Assembly: GCA_963719425.1 (NCBI GenBank) | Contig: OY970382.1 | Span: forward strand, 813,833-877,832 | DNA: 64,000 nt | Source: an uncultured bacterium | Lineage (GTDB): Bacteria > Patescibacteriota > Minisyncoccia > UBA6257 > 2-01-FULL-56-20 | Direction: 5' to 3' | Part shown: piece after piece, positions 1 to 64,000 of the stretch | Layout: every line of letters starts with the position of its first letter | Numbering within the stretch: position 1 is the first letter of the stretch | The notes under the pieces: generated by a model | What the model saw: the letters and a program-made list of their open reading frames with translations, nothing else | Database searches by the model: none | Told to the model about the DNA's origin: nothing | Position numbers and translations under genes: made by a program

Positions 1-422
1 GCGACTTCCTTCTGGAGCATAAAGATGCAGCGTACAGGTCTTGTCGCAAGTTCGCTGATGATTCGGAGAAGATGCCCAGTGAGATAGTACGGGATGTTGC
101 CGACAATTTTGTATGGCTTGCCGCGGCGAATTTCGCTTGCGCGCCCTGACGCGAAAGCCGTGAGGGCATCACCCGTAATGATTTCTATTTCTTTCGCCCA
201 AGATTGCGTGCGGAGTTTTAGCGCAAGCTGCCGATCTTTTTCTATAGCAATAAGTGTGCACCCGTGCGCGTGGCAGATCTCCGCGAGAGGTCGCGTAAGT
301 TCCCCGTGCCCCGCGCCGACCTCAAAAATAATTTCACCGCGTTCCGGCTGGATCGCGTCCAGGATCATTTTCACGACCGATTGGTTTTTTAGGAAATGCT
401 GGCCCAGCGATTTTTTTACCAT
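1..422 (-). CDS. rsmA: 16S rRNA (adenine1518/1519-N6)-dimethyltransferase RsmA/KsgA, N-terminal part (gene continues past the window start)
   Basis: Minus-strand translation from ATG (complement of 420-422) gives MVKKSLGQHFLKN...EVGAGHGELT...IVGNIPYYLTG, the classic KsgA SAM-binding and NIPY motifs. The + strand ORF 94..498 in the track is rejected as antisense. Confidence 0.7.
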   Translation of the reverse strand, partial: MVKKSLGQHFLKNQSVVKMILDAIQPERGEIIFEVGAGHGELTRPLAEICHAHGCTLIAIEKDRQLALKLRTQSWAKEIEIITGDALTAFASGRASEIRRGKPYKIVGNIPYYLTGHLLRIISELATRPVRCIFMLQKEV

Positions 423-424
423 CG

Positions 425-2287
425 TCAAATTTCTATTATTTTTTCTTCACGCCCATCTTCACCGTCCGCGGCAATCGCCGCGTCTGTGCTGTCGGTAAGC
501 GCAAGGCAATCTTCTGGAATCTCCGCGAGGAACCGCGACGGCATTCCGTAAAAACTAAGACGCAAGTTTTCTTTTGCGCGTGTCATCGCGACGTACATCA
601 GCCGGCGTTCTTCCTCGAGCGAAAGTTCGCTGTCCATTGACCGGACGTGCGGAAGCAGTCCTTCGGCTATGCCCGCGACGAACACATTTTCAAACTCAAG
701 CCCCTTCGCGAGGTGGATCGTCATCAGATTTATTTTTTCTCTTTTGTTCTCCTTGTTGTCGCCGCGCTTTGCGCGCGCACCGCCGGTTCCGCCATCCGTA
801 CCGACGTCGGTGGCCTGCAAAAGACTTGTTTTTTCAAGGAAATCCGAGAGATTTTCAAATCCTGAGGCAAAGCGCGTAAGCTCTGCGATGTTCTCCTCCC
901 GTTCGTCGGCGTTCATGAAGCTTTCTTCTAAGTAGTCAAAATAGCCGAAGGCTTCAAGGAAAATGTTGATGATGTCCAGGGGCCTAGGATGCTCCCTAGC
1001 CGCAATTTTTTCTTTGAACACGGCAAACTTTTTCTTGGAAAGATTTTTTAGAAGGCGCTCGCGCGCGAGCGAGTCGCGGTCATTCGCGGCTACGCGGAGC
1101 GCGGCGAGCGCGTCCTTCACCTCACGCCGTTCATAGAACTTCAATCCGCCAAAGATTTGATAGGGCATATCGCGACGGATAAGCGCCTGTTCTATTGCGC
1201 GCGACTGCGCGTTCGTCCGGTACAGGATCGCGACTTCTGCCAGCGCGTCGCAACGTTTTATTTTTCGGATCTCTTCTGCGATCCACTCCGCTTCATCGTT
1301 CTCGTCCCATGCCTCAAAAAGCGCAATCCGTTCCCCTTCCGGCTTCCGCGTCCACAATTGTTTTGGCGCACGCCAGCGGTTGTTCTCCGCGACCGCTTGA
1401 GCAGCGCGGATGATATTTCCCGTGGAGCGGTAATTTTCTTCAAGGAAAAATATTTTCGCGGCGGGCCATTCCTTTTCAAAATCAAGAAATGTTGTTATGT
1501 CTGCGTATCGCCAGCTATAGATGGTTTGCTCGTCGTCCCCCACTACGCTCAAATTGTTGTGTCGGCCGACGAGGAGCTTCACAAGTTCGTATTGCTTCGG
1601 ATTGATGTCTTGGTATTCGTCAACGAGAATCGCGTCAAATTTCATTCGGTATATTTCAAGAATTTCAGGCCGTCGCCTAAAAAGCGCAACCGGCTTTTCA
1701 ATGAGGTCATCAAAGTCAAACGCGTTGTTCGCGCGGAGCGCAGCCTCATACCTTTCAAAAACATTTTTGATGAGCTCCCTTCGCTCAGCTGGCTCCCTTA
1801 AGGATCCAAGCGCGCCATCAAGGTTTTTGATCAGGGAGAGCTTCCCCGCGAAGAACGCCGGCGTGTCCCTTTTGCCAGCTTCACCTTTTGGGAGGCCCTT
1901 CACGATCTTTTTTGCAAGGTCAAAAGAATCATGGTCATCAAAGATCGCGAAGTTCGGCGTCCGGCCAAACTCCCGGCATTCCTTTCGTAGTATCCGCGCT
2001 CCGAGCGAGTGGAAAGTGCCAATGAACGGCTCCCTGCGTCCTCTCGCGGAATCCCTTGTCACCCGGTCCCTCATTTCTTGCGCCGCCTTGTTGGTAAAAG
2101 TTATAGCGCATATCCTCTCTGGCGGAATTCCATTCTCCGCGAGATGGACAATGCGGCTTGTTAGGGTTCTGGTTTTTCCGGTTCCCGCTCCCGCCACTAT
2201 CAATAAAGGAGAAACGGGCGCTTCGGCAGCTGCTTTCTGGGCAGGATTTAGAGAGAAAACCTTGTTTAGTTGATTTTGAGGCGGCAT
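425..2287 (-). CDS. UvrD/PcrA-family ATP-dependent DNA helicase
   Basis: GAGTGKTRTL Walker A plus DEYQD, VGDDEQTIYSWR and TIHLAKGLEF helicase motifs. Start trimmed to the internal Met MPPQNQLNKVFSLNPAQ; the upstream extension is low-complexity. Confidence 0.8.
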   Translation of the reverse strand: MPPQNQLNKVFSLNPAQKAAAEAPVSPLLIVAGAGTGKTRTLTSRIVHLAENGIPPERICAITFTNKAAQEMRDRVTRDSARGRREPFIGTFHSLGARILRKECREFGRTPNFAIFDDHDSFDLAKKIVKGLPKGEAGKRDTPAFFAGKLSLIKNLDGALGSLREPAERRELIKNVFERYEAALRANNAFDFDDLIEKPVALFRRRPEILEIYRMKFDAILVDEYQDINPKQYELVKLLVGRHNNLSVVGDDEQTIYSWRYADITTFLDFEKEWPAAKIFFLEENYRSTGNIIRAAQAVAENNRWRAPKQLWTRKPEGERIALFEAWDENDEAEWIAEEIRKIKRCDALAEVAILYRTNAQSRAIEQALIRRDMPYQIFGGLKFYERREVKDALAALRVAANDRDSLARERLLKNLSKKKFAVFKEKIAAREHPRPLDIINIFLEAFGYFDYLEESFMNADEREENIAELTRFASGFENLSDFLEKTSLLQATDVGTDGGTGGARAKRGDNKENKREKINLMTIHLAKGLEFENVFVAGIAEGLLPHVRSMDSELSLEEERRLMYVAMTRAKENLRLSFYGMPSRFLAEIPEDCLALTDSTDAAIAADGEDGREEKIIEI

Positions 2288-3395
2288 GTGTGCTATGCTT
2301 ATCTCTATTAGTACGATAGTAAAACAATTGTACAGGAAAGATAAGCCATTAACAGTGGCTGTTTTTTTGGTTGTGGGGTGTCTTCTCGCAAGCGCTTGGT
2401 TTTCGGGGAAGGCCGGGCCAGTGGAGGAACGGGGGGTTCTCGGAGGCCCTGCCCTTTCTCCGTCTCTCGTCGCAAATGCCGAGGGTGCGGGGTTCGGGAG
2501 GACGGCTGCGGCGTTTCTCGCGAATGACGGGGCAGCTCTTGCAGATTTAGGCAGCGCTACTTTTCCCGAGGATTCCGGCTCTGTCTCCGCATCCGCAGAA
2601 ACCGCCCCCTCCGAAAACTCTGAGAACGCCGCAATAAAAGATGCAGGAACACCGATCGGCCCCGCGTTTGACCGGTCGGGCATGATCTCGTATGTGGTTC
2701 AAAAAGGGGACACTCTTTCCCAGATTGCCTCCAATTTCGGTATCTCGGTTGACACCGTCGTGAATGCGAACCCCGACGTGAGGGTCGCCGCGCTTGCGGT
2801 CGGCACGAACTTGAAGATATTGCCGACCTCCGGCGTGGTGTATCAAACAAAGAGTGGAGATACGCTTGAGTCAATTTCCGATTCGTTTGGAATCCCTCAA
2901 AATAAGATAGCGCAGTTTAATCAGGGCGTGAATTTCGGTTCGCTTGATGCGGGAACGCCGGTCATCATACCCGGTGGCAAGAATGTTGCCCTTCTCGCGA
3001 GCGCTTCTACGTCGCCGGATTTCAATGAGGAGTTCATCATGCCCACCAACGGCTACAACTGGGGGATACTTCATCACTACAATGCGGTTGACATTGCGAA
3101 TTCGTGCGGAACTCCGGTTGTTGCTGCGGCAGAGGGGCTCGTCATTCCCGACGACACTATCCCGGACGCTTTTGGTGGCTGGAACGAGGGCTACGGCAAT
3201 TTTGTTTTAATAGAGCACCCCTTCGGCGACGGCGTGCGCACGCGCTATGCTCATTTGGAGAAAATATTGGTGCAGATCGGAGATTATGTGGGACAAGGAC
3301 AGGTCATTGGGCTTATGGGTGAGACTGGCGATGCAACCGGCTGTCACGTGCACTTTGAGGTGTACGGAGCACAGAACCCGTTCGCGAAGGCGTAA
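2286..3395 (+). CDS. Secreted LysM-repeat / M23-family peptidoglycan peptidase
   Basis: N-terminal TM/signal segment, two LysM-like segments (YVVQKGDTLSQIASNFGISV; YQTKSGDTLESISDSFGI), and a C-terminal M23 signature (HxxxD...GxTG..TGCHVHFEV). Confidence 0.75.
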   Translation: MCAMLISISTIVKQLYRKDKPLTVAVFLVVGCLLASAWFSGKAGPVEERGVLGGPALSPSLVANAEGAGFGRTAAAFLANDGAALADLGSATFPEDSGSVSASAETAPSENSENAAIKDAGTPIGPAFDRSGMISYVVQKGDTLSQIASNFGISVDTVVNANPDVRVAALAVGTNLKILPTSGVVYQTKSGDTLESISDSFGIPQNKIAQFNQGVNFGSLDAGTPVIIPGGKNVALLASASTSPDFNEEFIMPTNGYNWGILHHYNAVDIANSCGTPVVAAAEGLVIPDDTIPDAFGGWNEGYGNFVLIEHPFGDGVRTRYAHLEKILVQIGDYVGQGQVIGLMGETGDATGCHVHFEVYGAQNPFAKA

Positions 3396-3415
3396 CGTAG
3401 TGGGGGCCCACGCGG

Positions 3416-5038
3416 TTAAAAAAGAATCGCGCCAATAACTGCGAGATATAAGAAATAGAGCACGAAAATTTTCCACTCGCGATAGTTTTTCGCGACGGCG
3501 AATACGTAGCCGAGGATTGCGGCCGCAAGCGATGGGAGAAAGAGAAGCCAATTCGCGAGGATCACGGGAATGGCGAGGAACGCCGCCGCGAGGAGAATGC
3601 CCGCAATTTGTTTCCCACGCTCCTCGCCAAAGATAACGGGAATCGTCCAAATGTTGTCCGCACGATCCCCTGCGACGTCCTTGATGTCTTTGAAATTCAC
3701 GGCGAGCGTAATGCAAATGAGAATGAGCGCGACAAGCCGGATCGGAAAATCAGACACCAGTTTGTTTGTGTCGGCAAAATAAAAACCCGCCATGAGCGTT
3801 CCGAGCGTTGCGATTGCGATGAGGAAAGAGGATATAAGAGGAATACGCTTCAGGCGCAGCGGGGGGGCCGAGTAAATGTAATACGCCGCAGTGAAAACCG
3901 CGACGGTGAAGAGCGTCCAGTAGCCCGAGATAAACCCGCCGATGAGCGAAGCGGTAAGAAAGAAGACGTTGCTGTCCGCAATGTCTGCTTCTCTCAGTAT
4001 GCCGGGCGGAAGTGGCCGACGACCGTTGTTTATCCGATCAATGTTCACGTCGGCGAGGTCGTTTACGCCAACAGCAAAGAGGAACGCGGAGAAATACACG
4101 AGAAGGAGAACGAGGAAAAGTATGAAGTCAACCCAACCCATGAAGGCCGGGGCGGGTCCCAGTTTCTCCGCTATGATTACGCCAAGCACGATCATGCCGA
4201 GGTAGTACGCGGTTCTTCCGGGGCGCAGGTTGCGAATGAGCGCCGCGACCATCTTGGGGTTACACAGGAATGCCCAGCATGCGATAAGAATGAAATCAAA
4301 AATATAAAAGACGGCGGCTATTCCAATGTTAAACCCGATTTCCATTGCGTGCGCATAGGAAGGGAGAAGATTTGGCTTGATGAAATTCGGGAGAAGATGC
4401 GAAGACAGGAATCCCGACGTGAGAGAAGAGAGCAATGGTGCCGCGGGCGATCCTCCGGTCCAAAAGCGGGCTGCCGTGGCGATGAGGGCGGGAAACATAA
4501 ATAGGAAAAGCCACACAAGATACATGGAGAAAGCAGCGCCAATTGATTTGACCACACTTTTCGTTTTCGCGAACGCGTACACCAAGGAGCCGACAAGAAT
4601 CGCAATGAGTTCCGCGTGGAGTCCCGGGGTTACCCCTCCAAGCGGTGAGGAGCCGCCCATTCGCAGAAAGTCATTCCAAATCGCCCCCGCATTCTCCGGG
4701 AATATGTAGGCTATGTGGTATCCCCCGCCGTGCGAAACGATGAGGTCAATGATGGGAGGAAGCCAGATAATCGGCAAACCAAAGAGTAAGAATTTTGTGA
4801 TTTTTGTGAGGTCTGGAATGAATAGGTAAAGAATAAGCGAGAAGGAGATGAAAATCGCCACATAGAAGAGGAAATAATTGATGAGCGTTGCAGCATCGGG
4901 TGTTCCCGGGAAACTGGGCGTGGGGCTTGAAAGGTTTTCGAGGAAAAACCTGACGAAAAGAATGCCGAGGAAGCCAACACACCATTGCCAAAACGGTGCA
5001 GTGATGTCTTCAATCCACCGGAGAGCTTTTGCAATCAT
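3416..5038 (-). CDS. Polytopic membrane protein with a C-terminal UbiA-family prenyltransferase domain
   Basis: Asp-rich motifs VGVNDLADVNIDRIN and DIKDVAGDRADNIWT are typical of UbiA enzymes. About 290 aa of unassigned TM-rich sequence precede them. Confidence 0.6.
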   Translation of the reverse strand: MIAKALRWIEDITAPFWQWCVGFLGILFVRFFLENLSSPTPSFPGTPDAATLINYFLFYVAIFISFSLILYLFIPDLTKITKFLLFGLPIIWLPPIIDLIVSHGGGYHIAYIFPENAGAIWNDFLRMGGSSPLGGVTPGLHAELIAILVGSLVYAFAKTKSVVKSIGAAFSMYLVWLFLFMFPALIATAARFWTGGSPAAPLLSSLTSGFLSSHLLPNFIKPNLLPSYAHAMEIGFNIGIAAVFYIFDFILIACWAFLCNPKMVAALIRNLRPGRTAYYLGMIVLGVIIAEKLGPAPAFMGWVDFILFLVLLLVYFSAFLFAVGVNDLADVNIDRINNGRRPLPPGILREADIADSNVFFLTASLIGGFISGYWTLFTVAVFTAAYYIYSAPPLRLKRIPLISSFLIAIATLGTLMAGFYFADTNKLVSDFPIRLVALILICITLAVNFKDIKDVAGDRADNIWTIPVIFGEERGKQIAGILLAAAFLAIPVILANWLLFLPSLAAAILGYVFAVAKNYREWKIFVLYFLYLAVIGAILF

Positions 5039-5073
5039 TGTCTTTTATTATACCAATGCGCGGGAGCAGAGTT

Positions 5074-6612
5074 TTAAATATCCTCCCGCAGGCGGTAGCT
5101 GAACGCTTCGGCAACGTGCTCTGCGGAGACGCAACCGCTTCCTTCAAGATCGGCAATTGTTCGTGCGACCTTGAGGATGCGGTAATAGCCGCGCGGGGAA
5201 ATGCGGCTTCTCTCAAGCGTTTCCAAAAATTTTTCCGCCTGCGGCTCAAGGCGGATGAGCAACCGTGTTTCCCGCGAGCTCATCTCGGCGTTCGTCGCGA
5301 CATTGAGCCGCCTGAACCGTTCTCGCTGCACGTTCCGCGCCGCTTCAATGCGCTCTCGGATCGCGGGGCTTGCGGGTTCCTGCCGGCCCCCTTTCCGCAA
5401 TTCCTCTATTTTTATCCGCCCAACTTTGATTTGCAGATCAATGCGATCCAAGAGAGGGCCTGAAATTTTTTTCTGATACCTAATCACCTCGTATGCGGCG
5501 CACTTACATTCTTTTTCCGCATCGCCGTAATAGCCGCAGGGACATGGATTCATCGCGGCCACGAGCGCGAACCGCGCCGGGAAAAGGAGACTTTGCTTTG
5601 CGCGCATGACACAGATTGATCCCGATTCCATTGGCTCGCGCAACGCTTCAAGAAGATTTTTCTGAAACTCCGGAAGCTCGTCTAAGAAGAGCACCCCGCG
5701 GTGCGCGAGGCTTATCTCGCCCGGTTTTGGATCCTGGCCGCCGCCGACGAGTGCGGCGATTGATGCGGTTTTATGCGGCGCGCGGAATGGTCGGTGGCGG
5801 ATAAGCTGACCGCGGCTCAGCCCCGCCGCGCTCCAGATTTTCGTGATCTCTATTGCTTCCGGGACCGTGAGTTTTGGCAAGATGCCGGCGAGCGCTTGTG
5901 CGAGCATGCTCTTTCCTACTCCGGGCGGTCCGACCATGAGGAGGTTGTGATTGCCTGCCGCGGCGACCGCGAGCGCGCGCTTCGCGTTTTCTTGTCCGAT
6001 GATTTCCGAAAAATCAGGGAATGTCTTGGTCCCTTCTTTGTGTGGGCTAAGCGGAGCGAGACTTCGCGCATCACACATTTGCCGGCCTTCAAGGATTGCA
6101 ATCGCCTCACTTAGATTTTCCAGCGGAACTATTTTTATCCCGCATATTGCCGCCGCCTCATTCGTGTTTTGTTTCGGGAGAAAAAGATATTTGAAACCCG
6201 CAGCGCGCGCCATTTGCGCAATGTTGAGCGCGCCATTCACGGAGCGCAATCTGCCGTCAAGCGCGAGCTCGCCGACGAAAACTTTATCGCCTATTTCGGT
6301 TCTTTGTATCTGCTTTGTCGCAAACAAATAACCGATGGCGATCGCAAGATCGTAGTGTGATCCCGTTTTCTGTATATCGGCAGGGGCGAGATTGATGGTG
6401 ATTCTTCTATTCTCTCGGTTCGGCGGTTTTGCGCCGCAGTTCTTGATCGCCGAATTAACCCTTTCCTTCGCCTCATTGAGTGCTTTGTCGGCAAGGCCAA
6501 CGATATTGAAAGAATGGAGGCCGACATTAAGGTCAGTCTCCACCTCTATAAGTTTTGCGTTAACGCCTTCAAGTTCAGCGGAGTAAACCTTCGCAAGATT
6601 TTTGGTGGTCAC
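5074..6612 (-). CDS. comM: Mg-chelatase-like AAA+ ATPase ComM/YifB
   Basis: N-terminal Lon-protease-like domain, Walker A GPPGVGKSM, VLFLDELPEF, and a C-terminal ComM domain. Confidence 0.85.
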   Translation of the reverse strand: MTTKNLAKVYSAELEGVNAKLIEVETDLNVGLHSFNIVGLADKALNEAKERVNSAIKNCGAKPPNRENRRITINLAPADIQKTGSHYDLAIAIGYLFATKQIQRTEIGDKVFVGELALDGRLRSVNGALNIAQMARAAGFKYLFLPKQNTNEAAAICGIKIVPLENLSEAIAILEGRQMCDARSLAPLSPHKEGTKTFPDFSEIIGQENAKRALAVAAAGNHNLLMVGPPGVGKSMLAQALAGILPKLTVPEAIEITKIWSAAGLSRGQLIRHRPFRAPHKTASIAALVGGGQDPKPGEISLAHRGVLFLDELPEFQKNLLEALREPMESGSICVMRAKQSLLFPARFALVAAMNPCPCGYYGDAEKECKCAAYEVIRYQKKISGPLLDRIDLQIKVGRIKIEELRKGGRQEPASPAIRERIEAARNVQRERFRRLNVATNAEMSSRETRLLIRLEPQAEKFLETLERSRISPRGYYRILKVARTIADLEGSGCVSAEHVAEAFSYRLREDI

Positions 6613-6664
6613 CCTTCACCAATACCACTTTGCCGATTAAAAACTTATAAAAGGTTTCTTGCGA

Positions 6665-7003
6665 TTATTTCCCGGCTTTGCAATGCTTGCAGAAGCGGGA
6701 TTCCGGGTCCACGTCAAGCACGGCGGTTTCAATCACCCTGCCGCACTGCTCGCAGGCACCATATTTCCCGTTGTAGATTTTCGCAAGTGCGGCATCAATC
6801 TCCGCCAGACGACCCTTCAAGTCCTGGACAACCGCAAGTTGATTGCCGACCTCCTCCACTTCATCCGTTTCTTCTTCAAAATGAGCCGCGTCGCTGCCAA
6901 GGTCAACCGGTTTCTCATTCTGCTTGACTTCGGCGAGGAGAAGTAAGCGTTCTTTTTCAAGCTCTCTTTTGTACTTTTCAAGTTGGTCGGCTTCCATGGT
7001 CAT
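6665..7003 (-). CDS. DksA/TraR-family C4 zinc-finger protein
   Basis: Coiled-coil N-terminus and C-terminal CEQCG...CKHC zinc finger. Confidence 0.6.
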   Translation of the reverse strand: MTMEADQLEKYKRELEKERLLLLAEVKQNEKPVDLGSDAAHFEEETDEVEEVGNQLAVVQDLKGRLAEIDAALAKIYNGKYGACEQCGRVIETAVLDVDPESRFCKHCKAGK

Positions 7004-7097
7004 AACATTCTAGCAGGTCTTCAATCCGGCAATTCAATAATGTTACTATACTGTGCAAATCTTGTTACCGGCAATATTAAAAATTTAATCTTCGTTT

Positions 7098-7160
7098 GCC
7101 GGACTTTTTGCCGGTTTTGTTGCCGGATTACTTGCCGGTTTACATTTTGCCGGATTGCCT
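7098..7160. repeat. Five tightly phased direct TTGCCGG(A/T)TT boxes, with two more CCGGCAAT copies at 7025 and 7068, inside an AT-rich island
   Basis: Read directly: tttgccggacttt / ttgccggtttt / ttgccggatta / ttgccggttta / ttgccggattgcc at 11-15 bp spacing. Confidence 0.5.
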
Positions 7161-7386
7161 GATTAATTATTATTTAATGGAATAACCCGATAAGCTTGAT
7201 TTTACTATCGATAAACAAAATTGTTTTGCAGAATGTTATACGACAAACACATTAAAAATCATATTTATGGCCTTTTTACTTACGCTTATACTCATATGAA
7301 ATTCCTTTTCCCAGCACATTATATTTTTTATAGTGTTTAGCGAATAACAAGTTTAATTATTTGTCCGTAAAAATTTTAGCACAAAA

Positions 7387-7782
7387 GTGTTAAAAAATTA
7401 TAGAAAAGCTAAGATTGGTAAACTGGGCGAAGGTATAGCTTGCGAACATCTTCTTGATAAGGGTTGGAAGGTGTTGGAAAGGAATTACCGAAGGAAATCA
7501 GACGAAATTGACATTATCGCCAAGTCGCCAGATGGGATGCTGATATTTTGCGAGGTAAAATCTTTTGCGACAGGAGAAGATTGGGATGGGGCTAAAGGGC
7601 TTTTACCAGAAGATAATTTGACGGCGGCAAAATTCAGAAGAATAAGTAGGACCTGTGGATTCTTTGCGAGACAACACCCTGAACTTATTGACGAAGACAA
7701 AGGATGGAGGATTGATCTGATCGCCATTGACATAGCAATTGACGGGAAGGCAAGCGATATCCGGCATTACGAGAATATCTAG
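7387..7782 (+). CDS. YraN-family (UPF0102) endonuclease-like protein
   Basis: GxxGExxA...W..LxRN...EIDIIA....LIFCEVK resembles the YraN family. Confidence 0.65.
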   Translation: MLKNYRKAKIGKLGEGIACEHLLDKGWKVLERNYRRKSDEIDIIAKSPDGMLIFCEVKSFATGEDWDGAKGLLPEDNLTAAKFRRISRTCGFFARQHPELIDEDKGWRIDLIAIDIAIDGKASDIRHYENI

Positions 7783-7880
7783 ACCTGTGGGGGGATTCCT
7801 ACGTGGCCTTGACGGGGGATCAAAGTTGGAATACAATAGAGGCATTCGTGGTCCGCTCGTGAGCGGGCCTTTTTAAAGAA

Positions 7881-9137
7881 ATGCTTAACATAAAAGAATT
7901 GTCAAAGGCGTTGAAGCAGGTCGCGGAAGAAAAAGGGCTAAAGCCGGAGGGCGTTCTTGAGGTTATTGAGGCATCCATTGCGGCAGCGTACAAAAGGGAA
8001 TACGGTCAGCGTGGTGAGGTCGTAAAGTGCAAGCTGGACCAAACGACCGGCGAACTGAAATTCTGGCAGATGAAAACGGTGGTTGACGAAAATACTGCGC
8101 GTTTTGTGTCTGATGCAGAAGAAGCAGAGGGTGGAGAAAAAGTAGAGGAGAAGAAAGAGGAGAAGAAGGGACGAGCGGGCCAGGAAGCAGCGGCCGAAGA
8201 AGAGAAGCTACCGCGGTTCAATCCGGAGCGGCACATCACATTGGAAGAGGCGCGGAAGATAGAGAAAGGGGCGCAGGTCGGAGACGAAATCACATTTGAA
8301 CTTGAAACGCACGATGATTTTGGAAGGATCGCAGCCCAGACGGCGAAGCAGGTAATCTTGCAAAAGCTGCGCGAGTCGGAACGCGATTCAATCTTGAACG
8401 AGTGGCGCGGCAAGGAGGGTCAGATCGTAAGCGGCGTCGTGCAGCGGTTTGAACGGGGGAACGTGTTCATTGATCTTGGGCGGACGGTCGGCGTGATGTT
8501 CGCAAACGAATCAATTCCTACGGAGCATTACCGCTCCGGGGAGCGCTTGCGTTTCCTTGTGCTTGCGGTGCAGGAAGACGCTCGGCTTCCGGGGATCATT
8601 CTTTCGCGTTCGCATCCAAGATTTGTGACGGAGCTTTTCCGCATGGAGGTGCCGGAACTCGCAGAGGGCGCGATCGAGATCAAAGCGATTGCGCGCGAGC
8701 CGGGGAATCGCACAAAAGTGGCGGTGTTTTCCAGTACTGAAGGGATTGATCCAGTTGGTGCGCTGGTTGGCCAGCGGGGGACGCGCGTGACGGCAGTGAA
8801 CAATGAGCTGGGCAACGAAAAAATTGACATTGCGGAATGGTCGGAAGATCCGGAGAGGTTTATTGCAAACGCCCTCTCGCCGGCAAAGGTGGAAAGCGTG
8901 GAAATCCTTCCGCGGCGGGAGGCACGCGCATTTGTGCCGGAAAATCAGTTGAGCTTAGCGATTGGCAAAGGCGGACAAAACGTGCGGCTTGCAGCGAAGC
9001 TCACTGGCTGGAAGATTGATGTACGCTCGCAGACGCGGCCGGAGGAAATGCAGGAAGGCGGCGTGGCGGGGACAACGGAAACGGACCAGATTGCGGTTCC
9101 CGAAGAGGACGACGACGAAAAGGACGCTATAATATAA
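7881..9137 (+). CDS. nusA: Transcription termination/antitermination factor NusA, with a Glu/Lys-rich insertion
   Basis: NusA N-terminal domain, S1 and KH domains ([26 protein letters not shown]); an acidic EEKKEEKK insert sits after residue 70. Confidence 0.85.
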
Positions 9138-9141
9138 AAAT

Positions 9142-11148
9142 ATGTCGGCGATAACATTTGCATTGGGAGCTGGGGCGCTTGCGATCGTATGCGCAGCGGT
9201 ATTGATATGGAAAATTGGGAGGGCGCCTGCAGGCAATGAAAAAATGCAGGAAATCGCGCGCGCGATCCAAACGGGCGCGAAGGCATACTTGAATCGTCAG
9301 TACAAAACCGTCGCAATCGTGGCGGTCGTCGTGGCGATTTTAATCGGCGTGTTCTTGAAAGCGACGACGATGGCAGGGTTCATCATTGGCGCTTTTTCCT
9401 CGGCGCTCGCGGGATATATCGGTATGAATATGTCGGTGCGCGCGAACGTGAGGACCGCGGAGGCGGCAAAGTCGGGACTCAAGCAGGCGCTCGGCATTGC
9501 GTTTGAGGGCGGAACGGTAACGGGGCTCCTCGTCGTCGGCCTCGCGCTCATCGCCGTTTCCGGTTTCTACGCGATCACGCATGACGTGCGGGCGCTCATC
9601 GGGTTGGGATTTGGCGGAAGTTTGATATCGGTCTTCGCGCGACTGGGCGGCGGTATCTTTACGAAAGGGGCCGATGTCGGCGCGGACCTTGTTGGCAAGG
9701 TTGAAGCGGGGATTCCGGAAGATGACCCACGGAATCCGGCGGTGATTGCGGACAACGTCGGCGACAACGTCGGCGACTGCGCAGGCATGGCTGCGGACCT
9801 TTTTGAAACATATGCCGTTACCGCCGTTGCCGTGATGATTCTGGGGAGCTTGATATTCCCCGGGTCGGAGAACGCGGTACTTTTGCCGCTTGTGATCGGC
9901 GGCATCTCTATCGTGAGTTCCATCCTTGGCATTTTCTTCGTACGGCCCGGCAAGAGCCAGTCCATTATGGGCGCTCTCTATAAAGGACTTATCGCCGCGA
10001 GCGTGATTTCCGTTATCGGTTTTTGGTTCTTGTCGGACGGCTACGCGGCGGCAACGAGCGGCGCGGCGAATAGCTTGAACTTCACGCAGCTTTTCTACCC
10101 AATGCTCGTGGGGATTTTGGTGACGACGTTCATTGTCTTGATTACCGAATATTACACTTCCAAAAGATTTCGCCCAGTACGCTCCATTGCTCAATCGTCC
10201 ACGACGGGACACGGAACGAACATCATCACGGGGCTTTCGGTGGGTATGGAATCAACGGCCCTTCCGGTCATTGTGATAGTCGCGGGAATCCTTACGGCGT
10301 ACGCGACCACCGGCTTATATGGCATCGCGCTTGCCACAATGAGCATGCTTTCCATGGCGGGCATTGTGGTTGCGATTGACGCATTCGGTCCGATTACGGA
10401 CAACGCTGGCGGCATTGCCGAGATGGCAGGGTTGCCGGATGAAGTGCGCAAGGTGACCGATGCGCTTGACGCGGTAGGGAATACCACGAAAGCAGTCACA
10501 AAAGGTTATGCAATCAGCTCGGCAGGTCTCGCGGCGGTCGTTCTCTTCTCGGCATATGTTCAGGATTTGCAGAACAGGCATGGCGGCGCCGCCATAAAAT
10601 TCGATCTCTCTGATCCAAAAATTATTGTGGGACTCTTGCTCGGCGGTATGATCCCATACCTCTTTGCGTCCATCGCCATGCGCGCGGTCGGCAAAGCGGC
10701 GGGAAGCGTAGTAAATGAAGTGCGTCAGCAGTTCAGAGAGATTCCGGGAATCATGGAGGGAAAAGCAAAGCCGGACTATGCAAAGAGCGTTGACATCGTT
10801 ACATCGGCCGCGATTAAAGAAATGATCGTGCCCGCGCTTCTGCCCGTGCTCGTGCCGATCGCGGTGGCGTTCCTCCTCGGACCGCTTGCGCTCGGCGGAC
10901 TGCTCGTGGGTTCCATCGTCACCGGACTTTTCGTCGCGATTTCCATGACCTCCGGCGGCGCGGCGTGGGACAACGCGAAGAAGTATATTGAAGAGGGTAA
11001 CCTGGGCGGCAAGGGTTCGGAGACGCACAAAGCCGCGATCACCGGCGACACCGTGGGCGATCCGTATAAAGACACCGCAGGGCCGGCGATCAATCCCGTT
11101 ATCAAGATCATCAATATCATCGCGCTTCTCCTCGTCCCATTTCTATAA
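9142..11148 (+). CDS. hppA: Membrane-integral K+/H+-translocating inorganic pyrophosphatase
   Basis: 668 aa and 15-16 TM helices. Signature motifs [38 protein letters not shown] and [14 protein letters not shown]. Confidence 0.9.
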
Positions 11149-11178
11149 ATTGCTCGTATAAGCTAATATAAAGGAGCT

Positions 11179-11778
11179 ATGGAACCAGAAAACCAATACT
11201 TAATTCCGACGGTCATTGAAAAGTCGCAGTTCGGCGAGCGGGCATATGATATCTACTCGCGCCTGCTTAAAGAACGCATCATTTTCCTCGGCGGGCCGAT
11301 CAGCGACGCGGTGGCGAACACGGTGATCGCGCAGCTGCTCTTCTTGGATCACGAGGACCAGAAAAAAGACATCAAGCTTTATATCAACAGCCCCGGCGGT
11401 TCGGTCACGGCAGGCATGGCGATCTATGACACGATGCAATTTGTAAAGTCCGATGTTTCCACCATGTGCGTGGGAATCGCAGCGTCCATGGGCGCGTTTT
11501 TGCTTGCGGCCGGCCAGAAAGGGAAACGGCTCGCCTTGCCGAACTCGCAGATCCTGCTTCACCAGGTGATGGGCGGCGCGGAAGGGCAGGCGATTGAAAT
11601 TGAAATCGCAGCGAAACAAATCGTAAAAACAAAACAGCGGCTCAACGAACTGCTTTCAAAGCACACCGGCCAGCCGCTCGCAAAGATAGAGAAAGACACC
11701 GACCGCGACTTCTGGCTTTCCGCAGACGAAGCGAAAACCTACGGCGTGATAGACGAGATCATCAAGAATTCAAAATAG
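11179..11778 (+). CDS. clpP: ATP-dependent Clp protease proteolytic subunit ClpP
   Basis: Catalytic triad context GxASMGA...HQ; typical length 199 aa. Confidence 0.9.
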
Positions 11779-11789
11779 TTCGTTTGCAT

Positions 11790-12647
11790 TTATCTTGCAG
11801 TGATGAATGCAAGAATGATCACGGATGCTGCCGCGAGAAAAAGGCCGGTCCATTGGTGAGGGCGGAGCTTTTCCTTGTTGAATAATAATCCTAACCCCGC
11901 GGCAAATGCGATATATCCCTCACTGATGCCGGTCACAACCGCGATGGGAATAAAGAGCGTCGCATAAGAAAACGTAACCCACGCGAGCTTATCAAAGAAA
12001 CTGACATTTAAGATCAGCCGCTTATTGTTCCTAAAATCGGATCTGATTTCTCCGAGCCGAGAGGTAGCCGCCAAATAAAAAATGGTCGCTATGGTGAGAA
12101 AGGCGTCCGTGAACCAGTTGATTACAAGAGGGTTTGTTTCTCGCGACCCCAAGCCGAAAAGAAAGCTGGATGCTCCCAAGCCGATAGTGCCAGCCACGGC
12201 GTACCAGGTACCTTTTTCCAGGTGAATGTTTTTAAGGTGGGAAAATGAACGGACAGAAACGAGGAAGATGCCCGCTATTAAAGTTGCCGTGAAAAAGATC
12301 TGTTCCGGCGTAAGCAGCTCTTTAATGAAATATGCTGCTAGGAATGCAGCGATAGGTATTTCAAAAGCGTAGATCGGTTCTACTACGGAGATTTTGCCAA
12401 TGCGCATTGCCTCAAAATCAAACAGGGCGGCAAGTAGAAGGACGAGGCAGGCGACCAGCAATAAAGTCGGATGGTTTTCAAGAGCGTTCTTAAGATTTGG
12501 ATAGGCGAAAGGGAATAGGATAATGGTCCCAAAAGCCGCGATGTAAAATAGCGCTACCCAATCGCCAAACCTCCTCGTGCTTCGTTGGATGAGAAAATCG
12601 CCAAGGCCCCACGAGAGCAAGGCGGTAATGGCGAGAAGTACTCCCAT
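11790..12647 (-). CDS. EamA/DMT-superfamily transporter
   Basis: Ten predicted TM helices arranged as duplicated EamA-like halves. Confidence 0.55.
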   Translation of the reverse strand: MGVLLAITALLSWGLGDFLIQRSTRRFGDWVALFYIAAFGTIILFPFAYPNLKNALENHPTLLLVACLVLLLAALFDFEAMRIGKISVVEPIYAFEIPIAAFLAAYFIKELLTPEQIFFTATLIAGIFLVSVRSFSHLKNIHLEKGTWYAVAGTIGLGASSFLFGLGSRETNPLVINWFTDAFLTIATIFYLAATSRLGEIRSDFRNNKRLILNVSFFDKLAWVTFSYATLFIPIAVVTGISEGYIAFAAGLGLLFNKEKLRPHQWTGLFLAAASVIILAFITAR

Positions 12648-12691
12648 ACGTTAGATTTTAACAGAAGCGTTTTCGTGGTAAAGTTTTTGAG

Positions 12692-13882
12692 ATGCAGGCC
12701 GTGCGAGAAAAAATTGAAGAGCTCCTTTCACGCAACGTTGCGGAGGTGATTGAAAAGGATCATCTCCGCGCCGCGCTCGCGTCTGGAAAAAAGCTGCGTG
12801 TGAAGCTCGGCATTGACCCGACCTCACCCGATTTGCATTTGGGGCACGCGGTCGTCTTGCGAAAACTTCGCGCGTTCCAGGATCTGGGACACAAAGTGAT
12901 GCTCATCATCGGCGATTTTACCGCGCAAGTCGGTGACCCTTCAGGCCGTTCAGAGACGCGAAAGATGCTTTCGCCCGGGGAGGTGAAACACAACGAGAAA
13001 GAATATCTCCGCCACGCGGGAAAAGTGGTGGACGTGAAAAAGGCGGAAATTTTCCACAATAACGAATGGTTTGGTCGCGCGGGACTTGCGGAGGTCATGC
13101 AGCTAGCGGCCGCCGCAAGCATGCAGCAGATACTCCGCCGCGCCGATTTTAAAAAGCGCCTTGCGGAGAATGTTGACGTGACCATGTTGGAAATGCTCTA
13201 TCCACTTCTCCAAGGGTACGATTCCGTGCGGGTGAGGGCGGACGTTGAGCTTGGCGGCACGGACCAGCTCTTCAACCTGCTCATGGGGCGGCAGGTGCAG
13301 AAACGCTTTGGCATGCCCGAGCAGGATATCCTGACCGTGCCTTTGCTTGAGGGGCTTGATGGGGTGAAGAAAATGTCAAAAACCTATGGGAACTACATTG
13401 GTTTAGATGATGAACCAACAGATATGTTTGGGAAGACGATGTCATTACCCGATTCGCTTATTACAAAATATTTTATGTTTTGTACCGGACTTTCGGAAGG
13501 CGAGATCGGCAAGTTGAAGAAAACACTGAAGCCGAAAGTGCTCAAGGAGCGGCTCGCGCTGGAGATTGTCAAGCTTTATCATGGAGACGCCGCTGCAAAG
13601 CGTGCAGAGGAATATTTTGAGAAAACGTTTTCAAAAAAAGAAGGCGCGACTGATGCGCCGGAGCTTGTGTTCGCAAGAAAATCGCTCACCGTACTTGACC
13701 TGGTGATTGCCTCGGGCGCGGTGAAAAGCAAGAGTGAGGCGCGGCGTCTCATTGAGCAGGGCGGTCTTGATCTGGACGGGAAGACAATTAAAGATCCACA
13801 AAAAGTTCTTCAGCTCAAAGGCGGAGAAGCGGTGAAGATAGGGAAGAAGCGTTTCTTCAAGATTCTTGCGCCATCCACTTGA
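12692..13882 (+). CDS. tyrS: Tyrosyl-tRNA synthetase with a C-terminal S4-like domain
   Basis: HIGH motif (PDLHLGHAV), KMSKS motif (KMSKTYGN) and a C-terminal S4 RNA-binding domain. Confidence 0.9.
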   Translation: MQAVREKIEELLSRNVAEVIEKDHLRAALASGKKLRVKLGIDPTSPDLHLGHAVVLRKLRAFQDLGHKVMLIIGDFTAQVGDPSGRSETRKMLSPGEVKHNEKEYLRHAGKVVDVKKAEIFHNNEWFGRAGLAEVMQLAAAASMQQILRRADFKKRLAENVDVTMLEMLYPLLQGYDSVRVRADVELGGTDQLFNLLMGRQVQKRFGMPEQDILTVPLLEGLDGVKKMSKTYGNYIGLDDEPTDMFGKTMSLPDSLITKYFMFCTGLSEGEIGKLKKTLKPKVLKERLALEIVKLYHGDAAAKRAEEYFEKTFSKKEGATDAPELVFARKSLTVLDLVIASGAVKSKSEARRLIEQGGLDLDGKTIKDPQKVLQLKGGEAVKIGKKRFFKILAPST

Positions 13883-13953
13883 GCGGGTAAGGGGAATCGA
13901 ACCCCTGTCATCAGCTTGGAAAGCTGAGGTAATGCCATTATACGATACCCGCG
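13883..13953 (-). tRNA. tRNA-Gly (anticodon UCC)
   Basis: Manual cloverleaf: GCGGGTA acceptor, anticodon stem TCAGC/GCTGA with loop TTTCCAA, T-arm AGGGG-TTCGATT-CCCCT. The gene abuts the tyrS stop. Confidence 0.8.
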
Positions 13954-14071
13954 CCGCTTCCCAATGCACCATGCGGCGGTCGTTGCAACTATAGTGCGCC
14001 GGAAACGTAATAATAATGTAACATTCCGCCTTGCGTTTTTCAATTATTTTCGGTAGAATGCATCTAACCAA

Positions 14072-14665
14072 ATGTGGAGTTCCCACAAGACCAAAATTAT
14101 TTTGGGCTTCGTCGCCATCGTGGCAATCGGATATGCCGTTGCGAGGTTTGTGCAGGGGAGTGGCACCATACCACAGAGTTTCGTCAATGCGCGGACACAG
14201 GGCGCCATCATTGCGCAGAACATCGTAAACCTTTCCAATCAGTCCACCGCGACCCTTGAACAAGTGAACACGATGGACGAAAAACGGGACTATACGAATG
14301 CGCTCACGCTTACGACGGGACTTGTCACCCAAAGTCAGGAGATCCGCGACCAGGCGGTGGAACTTTCGGGACAGATTGAGGAAATGACGAAGGCACTCTC
14401 CGACATCTCTGACTTCAATGCGCGGCAGGCGGCGCTGGAGTCCATCTCCAATCGCCTTGCGCTCATCAATCAGCTCATCAATTACAGTGGCGATCTTGGC
14501 CAGCTCCTCCAGGTATTACAGGACCGGTTTACGGGCAGAGGCGGCACGAATACCGAAGTGCAGGCGCTTGTGAATCAAATCAACACCGACGTGAACGCAA
14601 TCAATAATTTCAACGCGCAGGCGGGACAAGCAATGGACCGGTTTGATACTATAGTAGGGAAGTAG
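14072..14665 (+). CDS. Hypothetical N-terminally anchored, coiled-coil (Gln/Asn-rich) protein
   Basis: Single N-terminal TM, then heptad-like QN-rich sequence. No recognisable catalytic motifs. Confidence 0.45.
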   Translation: MWSSHKTKIILGFVAIVAIGYAVARFVQGSGTIPQSFVNARTQGAIIAQNIVNLSNQSTATLEQVNTMDEKRDYTNALTLTTGLVTQSQEIRDQAVELSGQIEEMTKALSDISDFNARQAALESISNRLALINQLINYSGDLGQLLQVLQDRFTGRGGTNTEVQALVNQINTDVNAINNFNAQAGQAMDRFDTIVGK

Positions 14666-14703
14666 CCCAGCCGTACTTTCGCCCCGCGAAAGTACGGCTG
14701 GGC
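14665..14703 (+). terminator. Perfect 17-bp GC-rich hairpin (loop CCCCG) between the ORF stop and tRNA-Ile
   Basis: gcccagccgtactttcg-ccccg-cgaaagtacggctgggc. There is no downstream U-tract, so it may be a terminator or an RNA-processing structure. Confidence 0.4.
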
Positions 14704-14705
14704 GG

Positions 14706-14777
14706 GGGCACGTAGCTCAACGGCAGAGCAGACGTCTTATACACGTCCGGTTCCTGGTTCGAATCCAGGCGTGCCCA
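14706..14777 (+). tRNA. tRNA-Ile with anticodon UAU (decodes AUA)
   Basis: Cloverleaf: GGGCACG acceptor, D-arm TAGCTCAACGGCAGAGC, anticodon stem GACGT/ACGTC with loop CTTATAC, variable CGGTT, T-arm CCTGG-TTCGAAT-CCAGG, discriminator A. Confidence 0.8.
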
Positions 14778-14778
14778 C

Positions 14779-15306
14779 ATGATCATTGTTTTCACAGGGG
14801 ACGGAAAAGGGAAAACGACGGTGTCGCTTGGCCAGATGGTGCGCGTCATAGGGCGCGGGAAATCAGCGCTTATGATCCAGTTCATCAAAGGGCCGTGGAT
14901 TTCGGGCGAGGATGAATTCAGGAAATTGTTCGGCATCCCGAAGGAAAAATTTGAAATACGAAAAATGGGGCTGGGATTCGTGGGAATCCTTGGCGATAAG
15001 CTGCCGATTGAAAAGCACAAGGAGGCGGCGCGGAACGCGCTCAACGCTTTCATTAAAGAAAAACAATCCGGCACGTGGCACCTTATTGTGCTTGATGAAG
15101 TGAACGTCGCGGTATCGCTTGGGCTTCTTGCGGTGGAAGAGGTGCTTGAGGCGATAAAAGATTTTCCGGAGAACAGGATTTTGATATTGAGCGGGCGCGG
15201 GGCGCCGCAAGCATTCATTGATGTTGCCGACCTCGCGACCGAAATGAAAGAAATAAAGCACCCGTTCGCGAGGGGCGGGCGTGCAAAGTTTACGGTAGAA
15301 TTTTAG
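14779..15306 (+). CDS. Cob(I)yrinic acid a,c-diamide adenosyltransferase-like P-loop protein (CobA/CobO/BtuR family)
   Basis: Modified P-loop GDGKGKTT and LDEVN motif; 175 aa. Confidence 0.65.
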   Translation: MIIVFTGDGKGKTTVSLGQMVRVIGRGKSALMIQFIKGPWISGEDEFRKLFGIPKEKFEIRKMGLGFVGILGDKLPIEKHKEAARNALNAFIKEKQSGTWHLIVLDEVNVAVSLGLLAVEEVLEAIKDFPENRILILSGRGAPQAFIDVADLATEMKEIKHPFARGGRAKFTVEF

Positions 15307-15425
15307 ACACAGCGCATGTAAATTTGGTTCGCTTTATCTCGCACGAAGCTTTACCGCAGAAAGAAAATTCCCCTCCGGCTCGCGTGCAGACGAGCTCGCC
15401 GGAAGGGAATTTTCTTTTCTGCAAG

Positions 15426-15593
15426 TTACATCTTGGCTCCGCCAGCCGGACCGCCTTTCTTTTCAAGCGCAGCCCAGAGCGCAAGGACGGCTACAAGAAG
15501 TCCCGCGATGATCATCCACGTGACGCCTGTTCCCATATAGGCGAACAGAATAATAAGGATTCCCAATAGAACGTTAACCCATTGCTTCCACAT
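15426..15593 (-). CDS. Possible 55-aa small membrane protein (MWKQWVNVLLGILIILFAYMGTGVTWMIIAGLLVAVLALWAALEKKGGPAGGAKM)
   Basis: Hand translation of the minus strand. It is below the ORF-track size cut-off. Two hydrophobic helices. The + strand ORF 15324..15569 is rejected. Confidence 0.3.
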   Translation of the reverse strand: MWKQWVNVLLGILIILFAYMGTGVTWMIIAGLLVAVLALWAALEKKGGPAGGAKM

Positions 15594-15650
15594 GATAATT
15601 AAGGGTGAGTGATTATTTTCGGCCTTTATGAATATTATATCAAAATGGGG

Positions 15651-17480
15651 TTACGCGCCGATCGGTTTGATCTTAAATGGCTTCAAAAGGTTGCGGAATT
15701 CGTCTTGTTCCAGCGTTTCCTTTTGCATGAGCGTCTCCGCGATTTTTTTGAGCGCCGCCTTATGTACCTTGAGGATTTTCTCCGCCGTTGCGTATGCGTG
15801 CGAGATAAAGCCGTGCACCTGCGCGTCAATTTCCGCCGCCACCTTTTCGGAATAATTTTTTTCGGTGGCGATTTCGCGGCCAAGGAAGATGAGCTCTTCG
15901 GCTTTGCCGAACGTCATGGGTCCGAGTTCGCTCATGCCGTATTTCGTGACGAGCCGCCGCGCGAGATCGGAGGCCTCCCTAAGGTCGTTGGAGGCGCCCG
16001 TGGAGACGTCGCCGAAGGTGAGCTTCTCCGACGCATAGCCGCCCATCATCATGGCAAGATCGGCGAGGAATTGAGTGCGTGTCTTCAAGTGTTGGTCCTC
16101 GGTGGGGAGTTTCATTGTGTAGCCGCCCGCAAATCCGCGGCTGATAATGGAAACCTTTTGCACCGGGTCGGCGTTTTTCATCGCGGCCGCGACGAGCGCG
16201 TGGCCGCCTTCGTGGTAGGCGGTGATTTCCTTTTCTTTTTGTGAGATTACGCGGCTTTTCCGCTCGGGGCCGAGAATCACCTTCTCGGCGGCTTCAAAGA
16301 ATTCCGCTTGTCCGATAAGTTTCTTATTCAGTCGCGCGGCGCTGATTGCCGCCTCGTTCATGAGATTTGCAAGGTCCGCGCCCGAGAATCCCGGCGTGCG
16401 GATGGCGACCTTGCGGAGGTCAACGTTCTTCTCCAGTAATTTTCCCTCCGCGTGGATCTTCAAGATTGCCTCGCGGTCGTTGAGATCGGGGAGATCAAGA
16501 ATGACGCGGCGGTCAAAGCGGCCGGGGCGGAGGAGCGCCGGATCCAAAATATCCGGCCGGTTCGTGGCGGCAAGGACGATCACGCGCGTGTCGCGGTCAA
16601 AACCATCCATTTCAACGAGGATTTGATTGAGCGTCTGCTCGCGCTCGTCGTTCCCGCCGCCGAGGCCCGCGCCGCGCTGGCGGCCGACGGCGTCAATTTC
16701 GTCAATGAAAAGGATCGCCGGTGCGGCGCGTTTCGCAGTCATAAACGCATCCCGCGTGCGGCTGGCGCCCACGCCCACAAACATTTCCACGAATTCCGAT
16801 GCGGAAATGTAGAAAAACGGCACGCCGCTCTCGCCCGCGACGGCACGCGCGACCAGTGTTTTTCCTGTTCCGGGCGGCCCCATGAGCAATATGCCGCGAG
16901 GGATCCGCGCGCCCAAGTCAAGGAACTTTTTAGGATTTTTTAAGAAATCAACCACTTCAATAAGCTCCTCTTTCGCCTCCTTGAGTCCCGCGACATTCTT
17001 GAACATGACCTTGTCCTTGAACGTTGAAAGACGAAGATTGGAGCGTCCGAAGTTGAACGCCTGATTCACGCCCGTGCGCGCCTGCCGGAACATGAGCCAG
17101 AAAATAAAACCGATGGCGAGGAGGGGGAGAAGAGTGGGAATCAAAATGCCCGCCCAGAACTGCCAGCCCGACTGGTCCTGAACCTCAAGGTCAACGTTCT
17201 GGAGTGCTTGCGGCGCGACGCCCAAATTTTTTAGGGTCTCCGAGATGCCCGATTCGCTCTCTTTCTTGGAAACGGCGGTGCTGCCGTCCTTAAGGGTTAC
17301 CGTGAGGTCGTTGCCGTTCACGATGACCTTCGTGACCCCGCCTGCATTGATCTTGTCCACGAGCTGGTTCAAGCTCAAAGTTTGCGGCGATGTTCCCGGG
17401 CCGACAAACAGCGAGAAGAGAAGCGCGATCACGACGAGCGTGAGGATCGCCCAGAGGATGTTTTTGGTAAGATTGGACAT
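15651..17480 (-). CDS. ftsH: ATP-dependent zinc metalloprotease FtsH
   Basis: N-terminal TM pair, AAA Walker [12 protein letters not shown] region, and HEGGHAL zinc-binding motif. Confidence 0.9.
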
Positions 17481-17513
17481 GTGTGAAAATTATAAGAGAA
17501 TGGGCTGCGGGGG

Positions 17514-18128
17514 TCAATCTTCTTTGCGAAACACCCCTGCGACGAACTTCGCGAGGAAATAATCCGCAAGAAGGAAAAGAACGAGACCGATAAAAAATAC
17601 CAGCTCAAAGTTGCGGAATATGGCGATGGCGCGAAGCGGCGCGAGGCCGGAGATGAGGCCGTAAGCAAGCCCGAGGAGGATAGGAAGCCAGATTATGACG
17701 GAAAGCGCCGAATTACGGAAAAATTTTTTGAACCCCATTCTGCTCCACCCTGCGGAAAAGATGACGGGGAATGCCGATGCGTAGAAAAATTTTGATAGAA
17801 CGATCCACCGCCTCCCATTGCGTTCAAATGCCCCTTCTACTCTCCCATGCCACGAAGGCAGGCGGCGCTTGATCCAGCGTCCGAACTTCGTGTCGCGTGT
17901 CGCGCGTCCCAGCGTATACCAAAGGAGATCGCCGGTTATGTCGGCAAGGAAAATCGTGAGAATAAGAAGCGGAACGCCCCATGTGCCGAAATATCCCTGG
18001 AAGACAATCCAGAAGCTCACGAACGCAGAAATGTTCCCGAGGAAGATCGTCGCGATGTAGATAATAAAATAAGCCAAAAAGAGGTTTTGACTTGCGAGAA
18101 GCCCTATATCGGCGACAAAAGTACCCAC
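17514..18128 (-). CDS. DedA/SNARE-associated family membrane protein
   Basis: Typical DedA length and hydrophobic pattern with G..Y..GR.. motifs. Confidence 0.7.
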   Translation of the reverse strand: MGTFVADIGLLASQNLFLAYFIIYIATIFLGNISAFVSFWIVFQGYFGTWGVPLLILTIFLADITGDLLWYTLGRATRDTKFGRWIKRRLPSWHGRVEGAFERNGRRWIVLSKFFYASAFPVIFSAGWSRMGFKKFFRNSALSVIIWLPILLGLAYGLISGLAPLRAIAIFRNFELVFFIGLVLFLLADYFLAKFVAGVFRKED

Positions 18129-18179
18129 GTCTATTGATTATATCACTCCATCATGGCATAATGTCACGAAAGAGTTGAT

Positions 18180-18251
18180 GGTGCCTATGGTGTAGCGGCA
18201 GCACTAGAGTCTGTGGCACTCTCGGCGCCGGTTCGAATCCGGCTAGGCACC
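18180..18251 (+). tRNA. tRNA-His (anticodon GUG) with a genomically encoded G-1
   Basis: G-1 then GTGCCTA acceptor pairing with TAGGCAC. C73 pairs with G-1. Anticodon stem AGAGT/ACTCT with loop CTGTGGC. Confidence 0.85.
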
Positions 18252-18430
18252 CATCGTAGAAATTTATCCGATAGCGCTGATGGGATAAGCAGATTTTGGT
18301 TCGAGTGGGGCCCATCCGGCTGCAGTAAGGTCTGATGTCAAAGAAACGCACGACCTATTGCGTCTGCTTGAGTTTCGGAAATGAATGGACACGGCCTTCC
18401 ATGCCCCTTAAGGGGATTCGGGAAACTTGA

Positions 18431-19639
18431 GTGTGTTATACTTCATGCAAAGCTGTGGATATTGACAGGTATGTAAGGGAAGCACGAGAGAAAGGCATGT
18501 CGGACGATGCAATCCGTTCCGCTCTTTTGAATATGGGGCAGAGCGTTAACGACATCAATGCAAGGTTCAGCAACGCGGGGCAGAGTATGGAAGTTTCGAC
18601 TGCGGCAAGTAATGGAAATACTATTCCGCCTGTTATTGCACAACCCGGCCCAAGTAGCAACGGGTTAAAACCGCAGCCGCAGCCACAACCACAACAGACA
18701 TCCCTTGATTCCATTGGTTCTCTTTTTGGTGCTACGTGGCGTCTCTATAAAGAGCGCTTTTTGGTTTTGATTGGCATCCTTATTGTCCCTACGGCGGTTA
18801 TCGGAATAGGCACGCTTATGATGAGTTATGGATTTCCGGCAAATATCGGGGGCGTTATCCTCATTGTTATTGGCTATTTGGTTTTCGTCGTGGCCTCGGT
18901 CGCTCTTGTCTTCGCGGTTGCCAAAGGGACCGGCGTCACGGAATCCTATCGCGGCGGCATTGCGATTTTTTGGTCAGTCGTTTGGATCGGACTTCTTATT
19001 TACTTTGCCGTCATGGGAGGGATGGTGATGCTCGTCATTCCGGGCATAATGCTCGCAGTCTGGTTCTTATTCAGCAATTACATATTGGTCATTGAAGGCA
19101 AGCGTGGGCTCGGTGCAATGAGCCAGAGCCGCGAATACACGCGGGGGTATTGGTGGTCAATTTTCGGGAGGTACCTCTTGCTCGCCATTTTGGCGGTAGT
19201 GATTGTTTTTGCTCTTTATCTGCCCGCCCTCTTCATTTTTGGGAAGGTGGTCGGCGCAATCGTTTACTTTGTCTTGCTTCTCTTCGTTATGTCGTTCTCG
19301 CTGGTGTATCTCTATGAGCTTTACCTGAATCTCGCCGCCTTGAAACCGGAACTCGCCGCAAGCCAGTCAAGGTCCGGCCGGGGATTCTTCATCACGAGCG
19401 CCGTCATCGGGCTCATCTCGCCGTTTGTCATCGCCATTGCGATGGCTTCTCTTTTTAGTCTTATCTTCCTCTCGATATTTAAAGCTATCCCAAAAAACTC
19501 GGTGCAGTTCCCTCCTTCTCTTGTCACGGTGTCGGTTCCTTCACCCGGCGGGACCGCGACGACAAATAGCTGCAACGACAATGACATGAACTGCCTTATC
19601 GCTGCGGCCCAAAAGTGCTCTCCCGCATCACTTGAGTGA
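18431..19639 (+). CDS. Hypothetical polytopic membrane protein with a Gln/Pro-rich linker
   Basis: N-terminal soluble segment, a PQPQPQPQQ linker, and 6-7 TM helices. Confidence 0.45.
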   Translation: MCYTSCKAVDIDRYVREAREKGMSDDAIRSALLNMGQSVNDINARFSNAGQSMEVSTAASNGNTIPPVIAQPGPSSNGLKPQPQPQPQQTSLDSIGSLFGATWRLYKERFLVLIGILIVPTAVIGIGTLMMSYGFPANIGGVILIVIGYLVFVVASVALVFAVAKGTGVTESYRGGIAIFWSVVWIGLLIYFAVMGGMVMLVIPGIMLAVWFLFSNYILVIEGKRGLGAMSQSREYTRGYWWSIFGRYLLLAILAVVIVFALYLPALFIFGKVVGAIVYFVLLLFVMSFSLVYLYELYLNLAALKPELAASQSRSGRGFFITSAVIGLISPFVIAIAMASLFSLIFLSIFKAIPKNSVQFPPSLVTVSVPSPGGTATTNSCNDNDMNCLIAAAQKCSPASLE

Positions 19640-19705
19640 ACGACAACAGTAAACCTATTTAACGTCTTTAGCCAAACTACCCAAGCGCAACTTGCTTTAA
19701 GCGGC

Positions 19706-20461
19706 TTGAATGCTTCCGGGAAGTGCATCTTTTCGGACCGCACCGATAATGTGAGCTTGGCCATAACGCCTCATGTTGAGGCGCAAGCGAAAGCGCAGGG
19801 CATAACCGATGCTCAAATACAACAGCAATTGCAACAATCAAACGCCCAGGCGAAGCAAAGCATCGGGATCACTACCAAATGCACATTTACTATAAGTTAT
19901 CTTGTGCAAATGCTCACCAATTGGTCGCAGGGAAACCTCAGCTCCGATGATTTCGCTCCGGGCGATTGTACGGCAACGGATGCATCCGGTAAGTCCGTAC
20001 CAATCATGACAAACGGCTCCGTTCCTCTCGCCACGAAAACTCAGCAACCAGCATCGATAACTCAGAACCAGCCGACTTCAGCACCCGCACCGACTCCAAC
20101 TCCGCCATTAAGCCCTGCAAGCGCGACAGGTGTTATCCTTGAAGCCGCCGCAAACAACGCCTACCTTGAGGGGTCTTCTTATGAAATAAGCTGGGGCACC
20201 CCTTCGTGGGCTCCGGGCCTTCCAGTAAGCTTGGAGCTTTACCGCGGCGTCGCACCTTGTTCCTACAATAATCGTTACGGGCCGACCTATAAAGCTTGCG
20301 GCATAGAAATCGGTTCGGCTCCGATATACACGAGCGACAACAATACTGGCAGCTATGAATGGCAAGTTCCCCTGAATCTCACGGGCGGCGGCTACTATAG
20401 CATTGTTCTATTCTTCAACGGAGCGATCAGCGGCCAAAGTGCGCTGTTTAGTATCCAATAG
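19706..20461 (+). CDS. Hypothetical secreted protein (Thr/Pro/Ser-rich)
   Basis: ORF only. Low-complexity PTPTPP segment; no motifs recognised. Confidence 0.4.
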   Translation: MNASGKCIFSDRTDNVSLAITPHVEAQAKAQGITDAQIQQQLQQSNAQAKQSIGITTKCTFTISYLVQMLTNWSQGNLSSDDFAPGDCTATDASGKSVPIMTNGSVPLATKTQQPASITQNQPTSAPAPTPTPPLSPASATGVILEAAANNAYLEGSSYEISWGTPSWAPGLPVSLELYRGVAPCSYNNRYGPTYKACGIEIGSAPIYTSDNNTGSYEWQVPLNLTGGGYYSIVLFFNGAISGQSALFSIQ

Positions 20462-20720
20462 GATTGCCCACTACATATAGTGGGTGGCGTGGTGGGGTGG
20501 TCACCTTGTGAAGCGACCGGAGGTATGGAAATCTTCATTTTCAACCGCCACCGATCGTGATTTCCACTACTGGTCGCAGGTCTGGAATATAGATCGTGGT
20601 ATCGTTTTTCCGCCCAAACACAGTTCGTATAACCTCTACGATGGCACCCGGCGATTTCCCATTCTATGAGAAAGTCCATGCGCCGCTGACGTTCTGAAGG
20701 CAGATCCGGATGCACGCTGT

Positions 20721-21143
20721 TTGAAACAATTTGACCTAACAAGAAGTAGAATAGGAAGGTACCAAACTTTTTGCTTCCAGGAGGTTCATTTGATAACGTG
20801 GCACGACGAAAGGGGAAAGGCGCGTAAGGTAAGAATCCTCGCGTTGAGGGGAAACCTTGTCCAAGGGAGTCCCCTTTGCTCTGGACGATTACAGCATGAG
20901 ATTCAAGAAGCTCTTGATGAAGGGGTGCTACGGGTCGTTGTAAACATCAAGACGATCCGTTCGATTGATGCCCTTGGTGTCGGCGAGCTTGTGAAGGCTC
21001 GCAGGATGATTGTCCACTCCGGCGGGGTTTTAAAGATCGCCGGGGTTACGAAAAAGATGGGAAATACCATTAAAGGGCTAAGGCCCGGTCACGAGCTTCT
21101 TCTGTATGAAAGCGAAGCGGCTGCAATTGAAAGTTTTGCGTAG
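20721..21143 (+). CDS. STAS-domain protein (anti-sigma-factor-antagonist SpoIIAA-like)
   Basis: RILALRG...L.G.L..EI.......VVVN...I.SIDALGVGELV resembles the STAS fold consensus. Confidence 0.55.
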   Translation: MKQFDLTRSRIGRYQTFCFQEVHLITWHDERGKARKVRILALRGNLVQGSPLCSGRLQHEIQEALDEGVLRVVVNIKTIRSIDALGVGELVKARRMIVHSGGVLKIAGVTKKMGNTIKGLRPGHELLLYESEAAAIESFA

Positions 21144-21212
21144 ATTCGCCGCGAGATCCATGTGGCCGGAGGAGAATGGGAGCCCTCCGAATACGGCTCC
21201 CTTTTATCATAA

Positions 21213-22619
21213 TTAATATCTATAGTAGTCGGGCTTGTAGGGTCCGCCTTGGGGGACGTTGATATAGGCGGCCTGCGCCTTGGTGAGTTTGGTGAGCTTC
21301 GCGCCGATTTTCTGGAGATGAAGGCGCGCCACCTCCTCATCAATTTCTTTGGGCAGGCGGTACACGCCGATCTTGTAGTGATTTTTCCACAAAGCGAGTT
21401 GGGCGAACACTTGGTTTGAAAAACTGTTGCTCATCACGAAGCTTGGATGGCCGGTCGCGCAGCCGAGGTTCACAAGCCGCCCTTCGGCCAAAACGTATAT
21501 CTCGTGCTTGTCGGCGAAAACGTACTTATCCACCTGCGGCTTCACGTTCGCTTTTTTCACGCCCCGCGCTGCGTTGAGACGGCCCACCTGCACCTCGTTT
21601 TCAAAATGGCCGATGTTGCACACGATCGCCTGATCCTTCATTTTTTTCATGTGTTCCAAGGTGATCACGTCCCTGTCGCCCGTGGCCGTCACATAGATGT
21701 CGGCTTTCCCCAGCGTGTCTTCCACGGTTGCAACCTCATAGCCGTCCATGGCCGCCTGCAGGGCGCAGATGGGATCTATTTCCGTAACAATGACGCGGCA
21801 ACCCTGCCCGCGGAGCGACTGGGCTGAACCCTTGCCGACGTCCCCGTAGCCGCACACGACAGCGGTCTTCCCGCCGATCATGACGTCGGTTGCGCGATTC
21901 AGTCCGTCAATCAAGGAGTGGCGACAGCCATAGATGTTGTCAAACTTGCTCTTAGTCACGGAGTCGTTCACGTTGATCGCGGGGAAAAGAAGCTTGTTCC
22001 GCGTGAGACGCTCATAGAGCCGGTGGACACCCGTCGTCGTTTCTTCGGAAACCCCTTTTATCTTTTTTGCGGCTTTCGTCCAGCGGGCGGGATTTTTTTT
22101 GTAAATTATTTTGAGCCGCTTTATAAGTTCTTTTTCGTCGGTGGACATGTTTGCGCGCTGTGCGCGGAGAATGGTGGGGTTTTTCTCCGCCTCCGCGCCA
22201 AAGTGCACCATGAGCGTGGCGTCGCCTCCATCGTCAACGATGAGATCGGGCCCCTTTCCATTCCCGAAGTCCAGCGCGCGGTCCAAAAACTCCCAGTATT
22301 CGGCAAGCGTTTCTCCCTTCCGAGCGAAGACAGGGATACCGGTTTTCGCGATGGCTGCGGCTGCGTGGTCCTGCGTGGAAAAAATATTGCAGCTTGCCCA
22401 GCGCACCTTTGCACCGAGAGCTGCGAGCGTTTCTATAAGCACCGCTGTCTGGACCGTCATGTGGAGCGATCCCGCGATCCGGGCGCCCTTGAGCGGCTTT
22501 CTTGCGGCGTACCGCTTCCGGAGCGCCATGAGGCCGGGCATTTCCTTTTCCGCCATTTCAATTTCTTTTCTCCCCCAGCCAGCGAGTGCAATATTTTTTA
22601 TTTTGTAGTCGTTCCTCAT
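21213..22619 (-). CDS. ahcY: S-adenosyl-L-homocysteine hydrolase (adenosylhomocysteinase)
   Basis: 468 aa; NAD-binding GYGDVGKG and conserved HFENEV motifs. Confidence 0.9.
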
Positions 22620-23569
22620 AGTTTTATTTCGGCTCCGTACGTTCTTTTGAACCGCGCGCGGAAGTCCTTCTTTGTGAAAAAATGCTCCTGCGTCCCGGAT
22701 TGCTCAATGCAGAAACTCGCCGCGACGCTTCCCATCCGGCCGCAGGTCATTAGGTCGTATTGTCGTTCAAGTCCGGCCGAAAAGCCAGCCCGATAGGCAT
22801 CTCCCGCGCCCGTGGGATCCGCGACGCGCCGCGGTTTTGTGGGCGCGATTTGCAACGTTCCCTTTGCCGTTGTAATAACCGACCCTTTTTCTGCGAGCGT
22901 CGTCACGAGCGCCGCGGTTTTTCTTGCGATATCGCGCACGGTCCAACCGGTCCGCTTCACAAGCGTTCTCACCTCATAATCGTTTCCGATTGTAAGCGCG
23001 GAAAGCCGCACTGCTTCTCGTATCGCGGCGCCGCTCAAGGAGGCGGACCACTGGCCCGGATCAAACATCGCGGGAATACCGCGTGCCGCACATTCGCGCA
23101 TGTGGCGCCGCATGGTTCGCGCGTGTGAAGGCGCGACGATTGCGAACGCGATCTTTTCTTTCACGCCTACGCTTGAAATGGGCGGCGTGAGTTCCGGAGC
23201 CGCACCACTAAAAAATGCGGAGATTTGGTTGTCGTCCCTGTCAGTCGTGATATGCGCCGATGCTGTGAAGCGGTTCTTGTCCTGCGCGATATATCGCGTG
23301 CCGATCCCTGCGCGGCGCAGGTGCGCGAGATACTCCCCGCCATCCTTGCCGAGCACGGAGACGATGATCGGTTTGTCGCCGAGAAGCTTCAGTGTGTAGG
23401 CGATATTCCCCGCCGTCCCGCCGCGGCTTTTCATAAGCCGTTCCACGGGGAAGCAAACATTCAAAATGTGAATGTTCTTGGGGAGGATATAGTCTCTAAA
23501 ACGACCGGGAAAATCCATAATGTAGTCGTATGCGAGAGAACCGGAAACGAGTATCGCCATAGCATCCAT
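22616..23569 (-). CDS. PfkB-family carbohydrate/nucleoside kinase (possibly adenosine kinase)
   Basis: C-terminal [13 protein letters not shown] PfkB signature. Overlaps the ahcY start by 4 nt, which suggests operon coupling. Confidence 0.7.
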
Positions 23570-23615
23570 TCTATCACTCTATTCGGTGGAGTATACTCTT
23601 GAGATGGACTCAGGA

Positions 23616-24119
23616 ATGGCGCGCACGAAAATATCCCTTATCGCTGCGATGGGCGAGAATAGGGTAATCGGCTCGCGCGGGAAGATCCCGTGGCGCATGC
23701 CGGCGGACTTTGAGCACTTCAAAAATCTTACGATGGGCCACCCTGTCATTATGGGAAGGAAGACGTTGGAGTCCATCAAGCGGCCGCTTCCCGGCCGGAC
23801 GAACATTGTGATCACGACACAGAAAGATTTTAAGGCCGAAGGGTGCATGGTCGCAGGGTCATTGGATGATGCGCTGCGTCTTGCGGCGAGCGCTCCGGGA
23901 GCAGAAGAAATTTTTGTGATCGGCGGAGAACAAATTTATAAATTGGCGTTGCCGAAGGCAACCGTCATATATCTCACGACGGTGCACGGCACGTTTGAGG
24001 GCGATGCATTTTTCCCGGAATTCAGCGAGGCCGAATGGCAACTCGCCCAATCGGAGTTTCACAAAAAAGACGCAGAGAATCAACACGACTATACCTTCAA
24101 CACCTACGAGCGGAGGTAG
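23616..24119 (+). CDS. folA: Dihydrofolate reductase
   Basis: ISLIAAM..N.VIG..G.IPW....DF..FK..T.G..VIMGRKT is the DHFR signature. Start set at MARTKISL. Confidence 0.85.
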   Translation: MARTKISLIAAMGENRVIGSRGKIPWRMPADFEHFKNLTMGHPVIMGRKTLESIKRPLPGRTNIVITTQKDFKAEGCMVAGSLDDALRLAASAPGAEEIFVIGGEQIYKLALPKATVIYLTTVHGTFEGDAFFPEFSEAEWQLAQSEFHKKDAENQHDYTFNTYERR

Positions 24120-24267
24120 CCTCTTGCGCATATAATTGGAGCCAGATACTCAGGAAAATGGGGGAGCGGAAGCTAATAGCTTCAATGACTCTCGGTCGTT
24201 GACCTTTAAGCTGCACGCATTGATATTTTGGCTATGAAAGTGTATAAAACTATTAGGTCGGTATCCG

Positions 24268-24738
24268 TTGGTCAGTCGGAGGTGCAAATTGAGAGAGAGA
24301 ATCTATGCTCATTTTTTTGTGGCGATCCGGGTATTGTTGACGTCGTCGCTCATCTTCTTGTTGGGATGCAGTGCGTCGCCGACGGTATCGGTCAAACGGG
24401 TCGTGGTCACTGGTAACAACGCCAAGTACGTGGGCATACGCCTTGTCGAGAGTCTCCAGGGGCACGGTGTCCGCGTTTCGGAGAGCGTCGAGGGTCCGAT
24501 ACTCACGGGGACATCGAGGATGGAGAAGATGGAGAATGGGGTCTCGGTCTTCACCCTCGAGGTAAGCGATGGGGCGGGTCTGAAGATCAAGGAAGTGGTC
24601 AGTTCACAAGACCTCCTCAGTAGCTGGGACGTCATTCCCACGGCAGCGGATCGGGTAGCCGAAGAGGTAGTCAAGCAGTTGGCGCCAAAGCAACCGCCAA
24701 AACCTCAACCGGCGCCAGAGAACTACAGTACCAGTTAG
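24268..24738 (+). CDS. Hypothetical lipoprotein
   Basis: Signal peptide with an LLGCSAS lipobox-like motif. A terminator-like hairpin follows at 24741-24770. Confidence 0.4.
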   Translation: MVSRRCKLRERIYAHFFVAIRVLLTSSLIFLLGCSASPTVSVKRVVVTGNNAKYVGIRLVESLQGHGVRVSESVEGPILTGTSRMEKMENGVSVFTLEVSDGAGLKIKEVVSSQDLLSSWDVIPTAADRVAEEVVKQLAPKQPPKPQPAPENYSTS

Positions 24739-24904
24739 CAAGACAATTCCGTTTGGAGGTGTACGGGTAAGTCTAAACACCTCCGCAAGTCTGAGTTCAC
24801 AAATATACTTGCGATTTCAGATTTGATTACCTCAAACATTTTTGTAGAGGCAACGTGAATGGAACCAGCGCGAGGGACGTGGGTGGGGAAAGCGTGTTGA
24901 TGCG

Positions 24905-25906
24905 CTAACCAGATTTCTTCTTGGTAAATTCTCTCCAAGAATCCGTGGCGAGACCGCCGATGGGCGCAAGTTCCGCCTTGATCGGTGGGTGAGGATCGTA
25001 ACCCGTGAGCGTTACGTGCTCCGGTTTGAAATCGTCAATTGTTTTTACCGCAGGATTGAGCGTCACCGTGGGGAACGGCCTCGGTTCGCGCGTGAGCTGT
25101 TCTTTAACGGCATCAAAATGATTTTCGTAAATATGGGCGTCACCGAAGGTGTGGATGAATTCACCCGGCTCGTTGCCTGTTACCTGGGCGAGGATGATGG
25201 TGAGGAGCGCATAGCTCGCGATGTTAAAGGGGACACCGAGGAACATGTCGGCTGTGCGCTGGTAGAGGTGGAGCGAGAGTTTGCCATTCTTGACGTTCGC
25301 CTGGTACATATTGTGGCAAATAGGGAAACGGCATGCTTCTTCGGGCAGGGCCATTTCGTAGAGGTATTCCGGATTCCAGGAATTCACGAGCGAGTTGTGG
25401 GCGTCGGGGTCTTTCTTCAAGTCCTCCACAAGCCACTGCACCTGGTCAATCGTCCGGCCGTTTTTTGCGGGCCAGTGGCGCCAGAGTTCTCCATAAATAT
25501 ATTTCAGGTCCCCGTGCTGTTTTGCAAATGCCGTGTCGCCCGCGATTTTGGCGATGAATTCTTCTTTGGTAAGCGGCGGGAATTCGCCCTTGTCCATCTT
25601 TTCTCGGTAAATTTTGTATGGATAGTCATCCCAAATGTGGACGTTCGCGTCCACGAGGTATTTTATATTTGACTGCCCGGACAAAAACCATGCGAGCTCA
25701 TAGAGGATACCTTTCCAATACACCTTTTTAGTGGTGAGCAATGGAAATCCATCCGCAAGATTGAACCGCATCTGGCGGCCGAAGATGCTCCAAGTGATAG
25801 AGCCGATTCCTTTGTCTACCTGCTTCACGCCGTGATCCAAAATGTCGCGGAGGAGGTCAAGATATTGATATTCGGGGTGCCGCGCACCCGCGGGAATGTT
25901 TGCCAT
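24905..25906 (-). CDS. thyA: Thymidylate synthase ThyA (long form with an insertion)
   Basis: RQMRFNL.DGFPLLTTKKV, ELAWFLSG, and catalytic-Cys-region motifs (PICHNMYQ). Confidence 0.9.
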   Translation of the reverse strand: MANIPAGARHPEYQYLDLLRDILDHGVKQVDKGIGSITWSIFGRQMRFNLADGFPLLTTKKVYWKGILYELAWFLSGQSNIKYLVDANVHIWDDYPYKIYREKMDKGEFPPLTKEEFIAKIAGDTAFAKQHGDLKYIYGELWRHWPAKNGRTIDQVQWLVEDLKKDPDAHNSLVNSWNPEYLYEMALPEEACRFPICHNMYQANVKNGKLSLHLYQRTADMFLGVPFNIASYALLTIILAQVTGNEPGEFIHTFGDAHIYENHFDAVKEQLTREPRPFPTVTLNPAVKTIDDFKPEHVTLTGYDPHPPIKAELAPIGGLATDSWREFTKKKSG

Positions 25907-25910
25907 GGTT

Positions 25911-26585
25911 CTACTCTATCACGAAGGTTTTTTCGGTACCATAATATTCCGGCCAGTGCGCGTTGTAGTAGGCGAACATGCGTTCCAGCCGCGCTTGGTT
26001 GAGCTCCTCAAGGCCAACGCTTTTTATGATTTCGCGAAGCTGCGCCTTTGTGCCATCCGCGCGCGAAGGGTCGTTTTCAATAATTTCAAATTCAGCGAGA
26101 TAGCCATAGCCGGCATTCTTGTCTATCGTCACATTGGCATCTGCAAATTTGTATTCTATCCGTTCGCGTGACCACTTTGCCTGGTAGGAAAAACCCGCGC
26201 CGAGTATCGCCTCGTCAAGTTTTGCGAGCGGCATGGCTACTTCGCGTTCAAATTCGCGGCGCGCGGTGCCGTTCGCGCTCGTCGTGTCGTCAATGGTCGC
26301 CTTGAGGACCAAAAGCACCTTCCCGTCCGCTTCACGCGTGCGCAGGGAAAAATCCCTCGCCCTCTTTGCAAGATCAAGGAATTCTTTCCGCTCCTCATCG
26401 TCGTGAATGACTTTTGCGACGGTGGCGAGATCGCCATCTCCTTCAAAGTAGTGGTTGAGTTGCTTATGAGAGCCGATCTTCCGCAGCTTTGGGTCCAATT
26501 TTTTCATCTGTGCCTCAAATCGCTCCGCGTTTTCACGGTTTCCCAAGAGACATTTGATCTCTATCTCGTATCCGCCGTTCTTCAT
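25911..26585 (-). CDS. CYTH-domain triphosphate-tunnel metalloenzyme
   Basis: N-terminal EIEIK (ExExK) motif and a C-terminal LAEFEI acidic motif, typical of the CYTH/CyaB/ThTPase family. Confidence 0.65.
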   Translation of the reverse strand: MKNGGYEIEIKCLLGNRENAERFEAQMKKLDPKLRKIGSHKQLNHYFEGDGDLATVAKVIHDDEERKEFLDLAKRARDFSLRTREADGKVLLVLKATIDDTTSANGTARREFEREVAMPLAKLDEAILGAGFSYQAKWSRERIEYKFADANVTIDKNAGYGYLAEFEIIENDPSRADGTKAQLREIIKSVGLEELNQARLERMFAYYNAHWPEYYGTEKTFVIE

Positions 26586-27169
26586 CTCCGCTTTTTTGTT
26601 TTGGCCTCCTGCGAAAGCTTGGATGCAAGCGGCTTTTTCTGGCCAGCGTACTTTCCACTTTTTTTCATATAGTAGGGAACTTCCACCTTGCTTGACACTT
26701 CTTCAAATGTGAATGCGCACACCCGCATGCCGGGATAGAGGAGCACGGGCACGACGCCGAGGTTGCCGAGTTCCATCACTGGCTTCCCGCGCCAGCCGGG
26801 ATCAAAGATGGACGCCGTGCCGTGGACAATGACGCCGAGGCGCCCAAGAGAACTCCTTCCTTCGATGCGCCCTACGAGATCGTCCCCGATCTCAAGCCAT
26901 TCAAGCGTGGTCGCAAGTACGAGGTCTTGGGGGTGGAGCACAAAAGAGCCGCCCTTCGGAACCACGACGTCCTCCATGAGGGCCGCCGCCTGTTTCATAT
27001 CCTGGGTGTCTATATGCGGCACATGAGTGCGGCGGAATACACGGAACTCGTTGCCGAGCCGCAGGTCAAGAGAGCACGAGCCAAGCTGGGTTTTGAAATC
27101 CGGCGCCGGCGTGATCTTGATACGTCCCGCCTTGAGTGCCTTCTTGATGTCGCGGTCAGAGAGGATCAT
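26582..27169 (-). CDS. dcd: dCTP deaminase (dUTPase-fold)
   Basis: 195 aa. dUTPase-superfamily beta-rich motifs (GWRGKPVMELGN). Its start overlaps the CYTH gene by 4 nt. Confidence 0.75.
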   Translation of the reverse strand: MILSDRDIKKALKAGRIKITPAPDFKTQLGSCSLDLRLGNEFRVFRRTHVPHIDTQDMKQAAALMEDVVVPKGGSFVLHPQDLVLATTLEWLEIGDDLVGRIEGRSSLGRLGVIVHGTASIFDPGWRGKPVMELGNLGVVPVLLYPGMRVCAFTFEEVSSKVEVPYYMKKSGKYAGQKKPLASKLSQEAKTKKRR

Positions 27170-27297
27170 GGTAGGAAAATTGTAACGCGCGTATACAGAA
27201 TGGGCAAATCGCGCGCACAGGCCTGGACGACCTCCGAACGATTTTGGCCAAACCTAAGATTGTAAGCGGCTTATGAGCTTAGGTCTGGAGGGGCAAA

Positions 27298-27534
27298 CTA
27301 GCCAGCCCCTCGTTGGCATGCTGCCCCGCATTTTGCGATTTGAATGCGAATAGCCGCGGTACGAAGTTTGGCCATGACTTCCAGCCGATCGGCAAAGGGC
27401 AGTTTTTTGACTTCTTCCATGCCCCTTAGCACCTGGCCGTCAGTCGTAAAAGTCTGGATTCGGGCAATCAATTTTTCCTTCCTATTCATAGGACCTCCTC
27501 TCCCAAGGACCATAACTAAACTACTTCTGCGCAC
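27298..27534 (-). CDS. Hypothetical small protein
   Basis: ORF only. Coding status uncertain. Confidence 0.2.
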   Translation of the reverse strand: MRRSSLVMVLGRGGPMNRKEKLIARIQTFTTDGQVLRGMEEVKKLPFADRLEVMAKLRTAAIRIQIAKCGAACQRGAG

Positions 27535-27592
27535 TGCATTTGTCCAGAGAGTGCGCAGGAGAGGATTCGAACAAATGCAAAGCTAGCAAGAG

Positions 27593-28918
27593 TTAGTCAA
27601 TTCCGGGGACGGGAAACGGCGTCGCGAATTTTTTCACGGCATCGTGGATTTCTTTTATGAGTGGATGGTTGGGGAGCGATGCGTTGAACGCGCGCATGAA
27701 TTCAATGCGCTTTTCCTTGTCGGCGGGAAGTTCGTTCTTGGCGAACTCGTGTGCAATGCGGGCAATGAAGGAAGCGACGGTCTTCATGTGCTCTTCCTTC
27801 ATGCCGCGCGAGGTGATGGGTGGGGTGCCGAGGCGGATGCCGGACGGGTAATACGGCGGCGCGGGGTCGTTGGGGATGGAACTCTTGTTCACGCTGATGC
27901 CCGCTGCCTCCAGCGCTTTTTCCACAAACACGCCTCGCCCCGGGCCGAATGCGCGGAGGTCAATAAGCATAAGATGATTATCGGTTCCGCCCGAAATGAG
28001 CCGCAGGCCCTGCGCTTGGAGCTCTTTCGCAAGCGCCTTCGCGTTTTTCACAACTTGACGTGCATATTCCTTGAACTCCGGCAGCGTCGTTTCGTGCATG
28101 GCGACGGCAATGCCCGCGATTGTGTTCTCGTGCGGCCCTCCCTGCATGCCGGGGAACACCGCGCGGTCAATTTTGTCTTTCAATTCTTCTTTGCAGAAGA
28201 TCATCGCCGCACGCGGGCCGCGCAGCGTCTTGTGCGTGGTCGTCGTGACCACGTCCATAAGCGGGAATGGCGAGGGGTGTGCGCCTCCCGCGATGAGCCC
28301 CGCGATGTGGGAGATGTCAGCCATGGAATAAGCGCCGACGCTCTTCGCAATGTCGGCAAATTTCTTGAAATCAATGGTCCGCGGGTAGGCGGTGTAGCCG
28401 CACACGATCAATTTCGGCTTGTGCTCGCGCGCGAGCTTTTCAATCGCATCGTAATCAAGCACCTCATTTTTTTCATCAACCTGATAATGGACGAATTTGA
28501 ACAATTTCCCCGACATGTTGACGGGGGAGCCGTGCGTGAGGTGTCCTCCATGGTCCAGTCGCATCGCCATGATCGTATCGCCTGGTTCAAGAAGCCCGAA
28601 GTAAACCTCAAGGTTTGCGGGCGACCCGGAGTACGGTTGAACGTTCACGTGGTACCCCTCTGCATGGAAAACCTCCCTCGCCCGATTCTGGCAAAGTGTT
28701 TCCATCTCGTCCACGTTCACGCAGCCGCCGTAGTAGCGCCGTCCCGGATAATTTTCCGCGTACTTATTGCTGAGCACGCTTCCTATCGCCTCCAGCACCG
28801 CGCGAGAGGCGTAACTCTCAGAGGGGATGAGCTCAAGCCCTTCTTTCTGCCGCAACTTTTCTTTTTCAATGATTTCAAATACTTTTGGGTCCTCCTCTCT
28901 TAAATTTTTTTGCGACAT
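27593..28918 (-). CDS. glyA: Serine hydroxymethyltransferase
   Basis: PLP-lysine region TTTHKTLRGPR and GGHLTHG motif. Start set at MSQKNLREEDPKVFEII. Confidence 0.9.
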   Translation of the reverse strand: MSQKNLREEDPKVFEIIEKEKLRQKEGLELIPSESYASRAVLEAIGSVLSNKYAENYPGRRYYGGCVNVDEMETLCQNRAREVFHAEGYHVNVQPYSGSPANLEVYFGLLEPGDTIMAMRLDHGGHLTHGSPVNMSGKLFKFVHYQVDEKNEVLDYDAIEKLAREHKPKLIVCGYTAYPRTIDFKKFADIAKSVGAYSMADISHIAGLIAGGAHPSPFPLMDVVTTTTHKTLRGPRAAMIFCKEELKDKIDRAVFPGMQGGPHENTIAGIAVAMHETTLPEFKEYARQVVKNAKALAKELQAQGLRLISGGTDNHLMLIDLRAFGPGRGVFVEKALEAAGISVNKSSIPNDPAPPYYPSGIRLGTPPITSRGMKEEHMKTVASFIARIAHEFAKNELPADKEKRIEFMRAFNASLPNHPLIKEIHDAVKKFATPFPVPGID

Positions 28919-29004
28919 TTTATTATTTTTTAATTTGTATATGGCAATTGTACCGCCGCCTCTCTGTGGATTCAAGCCAGGTTTGATGGTATGCTCTAAA
29001 CATT

Positions 29005-29835
29005 ATGGTGATTGACGGGAGAAAGATCGCGGCCGAGATCGCTGATCGCCTCAAGGCGTTGCCGAAACCGGAGAAATTTTTGGCCGGGGTTTTGGTTGGC
29101 AACGACCCTGCGTCAAAGAGTTTCCAGAAGATCAAGCACGACACCGCGGCGCGCCTCGGCGTTGATTACCGTATTTATGAATTTCCGGAGGATTTAACAA
29201 ACGATGCCCTGCGGGAGGAAGTGGGGAAAATTGCGAGGCACAAGACGTGCGGCGGCGTTGTGGTGCAGCTTCCCCTCCCCGATCACTTCAATTGGTATGC
29301 GGTGTTGAACGCCATTCCTCCGGAAAAGGATCCGGATCTTTTGAGCGAGCGGAGCCTGGGCGCGTTCTATAACGGTCGGACCAAGATCGCCCAGCCGGCG
29401 GCGGAGGTCGTTGCGGAGATCTTGAAGCGCATCCAGTTTGATCTGAAAGGAAAAAAAGTGGTCGTCGTCGGACGCGGATTTCTGATCGGCAAACCGATTT
29501 CCTTGTGGCTTCTGGGCCAGAGAGCGGGCGACGTTACGGTGGTGGGAAAGGATTCGGATTTTTCAGCGTTGCGCACCGCCAACCTTGTGATCACAGGCGT
29601 TGGCAAAGCGGGGCTTATCACGCCCGCAATGTTGAAACCGAGTGCTGGTGTGATTGATTTCGGCTATCAGGGCGGCAAGGGGGATTTTGATCCAGGAACG
29701 GCGAGCGTGGGTGCGAGTACGGGCGCTGGCGCGAATGAAGACGGCAAAATCGCATTTTATACACCCACGCCGGGCGGCACAGGGCCTATCCTCGTCGCAA
29801 AGCTTCTGGAGAATTTCTACACACTGAACTCCTGA
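29005..29835 (+). CDS. folD: Bifunctional methylenetetrahydrofolate dehydrogenase / methenyl-THF cyclohydrolase
   Basis: N-terminal IDG..IA; GNDPAS.SF...K; GRG..IGKP motifs. Confidence 0.9.
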   Translation: MVIDGRKIAAEIADRLKALPKPEKFLAGVLVGNDPASKSFQKIKHDTAARLGVDYRIYEFPEDLTNDALREEVGKIARHKTCGGVVVQLPLPDHFNWYAVLNAIPPEKDPDLLSERSLGAFYNGRTKIAQPAAEVVAEILKRIQFDLKGKKVVVVGRGFLIGKPISLWLLGQRAGDVTVVGKDSDFSALRTANLVITGVGKAGLITPAMLKPSAGVIDFGYQGGKGDFDPGTASVGASTGAGANEDGKIAFYTPTPGGTGPILVAKLLENFYTLNS

Positions 29836-29842
29836 TTTTTCG

Positions 29843-29914
29843 TGCGCGCTGTAGGATTTGAACCTACGACCTACCGCGTGTAAGGCGGTCGCTCTGCCGC
29901 TGAGCTAAGCGCGC
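29843..29914 (-). tRNA. tRNA-Val (anticodon UAC)
   Basis: Reverse complement gives GCGCGCT-TA-GCTC-AGCGGCA-GAGC, anticodon stem ACCGC/GCGGT with loop CTTACAC, T-arm GTAGG-TTCAAAT-CCTAC. Confidence 0.85.
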
Positions 29915-29953
29915 GTTATTCCATCCTACGGGGAAGCATTGATTTTTTCAACT

Positions 29954-30385
29954 CTAATTCAGTTTTCTCTTTTTTGAGAGAGCTTGCCGAAGCGCGTCTT
30001 TCAGTTCGTCCGCCGTTGGTTCTTCAGGCAATTCTCCTTTGGCTATTTTTTCAACCACGGCGCCTATTGTATCTCCGTACTGGCCAACAAATCGATTATA
30101 TTGCCGCCACTCTTTCCGGGCTTCTTCTTCGAGCGACGCCCTATTGTCACCCCCTTTCTCTTCAAGCTGTTTCAGCAGCGAGCCGGTGTCCATCTCGTTG
30201 AGCTGCGCTCGTAATTTTTCATACTCTTCGCTCACCTCCCCTCCTACTTCAAATTTTTCGTGTTCTCCCGGTCGCAAAATCAGCAACAGTTTGTGGAGAA
30301 TGAACGAGTGGTAAAACTTTTGAAATTCCGGAAGGGTCTCGATCTTGTTCCAATCCGTAAAATCGGGGACGGGCTCATTTTTCAT
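29954..30385 (-). CDS. Hypothetical protein (acidic, helical)
   Basis: ORF only. Confidence 0.4.
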   Translation of the reverse strand: MKNEPVPDFTDWNKIETLPEFQKFYHSFILHKLLLILRPGEHEKFEVGGEVSEEYEKLRAQLNEMDTGSLLKQLEEKGGDNRASLEEEARKEWRQYNRFVGQYGDTIGAVVEKIAKGELPEEPTADELKDALRQALSKKRKLN

Positions 30386-30458
30386 GCCTTCATTTTACCA
30401 TATCGGTTCCCTCCTAAATTCAATTCTCGGCACAGTATTGAATTAGGAGATCGTCGTG

Positions 30459-30530
30459 CGCCCTCGGAGGGAATCGAACCCCCATAACCAGCTTAGAAGT
30501 CTGGCGTTCTGTCCATTGAACTACGAGGGC
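30459..30530 (-). tRNA. tRNA-Arg (anticodon UCU)
   Basis: Reverse complement gives GCCCTCG acceptor, anticodon loop CTTCTAA, T-arm GGGGG-TTCGATT-CCCTC. Confidence 0.8.
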
Positions 30531-30599
30531 CCCGCGTCGCGTGGCGCCGCTGAACGCATTGATTCTACAACGGAAATAGGATAGTTTGAAGAGGCATCA

Positions 30600-30670
30600 C
30601 GGGCCGTCGTATACCGGTAGTACGCGTGCTTTGGGAGCACGTAGACTGGGTTCAATTCCCAGCGGCCCGA
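30600..30670 (+). tRNA. tRNA-Pro (anticodon UGG)
   Basis: CGGGCCG/CGGCCCG acceptor, anticodon stem CGTGC/GCACG with loop TTTGGGA, T-arm CTGGG-TTCAATT-CCCAG. Confidence 0.85.
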
Positions 30671-30704
30671 CGAAGGTGGGACTCGGTAATTATGAAACGT
30701 ATTG

Positions 30705-30980
30705 TGCCGCGGGGGTGAATCGAACACCCGACGCCAGCCTCTTCCGAAGCTGAATTTGGACTATATCATCTTCCTCTAGGAGGAAGCCGGGCGCTTGTGC
30801 GAGATTATTGTTGGGACTCACTCGCTAGTCTCTACGCCTTCTTCGCAACCCATGCCCTGCGAAGCTTGGTTCGGGATTGTCCTTTTGGAGTTCCCCCGAG
30901 TTCACCCGGTTATTCAATCCGCATTGCTGCGGAAAGCCCCAAAGATTTAGGGCTGCGCTCTACCACTGAGCTACCGCGGC
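30705..30980 (-). tRNA. Split tRNA, read as tRNA-Phe(GAA). 5' exon 30980..30949, 3' exon 30744..30705, with a ~204-nt intervening sequence in the anticodon loop
   Basis: The 5' half (GCCGCGG-TA-GCTC-AGTGGTA-GAGC-G-CAGCC-CT) and 3' half (GAAGA-GGCTG-GCGTC-GGGTG-TTCGATT-CACCC-CCGCGGC-A) are exactly complementary in the acceptor and anticodon stems. The 3' half has no 5' part of its own. Confidence 0.6.
30745..30948 (-). ncRNA. Compact group-I-like intron inserted after U33 of the tRNA
   Basis: 5' exon ...AGCCCU can pair with intron GGGGCU (a P1 helix with a U-G wobble at the splice site). CUUU immediately 5' of that guide can pair with the 3'-exon start GAAG (P10). The intron ends in G, consistent with an omega-G. 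An internal CCAAGCUUCG...GAAGGCGUAGAGACUAG...GAGUCC segment resembles the conserved core of small tRNA group I introns. Confidence 0.5.
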
Positions 30981-31024
30981 GTGAACAAACCCGCATTCAG
31001 AATATACAATTAAAAGAAATAAGT

Positions 31025-31084
31025 AAACGGTGTAGGCCTTCGGCCGAACTCGTCTGCGCGCGAGGACAAAGGCCTACACCGTTT
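31025..31084 (-). terminator. rpsA terminator: 14-bp stem (aaacggtgtaggcc / ggcctacaccgttt) with a 32-nt loop, followed on the minus strand by a U-rich tract
   Basis: Read directly. The loop carries the 31-nt motif that is also found upstream of rpsA. Confidence 0.5.
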
Positions 31085-32168
31085 ACGCCTTCTTCACCTT
31101 CAGCGTGATCCTTCTTTCTTCTGGCTTCACGGAATCAATAACAAACTGGTACGACTGTCCGATGGCGAGCGCTTTTTTCATCTCGTCTTGTCCGCCGAAC
31201 TCGGAGATGTGTACCATGCCCTGAAGGTCTCCTGCGAGCGCGACGATGGCGCCGAAGGGATTGAACTTGTACACACGGCCTTCCACGGTGGCGCCGGGCT
31301 TCATGGTGTCACCGAGCTTCGCCCACGGATCTTCTTTGAGCGCCTTAAGGGAGAGAAACACACGGCCTTCTTTTATGTCCACGATTTTTGCCTTTAGTTG
31401 GTCGTTCACCGTTACGAGTTCTTTTGGATTGTCTATCAACTTGTAGTCCAGCTCGGAAATGTGGATCATGCCCTCGATCTGCGGATTACCCACGAAGCGG
31501 ACGAAGACGCCAAAGTCGGCGACGCCCGAGACGATGCAATCAACATCCTGCCCCACCGCATAAGCGGCAAGCAGTTCCTTCACGTTCGCCGAAAGTACTT
31601 CGCGCTCGGAAACGATGATCTTGTTGCTCCGCGGATTCACGTCAATGATCTTCACGGAAAGCTCCTGTCCAATAAATTTCTTCAGCTCTTCCGCGATTTT
31701 CACGCGGTCGCCGTCCGGGACTTTCGGATAGTGTTCAAGCGAGAGTTGGGAAACAGGAAGGAAGGATTTCAGTTCTTCGGAGACCACAGCCATCAGCCCA
31801 CCGGCATTCGCGCCGACGATTTTCGCTTTCACGACCTCGCCGACTTCCGCGAGATCTTTCGCCTGTTGCCAAAGCTTTTGCTTGCCTGCTTCGGATAGCG
31901 AAAGTTCAATATTGCCCTCTTCGCCGTCCAGTGCGATGATTTTCGCATTGAGCTTGCCGTCGGGATTTAGGTTGCGCAGCGCCTCCCGCGCGTTCTGAAA
32001 TTCTATGCCATAGACGATGCCGGTGCCGAAGCGGCCCATGTCAAAATAGGCCTTGCGGGAAAGCTTTTTGATGAGCGTGACTTCCACAACCGTGCCTTCT
32101 TTTGGCCAATCGGCCGCCGAAAGCTCGGTCTTCAGGAACTGCGCGATGTTCGCGTCCGTTTGAGGCAT
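31083..32168 (-). CDS. rpsA: 30S ribosomal protein S1-like protein with four S1 domains
   Basis: Repeated S1-domain pattern (G.V....V..I...G.FV.....G..H.SE). Confidence 0.8.
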   Translation of the reverse strand: MPQTDANIAQFLKTELSAADWPKEGTVVEVTLIKKLSRKAYFDMGRFGTGIVYGIEFQNAREALRNLNPDGKLNAKIIALDGEEGNIELSLSEAGKQKLWQQAKDLAEVGEVVKAKIVGANAGGLMAVVSEELKSFLPVSQLSLEHYPKVPDGDRVKIAEELKKFIGQELSVKIIDVNPRSNKIIVSEREVLSANVKELLAAYAVGQDVDCIVSGVADFGVFVRFVGNPQIEGMIHISELDYKLIDNPKELVTVNDQLKAKIVDIKEGRVFLSLKALKEDPWAKLGDTMKPGATVEGRVYKFNPFGAIVALAGDLQGMVHISEFGGQDEMKKALAIGQSYQFVIDSVKPEERRITLKVKKA

Positions 32169-32338
32169 TGGTGCTCATTGTATTCAATAAAAAGGCAAAT
32201 TGCAAGCAGGTAGAGAGGCGTGGGAATGTGTTTGGGCCGAATTCGTCTTCGCGCGAGGACGAAATGCATTCTTACGCGCGCCTGGGTATGCCCGACGGCG
32301 GTTGTATTTCGGCCGATTTTTTGATAAAATGTCCTCAT

Positions 32339-32950
32339 ATGGTTTTGAATTATTTTGGCAACGGAGCCTTTCGGCTCCAAAGCGGAGACACGTCCATCCT
32401 CGTGAATCCGGAGAACAACCGCCTCAAGGCGGATGTTACATTAAAGACGCTTGTGGCGTCGGAAAGCCCGCTTGCGGCGGAGGCGACAGCGAGCGCGGCC
32501 GGAGCGGCGGGCGGTGCCGCGGCTGCGGCGCAAACGATCGCATTCCCCGGCGAGTACGAAGTGAAGGAAATAGAAATTTTGGGGTATCCCGTCGCTGCCG
32601 AATCAACGGAAAAGTTTTTGAAGACGGTGTATGCAGTGTATTGGGAGGAAATGAAATTTGTTTTCTTGGGGCATCTCTCCCGGCCCGTGGACGCGGCGCT
32701 CATGGAGGAGCTTTTGGCACCGGACGTGCTCATCCTGCCCGTCGGCGGCGGCCATTTTTTGGAGCCGGAGATCGCGGCGAAGGTCGCGAAGCAACTTGAA
32801 GCGCGCATTGTCATTCCGAGCTTTTATAAAAACCCCGACGAGTTTCTGAAGGCGCTTGGCAAGAAGGCGGAAAAAATGGATAGATTCGTATTCAAGCAAA
32901 AGGACATTATGGGCGACAAAGGGCGGCCGATCGTTTTGAGCGCGGGCTGA
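32339..32950 (+). CDS. MBL-fold metal-dependent hydrolase (UPF0173-like)
   Basis: Beta-lactamase-fold pattern (..ILVNPE.....D....DV.LI.HGH.DH). Start trimmed to MVLNYFG to avoid overlapping rpsA. Confidence 0.55.
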   Translation: MVLNYFGNGAFRLQSGDTSILVNPENNRLKADVTLKTLVASESPLAAEATASAAGAAGGAAAAAQTIAFPGEYEVKEIEILGYPVAAESTEKFLKTVYAVYWEEMKFVFLGHLSRPVDAALMEELLAPDVLILPVGGGHFLEPEIAAKVAKQLEARIVIPSFYKNPDEFLKALGKKAEKMDRFVFKQKDIMGDKGRPIVLSAG

Positions 32951-33309
32951 TGCGGGTCATGCGCGAGGCAGAGAAAAAGAGCTTTCTTGAAGAGCTGCAG
33001 TCGCTTGACGAAGCGACCAAAACGAAAATTTTGGTCGTGGCAACGGCGGTCGCCATGATTATCGTGATTTACGTTTGGCTCGCTTATTTCAATAACCTTA
33101 TCGCGGGGGTCGCACAAGAAGGCGCTGCTTCGTCCGCCGTTTCGTCCTCCGCCGCATCATCGCCTGCGGTGTCCTCGGGTGGGGTAAGTATCTGGCAGAA
33201 TATGGAAGGCGGCATCGGGACGCTCTACGGGAAAGGCGTGGGATTTCTGCATTATTTGGGAAACATTCTACAGGCGCCGCGGCAATACATCGTAAAACCG
33301 CCACAGTAA
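32950..33309 (+). CDS. Hypothetical small membrane protein
   Basis: Single TM, Ser/Ala-rich tail. Its ATGA overlaps the upstream stop. Confidence 0.4.
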   Translation: MRVMREAEKKSFLEELQSLDEATKTKILVVATAVAMIIVIYVWLAYFNNLIAGVAQEGAASSAVSSSAASSPAVSSGGVSIWQNMEGGIGTLYGKGVGFLHYLGNILQAPRQYIVKPPQ

Positions 33310-33332
33310 ATTTTTCATAGCTAATTTTTAAC

Positions 33333-35783
33333 ATGGCAAAGCTGGAAAAAAGGGAAATTACAAAAGAGCTTAGCGAGTCATACTTGGACTACGCGATGTC
33401 GGTCATCGTCGCGCGGGCGCTGCCCGATGTGCGCGATGGCTTGAAGCCGGTGCAACGGCGGATTCTTTGGGACATGTGGGAATCGGGACTCACGCACCTT
33501 GCAAAGTTCAGGAAGTCGGCAACCGTGGTGGGTGACACGATGTCCAAGTATCACCCGCACGGCGACATGGCGATCTACGATACCCTCGTGCGCCTCGCGC
33601 AGGATTTTTCGCTCCGCTACCCGCTCGTGCACGGGCAGGGGAATTTTGGTTCGGTGGACGGCGACCCGCCGGCGGCGCACCGCTACACGGAGGCGAAGCT
33701 TTCGCGGATCACCGAGGAGGTGCTTGCGGATATTGAAAAAGAAACGGTTGATTGGGCGCCGAATTACGATGGGACGAGGAACGAGCCGCGCGTGCTTCCC
33801 GCGAAACTCCCCAATCTTCTTTTGAACGGGACGCTCGGCATCGCGGTGGGGATGGCGACGAGCATTCCCACGCACAACCTAAACGAGATCGCGGACGCCA
33901 TTCTTTATCTTGCGGACAATCCCGACGCGACAAGCGAGGACCTTTTACAATTTGTGAAGGGGCCGGATTTTCCGACGGGCGGCATCATCTATGACGCGAA
34001 GGCGATACGCGAAGCGTACGTGTCCGGACGCGGCGCGGTTCTCACGCGTGCGAAAACGGAGATCGTGGAGAACAAGGCCGGCAAGCAGTTTGACATTGTG
34101 GTGACGGAGATTCCGTACCAGGTAAATAAGGCCGAACTCATAAAGACGATCGCCGAGCTCGCGCAGGAAAAGAAGATAGAAGGCATCCGCGACCTCCGCG
34201 ACGAGTCCGATCGCGAGGGGATGCGCATCGTGATTGAACTCAAGAACGACGTGGTACCCCAGAAGATTCTAAACTGGCTCTACAAGCACACCGATCTTGA
34301 AAAGAATTTCAACATGAACATGACCGCGCTCGTTGCCAATGCGGACGGTGGCAACGGCGGCCTTGAGCCGCGACTCTTGTCGTTGCGCGACATCCTTGCC
34401 GAGTATCTCGCGTATCGGAAGGAGGTGGTGCGGCGGCGGACACAGTTTGACCTCAAGAAGGCGCAGGAGCGCGCCCATATTTTGGAAGGTCTTGCGAAAG
34501 CACTTGACGCGATTGATCGCGTGATCGCAACGATCAAGAAATCGAAGGATAAAGAAGAAGCGCATGCGAACCTCATGAAACAATTTAAGTTCACCGATAT
34601 CCAGGCGACGGCGATCTTGGAGATGCGGCTCCAGACGCTCGCCGCGCTTGAGCACCAAAAGATAGACGCGGAACTCACGGAGAAAAAAGCGCTCATTGAA
34701 GAACTGACACTTATTTTGAAGAGCCCGGCACGGATATTAAAAATTATCAAAGACGAAATCCGCGAACTCAAAGAAAAATACGGCGACGAGCGGAGGACAC
34801 AGGTCATTGCGCACGCCGTTGCGGCGATGAGCGATGAAGATTTGATCAACGACGAGGATGCAATCGTGACGGTTTCGGGCGGCGGGTACATCAAGCGGCT
34901 GCCGCCGAGCACTTTTAAAGTGCAAAAACGCGGCGGCAAGGGACTCATTGGCTCCGAAGTGGCCGACGAGGATTTCCTTTCGCATTTCTTCAGCGCGCGG
35001 ACGCACGACAACGTTTTATTCTTCACGAACCGCGGGCGCGCGTTCCAAACGAAGGTCTACGAGATTCCGCAGGCGACGCGCACGTCAAAAGGCAAGGCCA
35101 TCCAGAACTTTTTGGAACTGCCGGCTGACGAAACCGTGAGCGCGATCGTGAACTACTCCTCGAGAGGTCCAAAACGCGCAGAGAAAAAATATCTGATGTT
35201 GGTTACAAAACGGGGGGTGATCAAAAAGTCGCCGCTTGAGGATTTTGAAAATATCCGCCGCACTGGCATCATTGCGATTAAGCTCAAAAAAGGAGATCAG
35301 CTCAAGTGGGCACGGCTCACGGGCGGTACGGACCAGGTGATCCTCGTGACGCGCCAGGGACAGTCCATCCGCTTTGATGAAAAACAGGTGCGTTCCATGG
35401 GGCGGGCCGCGGCGGGCGTCCGCGCGATCAGATTGAAGAAACAGAACGACGAGGTCGCGGGCTTTGCTATAATCAAGGGAGGAGAAGCGAAACTCCTTGT
35501 GGTCATGGAGAACGGTTTCGCGAAGCAGACGCCGCTCAAGGAATATAAGACGCAGAGCCGAGGCGGATCGGGCGTGAAGACCGCGGAGATCACGGCGAAG
35601 ACCGGGTCCCTGACCTCCGCGCACGTTGTGACGGAAGAAAAGGAGGTCTTCGCGCTTTCGGCGAAAGGGCAGATGATCCGCACCGAGCTCAAGGCGGTGC
35701 GCACGACCGGGCGCTCGGCGCAGGGCGTGCGCATCATGAATCTGAAGGGCGGTGACCGGTTGGCTGGGACAGTGGTGATCTAG
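33333..35783 (+). CDS. gyrA: DNA gyrase subunit A
   Basis: Active-site region ...[11 protein letters not shown]..., GyrA-box-like C-terminal beta-pinwheel repeats; 816 aa. Confidence 0.9.
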
Positions 35784-35838
35784 TAACTAGTTGCTGGGAA
35801 ACCTAGTTGCTAGTCGCCGATAGTCAGTAACTAGTACA

Positions 35839-37125
35839 ATGCCCGTAAAACTTTCCAAAAAACAGATTGTCATCATTGGTGGAGGAGTCGTCGTTTTGAT
35901 TGTCGTTGTCGTCCTCCTTTATATCGGGTTGCGCCCAAAGGTGAATACCGGTTCGGGGGTTGCGCTTACCGTGTGGGGCACCGAGGACAGCGGAACCTTC
36001 GGGAGTATTCTTGCGTCGTATCCGTACGGGAAGGTGACGTACGTGCAGGTTGACCCCGCGAACTATCATTCACTGATTCTCTCCGCCCTCGCGGCGGGTA
36101 CCGGCCCCGACGTGTTTGAAGTAAGCAACCGCGAGCTCCCAAAATGGGCATCGGTTCTCATGCCGTTCCCCGCTTCCTCAACACAGTTCGGCGTCCTCCA
36201 GCTTCAAAGCTTGTTCCCGGACACGGTGGCGAGGGATTTTGTTCGGGGCGGGGGAATTTACGGGCTCCCGCTTTCCATTGATACGCTCGCCATGGTGTAC
36301 AACAAAGACCTTTTCAACGCTGCGGGCGTCGCGGTTCCTCCTGCGACATGGGACGATTTTGATACGGACGTTGTGAGGCTCCGCCGCATGAATGCGGCGG
36401 GCGAGCTCATGCAGGCGGCGGCGGCGATTGGCGGCTCGGGCGCGAGCATCCCAAATGCCGTTGACATCCTTTCACTGCTTATGCTCCAAAGCGGGGCGCA
36501 GATGACGGACGACAGGGGAACCGCCGCGACGTTTTTCACTGGCGGGGACAACGGCGCCACGGGCGTTGCCGCGTTCAATTTCTACCTGCAATTCGCGAAC
36601 GCGGCATCGCCGTATTACACTTGGAACGACGGAATGGGAAACGCGGTTGATAGTTTCGTGGCGGGAAAGACTGCGATTATATTTGCATACCAGTCGGATC
36701 TCGCGGCGATAGAAGCGAAAGCGCCTTACCTCAGTATAGGCATCGCGCCGATGCCGCAGGCGAATGGGGCGAGCATGCCCGTGAATTATCCGGAATACAA
36801 CGGCTTAGCGGCGGCGAAAGCGGGCAAATCAGCCGATGCCTGGAATCTCATCTTTTATCTCGCGACAAATGCGGCCAATGCGGCGGCGTACCAAGGCGCA
36901 ACCGGGAAACCGCCCGCGCTCCGCGCCCTGATTCAAGCAGAAGCGAACAGCGCCTCCCTCTCCGTTTTTGCAACACAGATCTTGACCGCGAAATCATGGT
37001 ACGAGGCCGACGATACCCAGATAGACGCCATTTTTGACACTGCCATAAAAAACGTGCTCGACGGTTCTGCAGATTCATCTCAAGCCCTGAACCAGGCACA
37101 AACGGCCGTAAGTCAATTAATGTAA
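35839..37125 (+). CDS. N-terminally anchored extracellular solute-binding protein (SBP family 1, MalE-like), orphan
   Basis: LTVWGTED, GPDVFEV, GLPLSIDTLAMVYNKDLF and GKTAIIFAYQSD motifs. No permease or ATPase partner lies nearby. Confidence 0.7.
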   Translation: MPVKLSKKQIVIIGGGVVVLIVVVVLLYIGLRPKVNTGSGVALTVWGTEDSGTFGSILASYPYGKVTYVQVDPANYHSLILSALAAGTGPDVFEVSNRELPKWASVLMPFPASSTQFGVLQLQSLFPDTVARDFVRGGGIYGLPLSIDTLAMVYNKDLFNAAGVAVPPATWDDFDTDVVRLRRMNAAGELMQAAAAIGGSGASIPNAVDILSLLMLQSGAQMTDDRGTAATFFTGGDNGATGVAAFNFYLQFANAASPYYTWNDGMGNAVDSFVAGKTAIIFAYQSDLAAIEAKAPYLSIGIAPMPQANGASMPVNYPEYNGLAAAKAGKSADAWNLIFYLATNAANAAAYQGATGKPPALRALIQAEANSASLSVFATQILTAKSWYEADDTQIDAIFDTAIKNVLDGSADSSQALNQAQTAVSQLM

Positions 37126-37127
37126 TA

Positions 37128-37586
37128 ATGAATAAGATGAAAACAAAACTTGTCGGCGCTCTTGCCTTGTTCGTGATTGTGACGCCGTATCTCGCGTTCG
37201 CTGCGATCAATAGCAATGTGTGGAGCCCAACCATTTTGAAGGGGCCGCTCATTTCGTGCACGGGAGCAGGAACGGCCGGCGGCACTGATACTAAGAATTG
37301 TCAGAATCTTTGCGACCTCGTGAGCACCGCGGCGAACGTCATCTATTTCGGGATCGGCGTCGTGATTTGGATCATCGCGCCGATTATGATCGCGTGGAGC
37401 GGGATCAGATTACTCATCGCGCGCGGCAGGCCGGAAAAGATAAGCGAGGCCCACAAAATGATCACAAGCGTGGTGTGGGGACTCGTGATCGCGCTTTGCG
37501 CGTACATCATCGTGTACACTTTCATTCACGTCCTTAACATAACCGGCATCGGCGGCTTTGGCACGTCCGCGTGCAGCGTCCAATAA
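37128..37586 (+). CDS. VirB2/TrbC-like small secreted two-helix membrane protein (paralog 1 of 7)
   Basis: Signal peptide, conserved Cys, then two hydrophobic helices separated by an ...RGRPEK... loop and a C-terminal Cys. The topology matches T4SS pilin-family proteins. Confidence 0.5.
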   Translation: MNKMKTKLVGALALFVIVTPYLAFAAINSNVWSPTILKGPLISCTGAGTAGGTDTKNCQNLCDLVSTAANVIYFGIGVVIWIIAPIMIAWSGIRLLIARGRPEKISEAHKMITSVVWGLVIALCAYIIVYTFIHVLNITGIGGFGTSACSVQ

Positions 37587-38483
37587 ATGAACTCGGTACA
37601 GATCACCATTAATCCCAATCTTCCCGGCGTGGCGTCTTCCACCTCCTTTCCCGGCCTTGTCAGTGGTTTCTACAGCTTCGCCCTTCTCATGGCCGGCATC
37701 CTTGCCTTCGGCGCGATCGTCTACGGTGGCATCAAGTACGCGGTGAGCCGCGGCAATCCCTCGGCCGAGAGTGAGGGAAAAAGCTGGATTACGAATGCGC
37801 TCATTGGACTCCTGCTTCTTGCCGGCGCGTACGTCGTTCTTTATACCGTGAATCCGCAGATCGTTTCACTTCAAATTCCCGGTCTGCCGGGGCTGTCTGC
37901 GGTTTCGTCCACGGGAGGCGGGATAGGAGGTGGGGGCGGTGGTGGGGGCGGTGGCGGGACATGTTCTACAATCAGCGATCCGTCAAATTCTTGCAGCATT
38001 AGCAGCGTGCAATCAGCGTGCAGCGCGTGGGTTCCGAATTTAGCATCGCAGGTTTGCAATAAGGAAAGCGGCGGCGGCACAAACCCGGGCATACAAAGCG
38101 GTACCGACAAATGCGAAGACGGCACATCGTTCTCCGTAGGATTGTGGCAGATTAACGTTATCTCCACGCCCGGCGTGCCCTCGGCGTGCAGCTTCACCGA
38201 AGATACGAGTCCTTCCACCAAAGGCGTTGGCTGCAATGGAAGTTATTCCAGTAAACAGGCGCAAGGGTATTGCCTACAATGTAAAACGGGCGGGGGAGGG
38301 CTATACTGTTCAGAGTGGAGCTGTTCTTTTAATACCAGTTCGGGCGATTATAACAGCTGTGTGTCTGGCGTTGCGTCACAGAATGACCAATTAGCTTGCA
38401 CGCTTTATAGTCAGTCGCATGGCGGGAGTTTTTGCCCGTGGAAATATACCGCAAATCTGTGCAGCATTTCCGTGCCTTGCTAA
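37587..38483 (+). CDS. VirB2/TrbC-like module fused to a poly-Gly linker and a C-terminal Cys-rich domain (paralog 2)
   Basis: N-terminal two-helix module (GNPSAESEGKS loop), a GGGIGGGGGGGGGGG linker, then a 170-aa domain with 17 Cys and a KES...SVGLWQINV motif. Confidence 0.5.
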   Translation: MNSVQITINPNLPGVASSTSFPGLVSGFYSFALLMAGILAFGAIVYGGIKYAVSRGNPSAESEGKSWITNALIGLLLLAGAYVVLYTVNPQIVSLQIPGLPGLSAVSSTGGGIGGGGGGGGGGGTCSTISDPSNSCSISSVQSACSAWVPNLASQVCNKESGGGTNPGIQSGTDKCEDGTSFSVGLWQINVISTPGVPSACSFTEDTSPSTKGVGCNGSYSSKQAQGYCLQCKTGGGGLYCSEWSCSFNTSSGDYNSCVSGVASQNDQLACTLYSQSHGGSFCPWKYTANLCSISVPC

Positions 38484-38496
38484 TGGAAGTTCATTT

Positions 38497-39024
38497 ATGA
38501 AAAAACTCATTCTCATCATTGCTCTCGTTATCGTCGTTGGCGCGGTGTTGTTGGTTTTTGTAGGCAGGAATCAGTCCCAAGCGCCCGGCGGCGGAGCTGG
38601 CAATCTTCCGACGCCCACAACGACGCCCGGGCCCGTTCCTGCGGGACCGACAATCTCTCTGCAAACAAATCAGGGCGTGGTCACGATGAAGAATTTTTAT
38701 AACGAAGCTGCGGCCGTAAATCAAGCCACCGTATTTTTGAGGATTGATTTTAGGGACACCTACCATTACGAGATGGGCTACAACAGGCAGAACAGCACAT
38801 TCTACATTATGTTGGATACCTATTCTTTGGCGGATGCGATTGAGTACAGGAGTGTGGCCGAAGACGATTTTCTGAACCTAATGGGCATAAGCAAAAGCGA
38901 CGCCTGCAAGTTGCGCGTTGATCTTAGAGTCAACCCGACGTACGTGACCGCCGGCAATTACCCAATTGATTTGGCCCAAATGAATTACGGTTTGAGCTTC
39001 TGCCCGGGCTCGGTAGGTTTTTGA
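38497..39024 (+). CDS. Hypothetical N-terminally anchored secreted protein
   Basis: ORF with TM/signal MKKLILIIALVIVVGAVLLVFVG; no motifs recognised. Confidence 0.4.
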   Translation: MKKLILIIALVIVVGAVLLVFVGRNQSQAPGGGAGNLPTPTTTPGPVPAGPTISLQTNQGVVTMKNFYNEAAAVNQATVFLRIDFRDTYHYEMGYNRQNSTFYIMLDTYSLADAIEYRSVAEDDFLNLMGISKSDACKLRVDLRVNPTYVTAGNYPIDLAQMNYGLSFCPGSVGF

Positions 39025-39039
39025 TGCCGATGTAGTACA

Positions 39040-39885
39040 ATGAAAACAATGGGATATATTTTGAAACGGGCTGGATACGCGATGCTCTTGCCACTCGCCG
39101 TGGTTGTTGTGATGATTGCTTTGCCAAACCACCTCTTTGCCAGTGGAGGATTCCAGTGCGTGCAGGCTGGCACAGTAAACTACAATGTAAGCCCGACCTC
39201 GGTGAGCGACACGGGAACCAGCATGACAGCAACCTTCAACTTCGCCTCTACTCAAGTTGGTCAGGATCCAACTTGCGACGGTGCTCAGAGCGTGAGCATA
39301 ACTTTTTTCTTCAAGGGCAGTAGCGGCAACTTATTGGGACAGCAGGTTTGGTCCGGTCCTACCATACCGTCCGACCCGGTAACCGGCATGAATCAGAATG
39401 TAAGTTATGGCAATACGTATACCTTCACACTGGGGACGTTTAACCAAACGCAGGCTTCGTTGGGCAGCGGCGCGACCTTTAGCAGTTATGTCCAAGTCAC
39501 CGATGCCAATTCTGGCAGCCAAATCACACAGAGCTCGCCAGTCGCAATAACGTACGGCAGCGGCGGCACCCCTCCCATTTCGCCTTCCAGTCCCGTTACC
39601 AGCTCCAGCTCCATCGCGCTCACGAATCCCTTGGGAAGCAGCTGCAATGACCTGACCTGCCCCTTGGCCGCCGTCATGAACTTTATCTTCACTATCTCCA
39701 TTCCCATCTGTGGTATTATTATCCTAATCGGAGGTTTTCAGATGATGACGGCTGGGGGAAATCCGGAAAAATTCAGCACCGGAAAGAAAACCATCCTCTA
39801 CGCGGTCATCGGGTTTGTGGTGGTTCTTCTTGCGGGTGGTGTTGCCAAACTCATCCAGAGCATATTAGGCGGCGGGTCAAGTTAA
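39040..39885 (+). CDS. Beta-rich Ser/Thr-rich ectodomain fused to a C-terminal VirB2/TrbC-like module (paralog 3)
   Basis: The C-terminal 90 aa (LTCPLAAVMNFIFTISIPICGIIILIGGFQMMTAGGNPEKFSTGKKTILYAVIGFVVVLLAGG) align with the other paralogs. Confidence 0.5.
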   Translation: MKTMGYILKRAGYAMLLPLAVVVVMIALPNHLFASGGFQCVQAGTVNYNVSPTSVSDTGTSMTATFNFASTQVGQDPTCDGAQSVSITFFFKGSSGNLLGQQVWSGPTIPSDPVTGMNQNVSYGNTYTFTLGTFNQTQASLGSGATFSSYVQVTDANSGSQITQSSPVAITYGSGGTPPISPSSPVTSSSSIALTNPLGSSCNDLTCPLAAVMNFIFTISIPICGIIILIGGFQMMTAGGNPEKFSTGKKTILYAVIGFVVVLLAGGVAKLIQSILGGGSS

Positions 39886-39901
39886 AATTTATTTATTAGG
39901 C

Positions 39902-40270
39902 ATGGAAAAGATAAAAAAAATGGCGGTTTGCAGCGCGGTCGGTTCATTTACGATGTCGCTTATCACGGCCGCAAGCGCGGCGACGGCCCCTACGAGCACC
40001 ATCACGAGCGTGTCGGATATTACCACCCTCCTCTGCGGGATATTAAACTGGGTCTTTTGGGGACTCATCGTGGTGGGAATAATAATGTTCCTCATGGGCG
40101 GGTACCGCTATGCGACGTCGTCGGGAGATCCCGAAGGTGTCAGCAAGGCGAATAAGACGCTCCTTTATGCCGCGATTGCGATCGTAGTCGCGCTAGTAGC
40201 AAGAGGAGTCCCGGTTTTCATAGGAAGCATCTTCGGCGTGCAGCCCTCAAGTTTGAGTGTGTGTCCGTAA
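39902..40270 (+). CDS. VirB2/TrbC-like small secreted two-helix protein (paralog 4)
   Basis: Core DITTLLCGILNWVFWGLIVVGIIMFLMGGYRYATSSGDPEGVSKANKTLLYAAIAIVVALVARGVP. Confidence 0.6.
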   Translation: MEKIKKMAVCSAVGSFTMSLITAASAATAPTSTITSVSDITTLLCGILNWVFWGLIVVGIIMFLMGGYRYATSSGDPEGVSKANKTLLYAAIAIVVALVARGVPVFIGSIFGVQPSSLSVCP

Positions 40271-40283
40271 TGTTATAATAAAA

Positions 40284-40712
40284 ATGATGGTGAGGAACAT
40301 GCTTTGCAAAATTAATTCGCGGACGGGTCGGATATTACTTTCCGCATCACTCACCGTTTTTGCATTCTTTGTGGCACGGGTCGCCGGGGCGACGACAACG
40401 ATCATCAATCTGCCACCACCAAATGGCATAACCGCTCCTTCAACAACGCTCTCGACGACCGACATCACCACCCTTTTCTGCGGCATCATTAACTGGATTT
40501 TCTGGGGGCTCATTGTGCTCGCCGTTGTTATGACTCTCGTTGGGGGTTATGGGTATGCGGTATCGTCGGGAGATCCAGAGAAGGTTGGCAAAGCGAACAA
40601 AACTCTTCTCTATGCCGCGATCGCAGCTGCGGTTGCAATATGCGCGTGGGGAGTTCCCTCGCTCATTGGCAGTGTCTTGGGCGCCGGCACCCTTAGCCAG
40701 TTTTGTAAGTAA
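40284..40712 (+). CDS. VirB2/TrbC-like small secreted two-helix protein (paralog 5)
   Basis: Core about 80% identical to paralog 4 (DITTLFCGIINWIFWGLIVLAVVMTLVGGYGYAVSSGDPEKVGKANKTLLYAAIA). Start chosen at MMVRNM. Confidence 0.6.
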   Translation: MMVRNMLCKINSRTGRILLSASLTVFAFFVARVAGATTTIINLPPPNGITAPSTTLSTTDITTLFCGIINWIFWGLIVLAVVMTLVGGYGYAVSSGDPEKVGKANKTLLYAAIAAAVAICAWGVPSLIGSVLGAGTLSQFCK

Positions 40713-40717
40713 GAACA

Positions 40718-41131
40718 ATGAGGAAAATCAAGACAGTACCTCTCTTTGCGGCAGTCGGCGCGACAATTTTGGTGGCGATGGTTTTTGCGCAAACCGCCGC
40801 TGGTCTCGCTGGTCCCACGCCGCCTCCCGGCGTGACAACGCTGCCCACGAGTCCGGTTCAGAATGTTACGAACATTTCCGATATTGTGTGCGGCATCCTT
40901 TTGTGGGTATTTTGGCTTCTCATCATGTTTGCCATTATCATGTTCCTCATGGGCGGCTATCGTTATGCAACCTCTGCGGGCGAGCCGGAAAAAGTGCAAG
41001 GTGCGAACAGGACGCTTCTTTATGCCGCAATCGCGGTCGTCGTAGCCCTCTGTGCGTGGGGAGTTCCCACCCTTATAGACAGCTTCCTGGGAGGATTTAA
41101 CGTGGGGATGCTCACGAGCATCTGTGGATAA
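40718..41131 (+). CDS. VirB2/TrbC-like small secreted two-helix protein (paralog 6)
   Basis: Core DIVCGILLWVFWLLIMFAIIMFLMGGYRYATSAGEPEKVQGANRTLLYAAIAVVVAL. Confidence 0.6.
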   Translation: MRKIKTVPLFAAVGATILVAMVFAQTAAGLAGPTPPPGVTTLPTSPVQNVTNISDIVCGILLWVFWLLIMFAIIMFLMGGYRYATSAGEPEKVQGANRTLLYAAIAVVVALCAWGVPTLIDSFLGGFNVGMLTSICG

Positions 41132-41207
41132 GAGAGCCAGTTTGTTTTTCCAAAAGAAAGGGGTATACTAAGACGGTAACTGGAAAGGTCGAAAATCCCA
41201 ATTATCC

Positions 41208-41594
41208 ATGAAAACAGTAAAAGAATTTGCGAAGGGATTGGCGGCACCGGTCCTCGCGCTCGGACTTCCGCTTGTGGCATTGGCGCAGTTTACGGGGCCG
41301 GGTGTGACGGCACCTGCGGCGCCGATATCAAGTGTGGGACAAATTGCGGGCGCGAACGGCCTTCTCTGCACGATCATCAACTGGTTGTTTTACTTGATGA
41401 TCATCTTGGCCATCATCTTCGTTTTCGTCGCAGCGTTCAAGTACTTAACTGCCGGAGGTGATCCCGAAAAGGTGAGTAAGGCGGGAAGCACGCTGCTCTA
41501 CGCGGTAATTGCCGTCGTGATCGCGCTCGTCGCGAAAGGAATACCACTGATCATCTCAAGCTTCCTTGGCTCGAGCACCTTCACCGCGTGCTAG
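41208..41594 (+). CDS. VirB2/TrbC-like small secreted two-helix protein (paralog 7, most divergent)
   Basis: Core LLCTIINWLFYLMIILAIIFVFVAAFKYLTAGGDPEKVSKAGSTLLYAVIAVVIALVAKG. Confidence 0.55.
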   Translation: MKTVKEFAKGLAAPVLALGLPLVALAQFTGPGVTAPAAPISSVGQIAGANGLLCTIINWLFYLMIILAIIFVFVAAFKYLTAGGDPEKVSKAGSTLLYAVIAVVIALVAKGIPLIISSFLGSSTFTAC

Positions 41595-41631
41595 CTGGTT
41601 GCCGTCCTGACTTATTGCGGCCGCGTTTTTC

Positions 41632-41656
41632 AAAAGGCCCCTTGTGGGGCCTTTTG
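41632..41656 (+). terminator. Intrinsic terminator closing the paralog array (ggcccc-ttgt-ggggcc + TTTTGG)
   Basis: Read directly. A second hairpin (agccgttgg-cggtg-ccaacggct) at 41701-41723 with a minus-strand T-tract terminates the convergent gene. Confidence 0.55.
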
Positions 41657-41757
41657 GATTCCATAATTTGTTTTCATAAGAGATTTATTAAAAAGCGAAG
41701 CCGTTGGCGGTGCCAACGGCTTGTTGTGGGAAAGGATTCCTCCCACATTAACCCTTA

Positions 41758-41813
41758 CTAGGGAAGCGGAATTCGGCACATCCGCCTAGGGAAGCGGAAT
41801 TCGGCAAATCCGC
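41758..41813. repeat. 28-bp tandem direct duplication (ctagggaagcggaattcggcaCatccgc / ...cggcaAatccgc) that includes the stop codon of the upstream gene
   Basis: Read directly; the two copies differ by one mismatch. Confidence 0.55.
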
Positions 41814-42738
41814 GCCCTTTCAGGTAGAAAGAGCTGCAGTCCGTAAAGTCATTTCCAAAAGGCTCGTATCCGACACGAACTGGTTGTGGCGCAGAACGGC
41901 CACTGCACCACACCGAAGCCCCGTCGCCGGGATTTGCACTGTGAACCACCTCAACGTTTCCCGACGTGTCCACGGTGAAGGGGCCGTGATAGCAGTCATC
42001 CCATAGATTGATTCTCGAAAAACCATACGTATTGGGAATCAGGTTTTGGGGTTCTGCCTGCGAACAAATCCGTGCAGGTTCTTTCGAATCCACAGCCGCC
42101 CTTTCGGCTCTACTGGGTGGGGCAGCAAAGAATGACATCGTTACCAAAACAATCAGGGCCACAATCCACCAGGTCCTGTGCATCCTTCCCGTAAGGATGC
42201 CGTGAACCTTGAATGCCCACCAGGTCATGATCAACATGATGAGCATCAGAACCTGGGAAGGTCTATTTGAGACAGGAACGAAGGTGCAGTAGATGCTAAT
42301 ACAAAGGCCAACAATAAAACTGGCCACCACTGCTCCGAAACATTCCTTCAGCCAGCGTCCCACCTTGGGGAGTGCAAAAGCCGCTAGCATAAACCAAAAG
42401 ACCCTCACGCTTCGGTGTTGAGAGACCTGGATGCTTCCTAGGGCGAGCGCCAGGATTCCGGTAATCATGAATACGATAGCAACGAGCGGCACCATTGCCT
42501 CTTGTACGCTTGGAGCAAACGCTGCAATCGTGATTACGGCCAGAATCCACACGAGGATTCCGGCGAGCCAAAAGAGAACCCACTGTCGGAGGGAAGCGAT
42601 TATGATTTGGGCGCGCTGCCTCAAATCATTGACGATTGGCTGGGCTCGTTGAACAACATTCCTGCCGGCTTCATAGGCCTCTTCTCCGAGGAGTTCCAAT
42701 GTTTCCCCGAATTCCCGCAAAAACCGTCCAATGTTCAT
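41758..42738 (-). CDS. Hypothetical polytopic membrane protein with a Cys-containing C-terminal ectodomain
   Basis: ORF with 6+ TM helices. Its 3' end carries a 28-bp tandem duplication. Confidence 0.45.
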   Translation of the reverse strand: MNIGRFLREFGETLELLGEEAYEAGRNVVQRAQPIVNDLRQRAQIIIASLRQWVLFWLAGILVWILAVITIAAFAPSVQEAMVPLVAIVFMITGILALALGSIQVSQHRSVRVFWFMLAAFALPKVGRWLKECFGAVVASFIVGLCISIYCTFVPVSNRPSQVLMLIMLIMTWWAFKVHGILTGRMHRTWWIVALIVLVTMSFFAAPPSRAERAAVDSKEPARICSQAEPQNLIPNTYGFSRINLWDDCYHGPFTVDTSGNVEVVHSANPGDGASVWCSGRSAPQPVRVGYEPFGNDFTDCSSFYLKGRGFAEFRFPRRMCRIPLP

Positions 42739-43403
42739 TGCGACACTCCTTCCTGCCGAGCAGCTCGGCGATTTCTCAGAAAAGTGTTGAGGGTATGGAG
42801 TCCGTCGGCGGCTTTCCCTGCGGCTCCGTCCACGGCGCTGCCCGTTTCGGCAAGCAGACCGCTGATTACGCCGAAGATCTTGTGAAGTTCTTCTCTGCTT
42901 GTGAGATGCTTAGTAAGAGAAGAAGGTTCTTTGTAGAGCGCGCGTAAAGTTGCAAGCTCAAGCGTCAAACGAGCCTGCACCCTGGGAATATCCGCATCCG
43001 TCGCGCCATGAATCTTTTGCCATGCTTCCTTGGCGAAGGAGTTGAGGATTGTTGGCGGAATTCCAGGAATCACAGCTTTGACATCTCGTTGTACTTTTTG
43101 GACCGCTTGGTCGCCCAGTTCTTCCGAAAGTGACTCCAGGACGTCTGTGCTTTTTTCCCCGAGGGCTCCCAAGAATCCGGTGCCCCCAAACTCACCCTCC
43201 AAGAAGCCAGAAAGCCCATTCAAGATGGTCCTAAACCCGGCTGAGCGGAAAAAGCTTTCGTCCGGAATCCTCGATGCAACGTCCCGTGCGAACGCTTGAA
43301 TTGCGGGATTCCCAAGCATGCTCAGAATTCCGTTCCAAATCCCACTCCTCATCTTCTCTTTCCTTTCCTGTTTGTTTCCCCTGTCATTCCCTTTCTCTGC
43401 CAT
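42735..43403 (-). CDS. Hypothetical protein (Gly/Phe-rich, soluble)
   Basis: ORF overlapping the downstream gene start by 4 nt; no motifs recognised. Confidence 0.4.
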   Translation of the reverse strand: MAEKGNDRGNKQERKEKMRSGIWNGILSMLGNPAIQAFARDVASRIPDESFFRSAGFRTILNGLSGFLEGEFGGTGFLGALGEKSTDVLESLSEELGDQAVQKVQRDVKAVIPGIPPTILNSFAKEAWQKIHGATDADIPRVQARLTLELATLRALYKEPSSLTKHLTSREELHKIFGVISGLLAETGSAVDGAAGKAADGLHTLNTFLRNRRAARQEGVSQ

Positions 43404-43538
43404 AATTAGCTCCTTTCGTTTCGTTAGAATCTATCGATACTAGGCCGAATGAATTTTAATCTGCCGTGTAGATGTTATCATTAAATCAATAGTTTGTCAA
43501 GTATTGTAGATGTTGCACAAGATATTAAAATTGTAGGG

Positions 43539-43621
43539 CGTCGAGGTGGCGGAACTGGCATACGCGCAGCGCTTAGGACGCTGTCCCGCAAGGGTTGTGG
43601 GTTCAAATCCCACCCTCGACA
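43539..43621 (+). tRNA. tRNA-Leu (anticodon UAG), type II with a long variable arm
   Basis: GTCGAGG/CCTCGAC acceptor, TGGCGGAA D-region, anticodon stem CAGCG/CGCTG with loop CTTAGGA, variable arm TCCCGCAAGGGTTG, T-arm GTGGG-TTCAAAT-CCCAC. Confidence 0.85.
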
Positions 43622-43692
43622 CTCACAGCATAAAGGAGAGCTTCTTCCCGCTACTGCGAAGACGAAGTCGCTGGAAGAAATCTCCTGCGGGC

Positions 43693-44658
43693 TTATCCGC
43701 GCCTTCTCCCGTGGAACGCCTGGTGCACTTCGCGGAGTGCTTTATTCGTGAGATGGGTATAAACCTGCGTGGTAGAAATATTTGCGTGGCCGAGAAGTTC
43801 CTGGACGGAGCGGAGGTCGGCGCCGTTCATGAGGAGGTCGGTCGCGAAACTGTGGCGGAGCTGGTGCGCGTGGACGTGCTTCGCAATGCCGGCTTCGCGC
43901 GCCCGCGTGGCGACCAGTCGCTGCACGGCGCGCGGCGTCACGCGCCCAATCACTTTTCCGGATTTGTTCAGGCTTACAAAAAGTGCCTCCTCCGCGTCGC
44001 TGCGCTTCGCAAGATATCTTTGGATGGCCTCGCGTGCCGAGTTAGAAATAAAAACAACGCGCAGTTTGTCACCTTTCCCGCGCACGGTGACCTCACCGCG
44101 TTTCAAATCCAAGTAGCGGCTTAGGGAGCACAACTCGGCCAGCCGAAGGCCCGTAGAGAAGAATGTTTCCAGGACCGCTTTGTCGCGGAGCGCGCGTAGG
44201 TCGTTGCTCTTGGGCGCCGCGAGCAAACGTTCCAGGTCTCCGTACTCAAGCACCTCAATCTGCCGCGAAGGCGTTTTGGGAAGCTCTATTTTTTCCGCCG
44301 CGAGCGTTTTCACATCGCGCCTCGCCAAATATTTCAAAAAGTTCCGGAGGGCGATCACGTAATAGCTTTGCGTGACCTTTTTGATCGCCGCGCCGTCATT
44401 CCCGCGCTCGCGGCGGGCGAGCGCAAGGCGGAACTCGCGTACCGCGTCGTCCGTGATGTCCGCCGGCCTCCGCACTTTGGAAAATTTCAAAAACTCATTC
44501 AGATAGTGCTCGTAATTCTCGCGCGTCTTCGGCGAGCGGTTCTTTTCTATTTCCAGATAGTTCAGATAATCCTTGAGTAGTTTTTCAATGTCGGTCACAG
44601 GATTATTATATTCCTCTCGTGTCGCAAAATAAAAGAGAAGGGTTTGCACCGGCGCCAC
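43693..44658 (-). CDS. XerC/XerD-type tyrosine site-specific recombinase (integrase)
   Basis: N-terminal SAM-like core-binding domain. C-terminal catalytic motifs R...HQLRHSFAT...LGHANISTTQVYTH with the nucleophilic Tyr. Track ORFs 43546..44124 and 43769..44116 are antisense to it and rejected. Confidence 0.8.
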   Translation of the reverse strand: MAPVQTLLFYFATREEYNNPVTDIEKLLKDYLNYLEIEKNRSPKTRENYEHYLNEFLKFSKVRRPADITDDAVREFRLALARRERGNDGAAIKKVTQSYYVIALRNFLKYLARRDVKTLAAEKIELPKTPSRQIEVLEYGDLERLLAAPKSNDLRALRDKAVLETFFSTGLRLAELCSLSRYLDLKRGEVTVRGKGDKLRVVFISNSAREAIQRYLAKRSDAEEALFVSLNKSGKVIGRVTPRAVQRLVATRAREAGIAKHVHAHQLRHSFATDLLMNGADLRSVQELLGHANISTTQVYTHLTNKALREVHQAFHGRRRG

Positions 44659-44735
44659 GATCTGTTATAATCGTAAAAATGGCGTGGATGGGCTCTTGCG
44701 CAAAAATTGAGCCTGTGCTATAATCCTGGAAACAA

Positions 44736-46499
44736 ATGGCTACACCAGAGAATATGCCGCAAAACAAGGAGTATAAGATGGAAGAAGGCGGATACCTAAT
44801 AGGGGGTCCGGAGAGCATACCCGAGGGCCGGCTGGAGGCTGCCGCAGAGGCAGGAGAAGCGGGTCGGAAAGCAAGCGGCCTCATCGTTTTAACCGATGTT
44901 CTGGAGGGTGTGAATCCTAAGGCGGCAGAGAAGGTGGAGAAGGTGACGGAACCGGCAAAAGACCAGGCGGAAAAGGCCTTTGAAAAAGAACGGGCCACAT
45001 GGGCCACGATGAGCCCGGAGGAAAGGCAGGCAGAAAAGGAACGTCGCAGGAGTATGATTGAAGATCTCAATAAGACGGTGCAACAGCACAAAGGCGTTGA
45101 AAAGTTCGGTGCCGAGGAAGGAGTTGGATACAACAAGGGAAGAGCCTACGGGCGCGTTGAAGAGAAAGTTGTGGAAAACGAAGCCGCCATTCGCGGGTTG
45201 GAAAAGGCGGACACGCAAGCGGAGATCGATCGGCTCAAAAATGAAGTTGCCGATCTGAATAAAACAGTGCAAGAGCACGGAGGGGTGGAGCGCTTTGGCG
45301 CCGAAGTCGGATACAGCAGCGCAAAGGCATACGGGCGTCTTGAAGAAGAAGTTGCAAAAAAGGAAGCCAGAATTAAGGAACTAGAAGGGAAAATGCGCGG
45401 ACCGACGAAGCAAGCGAAACCGCAGGAAGGCGGAAAACCGACAGAGCCAGAAAAATCAGAAGATCTTCTTCCGAAAGGAGGCCTCACCCTCTTCCGGGAG
45501 GCCCACGAGAAGGCGAAAGAGAAACCGTCCGCGTGGGGATGGATCAAGGAACGCGCGAAGGGACTCGCAACGTTTGGTTATTGGGAATTCCATCGCGGGG
45601 AACAGTTCCGCGGCGCCACAAAAGAACAGGGCAAGGAAGTCGCCGCCATGGCTGCAAATATAGAGAAAGTGCCGCGCCTTTCTTTGGAAGATGCTCTTGA
45701 AGATGCGGAAAAAATAAAAAAGATGATGCAGGCGGAAGGGAAGGAAAAAGCCGCAGGAAAGGATTATGAGAGGTATTCGGAGGCCGTTACTGACCCAGCT
45801 ACCAAAGAAAAGTGCGCAAAGAATTCCAAGGTAATGGATGCCATTATGGCGGGCACTATGGCCAAGCTTGAGGAGAAGCTCAAAACTTACAAGAGCGCTT
45901 CTGGCTTGAAGGTCATGGAGATCGAGAAGAATAGGAAGGCGTTCCGGGAGAATATGCGGGAAGAGCTTCTCGCGTTGCAGGCTGGCCAGGTAGGCGCCGA
46001 CAATAAGAAATTCGCGAAACTTTTAAGGGACAGTTTTGACCCAAATTATTGGTCGCGGTATGTCTACGGTGGTCTTGAGTTGGCTCTTGAGGCGGCGGGC
46101 ATCAAGCTTTTCTTTACGCATTACATAGCAGCGGAGGCTTTGAAAGCGAAGGCTGCGGCGGCGGCGAGTGAGGCTGCTGTAAAAGGGAAGGCAGTCGCGG
46201 GCGCTGCAAAGATGGAGGCGGTTGGCGATAAGTTAGGAATGAAAGATACTATTTGGAACACCTGCAAAATATGGCTAAAGCAGCAGGGAGTCGCGCATCC
46301 GACGAACAGCGAGATTATGCAGCTTTCAAAGCAGGTTGCCGTTGATAATCATATCGGCGTGGCGCCCTGGAATATTCCGGGGAATCCCATGGATGTCGCT
46401 ATGCACCAAGGATATCTTCTCAAGTGGACGAAAGCGGTGGTTGGGGTTGGGAAGACCATTTTAACAAAACACGCCGCCGCTGCCGCAACACTACACTAA
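44736..46499 (+). CDS. Hypothetical Lys/Glu/Ala-rich protein with an internal ~65-aa duplicated module
   Basis: Two copies of LNKTVQ.H.GVE.FGAE.G..Y...(R/K)AYGR.EE.V...EA.I..LE at about aa 111-175 and 175-240. Confidence 0.45.
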   Translation: MATPENMPQNKEYKMEEGGYLIGGPESIPEGRLEAAAEAGEAGRKASGLIVLTDVLEGVNPKAAEKVEKVTEPAKDQAEKAFEKERATWATMSPEERQAEKERRRSMIEDLNKTVQQHKGVEKFGAEEGVGYNKGRAYGRVEEKVVENEAAIRGLEKADTQAEIDRLKNEVADLNKTVQEHGGVERFGAEVGYSSAKAYGRLEEEVAKKEARIKELEGKMRGPTKQAKPQEGGKPTEPEKSEDLLPKGGLTLFREAHEKAKEKPSAWGWIKERAKGLATFGYWEFHRGEQFRGATKEQGKEVAAMAANIEKVPRLSLEDALEDAEKIKKMMQAEGKEKAAGKDYERYSEAVTDPATKEKCAKNSKVMDAIMAGTMAKLEEKLKTYKSASGLKVMEIEKNRKAFRENMREELLALQAGQVGADNKKFAKLLRDSFDPNYWSRYVYGGLELALEAAGIKLFFTHYIAAEALKAKAAAAASEAAVKGKAVAGAAKMEAVGDKLGMKDTIWNTCKIWLKQQGVAHPTNSEIMQLSKQVAVDNHIGVAPWNIPGNPMDVAMHQGYLLKWTKAVVGVGKTILTKHAAAAATLH

Positions 46500-46510
46500 C
46501 AAAAACAAAC

Positions 46511-46810
46511 ATGGCAGAGTTATCACCGGCACTCAAATATAAGATAACAAAAGCGGCCACGCTTCTCGCGCAGTCGCCGATTGATGACAATATCAAGAAT
46601 ATTCTGAACGAAAAAATAGGGCAGCTTTCAGAAACAGATTTGGACAATCTGATCTATTCCCTTGAACGCGAAGCGAGCGAGCTTGCCGTCATCGGGCAGA
46701 AGATTAAGAAATTCGACGAGGAGCAGGACAAAGATTGGAAATCACTCGAGAAAAAACAGCAAGAGAAGGCGGACCAGATGGCGGAGGATTTCCTGAAGAA
46801 GCTCGCATAG
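46511..46810 (+). CDS. Hypothetical small helical protein
   Basis: ORF only; start chosen at MAELSPALKYK. Confidence 0.35.
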   Translation: MAELSPALKYKITKAATLLAQSPIDDNIKNILNEKIGQLSETDLDNLIYSLEREASELAVIGQKIKKFDEEQDKDWKSLEKKQQEKADQMAEDFLKKLA

Positions 46811-46878
46811 GCGCAGTAGGAACGTGCGGTGCGTGAGAAACTTTGCGTTTTTTCGTCGCAGGCGGTAACATATATTTA

Positions 46879-47145
46879 ATGCTTACGAAACGAGTAAAAT
46901 CCCGCATCATCGGGGAGCACGGCGAACACAGCAAGGACACGGGTTCGGCGCAGGTACAGGTTGCGATGCTTTCGCGCCAAATTGACGAACTTGCGACGCA
47001 CCTGAAGAAGAATCCGAAGGACAACCACTCGCGCAGAGGGCTTTTGAAAATGGTTTCCAAACGCAGGAAGCTTTTGTCATACCTCCAAAAGCACGAACCA
47101 TCCGAATACGGGAAGTTGATAAAGAAACTTGAACTTAAACGCTGA
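46879..47145 (+). CDS. rpsO: 30S ribosomal protein S15
   Basis: 88 aa; ...DTGS.EVQ.A.L...I..L..H...NPKD..SRRGL..MV..RR.LL.YL... Confidence 0.85.
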   Translation: MLTKRVKSRIIGEHGEHSKDTGSAQVQVAMLSRQIDELATHLKKNPKDNHSRRGLLKMVSKRRKLLSYLQKHEPSEYGKLIKKLELKR

Positions 47146-47801
47146 TGAAAATTGATACGCGATATTCCAACCAGCGGGTTGGGATTTTTGTTGATGTGCA
47201 GAACCTCTATCATTCCGCGAAGAACCTCTATCGCGGCCGCGTGAACTACACGGAACTCAAGAAATACCTCGTGGGTGACAGGCAGTTGATCCGCGCGATG
47301 GCCTACGTGGTGAAAAGCGAGGGAGTGGAGCCGCAGCGTTTTGGACCGCGCACAGCCGCCGGCGGGCGCGGCGCGACTGCGGCCGCAGAGGAGGGCGAAG
47401 AGGGCGTGCGTCCGCCCCTCCGGATCGCCCGCGTATCACACATCACCGAAGAGAACGGTGAACTTTCTTCCGAAGGCGCGTTTTTTGAGGCGCTTACGAA
47501 GGCGGGATTTGAGCTTCGGATGAAGGATCTCCAGATTTACGCCGGTGGGATGAAGAAGGCGGACTGGGACGTGGGGATGGCGGTGGATGCGATCAGGATG
47601 GCCGCGTTCCTTGACGTGGTCATACTTGTGACGGGCGACGGCGATTTCCTGCCGCTCGTGGACTACCTCAAATGGGGCGCCGGGCGGCTCGTGGAGGTGG
47701 CGGCGTTCCGCCGGAGCGCATCTTCCAAAATACAGGAGGCCGCCGACCGCTTCATTAACATTGAAGAGATTCCGCGGGCCATCATGAAATCGCGCCTGTA
47801 G
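47145..47801 (+). CDS. NYN-domain (LabA-like) protein
   Basis: VGIFVDVQNLYHSAKNL...VILVTGDGDFLPLV is the NYN/PIN-like nuclease-fold signature. An unusual Gly/Ala/Arg-rich insert sits in the middle. Confidence 0.65.
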   Translation: MKIDTRYSNQRVGIFVDVQNLYHSAKNLYRGRVNYTELKKYLVGDRQLIRAMAYVVKSEGVEPQRFGPRTAAGGRGATAAAEEGEEGVRPPLRIARVSHITEENGELSSEGAFFEALTKAGFELRMKDLQIYAGGMKKADWDVGMAVDAIRMAAFLDVVILVTGDGDFLPLVDYLKWGAGRLVEVAAFRRSASSKIQEAADRFINIEEIPRAIMKSRL

Positions 47802-47851
47802 GACGCCGCGCCGCAATTTTAGCACATCCATCATTAATTGCTGATTAAAAC

Positions 47852-49957
47852 ATGCTTGACAAGAAACAATTCTCCATTGACGTCGCAGGAAAGACGCTCA
47901 CGATAGAAATCTCATCGCTTGCCGAACAGGCGAATGCCGCCGTGCTCGCGAAATACGGCGAGACGGTAGTTTTGGCGACCGCGGTCGCAGCGCGCAAGGA
48001 CGCGGGGACGGATTATCTGCCGCTCAAAGTTGATTACGAGGAAAAATTTTATGCGGCAGGAAAGATCATCGGCAGCCGGTTCATCCGCCGCGAGGGGCGC
48101 GCCTCCGAAGAGGCGGTCTTGGCCGGGCGGCTCGTGGATCGCACTATCCGGCCGCTTTTTGATTCTCGCATCCGGCGCGAGATCCAGGTTGTCGTGACCG
48201 TGTTGCAGATAGATGATGAGAACGATCCGGAGTTCGTGGGGCTTTTGGGTGCATCCGTCGCGCTCCTCATATCTGACATCCCGTGGGGCGGTCCGGTCGC
48301 GGGCGTGCGCATGGCGCAGGTTGGCAATGAATTCAAGATCAATCCGGACAATTCGTATATCAGTGCGAATTCCCCGGCCTTTGACGCGTTTGCGTCCGGC
48401 TCCAAGGATCGCATCAACATGATTGAACTCGGCGGCCTGGATGCGCAGGAAAAAGATGTTGCTGGAGGGCTCGCGATGGCGCAAAAGGAAATCAACCGGC
48501 TCGTGGAATTCCAGGAGGGCATTCGGAAGGAGATTGGAAAGGAAAAGATGGAGATGCCGGTCGCGGAACCGAGCGAAGAATTGAAGACGGCGATTGGCGC
48601 CTATTTGGCGGACAAGCTTGAGGCGGCGGTCTTCCGTCCGAGGAAAGCCGAGCAGCAAAGTGCGATCGGCGAATTGAAAACGGCGCTCCTTTTGCATCTC
48701 AAAGAATCGTTTGAAGCGCAGGAGAAGGAGGTGGATTGGAAAGCGGCCGATTTTCTTTTTGAAGACGCGATCAACGACCTTGTGCACCGCGAAGCATTGA
48801 CGAAAGAACGGCGGCCGGACGGCAGGAAACTTGACGAACTGCGCCCGTTGGACGGCGAAGTGGCGCTTTTCTCCCGCACGCACGGCTCGGCACTCTTCGT
48901 GCGGGGGAACACGCAAGCGCTTGCCGTGACGACGCTCGCGGCGCCGGGCGCCGAACAGATGATAGAAACGATGGAGACGACAGGCAAGCGTCGCTTCATG
49001 CTGCACTACAATTTCCCGCCGTTCTCGGTCGGCGAGGTGGGCACGTTCCGCGGACCGGGTCGTCGCGAGATCGGCCACGGCAACCTTGCGCGGAAATCAC
49101 TGGAGCGGCTTATCCCGACCAAAGAAGAATTTCCCTACACGATCCGCGTCGTTTCGGAGATCATGTCTTCCAACGGGTCATCTTCCATGGCAACCGTTTG
49201 TGCAACGTCCCTGTCGCTTATGGATGCCGGCGTGCCGATCAAAAAACCGGCGGCGGGCATCGCGATGGGTTTGATGATGAAAGATGTGAACAATTATAAG
49301 ATTCTCACGGACATCCAGGGGCCGGAAGATCACCACGGTGACATGGATCTAAAGGTGGCAGGCACGGTGGACGGCATCACGGGCATGCAGATGGACATCA
49401 AAGTGGACGGGCTTACGGCAGAGATCGTTCTTAAAACGCTTCTCCAGGCAAAGAAGGCGCGGCTTCAAATTTTGGAAGTTATGAAGGGCGTGATCGCCGC
49501 GCCACGCGAAAAATTATCGCCGTACGTGCCAACCATCCGGCAGCTCAAGATTGCGACGGATAAGATTGGCGCAGTCATTGGCCCGGGCGGCAAAGTGATC
49601 AACGGCCTTATTGAGAAATACGGCCTTGCAGGGATTGATATTGACGACGATGGTGGCGTATTCGTTTCGGGTACCGACCTTCTGAAAGTGGAAGCGGCGG
49701 TCGCGGAGATCAAAGGCATTGCGCGGGAGTTCAAAGTGGGCGAGATCGTGGAGGGGACTGTAGTAAAAACGCTTGAATTCGGGGCAATCGTGGACCTCGG
49801 CGGCGGCAAAGACGGCATGATTCATGTTTCCGAATTGAAGAGCGGTTTCGTGAAGAAGGTGGAAGACGTGGTGAAGGTGGGCGATTTCGTGCGTGCGAAG
49901 ATAATCAGCGTTGACGACGACGGGCGCATCCGGATGTCCGTGAAGCAGCTGCAATAG
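47852..49957 (+). CDS. pnp: Polyribonucleotide nucleotidyltransferase (PNPase)
   Basis: Two RNase PH domains, a KH domain (GPGGKVINGL) and a C-terminal S1 domain; 701 aa. Confidence 0.9.
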   Translation: MLDKKQFSIDVAGKTLTIEISSLAEQANAAVLAKYGETVVLATAVAARKDAGTDYLPLKVDYEEKFYAAGKIIGSRFIRREGRASEEAVLAGRLVDRTIRPLFDSRIRREIQVVVTVLQIDDENDPEFVGLLGASVALLISDIPWGGPVAGVRMAQVGNEFKINPDNSYISANSPAFDAFASGSKDRINMIELGGLDAQEKDVAGGLAMAQKEINRLVEFQEGIRKEIGKEKMEMPVAEPSEELKTAIGAYLADKLEAAVFRPRKAEQQSAIGELKTALLLHLKESFEAQEKEVDWKAADFLFEDAINDLVHREALTKERRPDGRKLDELRPLDGEVALFSRTHGSALFVRGNTQALAVTTLAAPGAEQMIETMETTGKRRFMLHYNFPPFSVGEVGTFRGPGRREIGHGNLARKSLERLIPTKEEFPYTIRVVSEIMSSNGSSSMATVCATSLSLMDAGVPIKKPAAGIAMGLMMKDVNNYKILTDIQGPEDHHGDMDLKVAGTVDGITGMQMDIKVDGLTAEIVLKTLLQAKKARLQILEVMKGVIAAPREKLSPYVPTIRQLKIATDKIGAVIGPGGKVINGLIEKYGLAGIDIDDDGGVFVSGTDLLKVEAAVAEIKGIAREFKVGEIVEGTVVKTLEFGAIVDLGGGKDGMIHVSELKSGFVKKVEDVVKVGDFVRAKIISVDDDGRIRMSVKQLQ

Positions 49958-49999
49958 CACGCGCCGCCCCGCGGGCGGAGCGTTTTTAGTCGTGCTAAA

Positions 50000-51073
50000 A
50001 TGGAGCAGATGGAAGGACCTATCAACAATGTGCCGTTATCGCCGCCTTCGCCGTTCCCCGAAGTTCCCTCGGCGCCGCCTCCGCCGCCGGAGGTGAAAGT
50101 GCGCACGATGCGCTCCGATCTGGAATCAATGGCGAAAAGCGGCGGAGGTCCGCCGAGTTTCCGAACTGTGAAAGTGGCCGGGCTCGCGGTGAAAAACAAT
50201 CCTGTCGCGAGAGCTGCGCGTGCAAAAAAGGAAAAAGCCCTTATTATTGCGCTTGTCGCCGTCGCGGCCGCTGCGGCGGTCGCATGCATCGGCTATCTCG
50301 CCTACTGGGTATTTTTCTCCGGTTCCGTGGCGCCGCAGCCGCAGCCGCAACAATCGCCGCAGTCCGGTACCGGCGCGGGCGCCTCGGCGGCTCAATCCAA
50401 TACCGCGATTACTAATGCAACAAGCGTTGTGACGAGCATCCCACCGGCCGCACAGGGCGCGTCATCCGCCGCGGCGTCCTCCGCCCAAGGCCCGTCCTTC
50501 AAAGAACCCGCGGACCAGATTTTGACACTCGTGCTCAGGGCGGGCGGAACGGTCACGAGCGCAGCCGACCTGCAAACATTCAACCAGAAACTTTCTGCGC
50601 TTCTCACAACCGTGAACAAAAATTCAAACTTCATTGAAATTGACGCGAAGGGTGCGGACGGACACGATCTCGGCATCGGGGAGATTCTGTCGCAGGCGAA
50701 CGCACAGATCATTGACCCGGCGCTTCTTGCCGAAAATTTTGATCCCACCGCGGCCTTCTTTGTGTATCAAGATAAAAATGGCTTTTGGCCCGGCTATGTA
50801 CTTTCGCTCCAAGAGGGGAAGAACTGGCTGTTTTTGGAAAATAATGTGGCGAAATTGGAAGCGTCGCCGAATATCGCCAACCTATTTCTCTATGACATCG
50901 GCGCGCCGTCCACGAGCGGCTTCATGGACGGGCGAGTGGCCAGCACGTCCGTGCGCGTATTGCCATTCCCGAGTGCAAACCCGCCCGCGAGTTTTGTGTA
51001 TGGCTGGTATGAAACGCGCCTCGTCGTGAGCACGTCGCTTGCGGGCTTTGCGCGGGCGGTGTCCCACCTCTAG
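50000..51073 (+). CDS. Hypothetical N-terminally anchored secreted protein with a Pro-rich N-terminus
   Basis: ORF with one TM; no motifs recognised. Confidence 0.4.
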   Translation: MEQMEGPINNVPLSPPSPFPEVPSAPPPPPEVKVRTMRSDLESMAKSGGGPPSFRTVKVAGLAVKNNPVARAARAKKEKALIIALVAVAAAAAVACIGYLAYWVFFSGSVAPQPQPQQSPQSGTGAGASAAQSNTAITNATSVVTSIPPAAQGASSAAASSAQGPSFKEPADQILTLVLRAGGTVTSAADLQTFNQKLSALLTTVNKNSNFIEIDAKGADGHDLGIGEILSQANAQIIDPALLAENFDPTAAFFVYQDKNGFWPGYVLSLQEGKNWLFLENNVAKLEASPNIANLFLYDIGAPSTSGFMDGRVASTSVRVLPFPSANPPASFVYGWYETRLVVSTSLAGFARAVSHL

Positions 51074-51137
51074 AACCCCCTTCAAAAATTTGAGGTAGCG
51101 TAGGTAGTCCGCCGTGTGCGGTCTTGCCGCCTGGAAT

Positions 51138-52127
51138 CTACGGGCGTTTTGGGTCCGCCTTCTCCATGTCTTCCACGATTTTTTTCTTGATCTCGTCCAA
51201 GAGTTTTTTGTCTTCTTTTAGTTTCAAGCGGACGTTATCAAATCCTGTGCCGAGCTTTTCTCCTTCAAATGTGAAACCTGCTCCCGCTTTTTTGACGATA
51301 CCACGGTTCACGGCGGCGTTCAGGACGTCGCTCTCGTAGGAGATGCCTTCGCCGAACATGATATCAAACTCGGCGGTCCGAAAGGGAGCTGCCACTTTGT
51401 TTTTCGCCACTTTTGCTCTCACGCGGTTGCCCACTACCACGTCCCCCTTCTTCACTTGCGCAATACGGCGGAGATCAATGCGCACCGAGGCCGCAAATTT
51501 GAGCGCCAATCCCCCCGGCGTCGTTTCCGGATTGCCGAACATGACGCCGATCTTCATGCGGATCTGGTTGATAAAGATGATGAGCGTCTGGCTCTGGCTT
51601 GCGATGGCGGTGAGCTTCCGCAGGGCCTGCGCCATCATGCGCGCCTGGCGTCCCACATGCTGTTCCCCCATTTCTCCTTCTATCTCCGCGCGGGGGGTGA
51701 GTGCCGCCACGGAGTCCACGACGACGACCGAGATCATCTTGGAACGCACCAGACTTTCCAGGATATTGAGTGCTTCCTCGCCATTATCTGGCTGGGAGAC
51801 CAAGAGCTCATTTACGCGGACGCCGAGCCGCGCCGCGTATTCCGGGTCCATCGCATGTTCTGCGTCAATAAAGGCGCACCGCCCGCCCTGTCTTTGCGCC
51901 TGCGCGACGACGTTAAGGGCCAGCGTGGTTTTACCACTCGCCTCCTGGCCGTAGATTTCCACGACTCTCCCACGTGGCAGGCCGCCGACGCCGAGCGCGA
52001 GATCAAGCGAGAACGAGCCCGTGGGAATCACCGCCACGTCTGCGCGGCTCACGTCGCCAAGCTTCATGATGGCGCCTTCGCCGAATTTTTCCTGGAGGGA
52101 AGAAAGAAGATTATCCAGATCCTTCAT
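51138..52127 (-). CDS. recA: Recombinase RecA
   Basis: Walker [13 protein letters not shown], the L1/L2 loop regions and FINQIR. Start set at [16 protein letters not shown]. The longer ORF would add a 37-aa Lys/Glu-rich extension. Confidence 0.9.
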
Positions 52128-52284
52128 GCCTTCGTCCTTCGCCACTTTCTTCGTTTCTTTTTCTTCTTTCGCGTTCGCAGGTTCTCTCACGGACTCACCG
52201 TCCTTTTTCGCAGGTTCCGCTTTTTTCACTTGTGTCATGCTCTTATTATATCAGAGCCGGCATTAAATTCCTATTAAAGATTTT

Positions 52285-53022
52285 TCAATCGAAGTAAGTG
52301 CCCGTGGCGGGGATTTGCGGCGCGAAGTGGATCACGGGCTGTGTTCCGGAGGCTGAGAGCGGCAGCGTGTAAATGATTTCTTGCGTCACGCGGGTTTCGC
52401 CGCCAAGAAATTTTTCCGCGCTGATTTCAAACGTATTGAGCCCCTTCCCCAAAAGCACCCCTTTCTCCCAGGAACCGTCGGGAGCTACGATGATTTCCTC
52501 GCTGCTTGAGGATTCGTTGCTTACAAGGTAAAGCGCGTCGGCATTACGCACCGTGCCTTGGATTGTGAGGGTCGCGGAGGAAGTCACATAGGGATTTTCC
52601 GCGGGATACGTCACCGTGAGGATGGGTTTGCCGAAAATATAGGGAAACGCAAAGAGAAAATATCCCACGAGGATAACGATGAGAACGGCCGCGATCCACG
52701 CGGATTTCGGCACGCGGTTTCGGACGAATCGGTTTCTCGGAAGCTCATCCGACATGTGTGCGTCTTTCGTAGTATCTTCTTGTTCCAGTCTTCCCCACCA
52801 TTCCTCACCGTCAAAATCAAGCGTCCTGCCGATGCGGATGAGATAGCCGCGGAGATACGGCTTGGAGGGCATGTCGCTAAAATTGCCGTGGAAGAGATTT
52901 GTGAGATGTACGGGTGCGATGCCGGTAACCTCCGAAAGCTTTGCGAGCGAGATTCCCTTGCTGCGGAGCCGTTCGGCGAAGAATTCCGGAAAGCTCATGT
53001 CATTTTCGTGATCGTTATTCAT
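52285..53022 (-). CDS. RodZ-like protein (cytoplasmic XRE-type HTH, one TM, extracytoplasmic C-terminal domain)
   Basis: N-terminal GISLAKLSEVTGIAPVHLTNL helix-turn-helix, a central TM, and a beta-rich C-terminus. Confidence 0.5.
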   Translation of the reverse strand: MNNDHENDMSFPEFFAERLRSKGISLAKLSEVTGIAPVHLTNLFHGNFSDMPSKPYLRGYLIRIGRTLDFDGEEWWGRLEQEDTTKDAHMSDELPRNRFVRNRVPKSAWIAAVLIVILVGYFLFAFPYIFGKPILTVTYPAENPYVTSSATLTIQGTVRNADALYLVSNESSSSEEIIVAPDGSWEKGVLLGKGLNTFEISAEKFLGGETRVTQEIIYTLPLSASGTQPVIHFAPQIPATGTYFD

Positions 53023-53039
53023 TGGTGTGTGTGGCTATA

Positions 53040-55163
53040 TTACGAAAGCCGTTCTTCTATTTTTTCCAGATTGACGTCGCGGGGCTTCGCGCCGTCACCC
53101 GGGCCGATAAGTTCCGCGGCTTCCATGAGGTCCAGAAGCCGCGCGGCACGGGCATAGCCAACTTTCAGGCGGCGCTGCAGAAGCGACGCCGAGGCCTTCT
53201 TGGCTTCCGCCACGGTTGCGATGGCCTCGTCAAAAAGCTCGTCGGTGTCCTCGTCCTCAAGATATTCGTCAAAGTTTTGCGGTGCAGCAATGTGAGCGGC
53301 CGTGCCGTTCATACCACCGTTTTCAAAGTTCACCTCCCTGCCTTCCTCCGCCGTCGCGGCGTTGTGATCGCGGACGAAACTCGCCACATTTTTGATCTCG
53401 TCTTCCGTGATATAGGCACCCTGGATGCGCTTCGGCTTGGAGAGTTCGGCGGACACGAAAAGCAAATCGCCGTTGCCAAGGAGTTTCTCCGCGCCTGCGG
53501 TATCCAAAATAGTGCGCGAATCAATCTGCGATGCCACTTGGAGTGCCACGCGTGCGGTGATGTTCGCCTTGATGAGTCCTGTGATGATCTCCACCGACGG
53601 TCGCTGCGTGGCGAGCAGAAGGTGAATACCCGTCGCCCGCGCCATCTGCGCGAGGCGTACAACAGACCCTTCCACTTCACGGCCATAGGAGGTCATAAGG
53701 TCTGCCATCTCATCTATCACGATCAAAATAAAGGGAAGCGCCTCGGACGGGTGGCTCGCGTTATAGCCCTTCGTATCGCGGCTGCCGGCTTTTTGGAGAA
53801 GCTCATACCGCCGTTCCATTTCGGCGATCGCCCAGCGGAACACGGTAACCGCCTTTTTGTTCTCCATGATCACGGGGCTCACGAGATGGGGGATGCCTTC
53901 ATAGACGGAAAGCTCCACGCGCTTCGGGTCAATAAGGACGAGCTTCAGGGTCTGTGGCGAGTTCTTATACAAAAGCGAAACAAGGAGCGAGTGCATAAGG
54001 ATTGACTTTCCCGAGCCGGTCGCGCCCGCGACGAGCATGTGCGGCATTTTCTCAATGTCCGTGAAGACCGGTTCGCCCGAGACGTCGCGACCGAGAACGA
54101 AACCGAGCGGCCCCGATTGCTGGAATTCGGGATAATGCATCAAGCTGCCGAGCCGCACAAGCGCGGCCGCCCTGTTCGGCACCTCAATGCCCACGAGCGA
54201 TTTCCCCGGGATCGGCGCTTCAATGCGGATCGGATGCGCGGCGAGCGCGAGCGCGAGATCGGAGGAGAGCGCCGTGATACGTGAGAGCTTCATCCCTTCG
54301 GCCGGCTTCAAGGTGTAACGCGTAACCGCCGGACCCACATTGATCTCTCCCATTTCCACGCTGATGCCGAAGCTCTCCAGTGTTCGCTTGATGATGTTTG
54401 CGTTTGCAAGGAGATCACCCGTTGTGGGTTTCCCCGTCTCGGATTTCAGAAGCGAAAGCGGCGGGGGGACGTAATTCGCAAAGACCGGTGCCTTGGCTCT
54501 CCTCACGGACTTCGGCGTGCGCCCCGCCTCTACGAGCGTCGGTTTCATTTCTTCCTCGTCTTCCTCGCGCTCCTCTATCTTCCCCTTTTTGCTCTCGGTC
54601 CCTGTCACAACGAGCGGCTTTTCGGTGCCGCCTTCTTCCCCGCTGGGCGCCTTCCACGGCCACTTGATTCTGATAGGTACGTTCGCTGTGACAAGAACCG
54701 AAATGATGAGGATGAACCCGTCAATGATGACTGCCGCGGTTTTTCCGAACGGGTAGCGGAGCGACCCAAGCACAAGGCCGAGCCAGCCGCCCTTCGCGGG
54801 GGAGAATATTTCAATGAGGCCGAGGAACGAAAGGATAAGGAGACTAGCTCCTACGAGCGTTGTGCCTACTATTTTCTTGCGGCCGGAGGCCAAAAGTACG
54901 ATTGCGGCGAAGACAAGCGTCACGGGGAGGACGAAATATCCCCAGCCGAAGAGTGCGGTGAAGCCCTGATACATCGCGCCGCCCGCAGGCCCCGCCGCGC
55001 CGAACCCCGCAAGCGTGAGGATCACCGCAGCGCAAAAAAGCCCCACCCCCCAGATGCTTTTCTTCGTATCGGGGTGCAGGCGGCTGTCAGAGACACCCAT
55101 TTCCCTCCCGCCCCCATTCTTTTTATTGAGGCCCGCCTCTCCGTTCCTTTTCGCCATTTTCAA
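53040..55163 (-). CDS. ftsK: DNA translocase FtsK/SpoIIIE
   Basis: N-terminal 4 TM helices, motor-domain Walker A GATGSGKS, and a C-terminal winged-helix gamma domain. Confidence 0.85.
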   Translation of the reverse strand: MKMAKRNGEAGLNKKNGGGREMGVSDSRLHPDTKKSIWGVGLFCAAVILTLAGFGAAGPAGGAMYQGFTALFGWGYFVLPVTLVFAAIVLLASGRKKIVGTTLVGASLLILSFLGLIEIFSPAKGGWLGLVLGSLRYPFGKTAAVIIDGFILIISVLVTANVPIRIKWPWKAPSGEEGGTEKPLVVTGTESKKGKIEEREEDEEEMKPTLVEAGRTPKSVRRAKAPVFANYVPPPLSLLKSETGKPTTGDLLANANIIKRTLESFGISVEMGEINVGPAVTRYTLKPAEGMKLSRITALSSDLALALAAHPIRIEAPIPGKSLVGIEVPNRAAALVRLGSLMHYPEFQQSGPLGFVLGRDVSGEPVFTDIEKMPHMLVAGATGSGKSILMHSLLVSLLYKNSPQTLKLVLIDPKRVELSVYEGIPHLVSPVIMENKKAVTVFRWAIAEMERRYELLQKAGSRDTKGYNASHPSEALPFILIVIDEMADLMTSYGREVEGSVVRLAQMARATGIHLLLATQRPSVEIITGLIKANITARVALQVASQIDSRTILDTAGAEKLLGNGDLLFVSAELSKPKRIQGAYITEDEIKNVASFVRDHNAATAEEGREVNFENGGMNGTAAHIAAPQNFDEYLEDEDTDELFDEAIATVAEAKKASASLLQRRLKVGYARAARLLDLMEAAELIGPGDGAKPRDVNLEKIEERLS

Positions 55164-55217
55164 TTGTATTCTACTTCAATTGTGCGCGAACGCCAAAACA
55201 CGCCGCAGGTTCAGCTT

Positions 55218-56675
55218 TCAATCCAGGGAGGAAAGATTTACCGCGAGGTCATCTTCCCAAATCATTTCAGGATAACTTTTCAGTAGCGTTTTGATGTAGT
55301 GTTTTCTTTCGTCGTATGTCTTTTGATCCTGCGCCTCAAATTTCACGGTGAGGTAAGGACCATTCTGGGAAAAGCGGAAAATCATCATACCATCGGGAAA
55401 ATCTGCACGGACGCCATCGTCACCGGGGATGACGCGCGCATCGGTAATTTTCGCCCGAGGGAAATCATTTTCAAACTTCACGGAGAGGTCCTGAACCACT
55501 TTTATTTTTTTATCGTCGGGACAACCTATTTTGATTTCCGGGGAGGAAATGTATTTTGGGAATTCTTCGTACAGTTGACTCAAAGAAATGTCCTTTTCGG
55601 AAAGGTATTCAAGGATTCTGAGGATTGCATAGGTGCCATCATCGTAGCCGTAGGCGTTATCGTTGAAGAAGAAATGGCCGGAGAGTTCTCCCCCAAAAAC
55701 CGCCCCCGTCTCGGCGATTTTTGATTTAATGAAGGCATGGCCGGTCCGCCACATAATTGGGATACCACCGCATTGCTCAATGACCCTGGAAGTCAGTTGG
55801 GAACACAGCGTGTTGTACACGATTTTTGATCCCGGAAAACGCTCCAAGATCTCTTTCGCAAAAATAGCCAATAGCACGTCGTTCCACAACACGCGACCCT
55901 TTTCATCTACCACTCCCGTGCGATCCCCGTCGCCATCAAATGTCACGCCGAAGTCGGCTTTTTCTGCAAGAACCCTTTTCTGAATGCGCGCCATGACCGA
56001 TGTGGCAGTTGGATCTGGCGTTCCGATGGGGAAATGGCCGTCTACTTCCAGATTTTGGCCGATTACTTCACAGCCCGCCCTCTCAAATATCTTTGGGTTG
56101 TAAAGCCCCGTGGTGCCCATACTGGTATCAACCACTACCCTAAACTTCTTTTCTATTCTCACGCGTTTCAGGACATCGTGTTCGTAATCCTCAATGAACT
56201 GTTCACGGGCCTTACCCTCGAGCACCGTGATCGTGCCCGGTTCATCGGCGACAAAAAATGTCTCATCCGCAGCAACCTTCTGTATCTCCTGGATCTCCGG
56301 CTTTTCCGTGGTTTTGGAGTACCCAAAAGCAATTTTGAATCCGTTGTAATTCCATGGATTGTGCGACGCAGTAATCATGACGCCGCCGTTCGTTTGAAAA
56401 CGATACTGTGCGAAATACATCATCTGCGTCATGACCATGCCGAGGTCAATGATGTCCACCCCCATCGCGGACAATCCTTTGATAAAGGCTCGATGATATT
56501 CTTCGCTACTCAAGCGGCAATCGTATCCTATGACTGCTTGCCTGATTTTTCTTTTCCGCAGGAAGGTGCCGTATGATTTCGCAATTGCTTCCACCTTTTT
56601 GGCATCAAGGTCCGTACCGGCGATTCCTCTGATGTCATAGTCCCTGAAAATGTACGGATTTATTTTCATATACAA
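55218..56675 (-). CDS. Phosphoglucomutase/phosphomannomutase-family phosphohexomutase
   Basis: Active-site Ser loop TASHNPWNYNGFK, metal loop DGDGDR, and sugar-binding GELSGH. Confidence 0.8.
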   Translation of the reverse strand: MYMKINPYIFRDYDIRGIAGTDLDAKKVEAIAKSYGTFLRKRKIRQAVIGYDCRLSSEEYHRAFIKGLSAMGVDIIDLGMVMTQMMYFAQYRFQTNGGVMITASHNPWNYNGFKIAFGYSKTTEKPEIQEIQKVAADETFFVADEPGTITVLEGKAREQFIEDYEHDVLKRVRIEKKFRVVVDTSMGTTGLYNPKIFERAGCEVIGQNLEVDGHFPIGTPDPTATSVMARIQKRVLAEKADFGVTFDGDGDRTGVVDEKGRVLWNDVLLAIFAKEILERFPGSKIVYNTLCSQLTSRVIEQCGGIPIMWRTGHAFIKSKIAETGAVFGGELSGHFFFNDNAYGYDDGTYAILRILEYLSEKDISLSQLYEEFPKYISSPEIKIGCPDDKKIKVVQDLSVKFENDFPRAKITDARVIPGDDGVRADFPDGMMIFRFSQNGPYLTVKFEAQDQKTYDERKHYIKTLLKSYPEMIWEDDLAVNLSSLD

Positions 56676-56718
56676 GGAAGTATATCAGATTTCATTGTTT
56701 CGTTGACAGGCGCGGTGC

Positions 56719-57219
56719 GTGGCGGTATGCTACGGCTACATGCCGGACTTCTTAAACAGCTCGCTCGGAATCCGAATGACCATTGACGAAGTGGTTCGTG
56801 CGATCGTTGATTTTATGACGATAGAGCCCGCGCGCCGCTACAAAGTGACCATCGGCACCGACTCCGAGCTTCTGCGCGGCAAGAAGGCGGATTTTGTGAC
56901 CGCGGTGGTGGTGCATCGCGTAGGGAAAGGCGGCCGCTATTTCTGGCGGCGCTTTGAACTCGGAAAGTTTCATAACCTGCGCGACAGGATCATTAAAGAA
57001 GTGTTAATCTCGCTTGAGGTCGCGGAGAAGGTGCTTTCGGAACTCAAAAAACTCCCGCTCCCCGAATTTGATTTTGAGATCCATGTCGACATCGGCCAGA
57101 ACGGCCCCACGAAAGCAATGATTCAAGAAGTGGTGGCGATGATCAGGGCGAATAATTTCCAGGTGAAGACGAAGCCGGAGAGCTATGCAGCGTCCAACGT
57201 CGCCGACCGGCACATATAA
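56719..57219 (+). CDS. YkuK/DUF458-like RNase-H-fold protein
   Basis: KVTIGTDSE...VTAVVVHRVGKGGRYF resembles the DUF458 family; tentative. Confidence 0.45.
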   Translation: MAVCYGYMPDFLNSSLGIRMTIDEVVRAIVDFMTIEPARRYKVTIGTDSELLRGKKADFVTAVVVHRVGKGGRYFWRRFELGKFHNLRDRIIKEVLISLEVAEKVLSELKKLPLPEFDFEIHVDIGQNGPTKAMIQEVVAMIRANNFQVKTKPESYAASNVADRHI

Positions 57220-57797
57220 TGGACACTCTGGTTTTTGACATTGAAACGCAGAATTTCTTCACCGACCCGGATGTGGGACGGGACAATTTCGCTGCGCTCA
57301 AAATATCGGTTGTCGGCGTCTATTCCTATTTGTACGACAAGTATTTTGTTTTTGAGGAGCACGAGATGGACAAGCTCGCCGAGCTCTTTGCGGGGGCGCG
57401 GTGGATCGTCGGATTCAGCATAAATCGCTATGATGTGCCGGTGCTTAATAATTACTTCCAGGGGTTGGGCGCCGCGGCGCCGAATCTTTGGGAGAAAGAG
57501 CGCGTGGATCTGCTTGAGGAGGTTGAAATGGCGGCGAAGCAGCGAGTGAGCTTGAGCCGGCTCGCCGAAACGAACCTCGGCGTGAAAAAAGACCATCACG
57601 GCTCGGAGGCAATCGGTCTCTATCAGGAAGGCAAGATGGACGAGCTCAAAGCATATTGCCTGAAGGACGTGGAGCTCACGAAGGCGCTCTACGATCTGTA
57701 TCGGAAGCAGAATTATTTTTTGATGCCCGACAAACAAACGGGCGAGATTGTGAAAGTGGCGTTCGCGAAACCGCTTGCGGCCGCGGGGCTTTTTTAG
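57219..57797 (+). CDS. DEDDy-type 3'-5' exonuclease-fold protein
   Basis: Exo I FDIET, Exo II GFSINRYDVPVL, Exo III YCLKDVELT. Confidence 0.55.
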   Translation: MDTLVFDIETQNFFTDPDVGRDNFAALKISVVGVYSYLYDKYFVFEEHEMDKLAELFAGARWIVGFSINRYDVPVLNNYFQGLGAAAPNLWEKERVDLLEEVEMAAKQRVSLSRLAETNLGVKKDHHGSEAIGLYQEGKMDELKAYCLKDVELTKALYDLYRKQNYFLMPDKQTGEIVKVAFAKPLAAAGLF

Positions 57798-57816
57798 TCG
57801 CACCACGCGGCGGACC

Positions 57817-59025
57817 ATGAGGAGGATTTATCTTGACTACGCGGCGTCCACGCCGGTTGATCCGGAGGTTCTGCGCGCGATGATGCCGTATTTTTCCGAG
57901 CGGTTCGGCAACCCCGGTTCGCTCCACACGTTTGGGCAGGAGGCGATTGCGGCGTTGGATCGTTCGCGCGAAACAATCGCGAGGGCGCTCGGCGCCGATT
58001 TTCGGCAGATAATCTTTACCGCCTCCGCGACAGAAGCGAACAACCTCGCCCTTCGTGGCGCGGTGCGGCGGTTTCGGATGGCGTATAATCTGTCCGGCCG
58101 ACACGAGAGGCGTGCGGCGCCGCGCCTCATTGTTTCTGCAATTGAGCATGAGTCGGTTTTGGAGACCGCGCGAGACCTTGGACGCGAGGGCGTCCGCGTG
58201 ACGTATGTGCCGGTAAGCGTGCGCGGAATCGCAGATTTAAAAAAGATCAAAAAAAGCTTGACACAGGAAACCGCGCTCGTATCGGTTATGTATGCCAATA
58301 ACGAGGTCGGGACAGTGCAGCCGCTCAAGGAGATTGCGGCGCTGATCAAGGATTTCAGAAATCAAATTTCTGGCCAGAAACCGGTAATCGGTGACCGGTT
58401 ACCGGCATTTCACGCCGATGCTGCACAAGCGTTCCAGTTTCTGGATTGCAATGCGAATGCGCTTGGCGTGGATTTCATGACTATCTCTTCGCACAAAATT
58501 CATGGCCCGAAGGGTGCGGGCGCGCTTTTTGTGCGTGACGCGGCGGACATGCTTCTGCCGATTGTTGGGGGCGGTGGGCAGGAATTCGGGCTTCGTTCGG
58601 GTACGGAGAATGTTCCCGCGATCGTCGGCTTCGCAAAGGCGGTTGAACTTGCGGCGGCGCGGCGGGAGAGCGAAACAAAACGGATTGCCGCGCTCCGCGA
58701 TCGTCTGTGGGGCGGACTGAAAGATATTTTTCCCGAGGCAGAGACGAACGGATCAGAAAATAAAGGAGAAAGATTGCCAAATATCCTTAATGTATATTTC
58801 CCCGGAAAAGCGGCGCAGGACCTGCTCACCAAATTTGATCTGTGCGGTCTCGCCGCGTCCTCCGGTTCCGCTTGCCGCTCGCGCGCGATGGAATCCTCAT
58901 ACGTCATTCACGCGCTTGGCCATTCAAAAGAGCGTGCGAAGGAGAGTATTCGCTTCAGTTTGGGCCGCCCGACGACAGAAAGGGAAGTGGAAGAGGCGTT
59001 AAAAATAGTAAAGGCAGCGTTATAA
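57817..59025 (+). CDS. iscS: Cysteine desulfurase (IscS/NifS class)
   Basis: PLP-lysine region SSHKIHGPKGAGALFV and catalytic Cys loop SSGSACRS. Confidence 0.85.
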   Translation: MRRIYLDYAASTPVDPEVLRAMMPYFSERFGNPGSLHTFGQEAIAALDRSRETIARALGADFRQIIFTASATEANNLALRGAVRRFRMAYNLSGRHERRAAPRLIVSAIEHESVLETARDLGREGVRVTYVPVSVRGIADLKKIKKSLTQETALVSVMYANNEVGTVQPLKEIAALIKDFRNQISGQKPVIGDRLPAFHADAAQAFQFLDCNANALGVDFMTISSHKIHGPKGAGALFVRDAADMLLPIVGGGGQEFGLRSGTENVPAIVGFAKAVELAAARRESETKRIAALRDRLWGGLKDIFPEAETNGSENKGERLPNILNVYFPGKAAQDLLTKFDLCGLAASSGSACRSRAMESSYVIHALGHSKERAKESIRFSLGRPTTEREVEEALKIVKAAL

Positions 59026-59151
59026 AACCTTCGGAGAGCTTGAATAAATGAAACAAAAATGGGGCTTTGTGAGCAGTAATAAGCGTGCGCATACGATTGC
59101 GAAACTTTTCTCCGCCAGCCTCGTACTATAAAATAAAGAATAAAAAAACTC

Positions 59152-60450
59152 ATGAACGGCGGCAATAATAAAAAGACACTGGCAGTCTTCGTAGGCGTCC
59201 TTGTAATAGGGCTTCTCTTAGGTGTCGCAATCAGCGCGCCGCAGGCGCGGGCGAACGTATTCACCGATTTTTTCAGCAGGCTGTTTTCTCCGTTTGTGGG
59301 GCAGTCGCCGCCTGCGAGTTCTTCCACAAACGCTGCCATAGGCGGCGCTTCCTCGTCGGTTCCCTTATATCAGCCGGTCATTGACTATGAGCAGGCGGTG
59401 GTTGACGCCGTGAAGAAAGCGTCGCCTGCGGTGGTTTCCATCGTGATTTCCAAAAACGTTCCTATCGTTGAACAATGTCCCTACAATCCATTCAGCAACC
59501 TTCCGCCGGAGTTTCAGCAGTTTTTCGGGAATGATCTTCAGGAGCTCACCCAGCCATGCGATACGGGAAAAACCCAGCTTCAGCAAGTGGGTGGCGGCAG
59601 CGGTTTCATCATTTCTTCAGACGGCTTGATTCTTACTAATAAGCATGTCGTATCTGATGCAAGCGCATCCTATACCGTGATTACGAGTGATGGTACAAAA
59701 TATAATGCGACGATTTTGGCCCGCGACCCAAATCAGGATTTGGCGGTCGTAAAAATCAAGACGACGGGATTGCCAACCGTTGCTCTGGGCGATTCGGATA
59801 GTTTGGAACTCGGCCAGACGGCGATCGCGATCGGGAACGCGCTCGGCGAATTCTCCAACACGGTTTCCGTCGGCGTGATCTCTGGGCTCGCGCGGACAGT
59901 GACCGCTTCCGCGCCCGACACGGGAACGCAGGAGACCATCCAGGGCGTCATCCAAACCGACGCCGCGATCAATCCGGGCAACTCGGGCGGTCCGCTCCTC
60001 AATCTGCGCGGGGAGGTAATCGGCATCAACACCGCAATTGCATCCAACGCGGAGAACATCGGCTTCGCGATCCCCGTGAATCGCGCGAAGCACGACATCA
60101 GTTCAGTAGAAACGTCAGGCGAGCTCCAAACGCCCTACCTCGGCGTGCGGTATCTCGCGGTCACCCCGGACGTTGCGACGCAGCAGAAACTTCCCGTTGA
60201 CTACGGCGCGCTCGTCCGCGGCAGTGATCAAGGATCGGCCGTGGAGCCGAATTCCCCCGCGGCGAAAGCGGGAATCCAAGCGGAAGACATCATCCTTTCC
60301 GTGAACGGCCAAAAAATTGACAGCAGCCACGACCTCGGCACGGTAATTTCGCAATTCAACGTGGGCGATACCGTGACGCTTACAATCAACCGGGGCGGGA
60401 AGACAATCACGCTCCAGGCCACGCTCGCAGAGCGGCCCACGACACAGTAG
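59152..60450 (+). CDS. HtrA/DegP-family serine protease with a C-terminal PDZ domain
   Basis: Signal anchor, catalytic H (TNKHVV), D, and GNSGGPL serine motif, followed by a PDZ domain. Confidence 0.85.
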   Translation: MNGGNNKKTLAVFVGVLVIGLLLGVAISAPQARANVFTDFFSRLFSPFVGQSPPASSSTNAAIGGASSSVPLYQPVIDYEQAVVDAVKKASPAVVSIVISKNVPIVEQCPYNPFSNLPPEFQQFFGNDLQELTQPCDTGKTQLQQVGGGSGFIISSDGLILTNKHVVSDASASYTVITSDGTKYNATILARDPNQDLAVVKIKTTGLPTVALGDSDSLELGQTAIAIGNALGEFSNTVSVGVISGLARTVTASAPDTGTQETIQGVIQTDAAINPGNSGGPLLNLRGEVIGINTAIASNAENIGFAIPVNRAKHDISSVETSGELQTPYLGVRYLAVTPDVATQQKLPVDYGALVRGSDQGSAVEPNSPAAKAGIQAEDIILSVNGQKIDSSHDLGTVISQFNVGDTVTLTINRGGKTITLQATLAERPTTQ

Positions 60451-60703
60451 AGGGAGGACAAAAGCATTTTTTCAGTATTTATTAAAAAACTCCTCACGCG
60501 GAGAAGTTGTTTAGTATGCCTGCCACCAGCCCGAAGGCCGGTCAGGGGCTACCGCCCCGCAGGCATGGTTTTATGGTAATGCTGCCGCATGGAAAGTCAA
60601 ACACTGTTTAATATTTTTTTAATGATTTTTTGTGCACGGGCTTGGACGATCTTGAACGATTTTGGGGTGTTATTACGCTAAATCTCTGTGCGCTCGAGTG
60701 ATA

Positions 60704-61033
60704 CTATCTTTTTCCGAATAATTCATTTATTTCCCTTGTTACTTCTTTTTCTACCGGAGCAACATATTGGTCGTAACGCTCCCGAAATGCTTCATAAGAA
60801 GACCTGTCTCCCCAGTCACTATTTTTTAAAGCCTCAAGGATTTCCAAGGCTCCCGGATCGGCGATTTGCTTTTCTTTTAATGCTTTTTCAAGTCTCTCTG
60901 TCGCGACGCCCTGAATCTTACGAACCTCGGCAACGTCTCTATGTGACTTTCCTGCGTGGAACAATCTCCCCTCGATGATATGATTTCCCACAATATGTCT
61001 TATCCACTGAATCGCATCTTGATTCTCTATCAT
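60704..61033 (-). CDS. Hypothetical 109-aa protein
   Basis: ORF only. Contains an R-x5-H (IRHIVGNHI) segment weakly reminiscent of the HEPN motif. Confidence 0.35.
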   Translation of the reverse strand: MIENQDAIQWIRHIVGNHIIEGRLFHAGKSHRDVAEVRKIQGVATERLEKALKEKQIADPGALEILEALKNSDWGDRSSYEAFRERYDQYVAPVEKEVTREINELFGKR

Positions 61034-61221
61034 GACTTATAAAGTCTACATCAAATCCATAGCACAAAACAAATCTAAAGACTTTTTTTCGTGCACAGGG
61101 CGAGATTCGAACGGATAAAATGGAGTCCGGCATGCACTCCATTAGCAATCTCCCCCTGAGATTGACAATCGGCGTTTTTGAAACTAAAATGGTCCTATCG
61201 CGGTATAATTACTATACAGAC

Positions 61222-63879
61222 ATGCCAAATTTTCATCGTTTCACCATAAAAGCCCAGGAGGCATTGCAGAACGCGCAGGAGATCGCCGCGAAGAAAAATC
61301 ACGGCGAGTTGAAAGGGCTCCATCTTCTCGCCGCGCTTTTGGAAGACGGGCAGTCCCTCGTCATCCCCGTCTTGGAACGTTCGGGCGTGAATCTGGAGAA
61401 GCTCCACGAGCACATAGAACTTGAACTGGACCGCATTCCGCCGATTCTTGCGAACTCAAACGTCGGGCAGCTCTACCTCTCGCAGGAATTGATGAAGGTG
61501 CTGGATCAATCGGCGAAAATCGCGGTGCAGCAGAAGGACGAATTCGTTTCGTGCGAACATCTGCTTTTGGCGCTTCTGGATGTGGCGGGCAGCGCAAAAA
61601 GCATTTTGGAAAAATTCGGCGTGCGGCGCGAGACGGCGTTCCGCGTCTTGGCGCAGCTCCGCGGTTCCATGCGCGTGACGGACGAGACGCCGGAGAGCAA
61701 ATTCCAGGTTTTGGAAAAATACGCCATCAATTTGAGCGACAAGGCGAAGGCGGGGCAGCTGGATCCCGTGATCGGGCGCGAAGAAGAATTGCGGCGCGTG
61801 ATGCAGGTCTTGTCGCGGCGCACGAAGAACAATCCATGCCTGATCGGCGAACCAGGCGTAGGGAAAACGGCCATTGTGGAGGGTTTGGCGCAGCGCATAG
61901 CGGCGGGGGATGTCCCGGAGCCTCTGAAGGGTAAACAAGTTTTGATGCTTGATCTCGGATCCCTCATTGCGGGCACAAAGTTCCGTGGCGAATTTGAAGA
62001 CCGCCTGAAGGCATTTATGAAAGAGATAAAGAACGCCGCAGGGCAGATCATTCTTTTTATAGATGAGATACACACGATCGTGGGCGCGGGCGCGGCAGAG
62101 GGCGCGATTGATGCCTCCAATTTATTGAAGCCGGCGCTTTCTCGCGGCGAACTCCATGCCGTCGGCGCGACGACTATCCGCGAATATCAGAAATATATAG
62201 AGAAGGATGCGGCGTTGGAGCGGCGCTTCCAGCCGATCATGGTGGAGGAGCCGTCTATAGATGACTCCATCGCGATCCTGCGCGGCCTTAAGGAAAAATA
62301 CGAGATTCATCATGGGATGCGCATCAGCGACGAAGCCATTATAGAGGCGGTCAATTTGTCCGCGCGCTACATCACGGATCGGTTTTTGCCGGATAAAGCG
62401 GTGGACCTGATTGACGAGGCGATGGCGGCGCGGCGATTGGAATCGGAGAGCCTGCCGAAAGAAATTGACACGATCCGCCGCGAGATCACGAAGCTTGAGA
62501 TAGAAAAACAGGCGCTCACCAAGGAAAACGGAAAAACGAGCGATCGCGTAAAAGAAATAGACAAAGAGATTGCGAGGCTGAAAGAGCAAAATGATGAACT
62601 TTCCGCCAAGTGGCATTCGGAGAAAATAAAATTTGAAACATTGCATCAGTTGCGGCAGAAAGTGGACAATTTGAAGCGCGAGGCGGAGATCGCCGAGCGG
62701 GAGGGAAACCTGGAGCGCGTGGCGCAGATCACGTACGGCGAACTCCCGCAGGCCGAAAAGGACTTCGCGAGCTTTGAAAAGAAGAATTTCGGCGGACCGA
62801 AGGGCGGCAAAAAAGGAAGGGCGGGCACGAACGCCCAGGGCGACCGTTTCCTCAAAGAGTCGGTGGACAAGGAAGACGTCGCGGCGGTGGTTTCGGTTTG
62901 GACCGGCATTCCTTTAAGGAGGATGCTTGAGACGGATTCGGAGAAGCTCATAAAAATAGAAGAGGTACTCCACGAGCGGGTGGTGGGTCAGGATGAGGCC
63001 ATCGGCGCCGTCGCGTCGGCCTTGCGCCGGTCACGCGCGGGACTTTCGGACGAGAACCGGCCAATCGGTTCGTTCATGTTCCTTGGTCCCACAGGAGTAG
63101 GGAAGACCGAGCTCGCGAAGGCGCTCGCGGAGTTCATGTTCAACGACGAAAAGGCGCTGGTGCGCATAGACATGTCGGAATACATGGAGCGCCACGCCAC
63201 CTCCCGCCTCATCGGTTCGCCACCGGGCTACGTCGGCCACGAGGAAGGCGGCCAGCTTACGGAGATGCTGCGCCACCGGCCGTACAGCTTGATCCTCTTT
63301 GATGAGATAGAAAAGGCCCATCCGGAGGTATTCAATTTGCTTCTCCAAGTGCTGGACAACGGGCGGCTCACGGATAGCAAAGGGAAAACGGTGAATTTCA
63401 AGAACACGATCATCATTATGACGTCCAATGTCGGCAGCCAATATCTGAAGGCCATGTCGCGGATCGGGTTCAGCGCTCCGACTGCAGAGGAGTCCTCGGC
63501 AGAAGAAGGGGACTATCGGGACAAAGTGATGGACGCCCTTAAAAACAACTTCCGGCCGGAGTTCCTGAACCGCATTGACGACATTGTCATTTTCAACCCC
63601 CTGCACAAGAAGGAAATCCAGAAGATCGTGGACTTGCAAATCGCGCTCATAGAAAAGCGCCTGAAAGAGCGGGGCATCGCGCTCACGATAGAACCCTTGG
63701 CGCGAGAATATCTTGCGCAGTCGGGATTCAGCGCGGAGTTCGGCGCCCGTCCCTTGAAGCGGCTCATGCAGAAGGTTATCCTTGATAAGTTGGCGGACAA
63801 GATCATTCGCGGCGAATTCAAGGATGGAGGCAAAGTTAAAGTCAATTTCAAGGCGGATTCATTGGTCTTTAGTTCTTAA
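61222..63879 (+). CDS. clpB: Chaperone ClpB (Hsp100 disaggregase)
   Basis: N-domain, two AAA modules (GEPGVGKT; GPTGVGKT), a middle coiled-coil, and a C-terminal D2-small domain. Start trimmed to [16 protein letters not shown]. Confidence 0.9.
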
Positions 63880-64000
63880 GGCCGCGGTTTTCGCGCTCGC
63901 GTGGCTCTGGCTCCCGTTCCCGCTTTTCTTTTTGATTGCACTGTATCTTTATTTTGTGCCGCTGTTCCAATCCGGGAAGCTGGCATTCCCCTTTTTTGTG

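Follow-up and report, generated by a model that had tools for sequence, protein, structure and literature searches.

A Patescibacteria tRNA-Phe(GAA) gene split by an ORF-less group I intron whose 3' tail may pair with the downstream exon

RESULTS

The split tRNA-Phe gene and its surroundings

On the minus strand of the 64-kb stretch of Patescibacteria (CPR) DNA that we analyzed, referred to here as the window, a tRNA-Phe gene lies in two pieces. Exon 1 (30980-30949, minus strand; GCCGCGGUAGCUCAGUGGUAGAGCGCAGCCCU) supplies the 5' strand of the acceptor stem, the D arm, the 5' strand of the anticodon stem, and C32, and its last base is U33. Exon 2 (30744-30705, minus strand; GAAGAGGCUG...CCGCGGCA) supplies the anticodon GAA, G37, A38, the 3' strand of the anticodon stem, the variable loop, the T arm, the 3' strand of the acceptor stem, and the discriminator A73, after which, as read from the sequence, CCA is not encoded. 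The intron, inserted between tRNA positions 33 and 34 (30948-30745, minus strand), begins with AAAUCUUUGGGGCU and ends with CAGCUUCG. The precursor is 276 nt long, and the predicted ligated junction reads ...GCAGCCCU followed by GAAGAGGCUG.... A preliminary description of this DNA had placed a split tRNA-Phe gene at 30705-30980, with a 5' half ending at U33, a matching 3' half, and an interruption of about 204 nt in the anticodon loop. These coordinates proved exact to the base, both in the sequence and with ARAGORN; the interruption measures exactly 204 nt, and the joined exons fold as a canonical 73-nt cloverleaf. ARAGORN assigned the joined exons to tRNA-Phe(GAA), in agreement with the spliced loop CUGAAGA that had been predicted.

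A tRNA search with intron detection had been proposed, and ARAGORN run in this way reported the locus as tRNA-Phe(gaa) i(33,204); without intron search, the split locus gave no tRNA. In default mode ARAGORN found seven other tRNAs in the window and no second tRNA-Phe in the 64 kb, which bears out the earlier statement that this is the only such gene in the window. Default tRNA finders therefore skip the gene, and the genome would wrongly seem to lack tRNA-Phe. The fold of the pre-tRNA was 4.8 standard deviations better than those of dinucleotide shuffles. A homing endonuclease within the intron was considered and rejected, since the longest ORFs that overlap the intron on the gene strand are of 28 to 43 amino acids, and no maturase-like ORF was found in the intron or adjoining it.

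Directly upstream of the tRNA-Phe gene lies a gene for a short S1-like ribosomal protein of 361 amino acids (31083-32168, minus strand), and gyrA occupies positions 33333-35783. The order gyrA, S1, tRNA-Phe is syntenic in relatives. An exact-protein look-up with the S1-like protein of the window retrieved no identical record. Other housekeeping genes in the window include glyA, folD, and dcd. A phage origin, suggested by the scattered tRNAs, was rejected, as gyrA, glyA, folD, dcd, and the S1 gene indicate a cellular genome; a BLAST comparison of the locus with 50,697 phage records gave no match.

Group I identity and conservation of the precursor

The preliminary description had proposed a comparison with the Rfam Intron_gpI model by Infernal and had counted the lack of a hit against its own reading. 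This comparison returned a match to RF00028 at 30735-30958 on the minus strand, covering model positions 1-253 of 253 with a score of 61.1 bits against a gathering score of 50 (E = 4.6e-13 for the 64-kb window and 2.9e-15 locally). RF00028 was the sole non-tRNA Rfam family above threshold in the window. We scanned one genome per species, from 185,579 species, with a pattern that combined the P7 and J8/7 core with the start of exon 2. The scan returned 65 loci, nearly all of them in Patescibacteria (CPR) MAGs, and 31 of the 65 are tRNA-Phe(GAA) genes split at the same position by introns of 198 to 231 nt. When the same pattern was applied to viral contigs, 11 matches were obtained, none within a tRNA-Phe gene. 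The base at position -1 is U and the last intron base is G in all 32 sequences (the 31 homologues and the window); the latter base, G30745 in the window, is the omega-G that had been claimed.

The 32 sequences were aligned with MAFFT, which is structure-agnostic, and pairs were counted for the structure drawn from the window sequence. Pairing was seen in 93.8% of cells over the full length of the precursor, and compensatory change at 44 of the 79 pairs. When partners were slid by 1 to 3 columns, 38 to 50% of cells paired, and none of 500 shuffles reached any of the measures. All four tRNA stems are 98 to 100% paired, with the acceptor and D stems at 100%; in the anticodon stem, which has about 200 nt between its strands, pairing reaches 98% and 5/5 pairs covary. 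RNAalifold, which was given no structure, found P1, P2, P3, P4, P6, P7.1, and P8. The compensatory changes across 32 sequences exclude the reading, raised beforehand as an objection, that the two halves are unrelated fragments, and the covariation is the pattern expected of a working ribozyme and a working tRNA.

Published tools can place the boundaries of CPR tRNA introns wrong by 2 nt, as reported by Nakagawa et al. (2026, mSystems, PMC13011429). Therefore, we checked alternative boundaries. Shifts of +1, -1, and -2 were rejected, as they put A, C, and C, respectively, at position -1 and make G, C, and U, respectively, the last intron base. U-1, an omega-G, and a 7-nt loop are obtained together only with the 33/34 boundary, which is also the sole fit to the covariation of P1 and P10 described below. 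The earlier claim of a group I intron in tRNA-Phe(GAA) is supported by the RF00028 match, by ARAGORN, and by covariation in the 32 homologues. We put at roughly 90% the probability that this locus is a tRNA-Phe(GAA) gene of a Patescibacteria (CPR) host, split between U33 and G34 by an ORF-less 204-nt group I intron.

Secondary structure of the intron

P1 (30935-30954, minus strand) pairs the exon bases AGCCCU (30954-30949) with the guide GGGGCU (30940-30935) and sets U33 in a U.G wobble at the 5' splice site, as the preliminary description had recognized. The U33.G pair is found in 32/32 sequences, and the four pairs closest to the splice site are formed in every sequence, with compensatory exchanges of the types CG/GC, CG/AU, and CG/UA. 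P1 is extended by pairing of intron nucleotides 1-3 (AAA) with UUU of the guide, and in an RNAalifold run the first intron base covaried with the guide base that would later face G34 (AU in 16 sequences, GC in 11). For P10, also anticipated from the sequence, the guide bases CUUU (30941-30944, minus strand) have the start of exon 2, GAAG (30744-30741), as their partner. These four pairs are 100% paired and covary with position 37, the pair at this position being C:G in 28 sequences and U:A in 4 (guide base first).

P2 (30919-30932, minus strand) is a hairpin, CCGCA-GCAA-UGCGG, with a GNRA loop; it is 98% paired and all five of its pairs covary. P3, formed by the 5' strand CCGGGUG (30903-30909, minus strand) and the 3' strand CGCCCGG (30787-30793, minus strand), is 100% paired with two covarying pairs. 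In the segment at 30870-30900 (minus strand), P4 (UCGGG/CCCGA) is arranged around a short P5 (UCC-AAAA-GGA); in the 32-sequence alignment P4 covaries and the length of P5 differs among homologues. P6/P6a (30837-30869, minus strand) consists of CC..GG and CUUCGCA/UGCGAAG and has a loop that starts with GGG (30857-30855), the seven pairs of P6a being 96% paired and all covarying. The P8 hairpin (30770-30786, minus strand), CUUCCUC-CUA-GAGGAAG, covaries as well. The guanosine-binding helix, P7, has as its 5' strand GACUA (30826-30830, minus strand), within GUAGAGACUAG, for which the Rfam consensus is AGACUA, and as its 3' strand UAGUC (30759-30763, minus strand), in GAUAUAGUCC; the J8/7-P7 stretch is GAUGAUAUAGUCC, and the Rfam consensus is AAGAUAUAGUC. 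Both strands of P7 are invariant in 32/32 sequences and agree with the model consensus, so that this helix is uninformative by covariation.

Between P7 and the 3' strand of P3 lies an extra, P7.1-like hairpin (30799-30825, minus strand) with the stem GCGAG/CUCGC and a near-invariant 17-nt loop, UGAGUCCCAACAAUAAU. Four of the five stem pairs covary, and the Rfam model opens a 30-nt insertion at this place. There is one P7.1 hairpin in 29 members of the family and there are two small hairpins in the other three (scan loci L017, L056, and L026). The preliminary description had assigned the motif GAGUCC to the core; it sits instead in the loop of the P7.1 hairpin, the true 3' strand of P7 being the UAGUC at 30763-30759. 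The GGG of the P6a loop (L6a) and a CCC in the P7.1 loop (L7.1; 30815-30813) change compatibly, to GAG/CUC in L009, GGA/UCC in L020, and GGU/GCC in L011, and both motifs are missing from L017, L056, and L026, in which the P7.1 region is different. On this thin basis we make the modest suggestion that the two loops may kiss.

Subgroup assignment

In the classification of Michel and Westhof, the hallmark of subgroup IA is the presence of extra helices, P7.1/P7.2, between P7 and the 3' strand of P3 (P3'). In subgroup IC3, P3' follows directly after P7, with no P7.1/P7.2, and a P9 hairpin is present. The intron had been likened to that of Azoarcus tRNA-Ile, and this likeness stands for the P3-P4-P6-P7 core. 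It does not extend to the rest of the intron, in which an IA-type extra hairpin of 27 nt, present and covarying, separates P7 from P3', and P7 is followed by just 13 nt that contain no P9. The tRNA introns with which it aligns best are those labelled IA1. In global alignments, we counted 149 identities with an IA1-labelled tRNA-Asn intron, the insertion included, and 123 to 131 with IC3 tRNA-fMet and tRNA-Leu introns. IA1-labelled Nitrospirota tRNA-Asn introns align over most of the intron, and IC3 or IA3 examples align less completely.

That the intron is nonetheless of the Azoarcus type, a tRNA intron of subgroup IC3, might be argued from its size, which is close to that of IC3 tRNA introns, and from the P3-P4-P6-J6/7-P7 sequence (AAYUCGGGG..CCCGARCCAAGC..GAAGGYGUAGAGACUA), which is very like that of the IC3 tRNA introns in the published table; the comparison with Azoarcus is based on the IC3 tRNA introns in the supplement of Nakagawa et al. 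and on the general features of the Azoarcus intron. We consider this very unlikely in view of the conserved 27-nt hairpin, which is missing from IC3 introns, the lack of P9, the higher number of identities with the IA1-labelled tRNA-Asn intron over more of the intron, and the published covariance-model classification, in which no Patescibacteria tRNA intron is listed as IC (PMC13011429). By these comparisons, the intron looks IA1-like and not of the Azoarcus/IC3 type.

Pairing of the intron tail with the 3' exon

P9 is a peripheral element that stabilizes other small group I introns. The P9 hairpin is absent from 28 of the 32 members, including the window, in which only about 13 nt follow P7. 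Its usual place is occupied by a 3'-splice-site hairpin (30735-30752, minus strand), present in the MFE fold, in which the intron tail CAGCUUC (30752-30746) pairs with GAGGCUG of exon 2 (G37-G43; 30741-30735). The stem of this hairpin, CAGCUUC-G/GAA-GAGGCUG (the slash marks the splice site), has 7 bp, and its loop is made up of the omega-G (30745) and the anticodon GAA. The match to RF00028 runs 10 nt into exon 2 because the terminal hairpin of the model aligns to this hairpin.

In fixed alignment columns, 5/6 pairs of the 3'-splice-site hairpin covary. Pairing of each tail with its own exon had a mean energy of -8.3 kcal/mol, compared with -3.6 kcal/mol for mismatched exons, and the own exon was better in 28/28 cases, a count that carries no probability because the sequences are related. 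The tail sequence tracks the exon over 11 different anticodon-stem sequences. Pairing of the tail with the internal guide was also considered and was rejected, as pairing with exon 2 was stronger in 27/28. The four members in which an internal GNRA-capped P9 is retained lack this complementarity of tail and exon, and the other CPR introns from the scan, which lie in other tRNAs and in 16S and 23S genes, all have a normal GNRA-capped P9.

In the paired state the two strands of the anticodon stem are tied up separately, the 5' strand in P1 and the 3' strand in the tail helix; therefore, the anticodon stem cannot form in the precursor. We propose tentatively, with slightly more doubt than conviction, that a helix with an exon-derived 3' strand took the place of the ancestral CPR P9, and that splicing would be a four-strand exchange pulled by formation of the anticodon stem. 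A limited search of the literature found no description of an exon-completed P9 surrogate of this kind.

Presence and absence of the intron among relatives

The exact 27-nt ligated junction, GAGCGCAGCCCU joined to GAAGAGGCUGGCGUC, is contiguous in at least 120 metagenome contigs, and at least 49 full-length uninterrupted tRNA-Phe genes are 92 to 100% identical to the spliced product. Among the matches listed, an intron-less tRNA-Phe lies directly downstream of S1 genes 81 to 86% identical to that of the window in L120, L115, L081, and L118, and L115 also shares the adjoining reverse-strand tRNA-Pro. In intron-bearing relatives the S1 identity is 94% (L041), 82% (L021), 81% (L024), and 79% (L014). 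The first of these is the closest scan locus (OY970175.1, an 898,885-bp MAG chromosome), in which the gene order is the same and the protein identities are 97% for gyrA and 94% for S1. L024, also a close relative, is labelled Candidatus Paceibacterota, and these matches assign the window to a Patescibacteria genome. As the same locus is uninterrupted in close relatives, the intron is optional, and the interleaving of carriers and noncarriers by S1 identity, which is a crude measure, implies repeated gain or precise loss, despite there being no room in the intron for a homing endonuclease.

The existence of intron-less tRNA-Phe genes in relatives, and the fact that 64 kb of this genome was inspected, might also be reconciled with a pseudogene, the two halves being in decay and a functional tRNA-Phe gene lying elsewhere. 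Several observations make this extremely improbable: in 32 species-level genomes, compensatory changes preserve both exons and all ribozyme helices, the halves occupy the same S1-adjacent locus where relatives carry tRNA-Phe, and the complete genome GCA_016699995.1, which has a homologous intron, is reported with a tRNA-Phe count of 1 (PMC13011429).

DISCUSSION

The data presented here point to a tRNA-Phe gene that would yield a working product after removal of a small group I intron. In the course of splicing that we propose, all chemical steps are those of the group I mechanism, laid out on an anatomy and a conservation that were observed. Transcription starting upstream of 30980 would generate the 276-nt precursor. 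P1 and its extension would form first, with the guide GGGGCU on exon bases 28-33 and the U33.G pair at the cleavage site; the core would fold, with P7.1 and possibly the L6a-L7.1 contact as peripheral braces, and the tail would pair with exon 2 once exon 2 had been transcribed. A free guanosine held in P7 would attack after U33. The CUUU of the guide would trade the first bases of the intron for exon 2 bases 34-37, forming P10, and the top of the tail hairpin would open as the terminal G30745 moved into the G site. Attack by the U33 3'-OH after G30745 would ligate the exons to give the loop CU-GAA-GA, and the released exon strands would zip into the anticodon stem. In such a four-strand exchange, P1 and the tail helix would give way to the anticodon stem and the free intron, and removal of the intron would be required for a working tRNA from this gene. 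The sequence anatomy, the membership in the group I family by covariance model, the covariation of the variable helices, the homology to a published Phe 33/34 intron, and the presence or absence of the intron among relatives were observed; that the intron is catalytic, that it acts autonomously, and that the tail helix has a role are inferred.

As P9 is absent, the intron might depend on a protein or on high Mg2+ to splice efficiently. It could be held, accordingly, that this is a genuine group I intron that is not autonomous in the cell, having lost P9 and become dependent on a protein cofactor or an RNA chaperone; the 28 of 32 members, including the window, that have a 13-nt tail and no P9 would fit such a dependence, as would the retention of a GNRA-capped P9 in all other CPR introns of the same core from the scan. 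Against this, P7.1, the possible L6a-L7.1 contact, and the tail-exon helix resemble RNA-only substitutes for lost contacts, self-splicing in vitro has been shown for related CPR tRNA introns (PMC13011429), and neither the intron nor the sequence adjoining it contains a maturase-like ORF. We regard dependence on a cofactor as unlikely.

A group I intron at this site might also act as a regulatory gate, with splicing efficiency, as set by GTP, Mg2+, or temperature, determining the supply of what would be the sole tRNA-Phe of the cell. This idea is compatible with our main reading of the locus. RNA-based regulation has been proposed by Nakagawa et al. (PMC13011429) for the persistence of introns in reduced genomes, and the 3'-splice-site hairpin, which sequesters the omega-G and the anticodon, could make the second step conditional. 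That close relatives lack the intron at this locus speaks against its being indispensable, and we think a gate decidedly improbable.

With regard to the ORF-less group I intron itself, we conclude that the finding is real, that the preliminary description was essentially right apart from the subgroup analogy, and that the locus adds one more case to a known phenomenon. The general picture, in which CPR tRNA genes commonly carry group I introns, is unchanged. To this picture we add a well-supported 32-member alignment for the family of Phe 33/34 introns, the observation that, although it has no homing endonuclease gene, the intron is present in some close relatives and absent from others, and the suggestion of an unusual 3'-terminal domain in which pairing between the tail and the 3' exon substitutes for P9. 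The locus is also an annotation pitfall, as its tRNA-Phe is missed by standard finders, a problem already reported for tRNA-Asn and tRNA-Asp of Patescibacteria. The exon-paired tail without P9 and the possible L6a-L7.1 contact may be new structural details.

The known settings of group I introns in bacterial tRNAs were expanded from 4 to 21 by Williams (2020, bioRxiv 10.1101/2020.01.27.920355). The IC3 introns of Azoarcus tRNA-Ile, cyanobacterial and plastid tRNA-Leu(UAA), and cyanobacterial tRNA-fMet are likewise small, ORF-less, and placed in the anticodon loop, the last of these at the same 33/34 site. They share with the tRNA-Phe intron the U.G pair at the 5' splice site, P10, the omega-G, and a very similar P3-P4-P6-P7 core. 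However, they have no P7.1 and they have a P9, whereas in the tRNA-Phe intron P1 and the tail helix would be mutually exclusive with the anticodon stem. The Anabaena tRNA-Leu intron is described as requiring exon pairing in the anticodon stem; it needs this stem intact, and the tRNA-Phe intron would do the opposite, holding the two strands apart. The intron listed for Elusimicrobiota GCA_023213235.1 also interrupts the anticodon loop of a bacterial tRNA-Phe(GAA) (PMC13011429), but it is inserted at the 31/32 site, before C32, is labelled IA3, and has a length of 246 nt; we detected no close sequence relationship with it beyond the generic core.

The 35/36 introns of tRNA-Asn and tRNA-Asp in Patescibacteria and Nitrospirota, labelled IA1, are nearer. 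They have the same core and the same insertion between P7 and P3' (AGACUAG-hairpin-ACAAGCGCCCG), are also mostly ORF-less, and share the distribution at the phylum level. They differ in that they interrupt other tRNAs, at a site 2 nt further in the 3' direction, and keep a GNRA-capped P9, as opposed to the exon-paired tail seen here. The published assays that demonstrated self-splicing of CPR tRNA introns in vitro were carried out on these Asn and Asp types (PMC13011429).

The closest published counterpart is a Phe(GAA) 33/34 intron listed by Nakagawa et al. for the Doudnabacteria genome GCA_016699995.1 (PMC13011429), a computational listing. It occupies the same site in the same tRNA, shares U-1, the omega-G, and the architecture of the window intron, and is clearly homologous to it; its guide is CUUCGGGC, its P7.1 loop is GUGAGCCCAACAAUAA, it contains GAUGAUAUAGUCC, and its short tail, GACGCAG, is complementary to GCGUC of its exon. 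It is nearly identical to our scan locus L045. The Doudnabacteria intron comes from another CPR class than the window intron, and its anticodon stem, and hence the sequences of its guide and tail, are different. Since a Phe(GAA) 33/34 intron of the same sequence family had already been listed, the intron described here is a new member of a catalogued kind.

Empty sites, position 37 and a possible P6a-P7.1 loop contact

Four close relatives carry empty-site alleles of the split gene, which are found as uninterrupted tRNA-Phe genes at L120:5315-5484, L115:1852-2021, L081:2865-3034 and L118:1294-1463 (L-numbers denote loci from pattern scans of genomes, viral contigs and metagenome contigs). These genes are 94-99% identical to the spliced product of the window, and each has an S1 gene immediately upstream, with 81-86% identity to that of the window.

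Position 37 of bacterial tRNA-Phe is typically A. In the window it is G (position 30741, column 317 of the family alignment A1), as it is in 28 of the 32 family members in A1, the other 4 having A37. Across this 32-member alignment, the P10 guide base covaries with position 37, being C for G37 and U for A37, and the intron therefore tracks the base at the tRNA modification site. The P7.1 loop CCC (30813-30815) and the P6a loop GGG (30855-30857), both on the minus strand, form a candidate tertiary kissing contact, as judged from compatible double changes of the two motifs in three (L009, L020 and L011) of the 32 homologues and from their joint absence in L017, L056 and L026.

The S1 intergenic region and other features of the window

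On the minus strand, a long inverted repeat at 31012-31086 (18-bp stem GUAAACGGUGUAGGCCUU / AAGGCCUACACCGUUUAC, 28-nt loop) overlaps the S1 stop codon and is followed by UUAUUUCUUUU. This repeat is a likely terminator separating S1 from tRNA-Phe, which a simple terminator scan did not pick up because of the long loop.

Elsewhere in the window, a tRNA-Ile with anticodon UAU lies at 14706-14778 on the plus strand (ARAGORN "tat"; Rfam tRNA, 69.2 bits). This gene is unusual, since most bacteria read AUA with a TilS-modified CAU tRNA, and may reflect the reduced modification set of CPR. The GC content drops to 0.447 at 6001-8000, compared with about 0.52-0.58 over the rest of the window.

Related introns and tRNA calling

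The P7 and J8/7 core pattern also matches group I introns of CPR genomes that appear to lie within rRNA genes, either at the 16S 3' end (L018, L023, L044, L046, L049, L055, L060, L062 and L063) or in 23S-like sequence (L040, L042, L052, L053 and L065), with L015 and L064 as further matches in this set. Their flanks read GAACAAGG...GGAUCACCUCCUU or GCGUGAGACAGGUUGGUCUC, and P9 is normal and GNRA capped in all of them. The pattern also matched 11 IMG/VR viral contigs (L066-L076), in none of which (0/11) was tRNA-Phe the host gene.

Within the Phe family, ARAGORN -i mislabeled L003 as Pro(ggg) and L020 as Leu(caa), and called L009 Phe(aaa) with a shifted boundary; from their sequences, we read all three as tRNA-Phe(GAA) genes interrupted at 33/34. 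Boundary errors of a like kind are known from the literature for Asn and Asp tRNA introns.

What the first reader, a model, noticed from the sequence alone, without database searches (positions are those of the whole stretch)
37128..41656. Tandem array of seven VirB2/TrbC-like two-helix secreted proteins with no nearby secretion ATPase
Seven consecutive same-strand genes at 37128-41594 encode paralogs that share the same module: a signal peptide, a conserved Cys, a hydrophobic helix, a short charged loop (GDPEKV/GNPEKF/RGRPEK), a second hydrophobic helix, and a C-terminal Cys. The hydrophobic cores of paralogs 4 to 6 are about 70-80% identical. The N-terminal Thr/Pro/Ser-rich ectodomain segments differ completely between copies. 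Two copies are fused to larger extracellular domains. This topology is that of T4SS pilins of the VirB2/TrbC family, but no VirB4, VirD4 or VirB6 gene appears anywhere in the 64 kb. The array sits directly downstream of an orphan SBP and is closed by a strong intrinsic terminator at 41632-41656. Together these point to a diversifying surface-appendage or pilin-like locus, possibly a host-interaction system, with no canonical secretion machinery adjacent. The VirB2 assignment rests on topology and on motif resemblance, not on a search.
Basis: partly seen in the sequence, partly recalled or inferred. Interest (0 to 1): 0.8.

Follow-up and report, generated by a model that had tools for sequence, protein, structure and literature searches.

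The report
Patescibacterial VirB2-like pilin gene array
This is a tandem set of seven small VirB2-like "pilin" genes of a kind already described in ultrasmall Patescibacteria (CPR bacteria), and the secretion machine that seemed to be missing is encoded just beyond the left edge of the window, so the locus is a typical member of a known class.

Summary
The array is real. Seven genes between 37128 and 41594 (+) each pass the curated cut-off of Pfam PF18895 (T4SS_pilin). An eighth, non-pilin gene (38497-39024) interrupts them. The genome is a Patescibacterium of the Paceibacteria/Minisyncoccia group.

Such VirB2-like pilin arrays are already published for Patescibacteria: 2-11 genes, tandem or split by a non-pilin gene, often far from virB4 (PMC12102498). 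One array is essential in Southlakia epibionticum (PMC10633639).

No T4SS machinery lies inside the 64 kb. However, the window's left end (KsgA fragment, UvrD) is colinear with a sister genome, where KsgA is followed directly by a VirB6-like candidate, PrgI, TraC-like, VirB4, one pilin and dnaA. A VirB4 97% identical to the sister genome's sits on a contig of the same length (887,956 bp) as the one carrying the window's exact pilins. The hairpin of gene 2 is 76% identical to the sister cluster's pilin.

Small additions:
- The operon starts with an orphan sugar-binding protein and is conserved next to gyrA in about 48 related loci.
- Gene 2 fuses a pilin hairpin to an SLT-type lysozyme-like domain, making it VirB1-like.
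- A co-varying cysteine pair may staple the hairpin.

Verdict: a new member of a known kind, of low to moderate interest.

The parts
35839..37125 (+). First gene of the operon: a membrane-anchored family-1 sugar substrate-binding protein (428 aa) with no ABC partner in the window. Its stop lies 2 bp before gene 1.
   Evidence: PDB phmmer gives 3uor E 3e-10 and 8art E 9e-10. NCBIfam gives weak GanS and MalE hits. It lies beside the pilin genes in about 48 related loci, including L042 where the block is inverted. Precomputed SBP_bac_1/SBP_bac_8 hits are recorded for the orthologues in L082 and L083.
37128..37586 (+). Pilin-like gene 1 (152 aa): N-terminal hydrophobic signal segment, Cys-containing ectodomain, hairpin with loop RGRPEK, C-terminal Cys149.
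   Evidence: PF18895 30.1 bits, E 5e-7. Hydropathy and Cys map. Orthologue is present as the first pilin in most related loci.
37587..38483 (+). Gene 2 (298 aa): pilin-type hairpin (aa 21-88), disordered Gly-rich linker (aa 95-122), and a Cys-rich SLT-type lysozyme-like domain (aa 123-298; E160-S161 and G185-L-W-Q-I-N190). A VirB1-like wall hydrolase on a pilin anchor.
   Evidence: PF18895 30.5 bits; SLT_3 (PF18896) only E 0.014 for this copy. Of 38 family members, 19 hit PF18896 (best E 7.6e-10) and 1 hits SLT; one other homologue, P0061, carries CHAP instead (faint hit). The E-S and GL(F/W)QIN motifs are conserved in 30-33 of 38. AF2 pLDDT 78.8. The hairpin is 76% identical to the pilin inside the VirB4 cluster of the sister genome.
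38497..39024 (+). Non-pilin gene 3 (175 aa): one N-terminal TM segment, Pro/Thr-rich linker, and a globular domain of unknown function.
   Evidence: No Pfam hit; only a chance-level NCBIfam hit (fusolisin, E 0.057, 11.5 bits against a cut-off of 999). It keeps its position in most related loci but is very divergent: 91% identical in L002, 31% in L001.
39040..39885 (+). Pilin-like gene 4 (281 aa): signal segment, strain-specific N-terminal ectodomain of about 170 aa, hairpin with loop GGNPEKF, no C-terminal Cys.
   Evidence: PF18895 42.8 bits, E 5.4e-11. Orthologues in L001 and L002 are 140 and 127 aa and lack the N-domain. The N-domain has no homologue in the 80 related loci.
39902..40270 (+). 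Pilin-like gene 5 (122 aa) with Cys45 and Cys121.
   Evidence: PF18895 38.4 bits; alignments.
40287..40712 (+). Pilin-like gene 6 (141 aa from ATG 40287; the ORF list gives GTG 40257) with Cys65 and Cys140.
   Evidence: PF18895 40.1 bits. The orthologue's N-terminus matches the ATG start.
40718..41131 (+). Pilin-like gene 7 (137 aa) with Cys58 and Cys136.
   Evidence: PF18895 41.2 bits. NCBIfam NF045849 36.6 bits, below the cut-off of 40. AF2 gives a signal helix at 7-28 and a hairpin at H50-87/H90-124.
41208..41594 (+). Pilin-like gene 8 (128 aa) with Cys54 and Cys128 as the last residue. It is the most widely conserved last gene of the array.
   Evidence: PF18895 35.9 bits. It is the best match for the last pilin in most related loci.
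41629..41658 (+). 13-bp G+C-rich hairpin with an A-tract before and a U-tract after. It is the likely intrinsic terminator closing the operon.
   Evidence: Sequence read directly. The 86-nt stretch 41595-41680 holding the hairpin has an MFE of -31 kcal/mol, z = -3.7. The consensus terminator scan did not list it.
1..2683 (-). Context anchor: UvrD (425-2683) and the first 141 codons of KsgA (1-424). In the sister genome these lead directly into the T4SS core cluster and dnaA.
   Evidence: Pfam UvrD. Window 1-2085 aligns to L086 2157-1 at 84% DNA identity, and the KsgA N-terminus aligns. L086 gene order.

Best explanation
The locus is a satellite operon of the chromosomal type IV secretion system (T4SS) of a Patescibacterium (Paceibacteria/Minisyncoccia). 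The operon runs SBP, pilin 1, pilin-SLT fusion, non-pilin gene, then pilins 4-8, with gaps of 0-16 bp plus one of 76 bp, and ends in a hairpin terminator.

Shown:
- Seven products are members of the VirB2-like PF18895 family.
- They are predicted helix-loop-helix hairpins.
- The block is conserved next to gyrA across a broad clade.
- A VirB4-centred T4SS cluster lies next to dnaA on the same contig as this array in two related genomes. It is predicted just off the window's left edge.
- The hairpin of gene 2 is a close paralogue of the pilin inside that cluster.

Inferred:
1. The pre-pilins are inserted by Sec, with both ends outside and the conserved G-x-P-E-K loop in the cytoplasm.
2. In the Cys-pair subtype, a disulfide ties the start of helix 1 to the C-terminus. 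This would be a covalent closure analogous to the head-to-tail cyclisation of TrbC/VirB2.
3. The VirB4 machine extracts the subunits and assembles them into a surface filament or stalk that contacts the host cell. The fast-evolving Thr/Pro/Ser-rich N-termini, and the extra domain of gene 4, would sit on the outside.
4. Gene 2 uses its pilin-like anchor to place an SLT-type glycosidase at the assembly site and open the cell wall, the role of VirB1.
5. The SBP-like protein binds a glycan, from the host surface or the cell's own envelope, in the same process.
For: - Family membership: 7 of 7 genes exceed the PF18895 cut-off. A profile of the group finds 34,632 cluster representatives at E<=1e-3.
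- Lineage: GyrA is 97% and 95% identical to Patescibacteria MAGs.
- Synteny: gyrA, SBP and pilins 1-8 are kept in about 48 loci, with 1-7 profile hits per locus (mostly 3-7 where the locus is not cut), down to about 59% GyrA identity.
- Machinery: L086 has UvrD, KsgA, three large proteins, PrgI, TraC-like, VirB4, two genes, a PF18895 pilin, then YidC, RnpA, DnaA. The window's left end is colinear with it. VirB4 P0320 is on an 887,956-bp contig, as are the exact window proteins P0001 and P0121, and it is 97% identical to the L086 VirB4. The VirB4 cluster and the gyrA array lie on one contig in L083/L085 and in L002/L086. VirB4 homologues are also listed on contigs of the same lengths as those of L001, L003, L004, L005, L056 and L082.
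- Link between array and cluster: the gene 2 hairpin is 76% identical over 100 aa to the cluster pilin.
- Gene 2 enzyme domain: PF18896 in 19 of 38 family members, with E-S and GLxQIN motifs.
- Cys pair: 63 of 63 short pilins with Cys at profile column 10 also have a tail Cys, and 67 have neither (Fisher p = 7e-20, not corrected for phylogeny).
- Evolution: dN/dS is 0.11-0.35 for the pilins against about 0.05 for gyrA. The N-terminal part diverges more than the hairpin.
- Literature: pilin arrays of 2-11 genes in 383 Patescibacteria assemblies, and pilins near virB4 in only 1135 of 1948 assemblies (PMC12102498). The pilin array and T4SS are essential in S. epibionticum (PMC10633639, PMC12857230).
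Against: - No pilus built from these proteins has been seen in any Patescibacterium, and the name 'pilin' is computational.
- The canonical TrbC/VirB2 model is not matched (12.1 bits against 27.9). A profile of the group finds no solved VirB2 or TraA pilin by sequence.
- Fold searches with a bare helical hairpin are not discriminating. ATP synthase c subunits score similarly.
- The public library holds single polypeptides with 3-8 tandem hairpins (P0136, P0143). These are hard to reconcile with subunits that are extracted one by one.
- The position of VirB4 relative to the window is inferred from synteny and matching contig length. It was not read directly: the look-up of P0320 found no record.
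- The disulfide and the role of the SBP rest on co-variation and co-location only.
Confidence: 0.65

Rival explanations
1. The hairpin proteins are T4SS-associated but do not form an extracellular pilus. They stay in the membrane as protomers of an oligomeric ring, stalk or conduit, or serve simply as membrane anchors, as in gene 2.
For: - Poly-hairpin proteins with 3-8 tandem modules and no internal signal peptides exist in the family.
- Gene 2 uses the hairpin as the anchor of an enzyme.
- The closest generic fold matches include c-ring subunits.
- No pilus has been observed in Patescibacteria. Reviews speak only of a 'potential to elaborate conjugative pili' (PMC12857230).
Against: - The variable, Thr/Pro/Ser-rich, fast-evolving N-termini and the large ectodomain of gene 4 suggest surface exposure and interaction.
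- The best specific structural match is a conjugation pilin.
- There is weak sequence similarity to the Mycoplasma ICE pilin-like family NF045849 and to TrbC.
Confidence: 0.22
2. The SBP-led operon is a self-contained system independent of the T4SS, for example a new SBP-fed membrane channel or an adhesion module. Its closeness to the T4SS cluster would then be coincidental.
For: - The SBP is the first gene and lies 2 bp from gene 1.
- The SBP stays with the pilins through rearrangements such as L042.
- No ABC partner lies within 64 kb.
- The array sits next to gyrA and not inside the VirB4 cluster.
Against: - The gene 2 hairpin is 76% identical to the pilin inside the VirB4 cluster.
- The family occurs within VirB4 clusters.
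- In Southlakia the array lies inside the T4SS cluster and is essential (PMC10633639).
- Genomes with the array also carry VirB4 wherever this could be checked.
Confidence: 0.06
3. The small Sec-signal proteins are secreted effector or toxin subunits exported through the T4SS. This is the pertussis-toxin analogy first proposed for the TM7x array. Alternatively they are bacteriocin-like hydrophobic peptides.
For: - Tandem paralogous small proteins with signal peptides near a T4SS were first read this way (PMC7427843).
- Tandem arrays of small hydrophobic secreted peptides are typical of bacteriocin loci (general knowledge).
Against: - Two long hydrophobic helices with a positive-inside loop predict stable membrane insertion, not a soluble effector.
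- The PF18895 hits argue against it.
- No immunity gene, double-glycine leader or export ABC gene was seen in the window.
- Later literature reinterprets the TM7x array as VirB2-like pilins (PMC12102498).
Confidence: 0.04
4. They are ordinary unrelated lipoproteins or type IV pilus (T4P) pilins. This is the refutation case the reader itself named.
For: All but gene 2 have N-terminal hydrophobic segments.
Against: - By eye, no lipobox (L-[AS]-[GA]-C) stands at the end of any signal segment. There is also no class III G/FTLIE prepilin motif, nor the single N-terminal helix typical of T4P pilins.
- All seven share one family profile.
Confidence: 0.01

Closest known systems
VirB2-like pilin arrays of Patescibacteria (PF18895): Quinonero-Coronel et al. 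2025 (PMC12102498); the six-pilin essential array of Ca. Southlakia epibionticum ML1 (PMC10633639, PMC12857230); the 'Sec-secreted array' of TM7x (PMC7427843)
   Same: - Same Pfam family.
- Same organisation: 2-11 divergent tandem copies, sometimes split by a non-pilin gene.
- Same low paralogue identity (published mean 25%, maximum 54%; here 18-64%).
- Same phylum, and the same association with a monoderm-type VirB4/PrgI/VirB6 T4SS lacking relaxase.
- Arrays remote from virB4 are already reported: pilins are near virB4 in only 1135 of 1948 assemblies.
   Different: - Here the array is not in the VirB4 cluster. It forms its own operon beside gyrA, about 45 kb away.
- The operon is led by an orphan sugar SBP, contains a pilin-SLT fusion, and is fixed in that position across a broad Paceibacteria clade.
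- These three details are not mentioned in the papers I read. The words solute, substrate-binding, gyrA and gyrase are absent from PMC12102498.
Canonical VirB2/TrbC pilins (Pfam PF04956; Agrobacterium T-pilin, RP4 TrbC, F TraA)
   Same: - Signal peptide followed by two hydrophobic helices joined by a short charged loop, with both ends outside.
- Small size.
- Genetic link to a VirB4 ATPase.
   Different: - No significant PF04956 match (12 bits) and no profile hit to solved pilins.
- The host is a monoderm.
- Head-to-tail peptide cyclisation (known for TrbC and VirB2, from my own knowledge) is possibly replaced by a Cys-Cys staple (inference).
- There are many paralogues instead of one major pilin.
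VirB2 paralogue arrays of Bartonella and Anaplasma T4SSs
   Same: Tandem, divergent pilin paralogues are thought to vary the exposed surface (cited in PMC12102498).
   Different: - Those hosts are diderm pathogens of eukaryotes, and their arrays lie in or near the virB operon.
- No sign of recent gene conversion is seen here. The longest DNA repeat between copies is 89 nt at 64-74% identity.
Archaeal Ced/Ted conjugation-type pilins (Aeropyrum pernix pilus, PDB 8dfu)
   Different: The match is not statistically significant by Foldseek (E 3.7), and a helical hairpin is a low-information fold. Homology has not been shown.
VirB1-type wall hydrolases of monoderm T4SSs (SLT and CHAP domains; Pfam PF18896 SLT_3)
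   Same: The gene 2 C-domain family hits SLT_3 (19 of 38), with SLT once in the family and CHAP in one further homologue. It keeps the E-S and G-L-x-Q-I motifs of family-1 lytic transglycosylases.
   Different: - The window's own copy is below the PF18896 cut-off (16.3 bits against 27).
- Its anchor is a pilin-type hairpin and not a single TM helix.
- The domain is rich in Cys and highly divergent between close relatives: 45% identity over the whole protein to L001, where only the hairpin third stays at 83%.
Mbov_0395 family pilin-like conjugal transfer protein of Mycoplasma ICEs (NCBIfam NF045849)
   Same: Weak matches over the whole 80-residue model (up to 36.6 bits, E 2.7e-9). It is also a pilin-like hairpin in a wall-less or monoderm conjugation system.
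   Different: All scores are below the curated cut-off of 40 bits, so the window proteins are not members.

Membership tests
Pfam PF18895 T4SS_pilin (Patescibacterial VirB2-like pilins) | Score at or above the curated gathering cut-off (26.6 bits) | tested here: met
   Seven of seven genes score 30.1-42.8 bits. The interrupting gene 38497-39024 has no hit.
Pfam PF18895 T4SS_pilin (Patescibacterial VirB2-like pilins) | Two hydrophobic helices forming a hairpin around a short polar loop | tested here: met
   Hydropathy. AF2 gives H50-87/H90-124 for gene 7 (core pLDDT 70-86) and H21-53/H58-88 for gene 2 (pLDDT 76-90).
Pfam PF18895 T4SS_pilin (Patescibacterial VirB2-like pilins) | Encoded in a Patescibacteria genome that also has a VirB4-type T4SS | tested here: met
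   Lineage is shown. VirB4 P0320 is on a contig of the same length (887,956 bp) as the exact window proteins. The left end of the window is colinear with the T4SS-bearing locus L086. VirB4 is not inside the window, and the physical link is inferred, not read.
Pfam PF18895 T4SS_pilin (Patescibacterial VirB2-like pilins) | Polymerises into a T4SS-dependent filament | not testable with these tools
   This needs microscopy, proteomics or genetics. It has not been shown for any member of the family (PMC12857230).
Published 'VirB2 array' class (PMC12102498) | Two to eleven pilin genes in tandem or separated by one non-pilin gene, with low paralogue identity | tested here: met
   Seven pilin genes plus one non-pilin gene. 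Pairwise identity is 18-64% over the core.
Pfam PF04956 TrbC/VirB2 | Score at or above the gathering cut-off (27.9 bits) | tested here: not met
   The best is 12.1 bits (E 0.24) for gene 1. Only 2 of 38 gene 2 relatives reach E 3e-4. There is no hit to solved VirB2 or TraA sequences.
Pfam PF04956 TrbC/VirB2 | Signal-peptide cleavage and, in TrbC and T-pilin, head-to-tail cyclisation | not testable with these tools
   Only an analogous Cys pair is seen. Processing needs mass spectrometry.
VirB1-like lytic transglycosylase (PF18896 SLT_3 / PF01464 SLT), for gene 2 | Profile match above the cut-off (27 bits) | tested here: inconclusive
   The window copy scores 16.3 bits, E 0.014. Nineteen of 38 relatives match PF18896 at E<=0.01, best 7.6e-10.
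VirB1-like lytic transglycosylase (PF18896 SLT_3 / PF01464 SLT), for gene 2 | Catalytic Glu in an E-S motif, and a G-L-x-Q motif | tested here: met
   E160-S161 and G185-L-W-Q-I-N190. These are conserved in 30-33 of 38 relatives. The identification of these motifs as SLT motifs rests on my own knowledge.
Family-1 ABC substrate-binding protein, for gene 35839-37125 | Sequence similarity to solved SBPs | tested here: met
   3uor E 3.2e-10, 8art E 8.8e-10, and 424 chains at E<=1. Orthologues carry precomputed SBP_bac_1/SBP_bac_8 hits. This copy has no Pfam hit above threshold.
Family-1 ABC substrate-binding protein, for gene 35839-37125 | Adjacent ABC permease and ATPase genes | tested here: not met
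   None among the 50 ORFs scanned in the window. None lies next to the orthologues in L082 and L083.
NCBIfam NF045849 Mbov_0395 pilin-like conjugal transfer protein | Score at or above 40 bits | tested here: not met
   The best is 36.6 bits (gene 7); the others score 12.9-28.4.

The most novel reading that the evidence does not exclude
The PF18895 hairpins may not be extracellular pilins at all. They could be protomers of a membrane-embedded, ring- or stalk-like conduit of the Patescibacterial T4SS. In some lineages this conduit would be made as a single poly-hairpin polypeptide. The conserved leading SBP would dock on it, so the apparatus would work as an SBP-fed importer of host-derived glycans or other nutrients. 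In this reading the Cys-pair staple is a convergent substitute for the cyclisation of TrbC/VirB2.
Probability: 0.1. Interest if true: 0.8.

Novelty: new member of a known kind. Interest (0 to 1): 0.25.

Why it matters
Patescibacteria make up a large share of bacterial diversity, and most are thought to live attached to other microbes. Their T4SS and its pilin array are essential in the one species tested, yet their function is unknown.

This locus adds no new kind of system. It does give a clean, widely conserved example of three things:
- The pilin array is split off from the machine into its own operon.
- The array carries its own wall-cutting enzyme, fused to a pilin anchor.
- The array is led by a sugar-binding protein.

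These details, together with the co-varying cysteine pair, are concrete and cheap hypotheses for groups that can now grow and manipulate such bacteria. The result also shows that the 'missing ATPase' was an artefact of where the window was cut.

Tried and rejected
- **Profile of the Cys-pair pilins against PDB sequences.** No VirB2, TraA or TrwL hit appeared; only designed proteins and unrelated membrane proteins at E>=0.013.
- **Consensus terminator scan.** It did not list the hairpin at 41629-41658. I confirmed the hairpin by reading the sequence and by folding.
- **Look-ups by exact sequence.** Neither the window's ClpB nor the VirB4 P0320 was on record. I could therefore not read the DNA beyond the window. 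The location of VirB4 rests on synteny and on matching contig length.
- **Recent gene conversion among paralogues.** Rejected. The longest DNA repeat is 89 nt at 64-74% identity.
- **Positive selection over whole genes.** Rejected. dN/dS is 0.11-0.35, elevated relative to gyrA (0.05) but below 1.
- **Lipoproteins, type IV pilus pilins and bacteriocins.** Considered and rejected on sequence features and family hits.
- **The convergent genes 41758-43403 (-) as part of the system** (a multi-TM protein as a VirB6 candidate). Rejected. They have no family hit above threshold (best BPD_transp_2, 20.9 bits against a cut-off of 26.8), and they are absent from the two closest genomes.
- **FtsK at 53040-55163 as a coupling protein.** Rejected. 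It has the FtsK alpha and gamma domains of the chromosome-segregation enzyme.

Full report
**1. What is in the sequence**

Between 35839 and 41658 the + strand carries nine tightly packed ORFs. They are, in order:
- an SBP-like gene (35839-37125);
- gene 1 (37128-37586);
- gene 2 (37587-38483);
- gene 3 (38497-39024);
- gene 4 (39040-39885);
- gene 5 (39902-40270);
- gene 6 (40287-40712);
- gene 7 (40718-41131);
- gene 8 (41208-41594).

The gaps between them are 0-16 bp, apart from 76 bp before gene 8.

Genes 1, 2 and 4-8 each contain two hydrophobic helices around a short charged loop of the form G/R-x-P-E/S-K. All seven exceed the curated cut-off of Pfam PF18895, 'Type IV secretion system pilin' (30.1-42.8 bits against 26.6). 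Gene 3 has one N-terminal TM segment, no hairpin and no family hit, so the array is seven pilin-like genes interrupted by one other gene.

A profile built from the seven modules finds no further copy in the window.

Gene 2 lacks the signal segment and the N-side Cys. Gene 4 lacks the C-terminal Cys.

Identity among genes 5-7 is 67-77% over helix-loop-helix and 58-64% over hairpin plus tail. Other pairs are 18-45%.

A 13-bp G+C-rich hairpin at 41629-41658 closes the unit.

**2. Whose genome this is**

GyrA (33333-35783) is 97% identical to that of MAG OY970175.1, an 898,885-bp chromosome. It is 95% identical to that of a 'Minisyncoccia bacterium' MAG. Identity then falls through Paceibacterota, Parcubacteria, Liptonbacteria, Wolfebacteria, Harrisonbacteria and Colwellbacteria MAGs.

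The rest of the window holds housekeeping genes: UvrD, ComM-like, NusA, H+-PPase, ClpP, TyrRS, FtsH, AdoHcy hydrolase, DHFR, ThyA, SHMT, FolD, GyrA, XerC/D-like, PNPase, RecA, FtsK, ClpB and others. This is a Patescibacterium (CPR) of the Paceibacteria group with a chromosome of about 0.9 Mb.

**3. The kind is already known**

A 2025 survey used exactly PF18895 and PF04956 on 3,035 Patescibacteria genomes. [quoted passage not shown] Pilin genes lay near virB4 in only 1135 of 1948 assemblies (PMC12102498).

The array inside the T4SS cluster of Southlakia epibionticum is essential for epibiotic growth (PMC10633639; reviewed in PMC12857230). [quoted passage not shown]

The family is very large. 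A profile of the Cys-pair subtype finds 34,632 cluster representatives at E<=1e-3 among 1.84 billion proteins.

**4. The 'missing' machine**

Several lines of evidence place the machine just outside the window.
- A relative of the gene 2 hairpin (P0102) led to locus L084. There a PF18895 gene sits in a cluster of PrgI, TraC-like and VirB4 next to YidC, RnpA, DnaA and DnaN.
- Searching with that VirB4 returned P0320 on a contig of 887,956 bp. That is the same length as the contig holding the exact gene 2 (P0001) and gene 7 (P0121) products of the window.
- The same search returned VirB4s on contigs of the same lengths as those of L001, L002, L003, L004, L005, L056, L082 and L083, all of which carry the gyrA-linked array.
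- P0320 is 97% identical to the VirB4 of the L002 genome.
- In that genome (L086) the order is UvrD, KsgA, 727-aa, 875-aa (7 TM-like stretches, a VirB6-type candidate), 394-aa, PrgI, TraC-like, VirB4, 290-aa, 229-aa, a PF18895 pilin of 111 aa, 426-aa, then R3H, YidC, RnpA, DnaA and DnaN.
- Window 1-2085 aligns to the UvrD-KsgA end of L086 at 84% DNA identity, in reverse orientation. Window 1-424 (-) encodes the first 141 residues of KsgA.

By synteny the T4SS cluster therefore begins about 0.5 kb beyond window position 1. VirB4 would lie about 8-10 kb beyond it, roughly 45 kb from the array and on the opposite strand. dnaA would lie about 15 kb beyond the edge. This is an inference from colinearity and contig length, because the DNA itself could not be fetched.

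The gene 2 hairpin is 76% identical over 100 residues to the pilin inside the L086 cluster. This ties the satellite array to the machine.

**5. Conservation and evolution of the operon**

In about 48 related loci the order gyrA, SBP, gene 1, gene 2, non-pilin gene, gene 4, a variable number of pilins, gene 8 is kept. This holds down to about 59% GyrA identity, with 1-7 profile hits per locus (mostly 3-7 where the locus is not cut short). The SBP stays with the pilins even where the block is inverted (L042, L034).

Against the two closest genomes, dN/dS is:
- 0.05 for gyrA;
- 0.04-0.08 for xer;
- 0.14-0.15 for the SBP;
- 0.11-0.35 for the pilins.

The signal and ectodomain part is 47-79% identical, against 83-94% for the hairpin. 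This means faster evolution concentrated in the exposed part, with whole genes still under purifying selection.

Copy number and add-on domains vary between relatives:
- The 170-aa N-domain of gene 4 is unique to this strain among the 80 related loci fetched with GyrA.
- Gene 1 orthologues of 263-424 aa occur elsewhere.
- The gene 2 C-domain and gene 3 are replaced by very divergent versions in L001: whole gene 2 45% and gene 3 31% identity (with the gene 2 hairpin third still at 83%), against 83% and 91% in L002.

No recent gene conversion is visible.

**6. Gene 2 is a pilin-anchored, VirB1-like enzyme**

AF2 (pLDDT 78.8) gives a hairpin at 21-88, a disordered Gly linker at 95-122 and a folded domain at 123-298.

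All 38 aligned relatives hit PF18895, 19 hit PF18896 SLT_3 (best E 7.6e-10) and one hits SLT. One further homologue from the search (P0061) carries CHAP instead (faint hit).

E160-S161 and G185-L-W-Q-I-N190 match the E-S and G-L-x-Q-I motifs of family-1 lytic transglycosylases (the motif identification is my own knowledge). They are conserved in 30-33 of 38 relatives. The window's own copy is below the PF18896 cut-off (16.3 bits), so membership is inferred from the family.

[quoted passage not shown] This fusion may be one reason why.

**7. A co-varying cysteine pair**

I examined 167 short-tailed pilin ORFs from the related loci. All 63 with Cys at the start of helix 1 also have a Cys in the C-terminal tail, usually the last or next-to-last residue. 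A further 37 have only the tail Cys; these are mostly gene-1 types, whose N-side Cys lies a few residues earlier. The remaining 67 have neither. Fisher p is 7e-20, not corrected for phylogeny.

Both positions are extracytoplasmic in the predicted topology. I infer a disulfide that closes the hairpin, functionally like the head-to-tail cyclisation known for TrbC and VirB2. I could not measure the distance in the model, and I found nothing about this in the papers searched.

**8. Mechanism and rivals**

Best explanation, confidence 0.65: this is a satellite operon supplying variable VirB2-like subunits, a wall-opening enzyme and a glycan-binding protein to the dnaA-proximal T4SS.

The main rival, confidence 0.22: the hairpins stay in the membrane as part of a conduit or as anchors. 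It is supported by single polypeptides with 3-8 tandem hairpins in the public library and by the absence of any observed pilus.

Readings as a T4SS-independent system, as effectors or bacteriocins, or as lipoproteins or T4P pilins are unlikely, for the reasons given under each rival.

Direct membership of TrbC/VirB2 (PF04956) was tested and not met. Similarity to solved pilins is limited to a non-significant best fold match to the A. pernix conjugation pilin.

**9. Verdict**

The VirB2-like reading is right at the level of PF18895. The 'no machinery' puzzle comes from where the window was cut. The class is already published.

The conserved gyrA-side, SBP-led operon, the pilin-SLT fusion and the Cys pair are modest new details. 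The locus is a new member of a known kind, with interest 0.25.

Noticed in passing
window 30704-30980 (-): A tRNA-Phe(GAA) gene is interrupted in its anticodon loop by a 204-nt group I intron. Rfam RF00028 scores 61.1 bits at 30735-30958.
   Followed up: partly
window 14706-14778 (+): A tRNA-Ile with anticodon UAU, which is uncommon in bacteria; most use a modified CAU (my own knowledge).
   Followed up: no
window 41758-43403 (-), with tRNA-Leu(UAG) at 43540-43622 and the Xer-like recombinase at 43693-44658 (-): Two convergent genes of unknown function lie between the array's terminator and a tRNA-Leu/tyrosine-recombinase pair. One is a 326-aa multi-TM protein with a Cys-rich tail; the other is 222 aa. 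Both are absent from the two closest genomes, and the 326-aa protein is present at about 35% identity in L003 and L025. This may be a small variable insertion.
   Followed up: partly
window 37584-37589: The stop of gene 1 (TAA) and the ATG of gene 2 are adjacent and in the same frame, as in L002 but not in L001. Gene 2 here lacks the signal peptide that the family consensus (...AFAQ) shows. I did not test whether read-through or coupling matters.
   Followed up: no
public library proteins P0136 (552 aa), P0143 (820 aa), P0140 (386 aa): Single polypeptides contain 4-8 tandem PF18895-like hairpins with one N-terminal signal segment and no internal ones. If these gene calls are real, they sit awkwardly with the idea of individually extracted pilus subunits.
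   Followed up: partly
window 2286-3395 (+): A LysM + Peptidase_M23 wall hydrolase lies next to UvrD, between the predicted T4SS cluster and the rest of the window. The same neighbour is present in L083. The 2025 survey notes M23 and LysM domains on VirB1-like proteins, associated with VirB4 in Paceibacteria.
   Followed up: no
L001 14221-15707 compared with window 37587-39024: The C-terminal domain of gene 2 and the whole of gene 3 are swapped for very divergent versions in the genome with 97% GyrA identity: whole gene 2 45% identical (hairpin third still 83%) and gene 3 31%. They are nearly unchanged in the 95% genome (83% and 91%). This looks like a cassette-like replacement inside the operon.
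   Followed up: partly
window 44736-46499 (+): A 587-aa Lys/Glu-rich protein has no family hit and carries an internal repeat (DLNKTVQ-H-GVE-FGAE..., twice). It is conserved at 62% identity in L001.
   Followed up: no
window 41698-41722: A second perfect hairpin (AAGCCGTTGGC-ACC-GCCAACGGCTT) followed by a T-run on the - strand probably terminates the convergent gene 41758-42738. The two convergent units therefore each have their own terminator.
   Followed up: no
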